A stretch of 53,231 nucleotides of DNA, the filler included, from Squatina squatina (Eukaryota): assembly GCA_031763465.1 (NCBI GenBank). It is 3 parts of 3 records of this genome, joined end to end, with 100 filler letters (N's around TTAATTAATTAA, not from the genome) between each part and the next. Parts side by side here need not be neighbours in the genome. Positions count along the whole stretch, not along the records: positions 15,615 to 33,294 come from JARFOE010000013.1; 2 more parts are not named here. One strand, given 5' to 3'. The notes under the pieces were generated by a model, which worked only from the letters and a program-made list of their open reading frames with translations, was not told the origin of the DNA and did not search any database. The number at the start of each line of letters is the position of its first letter. The stretch's first letter is position 1. A program made the position numbers and the translations under genes. Below are positions 1 through 53,231 of the stretch, in pieces.

Positions 1-207
1 CCCGGGGCCGGTCGGCGAGGGGTCAGCACACGTTGTGATGGTGTTGTGCGCCAGCCCTTGCGCCACCGGCGGCGGGCCATTTAGGCCGCCAGTGCGCGAG
101 GCCCAATTCTTGATTTTGCACATGTAGGCCCCAACGCTGATTTCACGCCCGCATTGCACCTCTATTCGGCGCAACGCGGGTGTGAGGTCAGACCAATTGG
201 AGGCCCC
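1..207 (-). mobile_element. PIF/Harbinger-type MITE end (partial)
   Basis: Reverse complement begins GGGGCCTCCAATTGGTCTGACCTCAC...GCGTTGCGCCGAATAG, nearly the same as the left end of the complete element at 43998. Confidence 0.75.
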
Positions 208-1172
208 AGATGTGTTCTGAACAAACCTATACAATTTTTAACCATTGCAGTTTTTGATATGTCGCTAAAATTGTGTCAATGTTGTCCAAGAGTTAACATG
301 ACAGAAAGCAGAGAGGAAAAGTGGGCAGATTAGGTGTATGCATTTTCTTTATTCATCTGGCAGTGTTTAGTTCTCTAGCCCTGAACTACATTCTTTATAA
401 GCCACAAAGAATACCTGTGGCCTTAATTCATTAATGAACAGTGATTTTTCTGCTTCCTTTCAACATGCCAATGTTTTTTTGTAAGGAACTGCCCTTTTTT
501 CAGGAAACCCTTTTAGGTCCACACCTTCCATTGCTGGTTCGAATCCACCTTATACAATAACAATGCCACACATATTGCCTCAGCTTGTATGCAGTGGCAC
601 CAATTCAACAATACAGCAGCAGGAGCCATCGACTGCAAGCATGTCCAGCGCACTGTTCTCAATGTAGCTAGCCAAGGCCTCAGATATTGCAGCAAAACAC
701 GATTCGTTCTCGCTCCAGAGTGATGGGGGAGTTACTGGGCTGCAAATCAATGGAGATCTCTCGTATCATCCTGAACTTCAGTTTGAGAATCAGCACAAAC
801 ACTGTCTGTGGAACTGCAGCCTCTCTCTCTCTCTATTCTATCTTGTACTGATATGGTTATTGAACTGGAAATAGTAAATTGCTGGCACATGCTGCTACAA
901 TCATGTTACTGAGGAGACAGTAGCATGGCAATCACAGTGACAGAAGTCAGCAGCAGGGGTAGGCTGAATGGTCCCCTTTTGTGCTGTGATTTCTATAATT
1001 GGAGTCATACCATGGTTATACCGGGGCTGAGATCCGGGTGGTTAGGATTAGGGATACGGATGCGATCTGGTGNNNNNNNNNNNNNNNNNNNNNNNNNNNN
1101 NNNNNNNNNNNNNNNNNNNNNNNNNNNNNNNNNNNNNNNNNNNNNNNNNNNNNNNNNNNNNNNNNNNNNNNN

Positions 1173-1385
1173 TTGCCTCTCATTCTTTCTTCCAAAATGC
1201 GTCGCTTCGCACTTCTGTGTTAAATTGCAACTGCCATGTGTCTGCTCATTTCACCAGTCTGTCTATATCCTCCTGGAGTTTGCTACTATCTTTCTGACTA
1301 TTTACTACATTTCCGAGTTTAGTGTCATCTGCAAACTTTGAAATTATGCCCTGTATATGCAAGTCGAAATCATTAATATATATCC
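1173..1385 (-). mobile_element. CR1 LINE ORF2 (RT) fragment
   Basis: Reverse complement reads YINDFDL...SKFADDTKLGNVVNS...WQLQFNTEKCEA..FGRK, a CR1 RT motif. Confidence 0.8.
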
Positions 1386-1431
1386 AAATTAATTGAACAT
1401 TGAATGTATAATAGTCCTAGCTTGGTAATTT

Positions 1432-1910
1432 CCTCACTGTGATATCTCCAGGTCATGTTTCAAGCCTGCCAATCTCCTTTCTGTTATATTCTAGTCATTG
1501 GCCCACTTTGCTAGTTTTCTCTCACTGTCATACCCCTTATCTCAATCTTTGTCTGTCAATTTATTCTCGCTGTGGTGATCTGTTCGCTTTGGTCCAATCT
1601 GTTTGTTTCTTCCCACTGTGATTTCTCCTATCCTCAGACCCCAATCTTACAGTCTCCTGTCACCGTCTCCTGTCCCATTCTCTGCCCTCGGTTGTCAGTC
1701 CTTTGTCATTGTGATGTCTCCTGCTCTCAACTTCAGTGTCCTGTTATATGATATCTCTTACTCTCAGCCTCAATCTCACCAGTATCTCTAACTCTCTGAT
1801 CAGGCTCTGAGTCTCCTGTCACTGAAATCTCCTGCTCTCAGCCCAAGACTGCCAGTCTCCTCTCACTGGTACATCCTACTCTATTGGCCACTCTCTTCTC
1901 ACTCTGATAA
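1432..1910. repeat. Degenerate minisatellite, unit about 44-46 bp
   Basis: Recurring TCACTGTGAT(A/T)TCTCCTGCTCTCAGCCCAATCT..CAGTCTCC motif at spacings of about 45 and 90 bp. Confidence 0.6.
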
Positions 1911-3169
1911 TCATTTCTATTTCCTTTTTAAGGTCTTCAAAAATCCAACCCAGTGGATCACATTTAATTTGACCCTCACTCAATTGTAAGCAGTTATTCA
2001 TTGTGATTCACTTTTAACAAGACGAGGAAATGAGGTAAGAATTGCTTAAACTAGCCTACAATGAACATGTTGCGGCAAATGGCAGTATTGTTGGTGATGC
2101 AGTTGTCATTGGAAACAACCTGGAAGATTCCAGACTATCTGATCAATCACCAAATACAGCACAGAACTCCAAAGAAATCGCAAATGTTTCTCTGTAAAAA
2201 CTAAAACTTACTGTGAAATAAGCTGTCCCAAAGATAGTGCAAGTCAGTTGAGGGGTAACTGACAAGAATATTGGCTGAGATCAAAATAGAAAAGGTGGGG
2301 AATTATAGCAAGAGGGATAAAACAATATTATTTAGGTCTGTATGATGCAGCTGGAGAATTAAAGGTCNNNNNNNNNNNNNNNNNNNNNNNNNNNNNNNNN
2401 NNNNNNNNNNNNNNNNNNNNNNNNNNNNNNNNNNNNNNNNNNNNNNNNNNNNNNNNNNNNNNNNNNNAGTTATATTCTGGGGTTTGTGATGAATGGCCTT
2501 TGACAATCACAACCACCTTCCTTTGTTTCAGGTGTAACTCCAGGTATTGTCTTTTGTTTTGCTAACCACATAGGATATTTGTAATTGAATGGAATAGCTC
2601 GGTCCGTTGATCAGTTCCAAACACATGGAATGACCTGCAAGACAAGTCCCCATTCAAGGACAATCGAAGCAATCAACCTACATATATCAAAGCCTTTTCC
2701 TGAGACGTGTACATCAGCCAGGTGATAAATATTCTCTATAGTTTGAAAAATGAAATAATAGTACATGGCCTTAACTATGTGTGCATTGTTTACCAGCAGG
2801 AAATAAACCAATAAATAATCCATCATATAGAAAATGCTTCTGAAATATGCTTCATTTTGTCAGTCATTGTCATCATCCTTCTCGGTTATGCCTTTGCCAT
2901 TGTGTTCTTCTTGCTTCTTTTATCTCTCTTTGCAAACATTTCAAAAGCAATCCTTTATAATTATCTTGGTAGTAGCATGAGTCTTTTTATATCTTAGCTC
3001 AGCTTCTTTCCAGTGGACTTATTAAGAGGGCTAATAACCATGGCAGTGGATGATAGTTTTGGTATCCCAGGGACTATCCTTCCACTCTTTCTTTCTCTTA
3101 AATTAGTAAGGCATAGATGAACTATGAAATTAAATTATCATGGAATATAAAATAAAATAGTAAAATATT

Positions 3170-3550
3170 CTACAGACACATAAATTTAAAAAGAAAGGAA
3201 AGTCGGGATGGGAATAGGACCACTAAAGGATGGAGAGGATAAACTCACAGGCAGCGATAGCAAAATGGCAGAGATATTAAATAATTATTTGCTTCAGTAT
3301 TTACTAGGGAGATGGATCAGGAGGGCATGACACTGGAAGATGAGATTAGAAATTATATAACTGCATTTAAAATAAAAAGAGAAGTATTAAATAAACTAAT
3401 CAAACTCAGAGAATAAAACCCCTCGTCCGGATGGATTGCATCCATGCATTTTAAACAAATCTAAAGAGATACCAGAGGCACTACTACACATATTTAATTA
3501 TTCGTTACGAAAAGATGTAGTGTCAGAGGACTAGCGGATAGCTAACATAA
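3170..3550 (+). mobile_element. CR1 LINE ORF2 fragment
   Basis: Degenerate IGPLKD...EMAEILNNYFASVFT...PDGLHP..L...EDWRIAN motifs. Confidence 0.8.
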
Positions 3551-4446
3551 GAAGTAGAATCAGGAGTAGGCCATTCGGTGCCTCGAGACTGCTCCNNNNN
3601 NNNNNNNNNNNNNNNNNNNNNNNNNNNNNNNNNNNNNNNNNNNNNNNNNNNNNNNNNNNNNNNNNNNNNNNNNNNNNNNNNNNNNNNNNNNNNNNGCTGA
3701 AGTAGTTTAACAATGAGAAGTATTTCTTGAACAGAAACGGCTAAGCAAAAATTAGATTTTTTTTTTCCTTTGCATTAGTAATGTAAAATTATGTTTAAAA
3801 GGTTTGAATATTTGTTGTAGGCTACCAAAAGAAATAATGCAGCAAGATCTTCCAGGCACAACTATATTGTGGCTGCATGTCCCTCCAAAAAGTGTCTCCG
3901 CTGATTAACATATGGTGCAGTTTAGGCAGGGCCATCATACCCGTAGCTACTGGCTTTCGGTGCTTGAGAATGGTTATTTCTTCAGTTACCTTGGGTAGTA
4001 GCATTGAGCATTAACTTAAATCAGTTAAAGGATGTTGCTTTCTGCAGGAAAATCAATCTCTCAAGTTCGCTCACTAAAATTATTATTCCTGGGGATGCAA
4101 ACCCTGTACCATTTCCTTTTTTCACCTTCCACTCACAAAATTGCAGTTGTTCCAAAAGATGTACCACATTTTCTAGTGTTGAGTCTGAGGGAGGGCATGT
4201 TTGGACTGTTTCAAGTTGGTAGCTGCAGTTTGGGTTTCAGCAAAGGTACACTGTCTGGCTAAAACCTCCCAAGGAGAGAGATGTGCTCATGTATGCTTAC
4301 ATGTATGGGTAAAACTCCCCCTGCAGCAGCATTTCCCTTCTCTGAATGTTTAAATGAATTACAGATAGGTTTAAAATGTGAACCAGAGGTCCACAGTGTC
4401 CCTTGGACAGCTTACGTCTAGTGTGACTGTGCTGAACTTGCACGCC

Positions 4447-4540
4447 ATGTGCTGCCTGAGACTGGCCCCTCAGATGCACTCTGCTTCACTCTGGATTCAG
4501 GTCCTTATTGCAACTGCTTTGCTCTGCTACCAGAATTGTG
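4447..4540 (+). CDS. Candidate first coding exon of the RhoGDI gene (MCCLRLAPQMHSASLWIQVLIATALLCYQNC)
   Basis: GCCATG Kozak context; 31 codons + 1 nt then weak donor G|GTGGAA; phase 1 fits the acceptor at 5615, giving ...NC-DIMADK. Confidence 0.35.
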
Positions 4541-4654
4541 GTGGAAATTAAATCTGAGTAAACTCTGGGGGACCATTAGACTTATTTGTATTTGTCAAGA
4601 GAGAGATCCGCTCTGTTGCTTTATGAATTTCAATTCTGTGTTTTTTTCAAACAT

Positions 4655-5408
4655 GCTCTGATTGGCGGGATGTGACAAGTGCTGCTCCCCAAGGGTCTGT
4701 ACTGGGACCTCAGCTTTTCACCATAATTATCAATGAAGGAATAGAGAAGTTTGCAGATGACACGGAGTTGGAAGGCATAGCAAGTAGTGCAGATGGGAGC
4801 AAGAAATTAGAAAAGGACATTGATAAATTAAGTGAATGAGCAAAACTGTGGCAAATGGAGTTCAACCTGGGTGAAGTATGTGGTCATCTACTCTGAATCC
4901 GAGAGAGATAAATCAGAGTATTTTCGAAATAGTGAGAAACTAGGAACTACGGAAGAGCAAAGAGATTTGGGTGTCCATGTGCACAAGTCACTGAAAGCTA
5001 GTGGCCAGATACAAAAAGCAATCAAAAATGCTAATAGAATGTTGGCCTTTATCACAAGGGGGCTGGAATACAAAGGAGAAGAAATGGAGTACTGTGTTCA
5101 GTTTTGGCTACGGCATCTCAGGAAAAATATATCGGCCTTGGAGAAGGTGCAGTGCTAATTCACCAGAATAATGCCGGGGCTAAAAGGATTAAATTATGAG
5201 GACTGGTTGCAAAAACTTGGCTTGCATTCCCTTGGCTATAGAAGTTGAGATGTTTAAAATGATAAAGGAATGTAGATAAAGAGATACAAAATTGGCTAAG
5301 TGATAGGAAACAGAGAGTAGTGGTGAATGATTGCTTTTCAGACTGAAGGAAGGTGTACAGTGAAATTTAACACAGAAGAGTGTGGAGTGATACATTTTGG
5401 CAGAAAGA
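4655..5408 (+). mobile_element. CR1 LINE ORF2 (RT) fragments
   Basis: PQGSVLGPQLF, KFADDTELEG, EEQRDLGVHVHKSLK...ANRMLAFITRGLEYK, EYCVQFW motifs with stops and frameshifts. Confidence 0.9.
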
Positions 5409-5614
5409 NNNNNNNNNNNNNNNNNNNNNNNNNNNNNNNNNNNNNNNNNNNNNNNNNNNNNNNNNNNNNNNNNNNNNNNNNNNNNNNNNNNNNNNNNNNN
5501 NNNNNNNNATGTAATTGGAATCTTTGATTCCATTCATCAAGAGGGATGTTCAGAAACAACTATTGCAGTGAACGGTAACTAACGCAATAAATCTGTGCAC
5601 TTGTTTTTTCTCAG

Positions 5615-5791
5615 ACATTATGGCAGACAAGGATCCAGAAGTGTACCCTGAGGAAGAGAATGCCTTAGTTGACTCAAACTACAAAGCACCAGCACAGAAG
5701 ACACTCAAAGAAATTCAGGAGATGGACAATAATGATGAGAGTTTGAAAAAATACAAACAGGCTCTTCTTGGCTCTGTGCCTAAGGACATAG
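5615..5791 (+). CDS. ARHGDIG: Rho GDP-dissociation inhibitor (gamma-like), regulatory-arm exon
   Basis: tttctcag| (D)IMADKDPEVYPEEENALVDSNYKAPAQKTLKEIQEMDNNDESLKKYKQALLGSVPKDI |gttagt; ATG at 5620; gamma paralog inferred from MADK and the downstream PDIA2-like gene. Confidence 0.88.
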
Positions 5792-6234
5792 GTTAGTATT
5801 TAGTTGATGTAGTAAGTTGTGTAACAGTTGAAGGAATGGTAGTCCAATTTCCTGCCTACAAACAGCCTTAAAGTCATGATTTAAATCCTTTTCAAATCTT
5901 TTATTCATAATTTCTTTTAATACTAAATGCACCACTATGCAAATAGCATGCCAGAATAACTTGTCTCCCATGCATTAGCGAAAGTGAAGTGCGGCATGTG
6001 TCCATGGCAAATGAAGGAAATTNNNNNNNNNNNNNNNNNNNNNNNNNNNNNNNNNNNNNNNNNNNNNNNNNNNNNNNNNNNNNNNNNNNNNNNNNNNNNN
6101 NNNNNNNNNNNNNNNNNNNNNNGCAACATATCCTCTGACCCGCTGAGTGTTTCTAGCCTTTTCTGGTTTTGTTTTACATTTCCAGCGTCTGCACTATTTT
6201 GACTTTTACAAGGACCAAAGGAGCCATGACAATA

Positions 6235-6372
6235 AACATAGAAAATAGGAGCAGGAGTAGGCCATTCGGCCCTTCGGGCCTGCTCCATCATTCAATATGA
6301 TCATGCCTGATCATCTAATTCAGTACCCTGTTCCTGCTTTCTCCCCATATCCCTTGATCCCTTTAGCATTAA
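6235..6372 (-). mobile_element. CR1 LINE 3' end
   Basis: AACATAGAAAATAGGAGCAGGAGTAGGCCATTCGGCCCTTCG is the reverse complement of the CR1 3' stem-loop and tail. Confidence 0.8.
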
Positions 6373-9363
6373 GTTAGTAGTTTGGGGAAAGCAGATATAC
6401 TGTGGGAGCATCTGTGAGCGGGGTGGGGTGGTTGGGAAGTGGAAGCATTGTGGGACTTGTGATCATTTCAAAGGCACTGAAATGATGTTTGAGATGGAAG
6501 GACGTTTTGTTAGAGATATGCTTGGAGACAGTGAAGTAAGTGATGGTGCGTTTGACTGGTTTCTGGAAAATTTGAAACGATCAGGATTTTAGTGTGATGG
6601 AGCTTTTGCATGTTTGATGGGCACATCTCAAAACCTTTATGCATGTCTCATCAGATATTTTTGTCTATTTTGCTGAAACCACAACACATTACAAAATATT
6701 TCTATTGCTTTTTTCTGAACTGTCCCGTTGCTCTTTCAAAGTGAGAGATGTGATAATGGGAAGTGGATATTCCAGTTGTCATATTGAGCACGTTCAAATA
6801 ATTGTAGGGTGAGTTACCAACAGGAAGAACCCAGCCAGCTCTATCTAAATCTCAGTCCCAAACAAGTTTACCAGCAAGACATTTCTGCTTAATATACTTA
6901 AATAATTGCTAATGGCTATTATAATTACCCATTTGGAGCTACGTTTAATAGGTCATGTTTCTGATGTTTATATTCATGAAGAAATGGGACAAAAAAATGG
7001 ACAAGTTTATTCCTCTAAGCCAGCTGATCGGGTGATAGAGAAACATTCTGATCTGGATTCAGACCCAGGTCCCAGAGGTGGAGGAGCGATGCTGTGATCC
7101 GCTGTGTCACCCAGGGCCTCCCACTTAAACACTGAGTGGACGTGGGACATACTCTGTAGTTTTAGTGATCACTTTAGGAGATATGTCATCCTTTAAAAGG
7201 AGTTTGGTGATATCGAGGGAGAAACCTGCATTTAATCACTGCGCAAAAATGAAAAGCTGCCATGGTGCAGTTCAGAGAATTGATTGTTGGTAATAAAAAT
7301 ACTTCTCCCTGCACTCAAACCTAACCAATTCAGAGTAATTGTTTTTATTATACTAACTGAATATGTAACTGTCTTAATATTTAGCCTGCTCAATGTCGAG
7401 CTCAGCCAAATCAAGCATTCAGGTTTTATTTTGGCTTTTGTCAAGCCCTCTTTAACTGAATATAATGTCAGCAATGGGAAGTGCTACACAATAATATGGA
7501 TCAAGCTTTAAACTACCTCTTAACTAAATAGGACATCTCTTCTACCTTTCTATCCATTCACAAGACTATCTTGTTAATGCTACCTGGAGTATTGCAAGTG
7601 TGTGTTTGTCAGTTGCTCACACGGGATTTTGCCAGTGCTTAGAGAGCAGGGTTTGGAGGCGGGTCCGTTGTCAAAATCTAAAAGGTTGACAGTGGGATGC
7701 TATTGCACTCTGAACCTGCCTCCTTGTAAGTTTCCCAAGTGCCGGCTCTGCCTGCGCTTTGCAGACCCAGCACTAAGCGACGGGCCAGGCAATTGAAATA
7801 CTTCAGAAGCTGTTTAAAGGTATAAAGTAGCATTTTACCAGCTACTAACCATTTTTCCAACTTTTTAATGGCTTTCACATCGCTCAGGGATCACCTCAGA
7901 TAAGTGTGTCGGGTTTGCAACAACTCTCCATTGTTTTGAATAGGTGACAGCGGAAAAAGTGGTACAAAATCTAACATTTCACAGCTGTTCACTTTCCAGT
8001 GTTAGAAGCTGGAACCTTCAGGATTTGGAATTCATTTTTAGCTTCAGGAAGGTTGGAAGTGTGCGAAGTAAACTCTCTATCCACTGTCATCTTCTTGGAG
8101 CAACCTCTCTCCCTATTAACAGATCACTTCTGTCATCTCAACTTCAGCTATCATCTATTCCATCAGCATCGGNNNNNNNNNNNNNNNNNNNNNNNNNNNN
8201 NNNNNNNNNNNNNNNNNNNNNNNNNNNNNNNNNNNNNNNNNNNNNNNNNNNNNNNNNNNNNNNNNNNNNNNNACTTTAGCTGGTGGGAAACCCACCCACC
8301 TACACTTAAATTTGTTGTGGTGGATCACACAACATTATAATATTTAACTGGGTGACCCACCTCCTGGTAGCAGGTTGGCTGCCCCTCCCTCATCCCACCT
8401 TCGTTAAACCCGGAAGTGGGCAGGTTGGAACTCTTTAACCTCCCACCAGACTCCAATCCCACCTGTTTTTTGGGGGTTAAAATTCCCCCCACTGATTCAC
8501 TATCACCTGTTTTGTCTTATTGCTGAAGTCCAATTTCACCTCAAATGATTCTGACATTACTATTTGTATCAGGACATTCTTTCAACAGTAGATGTTTTCT
8601 ATAAATCTAATTTTGGCATTTAATGCATTTAACAAATTCATTTGCCTGCAAGTCTAATCATTGACTTTCCTCCCTCGCTAGTTAATAATGGTGTTTTATG
8701 ATTGTACTATTTAGCATTCCTCCATATATTGTATAATACAAATGTTGGTTTTTGATGATCAGTTGCATTAGAACAGCGTTCCTAACTTTTTGACAAAGGC
8801 CACAATCCCAGGTGTATACCTTGCTTGATGGCCATACACTGAATGCTGCAATACCCTGCACCAGAGGTTTCCAAAACACTTTAGTGCAAATATTTATACG
8901 CTCCAAGGGAGCTTGGATAGAGGCCTGGATTTGTGCCGATGATTATCCTGCTCACTAAGCTCCTGATTTCAGTCATATCACTCTGGGCAATTGCAAATGG
9001 AGGCCAAATACTTTGCCACAGGAAGAGATGAGAAAAGCAAAGAACAAATAGTTTTATTTTAATTGCATCCTTGCACTTGCCGTACGGAAGCTTGGCTAGC
9101 CTTGTCTACTAATAGAATTGCCTTTTCAGTTTGCTCAGCATCCCACAAGCAGGCAGGATGTGACTGGAGGCCAAGAGGTACAAGGAGCTGCAAATCTGCT
9201 GAGAATTGAAAGGGAGATGTCCTGGTATCGAGGCCCTGCCATATTATGAGTACCACTGTATAAGTGTAATGAGCTTAAGATATGGCTGTAAAGTGTAATC
9301 AGTTTTCATACATTGGTAATGCTGAAACTTATGATTTAAATAGCTTATTGATTTCTCTTTTAG

Positions 9364-9427
9364 GTTAACAGGGAAATTGTTTCAGGCTTAAAGTATGTCC
9401 ATTATACATGCAAAGGACGTTTGCAGG
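9364..9427 (+). CDS. ARHGDIG: RhoGDI internal exon (VNREIVSGLKYVHYTCKGRLQ)
   Basis: ttttag| 64-nt exon |gtgagt; VNREIVSG.KY RhoGDI motif; phase compatible with the exon at 10914. Confidence 0.9.
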
Positions 9428-10913
9428 GTGAGTTGCATAACATGGTATAATATGCAGTATGATATGGTATAATATGCATTATAATATCCTAATTTATATG
9501 TCAAATCTGTAAAGTCATNNNNNNNNNNNNNNNNNNNNNNNNNNNNNNNNNNNNNNNNNNNNNNNNNNNNNNNNNNNNNNNNNNNNNNNNNNNNNNNNNN
9601 NNNNNNNNNNNNNNNNNNNNNNNNNNNNNNNNNNNNNNNNNNNNNNNNNNNNNNNNNNNNNNNNNNNNNNNNNNNNNNNNNNNNNNNNNNNNNNNNNNNN
9701 NNNNNNNNNNNNNNNNNNNNNNNNNNNNNNNNNNNNNNNNNNNNNNNNNNNNNNNNNNNNNNNNNNNNNNNNNNNNNNNNNNNNNNNNNNNNNNNNNNNN
9801 NNNNNNNNNNNNNNNNNNNNNNNNNNNNNNNNNNNNNNNNNNNNNNNNNNNNNNNNNNNNNNNNNNNNNNNNNNNNNNNNNNNNNNNNNNNNNNNNNNNN
9901 NNNNNNNNNNNNNNNNNNNNNNNNNNNNNNNNNNNNNNNNNNNNNNNNNNNNNNNNNNNNNNNNNNNNNNNNNNNNNNNNNNNNNNNNNNNNNNNNNNNN
10001 NNNNNNNNNNNNNNNNNNNNNNNNNNNNNNNNNNNNNNNNNNNNNNNNNNNNNNNNNNNNNNNNNNNNNNNNNNNNNNNNNNNNNNNNNNNNNNNNNNNN
10101 NNNNNNNNNNNNNNNNNNNNNNNNNNNNNNNNNNNNNNNNNNNNNNNNNNNNNNNNNNNNNNNNNNNNNNNNNNNNNNNNNNNNNNNNNNNNNNNNNNNN
10201 NNNNNNNNNNNNNNNNNNNNNNNNNNNNNNNNNNNNNNNNNNNNNNNNNNNNNNNNNNNNNNNNNNNNNNNNNNNNNNNNNNNNNNNNNNNNNNNNNNNN
10301 NNNNNNNNNNNNNNNNNNNNNNNNNNNNNNNNNNNNNNNNNNNNNNNNNNNNNNNNNNNNNNNNNNNNNNNNNNNNNNNNNNNNNNNNNNNNCACCATGC
10401 TGCCTGATTTTTGCCTTACTTGAAGCAAATAGCATGTTTTTACAAGGACTGATGTGAGCAATATACTTTTTCCCCCAAAAAACTCAGACGCCACAATGAT
10501 GGGCCTCTTGATAGGTAGTTTCCATTTCTAATGGGTACTTTTTTTTTGCTGCTAACAATGCTGAGACAAGTGCTTATTCTTCACTTGATGCTATTTTTCT
10601 TTGGCAGTAACCCTACTGGAGCAAATTTGCATGCATTTAAAATTCTAGCTTTTGCAAGTGAAGTGAAAGTAACGACATTACATAAAGTAAATTGAAAATT
10701 ATGTTCCCAGAAGCATAAGCCACACAGTCAGCCTATGACCTTATTGTGTCTATCCTGTACCATTGCCAGTCAAATCTGTTTTGGGTCCGGTAGTTAAAGC
10801 TGCATGTTCAGATGGTGGCTGTGATTGAGGAATTGTTTCACTTGAATAGTTTGACAATCTGACATGTTTTTCTTTCTAAATCCTAATTTATACTCGTTCT
10901 TTATTCCAAACAG

Positions 10914-11113
10914 CGAGTAAGGATGCCTATATGGTTGGCAGCTACGGGCCTAGGACAGATGAGTACGAGTTTGTAAGCCCAATTGAAGAAGCACCGAAAG
11001 GAATGATGGTGAGGGGCATGTACACCATAAAGTCCCACTTCACAGATGATGACAAAAGTGATCACCTGCACTGGGAGTGGAAGTTGAATATAAAGAAAGA
11101 TTGGCAGGACTAG
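10914..11113 (+). CDS. ARHGDIG: RhoGDI last coding exon
   Basis: aacag| (A)[65 protein letters not shown]; typical RhoGDI Ig-like C-terminus. Confidence 0.93.
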
Positions 11114-11569
11114 GACCTGGCTTGCTTTTAAATGAGATAGAAACCAGTAGTCAGAAAGATTACTGTCCTTTGGTACCAAAGTTACTTTAAGGCTTTTTAT
11201 TACCGTTACTAATTGTGTACATCATTAAATGTGCAAAAGTAACTATTTGTCTGCAGAACCTGTTGCTTTTAGTACAAGTGCTTTAGGTAGTTATGTGTGT
11301 TCTGGTGTTTTTATTGATGATATGGAGATCAATATCAAAACACTGACTATTCAAAAAAAAAATGGCTACATGTAAACATGGATATGAGAAAGATTAGGTT
11401 GTTTTGAATGGCTAAAAATATACGATGTCATAGCATTCATAATGTGAATAGAAACCAAATGAATAATGCATTCAGTAGAACAGTGAATATGTTGCTAAGC
11501 TTTGCATTCAGTCACATGTTCTATAATGTATTCTGCTTCTTCATAAAATGTTAGCAGATGTAAAGCTGA

Positions 11570-11575
11570 AATAAA
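11570..11575 (+). terminator. Candidate polyadenylation signal of the RhoGDI gene
   Basis: AATAAA about 460 nt after the stop codon in an AT-rich 3' region. Confidence 0.35.
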
Positions 11576-11836
11576 AACACCAAATGCTGCAAGTGCACAG
11601 CAAGTTAATTGGCAACTAAAAAAAGGAAGACATGTTAATATTTCAGATATAACACTTCATCAGAACCTCAGATATACTGCCCTGAATTCTCTCTTTTTCT
11701 GGATNNNNNNNNNNNNNNNNNNNNNNNNNNNNNNNNNNNNNNNNNNNNNNNNNNNNNNNNNNNNNNNNNNNNNNNNNNNNNNNNNNNNNNNNNNNNNNNN
11801 NNNNAAGGTCGATGTTTCTGTATCTTCTTCTCAAAG

Positions 11837-12043
11837 ATGCCCCTTGGGGTGGCCATTGTCAGAGTTTGGCACCGGAGTACGCTACTGCTGCAGGACAGCT
11901 GAGGAATGAATCTTCAGAATTCAAACTGGCCAAGGTTGATGTCATAGAAGAGAAGGAGCTTGGTTCAGAATTTGGGATCCAGAGCTATCCAACAATAAAG
12001 CTTTTTAAGGAGAATGACAGAAAATTTCCTATTGACTACACAG
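11837..12043 (+). CDS. PDIA2: Protein disulfide isomerase a-domain exon, PDIA2-like (active site reads WGGHC)
   Basis: tcaaag| 207-nt exon (Y)APWGGHCQSLAPEYATAAGQLRNESSEFKLAKVD...SYPTIKLFKENDRKFPIDYT |gtaata; ARHGDIG-PDIA2 adjacency is known in human. Confidence 0.75.
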
Positions 12044-12794
12044 GTAATATGACTCACATCAAATACTTACTGACTTCAGATCAGATAAGTAATGAGTATG
12101 CTAAGTTTAGAGGCAATACTCGATATAGGGATTACAATAATGGATAAAATGAGTGACTACAAGGGCATGTTCTGGACAAAAATGTAGGTTGCACCATAAA
12201 CTATAAGAGTGAAACCCGAGTGCTCTATAAGCAGAGTCTGAACGCCTATGTTTATATTTATTTTTATTTGAGCGGTGGGAGATAATATATACCACAATCA
12301 GTTCCAGGAAGAGCCAGCCACAGATCTTGCATTGCATTGTAGCACACTCTTTAACATCAGTGTTTGAGTCCTCGAGTACCTGATTTATATTGGAAGAGGT
12401 GACATCTTTCACGACTTCTTGACTCGGCTATAATCAGCTTCAATTCACAGATAATTAAGGCTATTGTAGCTGTAAACTTACACATACTCAGTCCCTTTTT
12501 CAGACTCTCAGTGCAGATGTCCCTTCATCCCAACTAACCAGTCTTCATTTATTTGATACTCATCCATATATTCTAGTCATGTGGCATCCTCCAATGCTGT
12601 CCGAACAACCNNNNNNNNNNNNNNNNNNNNNNNNNNNNNNNNNNNNNNNNNNNNNNNNNNNNNNNNNNNNNNNNNNNNNNNNNNNNNNNNNNNNNNNNNN
12701 NNNNNNNNNNGTGAACCAATCCCTGTAACTTCATGATTGCCCACACCGAGAAAACTAGGGCGAACCAGGCTTTGATCACATAGATCAGCTCATC

Positions 12795-12872
12795 TGCAGT
12801 GACTTGCAGAGGAAAGAGAATGTGCAGTGATTTGCATGGGAAAGCGAATATGCAATGATTTGCATAGGAAAG
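12795..12872. repeat. Three 28-bp tandem units, two containing octamer ATTTGCAT
   Basis: TGCA(G/A)TGA(C/T)TTGCA...GGAAAG units start at 12795, 12823 and 12851. Confidence 0.7.
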
Positions 12873-13101
12873 TCCCCCAGAGAAAGCAATTAAATGAATC
12901 TTTACAGGAATTAGATGAAATTTAAAGAAGAATAATTCATACATGCAAAAAAAAAAATCTCACTTGGCACCGTGTATTTGGTTCAATTTATTGGTGAAAT
13001 GTAGACTTTTAGAATTAAAGCTGAATATTTGGTTTTACAGCAGAATATGGAAGAATTGTACTGTAATGTTTGTTTTTCCATGTTCTTGCCTTGTGTTACA
13101 G

Positions 13102-13308
13102 ACGCCCCCTTGTCTGGGGCTTCACTGGCTTTGCTGGCAGAATTTGAGAAGGCGGCAGAACAGCTCAAGGATGAACAGAATCAGGCTAAACTCGGCAAGG
13201 TTGATGCCTCAGAAGAAAAGGAGCTTGCAAAAGAATTTGGAACTCGAGAGTACCCAGTCCTAAAATTTTTCATGAACAGAGACAGGAAAAACCCTCTGAA
13301 CTGCACAG
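13102..13308 (+). CDS. Second PDI-family a-domain exon, non-catalytic SxxS (PDILT-like)
   Basis: ttacag| 207-nt exon (Y)APLSGASLALLAEFEKAAEQLK...LGKVDASEEKELAKEFGTREYPVLKFFMNRDRKNPLNCT |gtcgct; same length and phase as the exon at 11837; SGAS replaces CGHC. Confidence 0.75.
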
Positions 13309-14324
13309 GTCGCTATTGTGGAACAGACACTTAACTCTCACATATTCCTCCAACTAACCCTCTCTCCATTCTATATTTTGCTCTAAATAACGGAGAGCTC
13401 TCATTTTCACACTAAGATCTATAATCTTGCTCACTCCACGAACAAATGAAAAAATTAACTTGCATTTATATAGCACCTTATCACATCCAAAGACTGAGGG
13501 GGAGAAATTCAGGAGCGGCCTGTATTGGGCGCCAACTTTTGAAAGCTGGAAAAATTAGCGCTAATANNNNNNNNNNNNNNNNNNNNNNNNNNNNNNNNNN
13601 NNNNNNNNNNNNNNNNNNNNNNNNNNNNNNNNNNNNNNNNNNNNNNNNNNNNNNNNNNNNNNNNNNAGTGAAGGAAAAGGTGAGTCATTTCATAGTGATT
13701 CCTTCTTATGCCTGACGAAGCACGTGAACTACCAAGCTTTGGAGAAACAGTCATCCCCTGAGTTCCAATAATGAACACTGAGGGCTAGTTTAATTAATAG
13801 CTCTGTTTCTGCTTGGAAATAATCATCTGTCAGTATCAGACAGGCATGCTTGGTACCTCACAAAAGAACAACATCGCTGGAGCTCAGGTGACTTTGATAG
13901 CTCATTTACCCAAGATGCTTAATCTAATTTTGGTTTGGTATTATCATTAAGCTCCCCATAGTGGTTTAAAAATGTTCTGCAAAAATCCTTTGTAAGCATG
14001 TTGCACGATGTATATTGTGTCAAATAAAGAATCCTCCATTTAAGTATTTTATTCTACATAGTTGCTAAGCAGCAGAAGACTGGAGTTGCAATGTTAACTT
14101 TATGAAAGTACAGTATTCATTAAGCAAGAAATATTAGTTGATATAAGACATGGAAAAATGATCAATGTGTGACTGCTGCCAATCCATTGTGACCCAGCCA
14201 CAGGCCATGGCAGGCAGAGCACAAGTGTGGGGAGGTTTAACGCAATCTTTTACACTGGTCCCAAAAGATACCTGATTGAAATGTTTCACTGTACTGGAGT
14301 GTGATAAAAGCAGACTCTGGCCAT

Positions 14325-15063
14325 GAAATTTGGCAACCTTCCAGTATGGAACAGGCGACCTAGCAAACATCTCACAGTTGGCCATCCATCGCTGCATCGG
14401 GAAGACCTCAGAGGCTCTGTGCTCTAGGAGACGGGAGTTCATTGCCTCCTCTCTAAATGGACAGAAGCAGGAGGAGTGTCCACGTGACTTTGTCATGATA
14501 TTGGACTTCCCCGTGGTGCAGGGTGCCATTGACAGCACACATGGGGCTTTGCGGGCCCTATATCAATGGTGAGATTTTCTGGAACCGCAAAGACTACCAC
14601 TCACTTAATGTGCAATTTGTGTGCGACCACGTCAAGCACATCATGATGATGAATGCCTGGTATCCCCACCAGTCCGCTGTGCCAGCAATCTTCCCAGGGC
14701 CATCCACTCGACACCTTGGCTGATGACTCCCCACCGCAACCCCAGCACCAATGTCCAGCACTCATATAATGAGAGCCATACTACCACCAGAAACGCCATC
14801 AAACAGATCATAGGGGTGCTGAAGCAATGATTCCATTGCCTTGACCGCTCGGGAGGAGCCCTCCAGTACTCACCGGAGTGGGTGTCAAACTCGTGGTGGT
14901 CTGCTGCATCCTCCACAGCTTGTCCATCATGAAACGCAGCCCTTGTTACCAGGGGTTTCACAATCACCTCAGGAGGAAGAGGAGGAAGGCAAGAGGCAGC
15001 CTGCAAATACATGTTACAGATGGGCTGTCCATGAGCGCATCACCAGACTTCGGTTCCCCTGAA
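14325..15063 (+). mobile_element. Degenerate PIF/Harbinger DDE transposase (HARBI1-like)
   Basis: FQ..TGDLANISQ..IHRCI, FPVVQGAIDSTH, NRKDYHSLNVQFVCDH, PWLMTP..NP, YNESH..TRN.I.Q.IG.LKQ*F.CLDRSGGALQYSP, VVCCILH spread over several frames with a stop and deletions. Confidence 0.92.
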
Positions 15064-15199
15064 TGAACCCAAATCCCCGTTGCTCAACACTTCCCCAGCT
15101 TGCCTTCCCTCTGTCACGGGACATCACAGTGTCCTCTTGGCCACAGTGCTGAAATGAAAGCCAACACAAAACAAACATAATTTATAAATTATTCAGTCC

Positions 15200-15514
15200 A
15201 GTACTGCATAAAAAAGTCAACGAATCACCCTTGTGCCTGTCTTCCGTGTGCCTTTGCCTGTCCTAGTGCTTCTACAAAGTGCTATCCAGTAGTTGCAGTA
15301 AGGTTGGCGGAAGGCTGCTGACTTCAGTGGGGGAGACTGCAAATGGCCTTGCAGGACGGCCTCGAGCAACTTTGGGCACAGAAGCCCTGGCTGTAGACGG
15401 CACCACCCTCGGCACAAGTGGCAGCAGTCTGGGCTGGCTGACTGACAGGCAACCGCAAGGGCACTGGCCAAGTGGCAGTGGTGGAAGTGCGAATGCTGTC
15501 ATCCTGAGAGAGGA
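15200..15514 (-). mobile_element. Probable 3' end of the convergent second (Myb/SANT) gene of the same Harbinger element
   Basis: GC-rich minus-strand ORF ending ...ARGRPARPFAVSP.../TRTGKGTRKTGTR, convergent with the transposase as in autonomous Harbingers. Confidence 0.5.
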
Positions 15515-15614
15515 NNNNNNNNNNNNNNNNNNNNNNNNNNNNNNNNNNNNNNNNNNNNTTAATTAATTAANNNNNNNNNNNNNNNNNNNNNNNNNNNNNN
15601 NNNNNNNNNNNNNN
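15515..15614. other. Artificial assembly linker N44-TTAATTAATTAA-N44
   Basis: Self-complementary six-frame stop 12-mer centred in a 100-nt gap; identical copy at 33295-33394. Confidence 0.95.
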
Positions 15615-16809
15615 TGCAGCCTTCAACAAGGTTAACCACACCATCCTTGTCCAAAACCTCTCTTTCGTAGTCCAGTTCCCAGGGACTGCCCTTGCTTGAT
15701 TCCACTCTGGGTTATAGCCAGATTGTAGCCAGAGCAACTTTAGCAATGGTTTCTCATTCCACCCTGGTTCCCTTTTCCTGCTGCTAATCTCACTTGATCT
15801 AATGGCATCTTATCCTGTCCTCTTTTTGCGTGTAATGCTCCTGGATAGATTTTCTCTCTACTTCACAGACTGAGTTCCTGTGAGAGAAAACATTCAATGT
15901 AGGAATACTCAAGTATTTATTCCGACACTTAAGAGCACGTCACTGACTGCAGCAGTTTCCAGATAGATCTTAAAGTACTCCAAGTGATTTAAAGTGTTTG
16001 AATAAAAAGTGAAGGAGCATTTATTTTTGCATTTAACCCCTTTCCCATCTCTCTTGGTCTCTCCATACCATGCACCATCCTTGGCTGAGAGGGCGGGTTG
16101 ACAACTGATTTCTTTGTCAATATCCCTCTAAAACCACACACTGGGAAGTAGGCTAGAGTAGCTCAGGGTGACTCTGCTTCAGACTCTGTTTCTCTCCATA
16201 TGGGGAGCTATCTCACCTCCATACAGCACCTTGTGACAACAGGGTCAAAGTAACAAAGTCATTACATGGGTAATCTCCGGTGGAAACCCAGATCCTACCA
16301 GTCAATGGCACAGCACCTTAGAGCTAAGTGATTAAATCCCTCAAGTATAATGCTGGACAATGTAAATTTTTCATGCATGAAAGGGAAGGTTGAAAAGCCG
16401 ACACAAACACGTGGCAACAGCATGCAGCTTAACAAAATATACTCTTTACCATTGGAACGTTTAATTTGAAAACAGAAAGGCTTGCATTCATATAACATCT
16501 TATCCCATCTATCAGAAACATTTCAAAGTGATTCATATTCAATATTACTTTTAAATACAGTAACTGTTGTCAATGTAAGCAAATGTGACATCTATTTTTC
16601 ACACAGCAAGATCCCACAAACAGCACTGATGGTTGACCAGTTAATCTGTTTTGGTGGTGTTCGTTGGCAAAGGACTGATGCTCTTTTCTATAAATCTTCC
16701 CGTCTTATTTCTAACTACACAACCATTCCCCGATGAACAAAACCTTCAAACAACTCTTAAGTAATGGTGTTTATAATAAGACATGAATAATAGGAATGAT
16801 TATACGGAC

Positions 16810-17042
16810 TCAGTAGTGTAGTGGTTAAGTTGCAGGACTAGTAATGTCAGAGCTTAAACTATTGCTCTGGAGACATGAGTTCAAATCCCACCACAGCAGC
16901 TGTGGAATTTAATTACGGCAAGGGGGATCAGGGGGTATGGAGAGAAAGCAGGTACTGAGTTGAAAGATCAGCCATGATCGTGTTGAATGGCGGTGCAGGC
17001 TCGAAGGGCCAAGTGGCCCACTCCTCCACCTATTTTCTATGA
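16810..17042 (+). mobile_element. tRNA-derived SINE head fused to a CR1 3' end
   Basis: A/B-box-like GTAGTGGTTAAG...GAGTTCAAATCCC followed by GATCAGCCATGATCGTGTTGAATGGCGGTGCAGGCTCGAAGGGCC...TTTTCTATG. Confidence 0.7.
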
Positions 17043-17349
17043 AAGGAATTCAGTCAGAGGGGAGGACGAGGTAGCAAACCGTGTAACAAAGGAAAGTCAA
17101 AAGGTAACCCCTGACAAAAGATGGGAGCAGATTTAAACCGGGAGAAAGATAAAACAAATTACATGGAATGGACTTCCAAGTAGAGCAGTGAAACTAAAAA
17201 TCTGAACTGTTCAATAAACAGCTGGCTTTGTGATGGTTTAGAGGAACTTTCCTTTTTAAACAGAATCAGCAAAGAAAATGGCCTCCTTCCTCTCCAACTT
17301 GCTTTCAGTTTTAATTTCTTACAAAGCCTCTTAGAGCAGGAATGACTCA

Positions 17350-17655
<306 letters not shown>

Positions 17656-18289
17656 CTACAAAGGAAATGATTCAAGTTAATTTTTATTCAAATAAATAAG
17701 TAGCATTTACAAATTAGATTTACAGCCAAACAATTAAGGAACTTAAAGCTCAGGTCATGAAAAGACTCTGCAATCCATCTGGCCAATCTCAAAAACTGAA
17801 CCCTTGGCTCTCGATCACTTACTCCTTCAACTATCCATCCAATTTGATCTTCAATTTTTCTGCACTACCTTCCTCCTTGGAAAGTCTTCTACATGTGTAA
17901 TTGTTTACACATTTTCCCTTCTAAGCTTGAACTAGCAGGTAGCACTCTCAAACAGAAAACATGTACAAAACTGGAAAAGTCCACTGCAGTTTATTTCTCC
18001 CATCCCTAAGAGTACTGAAGTCCCCCTGTAAACTTAATTTTTGCTCACTGGACTACTTGGTCGGCAAGTCACCTCTCTGCACCCCCTGCCCCAACCCAAC
18101 AATACATCATTACAAATGAAAAAAAATCAGTGTGCTCAAGACATCAATTGGGAAGTGAATAAGAATGCCAAGTCATACCATTTCCCCTCCCTGTGCACAC
18201 ATCATAGACTGATGCAGCATAGTGGGAGACCATTCGGACCATTGTACATTACCACGACTGGGAAAGGTAGGGCAACTGAAGTCAGAGCT

Positions 18290-18710
18290 CGCTGGATGAT
18301 GAAACACAAAAAGAGCATGTACGACAAAAGTCAGGGTGCAAATACATCTGAAAATCTGGCTATATATAGAAAGGTCAGAGGGAAAGTGAAAAAGATAATG
18401 AGGGGGCAAAGAGGGTATGAAGATGGCAGCCAACATAGGTCATTCAAAAGTCTTTAATAGGCATATAAATAGTGAAAGGATAGTAGGGCCGATCATGGAC
18501 CAAAAAGGAGACCGATGCATGGAGGCAATGGGTTTGACTGAGGTACTAAATGAGTACCCTCATTAACCCTCTGTTTCATCAGAAAACTCGATCAAGTTAG
18601 TTAAACACGATTTGTCTTTAACAATTCCGTGCTGGCTTTCCTTAATGCACCCCAATCCAAGTGACTGTTGATTTTGTCCCTGATTACCGTTTCTAAAAGG
18701 AAGACGATGC
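18290..18710. mobile_element. CR1 LINE fragments (plus 18290-18560, minus 18560-18710)
   Basis: Plus: KVFNRHINS.R.VGPI.DQKGD...EVLNEY; minus: IKESQHGIVKDKSCLTNLIEF. Confidence 0.8.
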
Positions 18711-19220
18711 TGNNNNNNNNNNNNNNNNNNNNNNNNNNNNNNNNNNNNNNNNNNNNNNNNNNNNNNNNNNNNNNNNNNNNNNNNNNNNNNNNNNNNNNNN
18801 NNNNNNNNNNNNATCAACATAGTCTGTGCATTTTCCATAATGAACCAGCGATAGGTGTGAACGCCATGCTCTGCTTTTGCAGCCTGTATAGCAAAGGACT
18901 CGTGCAACAAATTCCTACCTACGCTTTGCACAGATGTGATGTGATTTGCTGCCCACATTTTGCAAAGCTCGGAGGCAGAGAAGGAGGTGACTGTCTCCAA
19001 ACATAACTGAGTAATTAGCTTTCCCTCACCATCCATAACTTGATAACCAAGAGTAAACTGCCTCCCACCAACAGCACGCAACATCAAAACCACAGACACA
19101 CAAACACTGCCAACAAGAGGATACAGAAAAACAGCTCTGAAGCCTGAACAGACTGGTTGCCATAGTTACCATTTCCATACAGCTACTGGGTAAGCAATAC
19201 CAGCTTTTCATGTTAATTAC

Positions 19221-19258
19221 CTTCCCTCCTGCAGACGATGGCTCATCCTCTTGCTCAT
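19221..19258 (-). CDS. SMARCC1: SMARCC1/2 38-nt exon ((D)EQEDEPSSAGGK)
   Basis: ttgcag| ... |gtaatt; phase follows the 60-nt exon at 20593-20652; resembles DEQDEETVTAGGK. Confidence 0.8.
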
Positions 19259-19565
19259 CTGCAACAAGATTAATTCAGGATATGTATTAGCTTGCACATG
19301 CACGATCGAGCTGTCACAAAGGTGAGACAGACATCAGCAGCCATACTGTAATCATCTGCTTTGTTGTGGAGGCACTATTTCAATTCGATCAATGCTGAGC
19401 TATGACTGAATTACCACACCAACAGGTTTCATTATTATTTGCGACAAGAGGCCATAAGATAACTTGTATTTCTATCCCATCAAGTCACTGTCTGCACTGT
19501 AATTGACAGTGGCAAACAAGCTGCACTGCCATCACCAGAGTGACAGTGAAGTATACCTTAGAAAT

Positions 19566-19690
19566 ATAGCCGATGAATCTGTAGAGAGCATTGCCCTGGC
19601 CTTTCAGAGCTTGCACTGCATCCATGGCAGTCACGGTGCTTGGTGCTCAGTGTAGGTGATCACATCCCCGATCATATTGACCAAGAAAAT
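19566..19690 (-). pseudogene. Histone H4 pseudogene fragment (C-terminal 40 codons)
   Basis: Minus strand IFLVNMIGDVITYTEH/TVTAMDAVQALKGQGNALYRFIG versus H4 [43 protein letters not shown]; frameshifting deletion, stop lost. Confidence 0.88.
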
Positions 19691-19704
19691 GTAAACAAAA
19701 AACA

Positions 19705-20359
19705 CCAAATGTAACCCCACTACTTAAGAAAGGAATGAGGGGGAAAACAGGGAACTACAGACCAGTTAGCCTGACATCAGCAATAAGGAAAATGCCAGAA
19801 TCTCTTAAGGACATGGTAACAGGGCACTTACAAAATAATAATAGGATTGAGCAGAGTCAACATGGATTTATGAAAGGAAAATTATGAAAGTGCATGAAGT
19901 TGTAACGAGCAGAATAGATATGGGGAACCAGTGGAAATGGTGTACTTCAATTTTCACAAGGCTTTCGATAAGGTGCCGCACAAGAGGCAATGAAACAAAA
20001 TCAGGGCTCATGAGATTGGGGTTATATACCAGCATGGACTGAGGATTCGTTAACGGACAGAAAACAGAGTAGGAATAAATGGGTCATTTTCAGGTTGGCA
20101 GATTCTAACTTGTAGGATTCTGCAAGGATCGGTGCTTGGGCCTCCGCTCTTCGCAATCTAGATCAATGATTTGGATGAGGGGACCACATGTAATATATCT
20201 AGGTTTGCTGATGATACAAAGCTCTGTAGAAATTCAAGTTGTAAGGAGGATGCAGAGACTTCAAGGGGATATAGACAGGCTTAGTGAGTGGGCAAGAACA
20301 TGGCAAATGGAATATAATGTGGAGAAATGTGAAGTTATCCACTTTGGTAGGAAAAATAG
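19705..20359 (+). mobile_element. CR1 LINE ORF2 (RT) fragment
   Basis: NVTPLLKKG.RGKTGNYRPVSLTS, SQHGFMKGK, KAFDKVPH, QGSVLGP, LQGDIDRLSEWARTWQMEYNVEKCEVIHFGRKN. Confidence 0.92.
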
Positions 20360-20592
20360 NNNNNNNNNNNNNNNNNNNNNNNNNNNNNNNNNNNNNNNNN
20401 NNNNNNNNNNNNNNNNNNNNNNNNNNNNNNNNNNNNNNNNNNNNNNNNNNNNNNNNNNNTTTCAATAATTCCATGCCAACATTTAAAGGATAATAGTTTG
20501 CAGTCATGTGCAGACTACCCATTTCTTGAGCCAGCTGAGAAAACCAACTTTATGCAGCAGAATTGAGGGGTACAAGTTAAAAATATAATTAC

Positions 20593-20652
20593 CTAGATCT
20601 GCAATTGTGCCTCCCTTCACAGGTGTGTGCTCACTGTCCTTCTTGGGGTTCA
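20593..20652 (-). CDS. SMARCC1: SMARCC1/2 60-nt exon ((V)NPKKDSEHTPVKGGTIADL)
   Basis: tgctag| ... |gtaatt; matches SMARCC1 VNLKKDSENTPVKGGTVADL. Confidence 0.9.
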
Positions 20653-21444
20653 CTAGCAGAGAAAGGAGTTATAAACAGGCCATCAAAAACATATTGAAAT
20701 CAAACAGATTTGAAACCTGAAGTTCTGAGTTTTAAGCAGTTGTCGAATGAATCCACAAATGGTACAAATGCAATCAAAACGTCATTCACTGAGTTCTGCT
20801 CCGAAATAACTTGGCTGAGAGTTCATCAAGCAGAATTTTAGAATATTAATCGAGGGGGTGATAATTTGGCACACTGCCCCTATGGATTTTTTCCAACAGC
20901 AATCCGTATCGAATCCCACGACCCTATTCTGTTGTCATAGCCCTGTACCTTCAAATATTTATCCAATTTTCCCTTCAAAAATACAATGAATTTTGTCTCA
21001 ACAACCCTGTGGCATATCTTTATCTGTGCCAANNNNNNNNNNNNNNNNNNNNNNNNNNNNNNNNNNNNNNNNNNNNNNNNNNNNNNNNNNNNNNNNNNNN
21101 NNNNNNNNNNNNNNNNNNNNNNNNNNNNNNNNAATACCGGAGGACAAGCAGAAATGCTAACACTGGGATGGGACTTCCAACTTGATGAAGGTTTCACAGC
21201 AGGTCGAAGAAATAAGTGCGAGTCTTGAATTTTCATGCACACAGGAGTACAAGTTGGCGTTTTACATTTTTAAAAAATAAAGTACATTTTTACAGCACAT
21301 TGAATATCGGTGTTTCACAGAAGCATAATCAGACCAAAAAACACCACCGGACCCACTCTGCCAGGTAAAAGTGTACAGTACCCCCAAACTCAGTCCCAAA
21401 CCTGCCAATTCATTCAATTAAATACCAACTCTGAGCTGACTTAC

Positions 21445-21530
21445 CATCCTTGCTCACTCTTGAATTTGTAAGCAGCACCTAGGATATGACCCAAGGGACC
21501 CCCGGCCTTGAAATCAAGGAAGCATTTTGC
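21445..21530 (-). CDS. SMARCC1: SMARCC1/2 N-terminal (MarR-like) 86-nt exon ([29 protein letters not shown])
   Basis: ttcag| ... |gtaagt; matches [29 protein letters not shown]. Confidence 0.9.
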
Positions 21531-22720
21531 CTGAAGTTAAAATAAAGAAAAATGAACAAAACTTAGAGATAAAGTTTCTGGCCAATCTCTTTTAAATGCT
21601 GCTTCTATCATATTGATGAAAAATTTGCTTTTCCCTGAATGTTGTTGACAATTTGACTAGCTTCTTTAGTCAGTATTTGTTAAGCACTTCTACAGATGAC
21701 TGATCAACCAACATTCTTCCCCCATATCTTTATCAACAGCCTTCGGAGAGGAGACCTTCGTACCACCTTGTCTGGTTTGGATTTGAGAGTGGGTTCTGTC
21801 AAACTGTGCCATATAACCTCTCAAACCCAGTTACTTTGTGCATATTACAGCAAACATTGGCGACGTCCAGCATCAAAGTTCCAAGAACAAATTAAAAGGA
21901 ATNNNNNNNNNNNNNNNNNNNNNNNNNNNNNNNNNNNNNNNNNNNNNNNNNNNNNNNNNNNNNNNNNNNNNNNNNNNNNNNNNNNNNNNNNNNNNNNNNN
22001 NNGGTTGGGAAGCCCAAAGCCTGCAGCTTTGAACAGTCGGGGCTGATTATTTGTGGCATAATAATTAAAAATATATAAAAACCCCAAAGGGGGAATCAGA
22101 CCCAGAAGTTCGCAGCAATGCAGATAGACACCTGGTATCTGTTGAGTGCAGTTTGTGTTAACATTTCTTTTTGTTATTCAAATAGGGGAGAGAGAAGAGA
22201 AGTAGGAAATTCACTGCCTGGGGTGAGTGCATCCTGTATATTTGTCTCTTGTATTTGCAAAATAATATTTAATACAAAATTAATATCTCACAAACCCTTA
22301 CCCCACCCCAATTCAAATGTAAACTTATTTTTATGTGTTTGATGCAGACTCAATGGTTGGCAAGTTGTATTTTTATATATAAATACTTGCATCCAAGTGT
22401 AACAATTTCCTTGTCCCACCTCCAGAAGAAATTCTGCACAGGCTTTGACTTGTTAATGTTATATCTGCTCATTTGTAATTGTTCCAAAGTCAACATCACT
22501 GCCATCGAAAATAGACTTTTTAAACTAAAGTTTATAATTTTTTTCTTTTTCTGGATTTGATTGAAACTGTTGGAAATGCAGCCAGAGTTTAGTGTCATTG
22601 TTGTGCATTGAATGACTGAACAAGGAAGGGTGGTGATGGGGTTGGGGTAAGTATTTATTGAAGAGGGAAATTGTGGTTTATTGGGAGGTAAACTTTTGTT
22701 TTTACAATAAAAAGAGAAAA

Positions 22721-23164
22721 TGTTAGCTGAGGTACAGTCGTATCATTCTTGTCTGAAGGTTGTGTGTTCCAGTCCCACTCCAGAGATTTGAGCATATAAT
22801 CCAGGCCGACACTCCCGGTACAGTGCTGAGGGAGTGCTGCATTGTTGGTGGTGCCATCTTTGGAATGAAACCCTAAAACTGAGGCCTCATCTGCCCTCTC
22901 AGGTAGCTATAAATGATCCCACAATATTTCAAAGAGCAAGAAAATGCTCCCTGGTCAATATTAATCCCTCAACCAGCCTCACTAAAATGGATGACCTGGT
23001 CTTTATCACCGTGCTGTTTGTGGGAGCTTACCGTGTGCAAATTGGGTGCCACATTACTTACATTACAACAATGACGACACTTCAAAAGTATGTCATTGGC
23101 TGTAAAGTGGTTTGGGACATCTTGAGATTGTGAATGGCGCTATATAATTGCAATTTCTTTTTCT
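22721..23164 (+). mobile_element. Near full-length Deu-domain SINE (SacSINE1-like)
   Basis: tRNA-like head, GTGCTGAGGGAGTGCTGCATTGTTGGTGGTGCCATCTTTGGAATGA core and ...GGCGCTATATAATTGCAA tail; further copies at 25195-25443 and 45690-45895. Confidence 0.85.
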
Positions 23165-23468
23165 TGTATTGGTGATTGGAATTCCATTATTATGGGATTC
23201 TAGCTGGTGCGTTTAGACTCGCTATAAAAATGCAAGTTGGTGTCACATTTCATGTTTCTGTACATTTTTTCCTGTGACCATAGAAAACTAATGACCTTGC
23301 CGATAATATACAAAACAGCGTGATCCCTGGTGATCAGGGCTACTGGATTATGATAACTGAACAAGTGGTATTCTGGAAATTTTACCAGTATTTTGAGGAT
23401 TGAATTGAATTTTCTGCAAAAAATTGGAACCAATAGCCTTGGCTGCAGCTTCTGTATCAACATACATT

Positions 23469-24157
23469 GGGGGCCCAATTAGTTATCCCTGAGTTTGAAA
23501 CATAAGGGGACCAAAGGCCTGTTTTTTGCACCCGTTTTGCACCGGCGTGTTATTTTGCGGGATTGAGCTCCTTAAATTTTTTTTCAGGTGGCCTAGAAAA
23601 TTATCCAGAAATCAGAGCTAATGGGTGCCTGATTGGCAAAAATTGAGCTACACTGGTTTCAGTGGTCCAATTCACCAATCGATCTAAGCAGCTGTAATCA
23701 TGTGTCAGGCCACCTCAGCCCTTAAACGGGCTCTTAATTGAGAGACAAGCACTGCTTCGGTGCTTCGGTCAGCCATTTGCAACAGTGCTGCTGGTTGCAG
23801 AGCTATACTTTTGGGAAAGTGTTTGATTTGGGACTGCACAATTATGGCAGCTGAGTCCAGGAGGTCGAGGGCCCCCAAATTTTCCGATCCTGCACTACTA
23901 AGTCTGGTGGCTGCGGTGGACAGGCTCTTCTCCCCTGCTGGCAAAAGAGGCACTGCCAGAATGGTGCGATGCACTTGCAGGGAGATTGCCACTGAGGTGT
24001 CGGCCTCAGATGTGGCGGAGAGGATGGGCACTCAATGCCGCAAGAAAGTTAACAACCTCACACACACAGTGAAGGTGAGTCTGACTCTTTCAGCAATGGC
24101 CACCTCATGTGTAAGTGTCTCATTTGTAATGTGCCATAGAATTGAGCTTCTGGAAGA
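23469..24157 (+). mobile_element. Harbinger element left end with Myb/SANT DNA-binding gene exon 1 (23844-24074)
   Basis: TIR-like GGGGGCCCAATT at 23469; MAAESRRSRAPKFSDPALLSLVAAV...REIATEVSA...TQCRKKVNNL |gtgagt resembles NAIF1/MSANTD; conserved Trp and Phe residues lost. Confidence 0.75.
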
Positions 24158-25194
24158 NNNNNNNNNNNNNNNNNNNNNNNNNNNNNNNNNNNNNNNNNNN
24201 NNNNNNNNNNNNNNNNNNNNNNNNNNNNNNNNNNNNNNNNNNNNNNNNNNNNNNNNNTTTTTCACGATACTGGTCCCATAGGGCTTATCTGGTATTCAGT
24301 TGCAGTGTGCCTCTCGGAATGTGTGCGAGTGAGAAGCATTTTGTAATGCTTCTGAATTAACCCAAGCAAATTCTTTTTGGCCTCTTGCTTGTGCAGTCAC
24401 ATGATTGAGGGCGTCACTTTTTGCAAGGTCATGGTGGTGTGATAAGCCCTGCAACATAAACAGGAACTGTAGTAGAAACTGTGAACGCTCAGTTCCCAGT
24501 CACTGGGAACGGCAGAGCCTGACTCCAACCTTACTTAAATCAATGGATCTTTTCATTTAAGTCAGAATATCCAGTGTGATGCAGCAGCTGCTGGTTGAAA
24601 TATTTTGTTAAGCCAAAAATAACTTCATCAGCGAGACAGGCTAATAACACGTGCCATTGTGGTTTATTGCAAAGATGTTTTAAGATGCAATAGGTCCATA
24701 CTTACACATCAACAGATTACTTTAAATGCCCATCTGGCTTAAGAATGTTTTCTATGATAGGAATGATGGATGAGAATCATATCCACACCCAACAGTCTAG
24801 ATTGCAGTGAACATTTTTTCTAATTTTGTAACCTGCAGTGTGAAATGTCTCTGCAATTACAGCATGCACTGTATTTTTTTTTTAATTCTATATGATAGTC
24901 ATACGTTTTAATTCAAGAAAATGTTTAGGAGTCATAGCAAGTCATGTTCTGCAGATGGTACGTTTTAGTAATTTTACCCATATAGAGTAACCTGTACAAA
25001 ATTCAGCATCAGTCTTTATTGAGGTGTAACTACAATTCTGCGTTTTATACATTCCACCCGTTTAGCACTTTGTGAAGGAATACAATTAATAGATGAAGTT
25101 TGTTATCACACAGCACAAATATCAACTATAATTTTGCAACAGCTAAAACTCTGAAGAGGTCCCAACCAAACCTAGTACAATAGTAAAGAGAAAG

Positions 25195-25443
25195 CAATGG
25201 AAAGCAAAGAATCTGCATTTATATAGCGCCTTTCATGACCTCAGAACTTCCCAAAATGCTTTACAGCCAATGAATCACTTTCTTTTGAAGGGTATCACTG
25301 TTGTCTTCTAGGGAAACACGGAAACCAAATAGCCACAGCAAGGTCCCAAAAGACAACAATGAAATAAATGACCAGATCATGTGTTTTAGGGCCAAGCACC
25401 AGAAGAATGCCCCTGCTCTTCTTCGAAATAGTGCCATGGGATC
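25195..25443 (-). mobile_element. Deu-domain SINE 3' half
   Basis: TGCATTTATATAGCGCCTTTCATGACCTCAG...CCCTGCTCTTCTTCGAAATAGTGCCATGGGATC. Confidence 0.85.
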
Positions 25444-25559
25444 NNNNNNNNNNNNNNNNNNNNNNNNNNNNNNNNNNNNNNNNNNNNNNNNNNNNNNNNN
25501 NNNNNNNNNNNNNNNNNNNNNNNNNNNNNNNNNNNNNNNNNNNGTAAATGGGAGGGTGG

Positions 25560-26159
25560 GGGAGGGGAGAGGAGAAAAAAAACAAGATGGCCGCCGGCCG
25601 CTTGAAGCGAATGGCTTCCCCGGCTGTGAGTGAAAGCGCTGGCGAAGCGCGGCGGCAGCAGCACCACGGACTCAACTTGGCGGTGGCGTCGTCATCATCA
25701 CTACTGCCGCTGTCGTCGTCGCCTCCTTCATCAGCGTCCTCGCCGCCCTCGTCCTCGCCACTTTCTTCTTCGGCCCCTAACGGCACTTTAGACGAAGGCG
25801 AAGGGGAGGAAAATAATAAAAATAAAAAACTCGTCGGCCCTTTATATTTCTCCGTCGACCGTATGGACACTCTCTTCTTGGCCCGGCCGACCAGAGTGCG
25901 GCGGCGCCCCGAGCCCGAGCTTTTTTACCTCGGCAGCGGCGAGAGGTGCGCCGCGGCCGCTCGAGGAGGAGCGAAAGAGCCTGAGACAAATAATTATAAC
26001 CACCACAACCATCACAACCACCGCCATCATTCTCCTCACCGTCGGCACCATCGCCATCACCAGGCCGGGGAGCCGCAGCAGCGGGGGGTGAGTTCTACGG
26101 CAGACCCCGGCCTCGGCTTAAACAGGGGGGACTCGCGCTTTTGTGGCAAGCGCCAGGAC
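25560..26159 (+). promoter_or_regulatory. CpG island over the 5' end of the KANSL1-family gene, with a YY1 motif at the start codon
   Basis: High GC and CpG density; CAAGATGGCCGCC at 25583-25595. Confidence 0.6.
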
Positions 26160-27286
26160 NNNNNNNNNNNNNNNNNNNNNNNNNNNNNNNNNNNNNNNNN
26201 NNNNNNNNNNNNNNNNNNNNNNNNNNNNNNNNNNNNNNNNNNNNNNNNNNNNNNNNNNNNNNNNNNNNNNNNNNNNNNNNNNNNNNNNNNNNNNNNNNNN
26301 NNNNNNNNNNNNNNNNNNNNNNNNNNNNNNNNNNNNNNNNNNNNNNNNNNNNNNNNNNNNNNNNNNNNNNNNNNNNNNNNNNNNNNNNNNNNNNNNNNNN
26401 NNNNNNNNNNNNNNNNNNNNNNNNNNNNNNNNNNNNNNNNNNNNNNNNNNNNNNNNNNNNNNNNNNNNNNNNNNNNNNNNNNNNNNNNNNNNNNNNNNNN
26501 NNNNNNNNNNNNNNNNNNNNNNNNNNNNNNNNNNNNNNNNNNNNNNNNNNNNNNNNNNNNNNNNNNNNNNNNNNNNNNNNNNNNNNNNNNNNNNNNNNNN
26601 NNNNNNNNNNNNNNNNNNNNNNNNNNNNNNNNNNNNNNNNNNNNNNNNNNNNNNNNNNNNNNNNNNNNNNNNNNNNNNNNNNNNNNNNNNNNNNNNNNNN
26701 NNNNNNNNNNNNNNNNNNNNNNNNNNNNNNNNNNNNNNNNNNNNNNNNNNNNNNNNNNNNNNNNNNNNNNNNNNNNNNNNNNNNNNNNNNNNNNNNNNNN
26801 NNNNNNNNNNNNNNNNNNNNNNNNNNNNNNNNNNNNNNNNNNNNNNNNNNNNNNNNNNNNNNNNNNNNNNNNNNNTTCTTCCTCTTTCACCGAAAGTCTT
26901 ATTAATAACAGTAGTAGTAATAATAATAAACACAAAAGCACTTTGCACGGGAACAGCGCACTGCAGGCTGGATCTTCGCTGCTGAGGAGTAATTTTTCAA
27001 GAACGGATTCGGAAGGTGGTTTTCTTCTTTCCAGTCCCAGCTCTTCCCTTCGATCTGGCGGGAGCAATAAATGTTTATCTTCGCCGAATGGGGATACTTT
27101 CTCTGGTTTTGTGAAAGATCGAGCTGTTTCTGAGGATCTGCTAAAACTGGTGTCCAGCGTAACTACAAAACTCAGGACTTCAGAGAGGGCTTTCGATTCT
27201 GATGCCACCGAAAGCAGCTCAGGGGGCGAGACGGATGTTGAGGATGGCACGGGTGGTGCAAAATTCGAGCATCGGCATGCAGTTCT
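25587..27286 (+). CDS. KAT8 regulatory NSL complex subunit 1 (KANSL1) family gene, large first coding exon (internal gap 26160-26875)
   Basis: MAAGRLKRMASPAVSESAGEA... and ...LRTSERAFDSDATESSSGGETDVE...EHRHAV |gtaagt; matches KANSL1 [12 protein letters not shown] and [24 protein letters not shown]. Confidence 0.85.
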
Positions 27287-27948
27287 GTAAGTAATCAGGA
27301 GGTTTTAGTAGTTTTTGACAGCAGTGTAATTTGTGAAAAAAAATTGATCATGTATCATTGCTCTCCCCATGCTGAAGTATATGTTCTTGGCACTGCAAAC
27401 TACTGTGGCTTTAAAATTCTATAAATGTTTTACAAGAATTGAGGTTTTGTAGTTTTACATTGAGCCCTCCTTCCTTGTTTTGGGTGTTGTCAAAGGAGAT
27501 TTTAGTAGGTCAGCAGTGGATCTGGGTGGAAGAACCCCTTCGGTGCAATGGCATGGTGCATGCATATTGACTCCAGTGGAAGGTTATTGCTGTAAGCTGT
27601 TGCTCTTCGGGTTGCAGAAGTAACAGGAAGCTCTGCAGCACGTCTGCCAGTCAGAGGGTCATTCCATTCTCTCGGAATGTGCAGTAAACACTGCGTGATA
27701 CTGTGTTTTATAAACCTTTTATGCTGGTACGGCATTATGTCCCGACAGAATGGCAATATTGTTTGATCAAATAGACATTGTAAATGCTCAGATTGGCCTA
27801 CATAGTGAAAATATTTAAAATATATTTTCACTATATAGATACATTGAAAATTTCAATATGTACTGTGTGAATCTGTTTTGATTCACTGGTTGTGCAAGCT
27901 GAACCCAGTGAATTATTACCTGATCAGGTAATCGTTTTTGTTTTACAG

Positions 27949-28049
27949 ATATACAGTATAGGGCTGATCGCAGACAGGAAATTCCAGCACTTCAATGCTG
28001 TCCTTGAAGCCTACATCAAACAGCACTTCAGTGCAACGTTGGCTTATAA
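27949..28049 (+). CDS. DOCK2: Isolated DOCK2-like (DOCK-A family) exon, possibly a pseudo-exon or misassembled
   Basis: ttttacag| 101 nt [33 protein letters not shown](K) |gtaagt; near identical to DOCK2 [34 protein letters not shown]. Confidence 0.85.
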
Positions 28050-28844
28050 GTAAGTTCCATTGCAGTAGCTGGCAGTGCAGTAGTCTTGCTTTTAATTGGG
28101 NNNNNNNNNNNNNNNNNNNNNNNNNNNNNNNNNNNNNNNNNNNNNNNNNNNNNNNNNNNNNNNNNNNNNNNNNNNNNNNNNNNNNNNNNNNNNNNNNNNN
28201 TAGACACTCACTTTTCTCTTAAACTTTTCCATTCAGCTCCTGTTCTTCATTTATTTTGATGACCTACCCTCCTGTCTAGTGACCTCACCTGGCACAAGAT
28301 AACCTGGCATTTAAGATAATAATATAAAAAGGGAGAATGTAATTTTTTTCACAGAGGGTAGTTTTAACATGAACTATTCTGACAGAAACCATTATTGAAG
28401 GAGAGTCCACAAGTTTTTTCAAAGTTGCTTCAAAATTTGTTGTCTTGTCATGTGTGACATGATGTATGCTTAAATATCCACCTCATATTAAAAAAAGAGA
28501 CAAGCTCCTCATATATATCCTAAGAGCTGTGTGCAATTCCTTTGCTGTTCCTTCCTCACCATTTCCCACATCAGAGAATATCGAATCTTCTGGAACATAC
28601 ATATTCAAATCGAGGTGGGGGGAGACTCCACAGCACGAGAACGTGAATGAATCTTCCCAACCTGCGCCCCGATGTTTTGTATATCTTGCCATGATAGAAC
28701 CCTGTGTTGTATTGTACCTTTTTTGGACCCTGTTGCAACAATTATGTTTTTTGACATTTGCGCTAATCAACTTGAAACTAAGATTCAAGATATGTCATGC
28801 ATTTATTCCTGCAGAAGAGTTGACATTTACATTTGTTCACACAG

Positions 28845-28986
28845 ACACCGCCGTTCAGAGTGGAGATGGGCCGCAGAAAGGGCAGCGATTGTCAACCGTT
28901 GGACATGGTTGCAAGCTCAGGTCTCTGACCTGGAATACCGAATAAGGCAGCAGACAGACATCTACAGACAGATCCGTGCTAACAAG
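28845..28986 (+). CDS. KANSL1-family coiled-coil exon
   Basis: acacag| (L)[47 protein letters not shown] |gtaggt; 142 nt; phase fits the donor at 27286. Confidence 0.93.
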
Positions 28987-29589
28987 GTAGGTGCAGAGGT
29001 TGACCCTGGAGCAGAAGTTTTATTATTTTTCCCCATTCCAGGATAACTCCAGCTACTTAAATGGTTGTACATTTCAGTGTTTGTTCAGAAACTTAGGTGT
29101 GTGGTGTGGCAAGGGTATACTGTTCTCCTTTAGCCATTGTGTTCCAGGCACGACATTCACTGTTTTTGGGCACCACTTTGATTATATGTGTGCAGGAGGG
29201 AGATGGAAATGCTCTTGTACGTGACTTTAAATGTTGGGTCTCATTAACTTGCATTCAATTGAGAGTCGGTTGTGTCTTCTAACAAAAGAGTAGATACATT
29301 CTGAAGTGGAGTAAGGTTCAGGACTATGAGAGAGAACAATGCAGTGTGATGTGTTTTCAATTGCTTAAGTGAAGAGCCAGCACAGTCAACATGAGCCAGA
29401 TGGCTTCTGTGGTTTTATGTCAGCAAGCTCTTGCCTTTTTTCTCCACTATAAACAAAAGTTACTTTCTTCTTCTTACCACATTATAATCAAATACTGCTG
29501 TCATCAAACAAGCTAGATTTCTACAAGGATTTTAATTTCCGTCTGGTAGTTTGCATCCATGTCTGTTCACTTTGTCTTTATGCCAATTC

Positions 29590-29819
29590 TGCCACATCCA
29601 GCCATGAATGATGGTGGACAATTAAACAACTCATGAGAGGAGGAGGCTCCATGAATATTCCTATCCTTAATGATGACGAAGCCCAGCACGCGAATGGAAA
29701 AGACAAGGTTGAAGCTTTTGCAACCGTCTTCAGCCTGAAGTGCCGAGTGGATGATCCATATCTGTCTCCTCCTGAAGATTTGTGCTCCAGAACTAGCCGC
29801 GCCTCTAGCCAAGCTGTTC
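29590..29819 (+). mobile_element. Non-LTR retrotransposon (CR1/L2 supergroup) ORF2 fragments
   Basis: TSSHE.WWTIKQL..GGGSMNIPILNDDEAQH..KDKVEAFATVFSLKCRVDDP / KICAPELAAPLAKLF. Confidence 0.7.
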
Positions 29820-29945
29820 NNNNNNNNNNNNNNNNNNNNNNNNNNNNNNNNNNNNNNNNNNNNNNNNNNNNNNNNNNNNNNNNNNNNNNNNNNNNNNNNN
29901 NNNNNNNNNNNNNNNNNNNGAAAATGTTTTTCTTTTCTCTTTCAG

Positions 29946-30076
29946 AGTTCTCGCCTTACACAGTCACTGGGAAACCTCATCTGCCCCACCAGCCCTTCTT
30001 GTAGCTCCCCCTCAAGCTCTTCACTACTGTCTAAGGTCTGCACGCCGCCAAGGCAACTAAATGGACTGCTGAACAG
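29946..30076 (+). CDS. KANSL1-family internal exon
   Basis: tttcag| SSRLTQSLGNLICPTSPS...PPRQLNGLLN |gtgagt; phase fits the next exon. Confidence 0.8.
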
Positions 30077-30243
30077 GTGAGTTACTTTACATTGCATGGG
30101 TCCTTGTGGCTGAGGTAAAAAGGACGTAGAAGTATTTTGCACTACTGTTTCTCGTCAGCATTTAGAAATAACATTTTTTTAAAAAGATTTGGAATGTTCC
30201 CATCATTTGCCTCACCGGCTTTTATCTATTTTTAATATTACAG

Positions 30244-30448
30244 TTTGCATTCCAGTCCTTTGGACAACAGCTCGCTGGACAGCTCGGACACAGAAGAGAT
30301 CTTGAGTAAAAGACAGCGACTGGATGGTCTTACCGTCCCTCCATCACCACCAGACAACAGTTGTGTTGCTGCCAGAGTTCGTCCTGTCCGGAGGTACAGG
30401 AGGAGGAGGCTGGTCAGATCTAATCTGGCATGTTACCTTGGCAGAAAG
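30244..30448 (+). CDS. KANSL1-family exon with the WDR5-interaction (WIN) motif
   Basis: ttacag| LHSSPLDNSS...SKRQRL...DNSCVAARVRPVRRYRRRRLVRSN...RK |gtacgt; compare KANSL1 DGTCVAARTRPV. Confidence 0.9.
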
Positions 30449-30507
30449 GTACGTGCCTCTCGCTGACAGCTATTGAATATTGCATAGGTTGTGGCTGCTG
30501 TAAATTC

Positions 30508-30930
30508 CCCCAGTGCTTTAGTGGTTTAGTGCATTACGTGGTACTGCAGTGAAACTTGTAGCCCAGAAAGTCCAAGGTTCAGCCCCTGGTCTGTGTTGAG
30601 TTAGGTGATCACAGATGCTGTCGGGTTGCAATTGGCGTTGGTTGGTGTTCCCAGTCCACAGAATGGAAAAGGCAGCTGAAGTTCTCACTCCTGAATTGCG
30701 CTCTGGTGACTTCTGCTGTAAACTATATGTGGCTGGATGGGTGAGACTGATCTGAACTGGCATAGCTGCCCTGCCCTTCCTCACCCCTCACCCCCAGCAG
30801 TGATCGAATAGCTTCCTACTAGAAAGATTCATACTTAAAGAATGGTCACTTGAATGAGGTGCCAGAGGGCTGTTGATATCCATGGAATTTTGCCCAGCCA
30901 TGAGTTAGCTCCTTCCCAAAGGGAGGCGAA
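30508..30930 (+). mobile_element. tRNA-derived SINE (family not named)
   Basis: tRNA-like head (GTGGTTTAG...GGTTCAGCCCCTGGTCTGTGTTGAGTTAG); related fragments at 33530-33740 and 43830-43970. Confidence 0.6.
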
Positions 30931-31391
30931 CACTTGAGAAGAGCATGTGTGGTGAGTTAATTGTCTGTGAGAAATGACCTACCCACTCTTAGAACCAACT
31001 GGATTGTAGAAAAGCAACAGCACAAGGAGACCAAACTGATGCTAGCATTCTCTTCAGTCCAGTGGAAGAGTGAGATTATGAATACTGACCAGGAAGATCC
31101 CAGATATAGAACATAGAAAATACAGCACATAACAGGCCCTTCGGCCCACGATGTTGTGCCGNNNNNNNNNNNNNNNNNNNNNNNNNNNNNNNNNNNNNNN
31201 NNNNNNNNNNNNNNNNNNNNNNNNNNNNNNNNNNNNNNNNNNNNNNNNNNNNNNNNNNNNNATCTCACAATCAACAGTGAAATGAATGCCAGTGTTGAGA
31301 TCATTTCTGAGAGATGTGGCAAGATGCAATGTAGTTAGAAGCATTACTTCAAACAAGCACTGTCTAATCATCTCCCATTTTTCCTTCGCAG

Positions 31392-31452
31392 CTGGCGAAT
31401 TGCAGACGTTGAACAGTCGAAGCTGCAGAATTGCAAGTTGGAGGATGACCAG
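31392..31452 (+). CDS. KANSL1-family PEHE-domain exon
   Basis: tcgcag| (S)WRIADVEQSKLQNCKLEDDQ |gtagtt. Confidence 0.85.
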
Positions 31453-31559
31453 GTAGTTTATTACACATCAGAAATTTAAGAAAGTCCATGGAAAATTAGT
31501 GAGTCTGTCTTATTTTGTTGTAAGATTTTAAACTATTCAATTGTCTCTTTAATACATAG

Positions 31560-31672
31560 TACGAGGAGTTGTCTGACGAAGCCTTCCTTAATCGCCATTC
31601 CAAATGTGAGGAAATGGAACGTTCTAGATGGTGCTTGTGGTCTTCATCCAGCTCGGCCAGGCGGGGGAGCAG
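31560..31672 (+). CDS. KANSL1-family PEHE-domain exon (MOF/KAT8 binding)
   Basis: acatag| YEELSDEAFLNRHSKCEEMERSRWCLWSSSSSARRGS |gtaaac; compare [24 protein letters not shown]. Confidence 0.92.
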
Positions 31673-31799
31673 GTAAACATGATGTTGGAAGTTTCTGGAT
31701 ATTAGTTCCTGTTTAGAATCTGCAAATTAATTTGGATCACACTGTCAGTGCACAGGAACAATTAGTAGTAGTAAAATGTTCTTCAATCCACCTCCCAAA

Positions 31800-32100
31800 A
31801 ACTAATACCCCTCAATTGCCCACTCCCTCAAATATTTAACTGATTCTCTTTTAAAATTCCCCACATTACCTGCTTCCTTGGGCAGTTCATTCCACATATT
31901 TGCCTCCTTCTGTGTAAAGTAGATGAGTTTAAACTGCCTGTGCATCATCCCTCTTTGAACCTTGAGACCTTGTCCTCTTGTTGTAGCAGTAGGCCATTCC
32001 ACCCGTCGAGCTTGTTCCAACATTCAATTAGTTTAGGACTGATCTGCACCCCAACTCCATTCACCCACTTTTGATTTATCCTTTTCGTACCCTTAAAGAT
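31800..32100 (-). mobile_element. CR1 LINE 3' fragments
   Basis: Minus ORF TRGQGLKVQ...YFTQKEANMWNELP...FKR plus the CR1 3' stem-loop. Confidence 0.75.
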
Positions 32101-32224
32101 TGTTTCCCTTCTCTCCTCTTATTAGCTAGCATTCATCCTCATCAAATGCCATTTGCCATTTATCAGCCCGCTTTTCTAACCCATCCAAGTCCCTTTAAAT
32201 TTGGTTTACCTGTTCCCTACTATA

Positions 32225-32987
32225 ATTTGGCGTCCCCTGAAAATTTGGACAGCCTCATTTCTGTACCCAACTCCAAAGCACATTTGGGGGCCTGATTGGT
32301 CTGCTTTTGACCCGTGATAGACCCGAACAGTGGCATTACCCGTGCGCTAAAGCAGCATAAGTGCCAATTTGATAAATTTCTAGAATTGGGCATGGCGCCC
32401 TGGCGGCACAAAGGCCTCTTCACCGGGGTAAGGCACGCAACGTCATCAAGTCGTACGCCGACCCCACAGCATCACCCTGCAACCCCCTTTGGTGTCACCG
32501 GCAAGCTGCTGCTGGAATTGGTCCCCGGCTCGCCGGTGAGGCCCGCGTTGTTGGGAACAACAGGTTTGACCTGTCATTTCCAACGCCACTTAAAGGGCAG
32601 GTGATTGTGCCGCCGGCTGCCATTTCTTTTACATCGGCTGACTTCCGCTAATCAGCCACCAGCGTCGCTACACACACCCGGCTCTCTGGTGGCCTAGCGG
32701 CATGCCCCGAGACTCCGTTGCCTCAGCTGGCGGCCCTCCCATTTAACGCAGAGGGTGAGGCCGTGGTTGACGCCAGCGCGTTGCCAACACTAGGCCGCAT
32801 TCGCCGGCTTAGTGCCGGGTCGGCGCCTGGTCAGCACTTCGTTACCGCTGCCACATTGCGCTGACCTGGAAAAACGGCAAGGATCCCAACTGGGGGTCAG
32901 GAGACAATGCTCCAGGGCAGGTGCTAAAATCCCGAGCCCCGAACCAATTCACTCCCCGGTCGCTAGCAATAACCAATTGGGCCCCCA
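32225..32987. mobile_element. GC-rich non-autonomous DNA transposon(s), Harbinger-like
   Basis: CpG-rich non-coding block ending in TIR-like CCAATTGGGCCCCC near 32986. Confidence 0.5.
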
Positions 32988-33294
32988 CCATTCTGAGCTT
33001 CTTATGGATCCACCCCTGTTTATTACCAGGTTGGCCTGGCAGGAAAGCTGCAACGGGCTCACCATGCAGCCCTCAGGTTAAAACCATCCGACCATATTTA
33101 AAGAAGGACCCCACTGCCATCTGGCAGGTATATTTATTGTCTGGTGTGAGATTAAGAGGTATCACAAGACAGGTGGGTCATTATTCCAGGTTTCGTTTTA
33201 ATTCTGAGCAATGTTTCCGTGGCTGTGATGAAGACAAAGCAAGTAGTCGTGTCTTTCGGAAGTGTCCCTGGCAACTGTGTGAGACTGAACCAGA

Positions 33295-33394
33295 NNNNNN
33301 NNNNNNNNNNNNNNNNNNNNNNNNNNNNNNNNNNNNNNTTAATTAATTAANNNNNNNNNNNNNNNNNNNNNNNNNNNNNNNNNNNNNNNNNNNN
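33295..33394. other. Artificial assembly linker N44-TTAATTAATTAA-N44
   Basis: Same six-frame stop linker as at 15515. Confidence 0.95.
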
Positions 33395-33467
33395 TCGTGT
33401 TGAATGGCGGTGCAGGCTCGAAGGGCCGAATGGCCTACTCCTGCACCTATTTTCTATGTTTCTATGT
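33395..33467 (+). mobile_element. CR1 LINE 3' terminus
   Basis: GGCTCGAAGGGCCGAATGGCCTACTCCTGCACCTATTTTCTATGTTTCTATGT. Confidence 0.85.
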
Positions 33468-33936
33468 AAAATGAACCTAGTCCGTGCTGAATTATCTGAA
33501 TTCAACCTGGTCAACGGTGAAAGGGGGGAATGGGGAAGTCAACCAGGTTGCCTTGCACTTACTTGTTCATTCTCCAGTGGTGCCTGCTGGAAAGTGCATT
33601 TGTGGACAGTGGGGAAGAATTGGCCATGATGCCCTCCCCAGTCAAATAACCTATATTTCGGCGAGACTGACAGACGAGCAGTAAGGCCTAGCCTCAGTCA
33701 CTAGCTTCAGCAGAGGAGGGGAGAATGTTCAAGGCGGGAGAAAAAGAAACATTGAATCGGGTGTAGAACGCCTTGGGCTGATTTTCTACATTAACGCATG
33801 GTGTTGTTGAAGAGAATACTTTGTTTAATGAACATGTGTACCTTAATACAAATTCTAACTTTTCTCATCCTGCAAGGGTGTCATTAATTTGACACATCTA
33901 TATAACTTCAGTGTTATAAAGCTAAGATGGACTTAC

Positions 33937-34113
33937 CAAAAACAAAGCTACTGTGCTGCCCAGTGCGAAGCCCGCAATCACATCGGAGCAGTGATTGCGA
34001 TATTCAGACACCCGGTTCAGTCCTGTTAAGAAAGCAGCGCAGAGAGCCCCCAAGCACAACACGGGTTTGGCTAATCTGCTGCTTTTGGTCTTTATCGTGC
34101 TTGTGATGTACAT
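33937..34113 (-). CDS. PLPPR1: Phospholipid phosphatase-related protein 1 exon
   Basis: tttcag| MYITSTIKTKSSRLAKPVLCLGALCAAFLTGLNRVSEYRNHCSDVIAGFALGSTVALFL |gtaagt; 177 nt; near identical to PLPPR1. Confidence 0.92.
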
Positions 34114-34676
34114 CTGAAATAGAACGAGATCACACACAGAGATCAATGGCACGGGTACACTTCTTCATGTTAAAAAAAATGAATATTGATGATTCGCCGC
34201 TGAATTGTGCGATGCTTCCTATACTTCAAAAGTACTTCACTGGCTGTAAAGTGCTTCGGGAAGTCCTGAGGTCGTGAAAGGTGCGATATAAATGTAAGTA
34301 TTATCTGTCGTTCAACTGAAATAATCCTTAATTTATTTTTCTTCATGGTAAAAGTTACCAGAGCATAAAAAAATAAACTAAATATTCAAAAGTATAACAC
34401 GTGTTCTCCACTGTGTTACTCCATTCAATTTGGTTTCTGTTTTTTACAGAACAGCGGGAGGTGGTATTGCACTGTGCTGACTGAGATGTGTGAAGAGTGG
34501 TCTGAATAACTGACTACCTGAAGTTCCAAAGACATCAAAACGTTCAAAGTCTGCAATAGCTTTTCATTCAGTTTTTNNNNNNNNNNNNNNNNNNNNNNNN
34601 NNNNNNNNNNNNNNNNNNNNNNNNNNNNNNNNNNNNNNNNNNNNNNNNNNNNNNNNNNNNNNNNNNNNNNNNNNNN

Positions 34677-34905
34677 TCAAATTGGCCAGACCAGGTAAGG
34701 ACAGCAGATTTCCTTCCCTAAAGGACATCAGTGAACCAGATGGGTTTTTACAACAATCTGATAGTTTCTTGGTCCCCATTACTGACACTAGCTTTTTATT
34801 CCAGATTTATTTAATTGACTGAATTTAAATTCTGCCAGCAGTGAGGATTTGAACTCACATCTGCCAGATCATTAGTCCAGGCCTCCAGTAACATAACTAC
34901 CGAGC
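34677..34905 (-). mobile_element. tRNA-derived SINE (same family as the head at 16810)
   Basis: GGTAAGGACAGCAGATTTCCTTCCCTAAAGGACATCAGTGAACCAGATGGGTTTTTACAACAATC...GGATTTGAACTC. Confidence 0.7.
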
Positions 34906-34997
34906 TATCGCATCCAACAAGTGTACCTACCGTTCCCAACATGTAATGGAAATACATCAGCCACGTGAAGGGCGCCTGAAATGAAATACACTCTTAC

Positions 34998-35248
34998 CGT
35001 AGCGTACAAAGCACAATAGATGCTCAAAGATGCATCCTTCGATGGAAAAGACCTCCGTGCGTTTGCAATGACTTCAGGGTTCCCAGTGCAGATGTGTTCG
35101 TTAGTTATGAAGCGAGAATGGGAACGGCAATCAGTTCCTGTGTAATTAGGTTTGCAAACGGTTATAAAGTATGGGGTTAGGCTCCCTGTGACCACTTGGC
35201 CCGCGTTTACAAATATATCCGTAGCAAACAGTCCAAATGCAAACACAC
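34998..35248 (-). CDS. PLPPR1: Phospholipid phosphatase-related protein 1 exon
   Basis: caatag| (G)VFAFGLFATDIFVNAGQVVTGSLTPYFITVCKPNYTGTDCRSHSRFITNEHICTGNPEVIANARRSFPSKDASLSIYCALYAT |gtaaga; 251 nt. Confidence 0.92.
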
Positions 35249-35578
35249 CTATTGGGGGAAAAAAAACACAAAACTCATGAATAGATGTTACTCCTTTCTG
35301 TGTTCTGAGATTAAGCTACAACACTGCTTCACTTAGCCACTTCAGTGTGTGACATCGACGTCAGCTATTTAGCTAAACCTGCTTTTCTAATTAATTTTCA
35401 GGGCATTTCCATTTTTCAGACCAATGCTTTACAGCAGGGACATCCAATGTGTTGGAGCTGGGGGTCACTGTCACAACCGCTGAGTGGACCACATGAGATT
35501 ATGCAGTAACCAAGTCCCGATTCACAACAGTGTGAGTTTTCCACGCATGAAAAATCGAAGCTCCCCCAGACCCAAAAT

Positions 35579-35833
35579 GGCCCTGATTTTAACTCCAGAT
35601 GGATGCCCCGCTCAGGCCTGAGTTAAAATTACAGTCGGGTATCAATGATGTCATCGGGCCACAACATGCCTATGTAAAAAGGCCGTCGCCCCGAATCCTT
35701 GCTGCCTGCTCGCGAGAGCAAGTTAAAATTGCAGATGTTGCGATCATGGTGATTTTCCAACAGGTAAGAGTGAGGGCAATTTTAACTGTCCACCCGCCAG
35801 GTTATGCTGAGTGTGTCGGGGTAAAATTGCCCC
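35579..35833. mobile_element. MITE with terminal and internal inverted repeats (Harbinger-like)
   Basis: GGCCCTGATTTTAAC ... GTAAAATTGCCCC ends; internal GTTAAAATT/AATTTTAAC repeats; similar end near 8470-8490. Confidence 0.6.
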
Positions 35834-37286
35834 TAAAATATCTACACAAGAACCCTAAGCCTCTGCCCACCTCGCCAGCACAAATTATGACTCCCATACA
35901 CAGAAAATGTAAGAATAATCTGTGCACAAAAAAGCAACANNNNNNNNNNNNNNNNNNNNNNNNNNNNNNNNNNNNNNNNNNNNNNNNNNNNNNNNNNNNN
36001 NNNNNNNNNNNNNNNNNNNNNNNNNNNNNNNNNNNNNNNTTTGATTTTAAAATTCTCATTTTTGTTTTTAAATCTCTCCATGGCCTCACACCTCCCTGTC
36101 TCTGTAACCTCTGTAACCCCTGTACATACAGGGCCTTAACGCCTGCTCCAGAGCCCTGCTGTGGTATCAGCAGCGGCCCTATCTGTGCACCTTCTTCAGG
36201 GAGGGGTACTCCCGCGACGCTGACCTCACACTAATGAAGGCCAAGGCAAAATATCTGGGGCTCCTTGGACCTCTCCAGTTGTGCGGGAGGAGTGAGGGGA
36301 GCAGGTGCGCACAAAAGTGGGCACTCCTGAATTTCTAGGCCTAGTTTCTCAACCTAGACAATACATGTTGGAGGTCAGGCGGTCAAACAGTGACCAACTC
36401 ACGGTCAGTGGGAGTAAATTCTCCCTGATAGCATAGTTTTCTCTCAGCTCCATCTACGCTGTCACCGCCTGACACTGAAATGATGGATGTACAGAACAAA
36501 AAAAAACCCACAGAAATAGCGATATGTGCTTTGAACACTCAAGCAGTTTTGGACTTGTATAAATATTGGATGAAACCCTCCTGCAATAATAAGCTATGGA
36601 GCCCTAATCACATATTAAACACAGATTAATATTTAATTAAGCGTTGCTATTTTTTTTAGATAGTAATCAAAATAATGCATTATGCAAAATTATAGATGAA
36701 GTAACCCAAAGTCTATTTGATAAAAATGCTAATGATCTCGCAAACTCCTTTCCCTACAGGGAAGACAGAGACCCTAGTTCCCAACAGCAAAACAGCTCTT
36801 CTGCTTGCAACTAAAGCTAATGTAGGTCAGTCACAGAAATGTTGCAACAGTAGTTGACAGCAACAAAAGGCAATAAAAGGTACGCACTCTCAAATCAAAT
36901 GGTGTAGCCAAGTCCCATCAGGTTCAAGTTGTTGGGACAGGATAGAGTTCTGAGTTAACTATTTTAAAACTGCCAAGTTATTTCTACAACAAACATCTCT
37001 AACTTTCTCCCCCCCATTTTCCAGTTTCCTCACCCTCTCTTCTGAACACGGAGGAACATTTATTCTAAGGTGCCAGGAGCCCTCCTGTACATCGCACAAA
37101 AGCCATTTTATCTTTCCGTTATGGGAGAGCATTCTATTTTACTGCTGGCCATGAAATGGTCTTTGGTTCTCCAATACGGCCACCTTATCCTTCTGAATCA
37201 ACAAAGAATCACATGTTAAAAACAAAAAGTTCAATATCTTGAAAGCTGAAAATTGTGTTTTGCCACCAAGGGGAATGAAACTCGAG

Positions 37287-37660
37287 CATAGGAGAGTAAG
37301 AGCAGGAGTCAGTCATTCAGCCCCTCGAGCCTGTTCCACCACTCATTGAGATCATGGCTGATCTATACCTCAGCTCCATTACTTACCCTATATCCCTTGA
37401 TACCCTTACACAACAAAAATCTAGCGATCTCAGTCTTGAATATTTCATTTGACCCAGTACCTACAGTCTTTTGGGGGAAAAGGTTCCAAATTTCACTACC
37501 TTTTGTGTGAGAAAAGCTTCCTGTGAAATATTCCTGATTTCACTCCTAAATGGCCGAGGTCTAATTTTAAGATTATGCCCATTTGTTCTGGATTCCCCAT
37601 CAGAGGAAATAATTTCTTTGTGTCTATCAAATCCCTTTATCATTTCAAGGACCTCGATTT
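37287..37660 (-). mobile_element. CR1 LINE 3' end
   Basis: Minus ORF MIKGFDR...GESRTNGHNLKIR.RPFRSEIR...FLTQKVV plus 3' UTR stem-loop. Confidence 0.85.
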
Positions 37661-40600
37661 TATCGCCCCTCTTCCTTCACCCTGTAATTTCCTCACCCCT
37701 CCACTTTCCTCATCCGTTCCCTCCTTCCTTGCTTGTCCTGCAACCTGATCCAATTATCCCCCTGCCCTCTAGTCCCACTTGACCTGAAGACCGCACTTGG
37801 CCTTGACTACTTATGGGCAACACCACAGGAAATTTGTTCGCTATATATGACTATAGTGATTAAAGAGGTCATAGGTGCATTACTGATTAGTCCTATGAAT
37901 TGTGTGTCTCTTTTCAGTTGAGCTTAGAATACCTTACCGTTAAAATTGGTTTTGCTTGCTGTATAACACTGAATCCCACAGTAATGTTTGATGACTAAAT
38001 ATTTAGCTTTGCCTTCCCATAGTTATTATGGTAATGAACTGTCTCCTCATTGCAATTTATAGTTGATTGAGAATTAGAGCTTCCCTCTTTTCATTGGCTT
38101 AGTTGTTATATGGCAAATCTAACCTGCATTTTGTGCCACAAACTGAATCCAAAAAAAAACAGTAAGAGGAATTTTTTCCCCGTTTAATAATTCACAGTTA
38201 CACCCTGAACAGCAATTTCTAGGCTATAGTCTTGGAATTTATGGAACTGTGACATTTCCATTTAGATTACAGCCTAACACTTTATGTAAATCAGAATCTA
38301 CCAATAGCATAGGAGAGGATCTCTTCAACAGGATCTCTCTTGAAACATCAGCACAGCTATGCAGATCCTGGAGGATGCAATGCTGTAAACCTCAGGGGGT
38401 AGGTCACAGAGAATGAGTTGGAGGACCAAGTGGTGGCGGCAGAGGAAGAGGAGGAACCTGCTGCCTGGAANNNNNNNNNNNNNNNNNNNNNNNNNNNNNN
38501 NNNNNNNNNNNNNNNNNNNNNNNNNNNNNNNNNNNNNNNNNNNNNNNNNNNNNNNNNNNNNNNNNNNNNNCATGGGATCGACTAGTTTTATTGCTCTTCT
38601 CTGTATCTTCTCCAATGTTTTTTGTGGCGTGGTGACCAGAATGAAACACAGTACTCGAAATGTGTTCTGACCAATGCACTGAAAAGTTCCAACATAGCAT
38701 CTGGATTCATCTATTCTACTGTTCTGGCTGTGTACCTCAACATTCTGTTTGATTTGTAAATTAGATGAGTGCAGTTTAAAGTGTTCAATTCATTCCTGTA
38801 TACACTAGGGGCTATGCTGGTTAGTTGAATATAATCAATGGTTTCTGGTTAATGTGTGAAATCTAGGTTGTCTCCTAATCAAACCTGACAATATATACGT
38901 AGTGCAGCACAATACGTAAATACTCATTCAGAGCTTGGTCTAGCAATCATGCAGATAATGCTTCAAAAGCAAAGTGCTGAGATATTTTTACGTCCAGCTA
39001 ATCAGATGTCGAGTCTGTTCCATCTGTCATTAACAAGTTGCCAGACACGATACTTAGCAAACTATTAAACTGTCAGTTCCACAGTGCTTTACTGCATCTG
39101 AAGGCACACAGCATAAATCATGGCTTAAATATTAAAATTGCTTGGTGTTGGTTGGTCCAAATGGGGCTTTGCTTAACCATGGAAGTGTACCAATTAATCA
39201 ATAATATGACAACACACTACATGCATGGTTACAAATGGGCTTGAACAGAGACACAAGGACTGAATGAAACCAAATAAACTATGTAGATACTAAATCAACA
39301 AAGAGGTTTCTGCCACTCTGCAAAGATTATGCAGGCTGGCTAATTTGATGCACGGTTCACACCACCACATTGAACACAAACTAAGGAAGGTCCATATACA
39401 ACCAGAATTGAGACACCACTTGTCAACCTAGCACCACAGCCAGGTTCAAACGTATTATATGGCATGCATACATACTCATTGACACACACACGCTCAGAAA
39501 CACTTATGTAATGCATTAAAAACTAAACTTACTGCAGAATATAGCTGCACTATTGAGGCAGACCATCACTCCATAATGGCAATAAAGATTCGGAGTGAGT
39601 ATTGAGACCATGGTGTCAGCCAATCAGTTGGAGGCGGGGCGCAACTTACGGCAAGACTTAAAATGAAAAGAGTCTAATTACTCTGCAAACAAAAACAGAA
39701 GCCGGAATCTTCCCAGCCCTGCAGGTGCGGGTTTGGAGGTGTGCCCACTGTCAAAATGGCCTTGATTAACAGCGGGTCAGGATCCCACGCTGAACCCACC
39801 TCCATGTCAGTTTCTCAGCTATTGGGTTTGCCGGTCAATCGCAGATCCGACAANNNNNNNNNNNNNNNNNNNNNNNNNNNNNNNNNNNNNNNNNNNNNNN
39901 NNNNNNNNNNNNNNNNNNNNNNNNNNNNNNNNNNNNNNNNNNNNNNNNNNNNNGCCCAGGTTGCCAATCCTCAGTGTCAGCTCAGTTACCTCCCTCTCCA
40001 GTCATTTTCTCTGTGGTATAGCGAACAGAATTGTATACACTACTCTCGGTGGGACTGAACCAAAGATCTAAGCAAGTGCTGCCAAAGGAAAAATGATGCT
40101 AATGGCAGTTCCTGAAAGGAATGGCTATGAAACCAAAACTCCCTGTGTTAACTTCGTACCCTAGCACAGGCTTAAAGATAAAGCTTTCGGAGAACAGGAC
40201 AGTACTCTGACAAATTGCTCTTTACGGAGCCAAACAGCATCTCATTAACAGCCTCCTTGCAAAAATCTGAATAAATTGCAAGTAGTGTTGTTTCTTCTCA
40301 GGTCTCACCTCTTCTCACTGCATTTTTAAAAGCTCCTGACACATTCCAGCAGTTTGCCAATCTGCGATATGCCACTGTATAGCATTTAGCAGGCCTTGAT
40401 TGTATTTAGCAGAATAGTTTGTACCTTGTCATACCTCCATTAGCTCTATCTTTAATTATAGGTGTGTGAACAAATGGATCCAACAGAGAAAGGCCAATTG
40501 GTGTGTCCCCTACTGGCAGTAATATTTTGAGATGTCACTTTGGGTACAATCCTCCGACAGGCTCCTCAGGAACAGCCTCCCTACCATTCCAACCTACACA

Positions 40601-40768
40601 CTGACTGAATCTCGAGAACTGTCAGAGCGATTTGTGTGAAATGTCTCTGCCTCCAGGAAGGTTTGTCTTATACAATGCCCATCTCTGTCTCTCAGTCTTA
40701 ACTCCTGCTCATATAAATGGAATAAATACCTACAATATTTCAACTACAGAAATTACATTTAAGGAACA

Positions 40769-41326
40769 GGGCGGAATTGGCTATCGCCCCGGTTGGGGGT
40801 GGTAACCTCTCCAGGGCCGGACATTCTGCGCCTGGTGCAGAAGTCCCGTCCATGAAACAAAATTGGGGTTCCCGCCCCTCACCGAAAGTAGAGCGCAATG
40901 TCGCACGCTCCACTTACTGTTGGGACAGTATCCGGGGAGCTGCTCGGGTGGGATCAGCAGTGCTACATGGCTTCTCTGCGTAGCGCTGACGCATTTCAAC
41001 ACCCCTCCACTTCCAGTAAAGGGGAGGGTCACTACACACTCTGCTGGACCATCAGCCCGGCACCCAGACGGAGTGCCTCGCTGCATGGTGGCAGCACGGA
41101 CTATGCCACGGAGCAACAAGACAGGCCTACTGGTGAGTCGGCCAAAATGACAAAATGGCGGGGCAGCGTAGCTCCGCTTTAACTTCCGGCCCGGGGCGGA
41201 AAGGGATAATCGCGCACGGCGATGACGTCATCGTCGGTTGGGTTGCGGCCCGGGGTGCTACAAGCCGGACTTGTCAGTTCCTCCGTTAACTTCCTTGCAA
41301 TTTTGTGGGAGTCGGTAGCACCCCCC
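40769..41326. mobile_element. GC-rich non-autonomous DNA transposon (Harbinger-like), partial
   Basis: Abrupt AT-to-GC transition at TIR-like GGGCGGAATTGG; CpG-rich with no credible ORF. Confidence 0.5.
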
Positions 41327-43373
41327 NNNNNNNNNNNNNNNNNNNNNNNNNNNNNNNNNNNNNNNNNNNNNNNNNNNNNNNNNNNNNNNNNNNNNNNNNN
41401 NNNNNNNNNNNNNNNNNNNNNNNNNNGTGGTGGGTTTTTCCAAGTCTTTGTGAATGGGAAGGTCAATGTTGCTCATATATTTTTCCATCTCATGGAGCAT
41501 GGTGGTGCATGGCGAATGGCAGGTGGGCAATGTGGGACAGCATTGGGACCCAGAACTTTATACAACCGTAACATAACTTCCACCCCTTTATATTCCACTG
41601 TGGAGTTCATCCCAAGATATTGAAAAGATAAGGATGAGAACAAATAGCTTCAAAATTTAAGTAGAAGTGGCCCATCGACGTAACATTGAAAAGTACTGCA
41701 TTTTCTAATTGCCGCATGAGATAGAAATTTTCATTCAATTGACTTAAAAATAGATGATAATAAGATGGGATGGGAGGAATTGATCAATATGATTGTTCCA
41801 TCTGAGTACTGAGCGTCATCGGGTCATATGCCATCGAGTCGATATATGGAGGGTTCTGATTGGTGTGCTCATGAAGGCAATAGACATCAGCATTGAGGAA
41901 TGGAATACACTCCCACTCTTTGTGCCCAGATCCAGTTTCAAGCACATCAAGGTACAGTATGAGCACGGGCTACATGCTGAGTAAAACTCCATCACCTCTC
42001 ATTCTTCTATCTTCTATAGGTTAGCAAGGAAAGAACACTGCTGACATAAAGAGGGACTTTTTACGAGGGGGACAAAAGACAAACAAATCTATTCGAGGCT
42101 TGTTAACAAAAAGAGGCGCACTTGACTTTAAAACCTTATGAGATAACGGTAAAATAGCGGCACAGAAGGACTTTAACATCGTATCAATTATCACAAATTT
42201 GAAACGCGTCAAAGATATTCAGCAAAATCATTTTAGTCATCTGTACCAGCTAGGCACAGTTCATAAAGCAAATGAATTGTTCTTCAGTGCAAACAAGCAA
42301 ATAATTATGCAAGCCTTAGAGAATTCTATCAATGTACTCTCTATTCAAGGAGTTACACACTGAGCACATTTTAACGTATCGACCCTCTATTGATCAACAA
42401 GAGGGGTGGCTTTTTTTTTGCATTCTGTTAGGGAGCAGTTCAGCATTTCTGTGAATTTGCAAGCGTGATGGAGCGNNNNNNNNNNNNNNNNNNNNNNNNN
42501 NNNNNNNNNNNNNNNNNNNNNNNNNNNNNNNNNNNNNNNNNNNNNNNNNNNNNNNNNNNNNNNNNNNNNNNNNNNTACAGCTCAGTGTGCCGTTAGTTCA
42601 ATTATAAGTACACTATGCTATTGTGCACATAGATTCCAGACAATTAAATAATGTCCACTGGGACCTCACTGAGACTTTCTGTCACCAACCCTTTACAATT
42701 GCTTATTCCTGATGTGCCCAACATATTTGTTTAACTTTCAGCAGGATCAAGAATTAATAACCACGGACATCATTGTGCCCCTGTGCTACATCAAAAATCT
42801 TACATATCGTAAATACTTTTAACCGTAAAATGTTTCAGGTTTCTGTGAAGCTCATGATGGTCCTGTATCTCTTTTATGTTATTCAAATGCATTTGGAAAA
42901 TGCTGGCTGTGGAAAGGGTGACATCAAAACAGCACCCACTACACATCTCTCCCCATTTTTATTTCCATTGACGTCGATAGAAATAAAAATCACGAGAGAT
43001 ATAAAGCAGATTGCCGACCCGCTACCACCTGTTCTACACAAAGTCAAGATCTATCGCTTTATCTCTCTTTGCTTCTCTTCAATGATTTTTCACAAATGAT
43101 TTATTTCCTTTCGCTCTTTCGCATTCCCCCTCTCCTCCGCACCCACTTCTCGCTGCTTCTCTTCTCTGTCTCTCTTTGCCTCTCACCTCTGTTCTTTATT
43201 TCCCTTATCAACTGCACTATGTCATTCCTGAACCTGTGCTTTGTTGAGATGTCTGACAATCCCCATTTATGTTNNNNNNNNNNNNNNNNNNNNNNNNNNN
43301 NNNNNNNNNNNNNNNNNNNNNNNNNNNNNNNNNNNNNNNNNNNNNNNNNNNNNNNNNNNNNNNNNNNNNNNNN

Positions 43374-43825
43374 CCAGAGCTGATGGCCTAGATAGCTGAA
43401 GGCACGGCCACCAATGATTGAGTGATTAAAATTGAGGATATGCAAGAGGCCAGAACTGGAGGAGCGCAGAGTTCTCGAAGGGTTAAAGGGCTGGAGGAAG
43501 TTACAGAGATAGAATGGGGCGAGGCCATTGAAGGATTTTAACACAAGGATGAGAATTTTAAAATCTAGGCAGTGGTGGACCAGGAGCCAATGTAGGTCAG
43601 TGAGCACAGGAATGATGGCTGAATGGGACTTGGTGTAAGTTAAGATATAGTTAGCAGAGTTTTTGATGAACTCACGTTTACAGAGGTGCAAGGTAGGCCA
43701 CCGGCCAGGAGAGCATTGGAGTAGTCGAATCTAATGGTATCAAAGGCATGGATGAGGGTTTCAGCAGCAGACGAGCTGTGGTAGGGGCAGAGACGGGTGA
43801 TGTTACAGGGGTGGAAGTAGGCCAC
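43374..43825 (-). mobile_element. L2 LINE ORF2 C-terminal fragment
   Basis: AAETLIHAF...FDYSNALLAG, IIPVLTDLHWL.V...DFKILILV.KS.NGLAP.YL, PSRTLRSS, GGRAFSY motifs; smaller pieces at 36040-36110 and 15615-15760. Confidence 0.9.
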
Positions 43826-43997
43826 CAGGCCAGACCATACAAATCAGGAGAGTCTTAGGTTTTGAACCTTGGCTTGTGTTGACTAAGCTGATTTCGACTA
43901 GAGGGACTCAGCGGCCCTGGCTTGGGATGGAATAAAGTTGGCCAGGGATCCTGCTCCTGTGCCCATCCAGGAAAATAGATTGGTGAACTAAGTATTA

Positions 43998-44541
43998 GGG
44001 GATCCCAATTGGTCTGACCTCACGTCTGCGTTGCGCCGAATAGTGGCACAATGCGTGCGTAAAATCAGCGTTGAGGCCTAAAAATGGAAAATGAATTATT
44101 GGGCCTCACGCGCTGGTGGCGTAAATGCCCCACCGCTCCCCCACCCTCCTCAAGCACCATTGGCGCAGGCTACAACAGGTTTCCCCTTGCCGGCATACTC
44201 TCTAGCATGCTGGCACTCTCAGAAAAATTTTCAAACTTACCCGATGGCCCAGTGGGCCATCGGTCCACCTCTGTGCAAAAATCCTGCGGCCCTTGTCCTG
44301 TGACTCGTGCATGAGCAGTGCTGGCAGCATGGCTTATGCCACGCTGCTGGTGTAACCAGGAAGTGAAGGGGCTTTGGCCAGGTCAGCACTGTGGCAATGC
44401 TGATTTTGTGTGCTACACTCGCCCGAAAGGCTTGGATGAGGCCAAGGCTGCGACGCAGTGCCCCGCTGTTAGTGGGGTGCACTCCGGGCTGAGCAACCCG
44501 AATGCTGTGGCCCTTTTGGACGCATCCCAATTGGGGCCCCC
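43998..44541. mobile_element. Complete PIF/Harbinger-type MITE
   Basis: 15-bp TIRs GGGGATCCCAATTGG / CCAATTGGGGCCCCC (13/15 match), flanked by TTA and TAA (TWA target); same family as 1-207. Confidence 0.8.
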
Positions 44542-45689
44542 TAATAATCTGTTTTGAAGTGATGTTCATTGAGGATAAATATTAGCCAGGGCACCGGAGA
44601 GAACTCTCCTGCTCTTCTTCATTATTGACTTTGGTATGTTTGATATTGTCACTGGGAGCCCAAAATGGGAAAAAGAAATGTTTCCCCTGTTGTAGAGGTG
44701 TGGAACTGAGAAGGAGTGCTAGGCACAACCAAATAGAAATGTTCCTACTGGTTACCCTGGAAACTGCACCTCTTTGAACAGATTCAGTCAGGGATGTCAC
44801 GCAGTCCCCTTTATATTTGGAATAAGTTTCCAGTGTTTGCACATTGAAGTTCTCTCAATTCCACCAGAAGGGATCATCAAGGCTAAAGGATTACTATTGC
44901 GACATAAACTGAAACTGATCTGATCGGTTGAAACAAACATTCAGTTTAAAGTTCCTTAATCCCCCTCAAAAAGGTTCCTGTACTTGGCAAGAGAGATTTG
45001 ATTGTAGCATGATCTGAACAAAGAACAGCCTTTTTTGGAACCAGTTGGAAATCCTCGATTCCTGGCTCTTTAAAAGATGTGATGCATTAAGCTTGGGCTT
45101 GCTCACAAAGCATTCATTATCTACATGGGATTACTTCATGGTGATGAAGGGAAAGCACTTCTTGCAGCCTGACATCACCCTTTCCGTTCAAGCTACTGAC
45201 CCATATGGTTTGCATAAAATCCATAGACTGGATTAAACAAGCCTCCTGCTGTAACATTCTGATTGCTATTCACTCAGGTACAATTATCAAACTGATAATT
45301 TAGCAACCCATTTCTCTCCTTTCCCCTCAATGTTTCGCCTCCATTAAATTAAATTTAACTTTATCAGATCCAGCTTTTAGTTGCATGTTTGTTGTCGGCA
45401 TTTGTGAATTGAAATCTAAACTCTAAAGCCATCTGGAGGTAATAAAAATCAAACTGCTTCACTGTTGCCTTGCAGAGTTGTAATGGAAATGACAAAGGCC
45501 AGATGTCAAGTGTAGAAGTAATACGAGACACCCTGGTATGCACGCAGCCATAGTTTGTTGAGTCTTTCTTAAAGCCTAACTTTACAGCAATTTCAGCTTT
45601 ATAGCCCAGAAATTACTGGTGATATTAGCCTACAAAAATGTAATACATTTAGATGATTTCCTTTATCCACTAGTTTAACAGAAGTGCTA

Positions 45690-45895
45690 AAAGAAAAGGA
45701 AAGGACTTGCATTTAAACAGCGCCTTTCACGACCTTAAGGCGTCCCTAAGTCCTTTACAGCCAATGAAGTACTTTTGAAGTGTAGTCACTGTTGTAATGT
45801 AGGAAACGCAGCAACCAATTTGCAGACAAGGTCCCACAAACAGCAATGTGCTGATGAACAGGTAATCTGCCAGCCTGGATTTTGTGCTCAAGCCT
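45690..45895 (-). mobile_element. Deu-domain SINE 3' part
   Basis: GACTTGCATTTAAACAGCGCCTTTCACGACC...TTTACAGCCAATGAAGTACTTTTGAAGTGTAGTCACTGTTGTAATGTAGGAAAC. Confidence 0.85.
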
Positions 45896-46744
45896 NNNNN
45901 NNNNNNNNNNNNNNNNNNNNNNNNNNNNNNNNNNNNNNNNNNNNNNNNNNNNNNNNNNNNNNNNNNNNNNNNNNNNNNNNNNNNNNNNNNNNNNNTGACC
46001 AGGAAGGCAAATGCTAGCCCAGAAAAGTGGCACTTCCAGCAATCTACAACTTTTAAAAAGGCTGCTACATTGCAGGTTTATACCATGTAGAAGTAGTTTT
46101 CCATTGATCGTGTGATATGGCAAATGCTGCTGTAGGAAGGACTCTCCATGTTCTGTATTTTCTGATCATTGCTCTCTACTGGCAGATACAATGCTGGGGA
46201 AGTATCCATTTGTCCTGATTTATAAATGGTAGCTCAAAATTGCCTTTTTGTCCCTCAAGTTGTCTTTACCTTGAGTTAAGTTTCTTGCAAACTGATATCA
46301 CTATCCTTCTTAATTCAATACATTCCTGTGCTTATAAACATGGTTACTTTTATTTGCTCTAATATTGAAATGAAGCATTGACTGTGTGCATTTCTGGTAC
46401 ACCCACCTTGTCTTTAGCAAAAAAGGATGGGGCCCCAATTAGCGGCACTACCTTTTGAGACATCCCAACTAACAACCGATAGAATACACAGCCCCAGGTG
46501 CAGCTGGCAGAGTGGTGAATCGGGCAAAGCTACATCTAAACAAATAACTTCGGCAACGTGAAGGGACCATCCTAACCGCTGTGGAGCTGGATTTCAAACA
46601 GAAACCTAAAAAAATATATACTAACCATTTATAAAAGAATGTCATTTAATACATAATTTTTACATATCTGCATTATCTGCTTTGGGCAGATCTTTACAAA
46701 ACAATTCCAGATCCGTAAATATGATGAAGTATTTAGATTAAATT

Positions 46745-47090
46745 TATTTTGAGCGGAGAAGGTTAAGGGGAGATTTCATAGAGGTGTCAGAATTATGAAG
46801 GGGTTTGATGAGTAGATAGGGAGAAACTGTTTCCATTAGTAAGAGGGTCGGTAAGCGGAGGGGAGATGAAAATTATTTTCCGCAACAAGTTGTTGTGATC
46901 TGGAATGCACTGCCTGAAAGGGTGCTGGAAGCAGATTCAATGATAACATTCAAAAGGGAAGTGGATAAATACTTAAAAAGGAAATATTTGCAGTACCATG
47001 GGGTAAGAGCTGGGGGAGTAATCGGATAGCTCTTTCAAAGTGCCAGCACAGGCCTGGTGGGCCGAATGGCCTCCTTCTATGCTTATGATT
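46745..47090 (+). mobile_element. CR1 LINE 3' end
   Basis: ERRRLRGDFIEV..IMKGFD...VIWNALPERVLEA...FK..VDKYL and the GGGCCGAATGGCCTCCTTCT tail. Confidence 0.88.
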
Positions 47091-47918
47091 TAATTATTTT
47101 TCCACAATTCTGAGGCTTGCCTGCTGTAGTGTTCAATAATTTCTATTTCTTATTAAGATCCCCTTCTATATTAACGGCAGAATCTTATCAATGAAAAGGG
47201 ATGACAGAGTACTTTAGGCTTTTGAATCCAGCGCATGATGTCAACAGTAGGAGCTTGCCACCTTTTTTAGCTTTTGGAAAGGAGCTACCGACTTATAACC
47301 ACATGGAAAAATGTTCTACTACTACACTGGCTGTTGGCAACCGACCTGGAAAAATAACAGAAAAGAAAAAAGGGCTTTCTGGATTATTTTTAGTGTGGGT
47401 CCTAATGGGCGTTCTGCACGTCCACTCCCTTTCTTTCTCTCACACACACTGTAGTTGCGATCTCTTGTCTGCCACACATAGAGTAACACATTCCCACACA
47501 CGGGTCATTACTACACATCATTCTAACGTCGAGACCCCCTCTGCCATGACCCTATTCTAGGAGGAGCAAACAGCCAGAGGCACGTCAAAGCAAAAAAATG
47601 ATAGACATGCCAGCTATCCCTCTGCTCAGCTCCTTTTCGCTGCACATACAAGGCTTGTGACAGCAGTGTGGAGAAAATGCCGTTACATTACAGTTGAAGC
47701 AGGCATTGGTCCAGTGACTGAAATGAGTCTTTACAGTACATCTTANNNNNNNNNNNNNNNNNNNNNNNNNNNNNNNNNNNNNNNNNNNNNNNNNNNNNNA
47801 GAGAGAGCTCTTACCCCCCCTTCCCAACCCCCACCCCCACCTCCCCTGTCTTCAATTTACCTGACTGCTATAGCTACGCTCTGTTTTGTGACTACACTGT
47901 TCTGTATCCCTCTTCTAG

Positions 47919-47964
47919 GATGGCAGAGGCTGAACTGCAGAAGCAAAGACTGCAAGCCATAGCA
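47919..47964 (+). CDS. PALM2: Paralemmin-2 N-terminal exon (MAEAELQKQRLQAIA)
   Basis: ttctag|G ATG at 47920 ... |gtaagt; matches PALM2 MAEAELHKERLQAIA. Confidence 0.9.
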
Positions 47965-49727
47965 GTAAGTCAATTCTCTTTTTCTCCTTTCTAGCAGATT
48001 TGTAACTTTTCAGTTCATTCAGCCCATGTGTCATGTGCCTACCTTTTAAGGAGACAGAGCTGGAAGGAGGCAGGTCATTAAAAGAAGCCGGCTGGGGCCT
48101 GAGTCGGCCTGTACTCANNNNNNNNNNTAAAGTGTGCTCTTGTCTGGTGTGTTTTAGTAGAAGCAGGTCGTGACATTTTCGGGTGTTGCTGTTGACTGTG
48201 TCTGTGTAGTTACTGTTTTATTTATTAATATTCTTTACTCTGAGGTAAACAGACACTTTTTTTTAAAGAAAAAAACCGTTAAAATCTGAGGAAACTCCTG
48301 TCACCGTTAAAAGAAAGACTCCAGCAAGGAAGCAAATCCTGAGCTGTATTGTTGTGTGTGATTAAAAGCAGAACGACATTTTCAAACAGCACTTAACCTT
48401 CTGAGTGCAGATCTTTAAACAACTTCAGACTTAGCTGTGGGGTTTAACCCGTTGAGGGCATATCAGCAGCTTTTACTGCATTAATGACTTGTCGCAGAAA
48501 ATCAGCAATAAGCATATCAGGATTCCTTCATCAGTTCCTAATGCCAGAGACTGCAAAATGTTCNNNNNNNNNNTCTTTAACCCTTTGATCATGGAAAAGT
48601 CTGGCGATGTTGAAAGCCTGACAGTTTTGTTTTATTGATATCTACAAATTTGATTTTTGTTTCTACTGCACATATTCAAATGTGGTTGTTATCATTTAAA
48701 ACATAATTATCAAAGATATTTCATAGTTCACTGCATTCTCAGTGCAAATTAAACTGCTGTTAAAATCCTCATGCAGTAATTCTACTGCTGACTGCAAGGG
48801 GCCAATGTTCTCTAAACATGCACTTTTGTTACAGTTTTGGACTCTTTCTTACTTCAGTGTTTAAAGCGTTCTTTTTGTTTNNNNNNNNNNNNNNNNNNNN
48901 NNNNNNNNNNNNNNNNNNNNNNNNNNNNNNNNNNNNNNNNNNNNNNNNNNNNNNNNNNNNNNNNNNNNNNNNNNNNNNNNNNNNNNNNNNNNNNNNNNNN
49001 NNNNNNNNNNNNNNNNNNNNNNNNNNNNNNNNNNNNNNNNNNNNNNNNNNNNNNNNNNNNNNNNNNNNNNNNNNNNNNNNNNNNNNNNNNNNNNNNNNNN
49101 NNNNNNNNNNNNNNNNNNNNNNNNNNNNNNNNNNNNNNNNNNNNNNNNNNNNNNNNNNNNNNNNNNNNNNNNNNNNNNNNNNNNNNNNNNNNNNNNNNNN
49201 NNNNNNNNNNNNNNNNNNNNNNNNNNNNNNNNNNNNNNNNNNNNNNNNNNNNNNNNNNNNNNNNNNNNNNNNNNNNNNNNNNNNNNNNNNNNNNNNNNNN
49301 NNNNNNNNNNNNNNNTGTTTGGCTAAAATCTGAAAGATACTGATTTTGTTTCCCTTCATCCGAGCTCTCATTGTGAGTCTGTAGTACGCCTGAAGTTTTT
49401 AAGGTGTTGGCTTGATAAATGTTTTGAAGTAAAAGATCTACGCTTCCCGTCCAAAATGACAGACCTTGCTGGTGACAAAAGGAACTGTCAGTCGTGACTG
49501 TCTCCATGTACCATTGAGGAGAGGTACTGAGAGAATAGAAACAGAATGAGCTGGAGTTAGCTCTATAAGTTAGAAATTGGGTACTGGCGGTTTCTCTTTC
49601 ACCCTTTCACCAGAACATAGAACAGCTTGATTTTGATTTCCATTCCGAGGTGTTTACACAGATGATTTTAATTAAAAGTGCAGCTACTTTGCTTGGCTCA
49701 TTAATCTCGTTCCAGTGAGATCGGTTA

Positions 49728-49824
49728 GGTGGGAGGAGCCTTTGGGAATGTCTAATAATAGCTGCCTCTGTGATTGGGACAACTTGTTAGCGGGGGTGGA
49801 GGTTGAGGGCGAATGGCTATAAAA
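49728..49824 (+). promoter_or_regulatory. Candidate TATA promoter or enhancer (GC box, TEAD, MEF2, CCAAT, TATA)
   Basis: GGGAGGAGC, GGAATG 49745-49750, CTAATAATAG 49752-49761, GATTGG, GGGGGTGGAG, TATAAAA 49818-49824. Confidence 0.4.
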
Positions 49825-50751
49825 CTGAGAGTCTTACCAAATGTCCTCGAGCTTCAGCTGTGTGACATTTGCAAGGCTTGCCGACATGGTATCCCATGTC
49901 TCTAAGAATTCAGTTGCTAGGGGCAATGATTTCCTGCAAAAACGGTCCGTTGGAGGCCNNNNNNNNNNNNNNNNNNNNNNNNNNNNNNNNNNNNNNNNNN
50001 NNNNNNNNNNNNNNNNNNNNNNNNNNNNNNNNNNNNNNNNNNNNNNNNNNNNNNNNNNTTCAGACACCTGGGTATCTGGAGAATTTAATGCTCTTACTCT
50101 GCCTTTGCTGACCCTGTAGCACTGTAACAAAGCAAAAAGGAATGAATGAGATTACGCGGGTTATGGATTTCTCTGCTGGTTTGCTGTATTTTAAACCAAA
50201 AAGCCAGCTAGTTGGATGAAAGGCTTTGATGAGAATGGCAGAAGGTAAGAAGGGACTACTGGTTTCAGTGATATTGTATTAATGACTATTCTTGGGGGAA
50301 ATGAGGTTCAGGATTGATTTAAAATGAAGTCGTTTCTCCATAACTAGAATTGCAAAACAGGCAAATGATGTTTAAGTTCATTTTCTGTTCAATCAGCTTC
50401 TGTTTGTAAGGCACGGCACTATACAGTGGTTGAGGAGAGTAATTGTTTCAGTGAAATACGTGAAGAATAATGGATGTCTGTGAGTGATCCATTCGAGGTG
50501 ATCAATGGAAAATCTGTATGAGGGGAATTAATCGTGAGCTGTTTGTAACTGCTGTTTAAACCCTCCGATTGAACTAGCCTTGAAATTATTCTCTGCTGTC
50601 TCTTACTGTTTCTGACATGGAAGGTTTTATTTGATATGGGAAGTTATTGTGNNNNNNNNNNNNNNNNNNNNNNNNNNNNNNNNNNNNNNNNNNNNNNNNN
50701 NNNNNNNNNNNNNNNNNNNNNNNNNNNNNNNNNNNNNNNNNNNNNNNNNNN

Positions 50752-51068
50752 ACACAATTTCCTCACCTCCTCCTACAAGACTGACCTAAGCAGTGGCTGT
50801 GTGTGGGAAAGGCCCCCCTTTAACTATTGATGTGGGCTGATAGGTAAGTGGAAGCAGTTAGGCCAATTGAGGAATTCGACACCTGAAATAAACTAAGAAA
50901 ATCAACGCCCTTTAGCGCTGAAATTAGCACGTTTTTTAAAGTTGTCCATGAGTTTTTTTTCTAAGTGTCGAATTGCTTGACTTTAAAAAAAATTTCAAAG
51001 ACCTGAACTTAGCACTCCGCAATTCGCCTGTTAGCGCCAGAAACTCAGGGCAGTCAAATTGGGCGCCT
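50752..51068. mobile_element. MITE end (Harbinger-like)
   Basis: Ends in TIR-like CAAATTGGGCGCC; internal GCGCTGAAATTAGC motifs shared with other MITE fragments (13497-13566). Confidence 0.45.
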
Positions 51069-51593
51069 CTGGTATCTGAGTAAATAGGGCAAGCACCTGT
51101 GAGATTGAAGGATTGTGAAATGAACAATGAAAGGACTGAGATCTCTGGCAGGGGAGGGGAGCCACAGCAGCATAGTGACCCAGGTGGGTTTTGTGGAGCC
51201 TGGAGTAGCAATCCTGCTCCTCCCGGCCCCAACAAGAGTAAAGAAGTTCTTGCCACTGGGTACTTTTAGGCCGGACTGGCAGCTGATAGTGAGCAGAGCG
51301 CACACAGCCATGTTTGCTCTTGTCCTCGGGAGATTGCAATGGAGTAAGTGGGACATGACTATGAGCTCAGAAAGGTGCATGCCATGGAAAAAGGGATGGA
51401 AACATTGGGAGGGAGCTACTCATAGGGCAAAGTACAAAGATATCAGGACAGCTGAGCCATGGAAAGAGGCATGTTACTTTGTGCATACGGTGGAGCGCTG
51501 GCTGTATCACCATCATGCCTTCTTTTTTGAGGGACAGAAAAGCTGTTGTGGCCAAGAATGCAGACAATCACACATTCCTGTTATTTCTTTCAG

Positions 51594-51708
51594 ACTCGAG
51601 GTGGAAATAGAACAGCTGGAGAGAGAAGAATCCCAAATCGCTGCCAAAGAGCAAATCATTCGAGAAAAACTGAGAGAAGCTTAGAAATCCATCGAGGACT
51701 TGCAGAAG
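51594..51708 (+). CDS. PALM2: Paralemmin-2 coiled-coil exon containing an in-frame TAG (51682-51684)
   Basis: tttcag| (R)LEVEIEQLEREESQIAAKEQIIREKLREA*KSIEDLQK |gtaaac versus PALM2 [39 protein letters not shown]. Confidence 0.88.
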
Positions 51709-51877
51709 GTAAACANNNNNNNNNNNNNNNNNNNNNNNNNNNNNNNNNNNNNNNNNNNNNNNNNNNNNNNNNNNNNNNNNNNNNNNNNNNNNNNNNNNNN
51801 NNNNNNNNNNNNNNNTTGATCAGCTGGTCACAATAAAACTATCTGCTCCTTTAATATGCATGTTCTTGATATTACAG

Positions 51878-52638
51878 CAACGTATGCCATGGAGATCAAC
51901 GTACAGAAGGACAAACTGACAGGAGAAACCAAGATCCTCTCCACAGCTCCCTTGAGTCCTGAGGGAGTTCACCAGAGAGGAGTTAAGGTGTACGATGATG
52001 GCAGCAAGGTTGTGTATGAGGTATGTTCTGGAGGTGCAGTGGTGGAGAACGGGGTTCATCACTTAACCACGGTGGAAGTGGATCGGCTGATACACAGAGC
52101 AGGGAGAACAAATGTGAGTGGCAACAAATGCGTGTCGGAATCACTGACTGTATCGGAAAGTAGTGCGTCCGCTGACGATACGAGGAACCCCGGAGATAGC
52201 GGACATAAGAAAGACATGGTTCTCAAGGAAGCCAAGCTGGAAGTGGTCCCTAAAGCTCGTCATCCGGGTCACACAATCCATCCAATTCCGACGGGAGAAG
52301 CTCCCAAGGCCAGTGCTGACCATCCGGTGACAATGATCTTCATGGGGTATCAGAACGTGGAGGACGAGGAGGAAACAAACAAACTGCTGGGCTATGAGGG
52401 CGCCATCCAGGCGGAGCTTGTGCTGATCGATGAAGACGATGAGAAGTCATTGCGAGAGAAGACTGTGACAGACGTCTCCACGGTAGACGGCAATGCAGCC
52501 GAACTGGTGGCTGGGAAGTCAATGACCGAGGCTTCCGAGACGCTGTCGGCGGAAGAGAACGAAGGGACGGACACTGGAACAGAACCTGTCACAGGTACAG
52601 ACAAGAAAAAGCGCTGTAGGTGCTGTACTGTCATGTGA
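51878..52638 (+). CDS. PALM2: Paralemmin-2 terminal exon with polybasic, palmitoylation and CaaX signal
   Basis: ttacag| (A)TYAMEINVQKDKLTGETKILS...GVKVYDDGSKVVYEV...PVTMIFMGYQNVEDEEET...EKSLREKTVTDVSTVDGNAAELV...KKKRCRCCTVM*. Confidence 0.95.
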
Positions 52639-52842
52639 CCTCTTCTCCAGGCTTTACGGTCACGCTATCTCTCACTGACTTTAACCTCATTTTACTAATC
52701 ACACTGACAGCACTGTGAACTGGGAGGGACTGTCCCGTCTCTCCTTCCTTACTTCACTGGAAATGCTCTCTCTAATGCTCAGCTAACTACGGTAGAACCA
52801 ACACCACGACAACTGGTTACTGGTTAGCCCTGTTTTGAATTT

Positions 52843-53135
52843 AACACAGAATTTACAGCACAGAAACAGGCCATTCGGCCCAACAGGTCCATGCCAGTGT
52901 TTATGCTGCTCACGAGCCTCCTCGCATCCTACTTCATCTAACCTTATCTACATAGCCTCTTCTTTTCTCCCTCATGTATTTATCTAGCCCCCCCCTTAAA
53001 GGCATCTATATACTATTTTCCTCAACTACTCCATGTGGTTGCAAATTCCACATTCTAACCACTCTCTGAGTAAAGACGTTTCACCTGAATTCCTTTTTGG
53101 ATTTATTAGTGACTATCTTATATTTGTGGCCCTTG
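52843..53135 (-). mobile_element. CR1 LINE 3' end
   Basis: ACAGCACAGAAACAGGCCATTCGGCCCAAC...TTCCACATTCTAACCACTCTCTG is the reverse complement of a CR1 tail. Confidence 0.8.
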
Positions 53136-53231
53136 TTTCCTTGACAAATGAATGGGTCTTCAATAATATGAAGAATAAGAATTTAGAGAGTTGCCAGTGA
53201 GCAGGATTGAAGAGCAATAGCCAGGTAACAA

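Follow-up and report, generated by a model that had tools for sequence, protein, structure and literature searches.

A third KANSL1-family gene beside SMARCC1 in Squatina squatina, a probable genome-duplication copy and predicted NSL scaffold

The stretch of Squatina squatina DNA analysed here (hereafter, the window; 53,231 nucleotides of assembly GCA_031763465.1) holds part of what is almost certainly a third ancient paralogue of the KANSL1 family. The evidence is best read as an intact, SMARCC1-linked third gene, sister to KANSL1, that likely arose as a genome-duplication copy and is predicted to act as a scaffold of the NSL complex; we put the probability of this joint reading at about 0.7. 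A literature search found no publication on a third KANSL1-family gene. What the first-pass annotation had offered as a candidate undescribed system is better described as a hitherto unrecognised paralogue of an established scaffold. Six coding exons were identified on the + strand, with GT-AG borders and a reading frame that is continuous across the joins:

25587..27286, + strand: coding exon 1 of the third paralogue, matching residues 1–187 (92%) and 422–558 (85%) of shark protein P0001 (tblastn)
28845..28986, + strand: conserved amphipathic helix exon (RWTWLQ motif), 98% to P0001 559–605
29946..30076, + strand: Ser-rich linker exon, 98% to P0001 675–718
30244..30448, + strand: WIN exon (WDR5-interacting motif), 96% to P0001 719–789, spliced in 4/4 relatives' runs
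31392..31452, + strand: PEHE-region exon with a conserved Trp at its start, 100% to P0001 1040–1060
31560..31672, + strand: PEHE helix exon with invariant Glu, His and Glu, from alignment to P0001; joint 31450>31558 in 4/4 relatives' runs

The window exons match P0001 (1,274 aa) with 85–100% identity over residues 1–187, 422–605, 675–789 and 1040–1097 (tblastn). They cover 546 of about 1,275 residues, and the remainder (P0001 188–421, 606–674, 790–1039 and 1098–1274) falls in assembly gaps, so that the window lacks the first long helix and the Zn motif, and its PEHE region is missing both ends. Of the KANSL1-type exon structure and intact motifs claimed earlier, the six exons and the SCVAARVRP motif are borne out, but the first long helix and the PEHE-region ends are not available in the window. 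P0001 itself is annotated merely as 'KANSL1-like'. Gaps break the window as a whole into 40 pieces with a median of 1.2 kb. A foreign DOCK exon lies inside one intron of the paralogue, in the region 27900–28100.

Splicing was read from RNA runs of relatives (n = 4, from four studies), none of the runs listed containing RNA of the window itself. Within the first exon, 716 N at positions 26160–26875 mask about 234 codons; a single contig from a relative spans both sides of this gap, with 781 nt between them. The exon starts in a CpG island (piece 25544–26159, with GC 0.61 and a CpG o/e of 1.07, the window maximum) and carries an acidic DSDATESSSG motif at its 3' end. The joint 27286>28845 was seen in three of the four runs. 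A 206-nt exon upstream of the Ser-rich linker exon is absent from the assembly, and 206 letters stand between 28987 and 29943 in all four runs. Exons 3' of the PEHE helix exon are absent from the window.

Searched singly, the window exons gave zero Pfam PEHE matches; the full orthologue P0001 matches PEHE (PF15275) with E = 2.9e-26, of which the window holds only residues 1040–1097. P0001 retains every one of the 22 residues that are invariant across the family, and 14 of these lie within the parts covered by the window. The WIN motif (positions 30359–30385) has the central Arg, +2 Arg and +3 Pro, and matches the KANSL1 585–598 peptide of PMC4018492. The strict WIN pattern is present in 78 of 87 paralogue proteins versus 32 of 33 KANSL1 proteins, and the PEHE TPSW in 79 versus all 33. 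The Zn cysteines, whose exon falls in a gap of the window, are found in 87/87 versus 32/33, and the putative Zn-motif His after the WIN motif in 86/87 paralogue proteins. The amphipathic helix corresponds to a confident helix (246–292) in the structure model of the frog orthologue, where pLDDT is below 50 at 654 of 968 residues. With KANSL1 (NSL1/MSL1v1, the NSL complex scaffold) the paralogue has in common an N-terminal motif, amphipathic helices, the WIN Arg/Arg/Pro/Val, the Zn cysteines, PEHE and, going by the frog model, a mostly disordered chain, whereas the helix reads RWTW in the third paralogue and RWNW in KANSL1.

The N-terminus had initially been described as unlike that of KANSL1, a view overturned by the match of window residues 9–38 to an HMM of KANSL1/paralogue N-termini (n = 61; 13.9 bits, with 0 of 500 shuffles scoring as high). 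The coelacanth, frog and opossum orthologues still carry a MAPALTEA-type motif at this end. Judged by its sequence, the window N-terminus is a KANSL1 N-terminus modified in sharks, in which it is longer than that of KANSL1 and His-rich.

The phylogenetic tree was calculated with IQ-TREE from 44 rows and 567 columns, the outgroup rows being taken as invertebrates from their placement. The window falls inside a third clade of 13 rows, from shark to opossum, with support of 98/97; the KANSL1 and KANSL1L clades are each supported at 100/100, and KANSL1 joins the third paralogue at 100/98 with KANSL1L outside. Shark and bony-vertebrate rows are both present in each of the three clades, which makes the duplication younger than the split from invertebrates and older than that of sharks from bony vertebrates. 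The cyclostome rows fall outside the three clades (95/88). AU tests rejected both joining the window with KANSL1L (p = 3e-5) and a duplication of KANSL1 within sharks alone (p = 1e-49), but a topology in which the shark copies are sister to the whole KANSL1 clade was not rejected (p = 0.063). A ray-finned subclade joins the third clade at 70/53, and its placement leans on the linkage in bowfin and bichir. KANSL1L (MSL1v2), likewise a vertebrate family duplicate with a PEHE domain, forms a far more diverged clade, and its chromosome is not that of the third paralogue in whale shark, paddlefish or painted frog. The whale shark holds three family genes on three chromosomes:

P0047: whale shark KANSL1, 38.3 Mb contig
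P0400: whale shark KANSL1L, 99.3 Mb contig
P0005: whale shark third paralogue, 121.4 Mb contig, together with SMARCC1 P0271

Identity of the window gene is 92% to P0005, 54% to P0047 and 38% to P0400; more generally, the third paralogue shares about 50% with the KANSL1 of the same shark and 35–38% with KANSL1L. It is neither nested in the KANSL1 clade nor the species' KANSL1 locus, sharks owning a separate KANSL1, and it does not group with KANSL1L; the earlier proposal of a third, distinct gene is confirmed in this respect by the whale shark genome, the tree and the AU tests. That the window gene is instead a shark KANSL1 or KANSL1L orthologue, put beside SMARCC1 by a faulty scaffold, is extremely unlikely. 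The gap-ridden assembly with its DOCK exon and the plain KANSL1 name given by RefSeq to some orthologues would speak for such an error, but three loci in one genome already refute it, as do the identities above and the recurrence of the SMARCC1 linkage elsewhere. The neighbouring gene in the window is as follows:

17398..21536, − strand: SMARCC1, four surviving exons, aligned at 21536–21444, 20653–20594, 19259–19221 and 17655–17398

These exons are 92–100% identical to shark SMARCC1 (P0125/P0126) versus 69–92% to coelacanth SMARCC2 (P0221), and SMARCC2 was rejected as the neighbour on account of its lower identity. The third paralogue and SMARCC1 share a contig in all 26 of the 26 species with both on record, a set judged by equal contig size that includes a ceiling figure for the lungfish and no bird or marsupial pair. 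The SMARCC linkage is genuine rather than a scaffolding artefact, and the shared chromosome extends from sharks to lizards. Unlike KANSL1, the third paralogue sits next to SMARCC1, at a separate locus on a chromosome of large size. Accession or locus numbers of the two genes are consecutive in seven of the 11 species where both were seen and not in the other four. Further candidate neighbours, PLPPR and paralemmin to the right and Rho-GDI and a thioredoxin-fold gene to the left, lie beyond spacer gaps with stops in all frames (15515–15614 and 33295–33394) and were rejected because the spacers were read as joins of separate scaffolds.

The head-to-head arrangement first proposed holds as far as orientation is concerned, SMARCC1 on the − strand and the paralogue on the + strand being divergent. 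However, the 5' and 3' exons of SMARCC1 are absent, including those encoding residues 1–83, and three N gaps separate its nearest exon from the KANSL1-like start codon. It is possible, though we lean against it, that a putative bidirectional CpG-island promoter common to both genes couples NSL and BAF supply, as an addition to the preferred reading. The divergent orientation, the CpG island and the consecutive gene numbers in seven species fit this idea; the missing SMARCC1 exon 1 and the intervening gaps do not help it, and old gene order alone would give conserved adjacency.

The third paralogue was very probably born by vertebrate genome duplication. In a first duplication KANSL1L would have parted from the lineage ancestral to both KANSL1 and the third paralogue, a second would have parted these two, and placental mammals would later have dropped the third copy. 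It is presumably linked to MAP4, on a chromosome with a presumed Hox-cluster assignment, and would be the KANSL member so far missing from the MAPT/MAP2/MAP4 paralogon. This paralogous block, with Hox A, B and D, has been described (PMC4815063, PMC4143624), and 3p21 (MAP4, MYL3) belongs to the 17q21/2q34 paralogon (PMC4815063). With KANSL1 as sister and KANSL1L as outgroup, the family matches the (A,B)(C,D) duplication pattern of the Hox clusters, which pair A/B and C/D (PMC10972751). A copy of KANSL1 made by single-gene or segmental duplication before sharks parted from bony vertebrates, and moved beside SMARCC1, appears distinctly unlikely. It could account for KANSL1 being the sister, and for the pairing of MAP2 with MAPT against MAP4 (PMC4815063), which is unlike the KANSL pairing found here, but the Hox-like pairing, the position of 3p21 and the cyclostome rows outside all three clades favour origin by genome duplication.

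The conserved WDR5-binding and PEHE motifs suggest that the third paralogue probably serves the NSL histone-acetyltransferase complex as an alternative scaffold. By analogy with KANSL1 biochemistry (PMC4018492, PMC6607013), the PEHE helix of this largely disordered protein would bind KAT8/MOF, the WIN arginine would insert into WDR5, which would bring in KANSL2, and the N-terminal part would serve PHF20 and MCRS1. The paralogue would then take the place of KANSL1 in some of the NSL complexes, partly buffering KANSL1 dose. The PEHE helix exon aligns with the MSL1 PEHE of PDB 2y0m, Glu, Phe and His included, as a weak match only (E = 1.1) and with no WIN-level homology seen to MSL1, the MSL complex scaffold; the PDB sequence search gave no other solved relative, and an Atlas search returned PEHE clusters and nothing further. 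The aligned MSL1 residues reportedly act in MOF binding, in work attributed to Kadlec in 2011.

Tetrapod copies are shorter (typically 740–1,000 aa, with shorter N-termini) and sit on longer branches, so their function may have drifted. The gene could thus be a true ohnologue that is no longer an interchangeable NSL scaffold, being specialised instead for certain tissues or for the cytoskeleton (spindle, cilium), or acting as a competitor that binds WDR5 or KAT8 and assembles no full complex. Its apparent dispensability in placentals and the microtubule roles reported for KANSL1 itself agree with such a role, but we consider it unlikely given the WIN, Zn and PEHE motifs retained in most of the 87 proteins, the CpG-island start and the spliced contigs in all four runs.

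Besides sharks, the third paralogue is retained in bony fishes, amphibians, reptiles, birds and marsupials, and any loss would therefore be placental only. The claim that it was lost in mammals has to be narrowed, as opossum, devil, koala, wallaby and dunnart keep the gene. No placental copy was present among the best 120 of 1,451 matches, none is known in the human gene set, and placental mammals have in all likelihood lost it. No chimaera copy was seen among the matches examined. Hidden paralogy with lineage loss is the pattern of other placental-lost ohnologues such as Wnt11b; PMC3296468 gives 147 chicken genes as ohnologues lost in placental mammals, with no KANSL name in its main text.

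The RefSeq label 'KAT8 regulatory NSL complex subunit 1' is attached to the SMARCC1-linked gene in Xenopus tropicalis, X. laevis, coelacanth and bowfin, and no frog KANSL1 proper was seen by name. This amounts to hidden paralogy in a disease gene, since KANSL1 underlies Koolen-de Vries syndrome. It is conceivable, if doubtful, that all jawed vertebrates except placentals build two kinds of NSL complex, one on KANSL1 and one on its SMARCC1-coupled sister, and that once the sister was lost placental KANSL1 had no close back-up any more, hence disease from one lost copy, while models in frog, fish and chick enjoy buffering from a gene often labelled 'kansl1' in databases. Paralogue loss and KANSL1 haploinsufficiency would thereby be joined by a testable link. 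Studies that model KANSL1 in frog, fish, chick or opossum need to establish whether a probe or guide is directed at KANSL1 or at its sister, and to take buffering into account. The idea that the morpholino of a Xenopus Koolen-de Vries study (bioRxiv 2024.11.14.621349) targets the third paralogue was dropped, as the start sequences differ: the printed target corresponds to Met-Ala-Ala-Met, and the X. tropicalis third paralogue starts Met-Ala-Asp-Met.

The stretch comes from a draft shark assembly, and gaps (5,175 N) break it into 40 pieces with a median of 1.2 kb. Two of the gaps (15515-15614 and 33295-33394) hold a spacer with stops in all frames and the central sequence TTAATTAATTAA, which splits the window into three blocks:

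Left block: Rho-GDI exons, then thioredoxin-fold exons (5572-13331, + strand)
Middle block (15615-33294): SMARCC gene (- strand) and KANSL1-like gene (25587..31672, + strand)
Right block: PAP2-family (PLPPR-like) exons (33925-35312, - strand) and a paralemmin gene with a CaaX-box end (47900-52635, + strand), a divergent pair assigned to family level

The spacers are likely artificial joins of separate, unrelated scaffolds across which gene order is not trustworthy, and the finding therefore draws on the middle block alone. The left-hand pair resembles, we presume, the ARHGDIG-PDIA2 pair.

The KANSL1-like gene is well supported as a third KANSL1 paralogue. Its six exons have GT-AG ends, join in frame without stops and encode 546 residues, aligning at 85-100% identity to residues 1-187, 422-605, 675-789 and 1040-1097 of the sawshark orthologue P0001 (1,274 aa); the remaining residues of P0001 coincide with N gaps. 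The gene start lies within the sole CpG-island-like piece of the window. Transcript-like contigs of related species (four runs, four studies) join 27286 to 28845 in three of the four runs and the four later exon junctions in all four, and carry after 28987 206 nt of an exon missing from the assembly. These runs, from relatives rather than from S. squatina itself, are of predicted RNA status; their contigs do skip introns, indicating that the gene is spliced in those relatives.

Residues 480-1274 of P0001, used as query, gave 1,451 matches; among the best 120, 33 are KANSL1 proteins and 87 belong to a second group (fragment P0004 excluded) that spans sharks, rays, coelacanth, lungfish, amphibians, turtles, tuatara, lizards, birds and marsupials. 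Since KANSL1L was not among these best 120, representatives at 50% identity were also searched (329 at E<=1e-30, the best 150 listed, ten named). Three vertebrate clades were obtained by FastTree with 139 rows, 24 of the 142 new representatives being left out as under 720 aa. In an IQ-TREE analysis of 44 hand-picked rows (LG+G4; 567 columns, of which the window fills 250), the window falls in a 13-row clade reaching from sharks to opossum (support 98/97), separate from the KANSL1 and KANSL1L clades (both 100/100). Eight outgroup rows of the tree are taken as invertebrates from their position. Grouping of the shark copies with KANSL1L or with shark KANSL1 was rejected by the AU test (p=3e-5 and p=1e-49, respectively), and a position as sister to all KANSL1 was not (p=0.063). 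Paddlefish, bichir, bowfin and bonefish form a ray-finned clade that attaches to the third clade with low support (70/53). The cleanest, tree-independent evidence is from whale shark, where the three family genes lie on three contigs (KANSL1, 38.3 Mb; KANSL1L, 99.3 Mb; third paralogue, 121.4 Mb); identity of the window to their proteins is 54%, 38% and 92%, respectively. The first-pass annotation had proposed such a gene and expected three loci in a shark genome; the whale shark loci, the separate clade and the AU rejections bear this out.

The four exons of the neighbour are those of SMARCC1 (92-100% to shark SMARCC1 versus 69-92% to coelacanth SMARCC2). Both genes share a contig in all 26 species with both on record, counted by hand with equal contig size as chromosome fingerprint (10 sharks and rays, coelacanth, lungfish, whose size value is capped, 11 frogs, one lizard, bowfin and bichir, with birds and marsupials unrepresented). 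The two genes have consecutive accession or locus numbers in seven of the 11 species in which both were found (horn shark, two catsharks, coelacanth, X. tropicalis, X. laevis and Hymenochirus; not in sevengill shark, lungfish, Dendropsophus or Hemicordylus). The suggested SMARCC adjacency is thus old and real. The head-to-head description stands as to divergent orientation only, the SMARCC1 exons for residues 1-83 being absent and three gaps lying between, so that a promoter common to both genes is conjectural.

The third paralogue pairs with KANSL1 to the exclusion of KANSL1L (100/98; IQ-TREE). SMARCC1, KANSL1 and KANSL1L lie, we assume, on the HoxA, HoxB and HoxD chromosomes, respectively. 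Judged by topology, the pairing matches that of Hox clusters A/B versus C/D (available text of PMC10972751); the pairing of MAPT with MAP2 in the accessible part of PMC4815063 counts against this. That part links KANSL1 to MAPT and KANSL1L to MAP2, and its 3p21 block has MAP4 and MYL3 without a KANSL gene; three supplementary files of the paper hold no KANSL match; SMARCC1 adjoins MAP4 in human (PMC4143624, available portion). Marsupials retain the gene, contrary to its supposed loss in mammals. No placental occurs among the 87 proteins (within the best 120 of 1,451 matches), where monotremes and chimaeras are unrepresented either way, and to our knowledge the human family is KANSL1 and KANSL1L only; the loss is therefore likely placental.

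KANSL1 is described, in the accessible text of PMC4018492 and PMC6607013, as a disordered scaffold binding MOF via PEHE, WDR5 via Arg592 and PHF20/MCRS1 via its N-terminus. The window keeps the WIN Arg, the +2 Arg, the +3 Pro and both flanking valines. Of the 87 orthologues, 78 match the WIN motif, all 87 have the cysteines of the putative Zn motif, 79 carry TPSW and 75 show the PEHE E/D/F/H pattern. For a frog orthologue, AlphaFold gives a model of which 68% is low-confidence; its confident helices span 125-175, 184-207, 246-292 and, for PEHE, 748-772. The shark N-terminus, initially considered unlike KANSL1, scores 13.9 bits against the KANSL1-type motif (reached by 0/500 shuffles) and is a modified form of it. 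The third paralogue probably serves as an alternative NSL scaffold, replacing KANSL1 in some complexes through binding steps that are each predicted. In ray-finned copies P0345, P0352, P0395 and P0412, the family N-terminal motif is replaced by a different conserved, aromatic-rich start.

Databases carry the gene as automatic 'KANSL1-like' models. RefSeq gives the name 'KAT8 regulatory NSL complex subunit 1' to the SMARCC1-linked paralogue of X. laevis (P0297), X. tropicalis (P0334), coelacanth (P0291) and bowfin (P0395); in the last two species a genuine KANSL1 bears this name as well. A full-text literature search, with most subscription papers outside its reach, yielded no publication that names a third paralogue linked to SMARCC1; table S3 of PMC3296468, a source available in part, might list the chicken gene, and the accessible portions of PMC4918316 and PMC4848543 hold nothing further. 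The gene was apparently unrecognised previously. Judged from the morpholino sequence, the Xenopus knockdown in the available part of bioRxiv 2024.11.14.621349 most likely hit KANSL1 proper. The paralogue matters in practice for work on the haploinsufficient disease gene KANSL1 in non-placental models.

A 101-nt DOCK-family exon (27949-28049, + strand, AG/GT ends) lies in intron 1 of the KANSL1-like gene, on a piece without gaps, and matches Pfam TPR_DOCK (E=5.9e-14) and DOCK5 chains (E=2e-8). Its inclusion would shift the frame, it is in no listed splice joint of the relatives' contigs, and one relative's intron-like contig ceases to match at 27935, ahead of it; it represents either a chimeric assembly or a lineage-specific insertion. 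Myb/SANT-like and DDE_Tnp_4 fragments (23742-24155 and 14327-15059, respectively, both + strand), with weak Pfam matches, are likely relics of Harbinger-type transposons.
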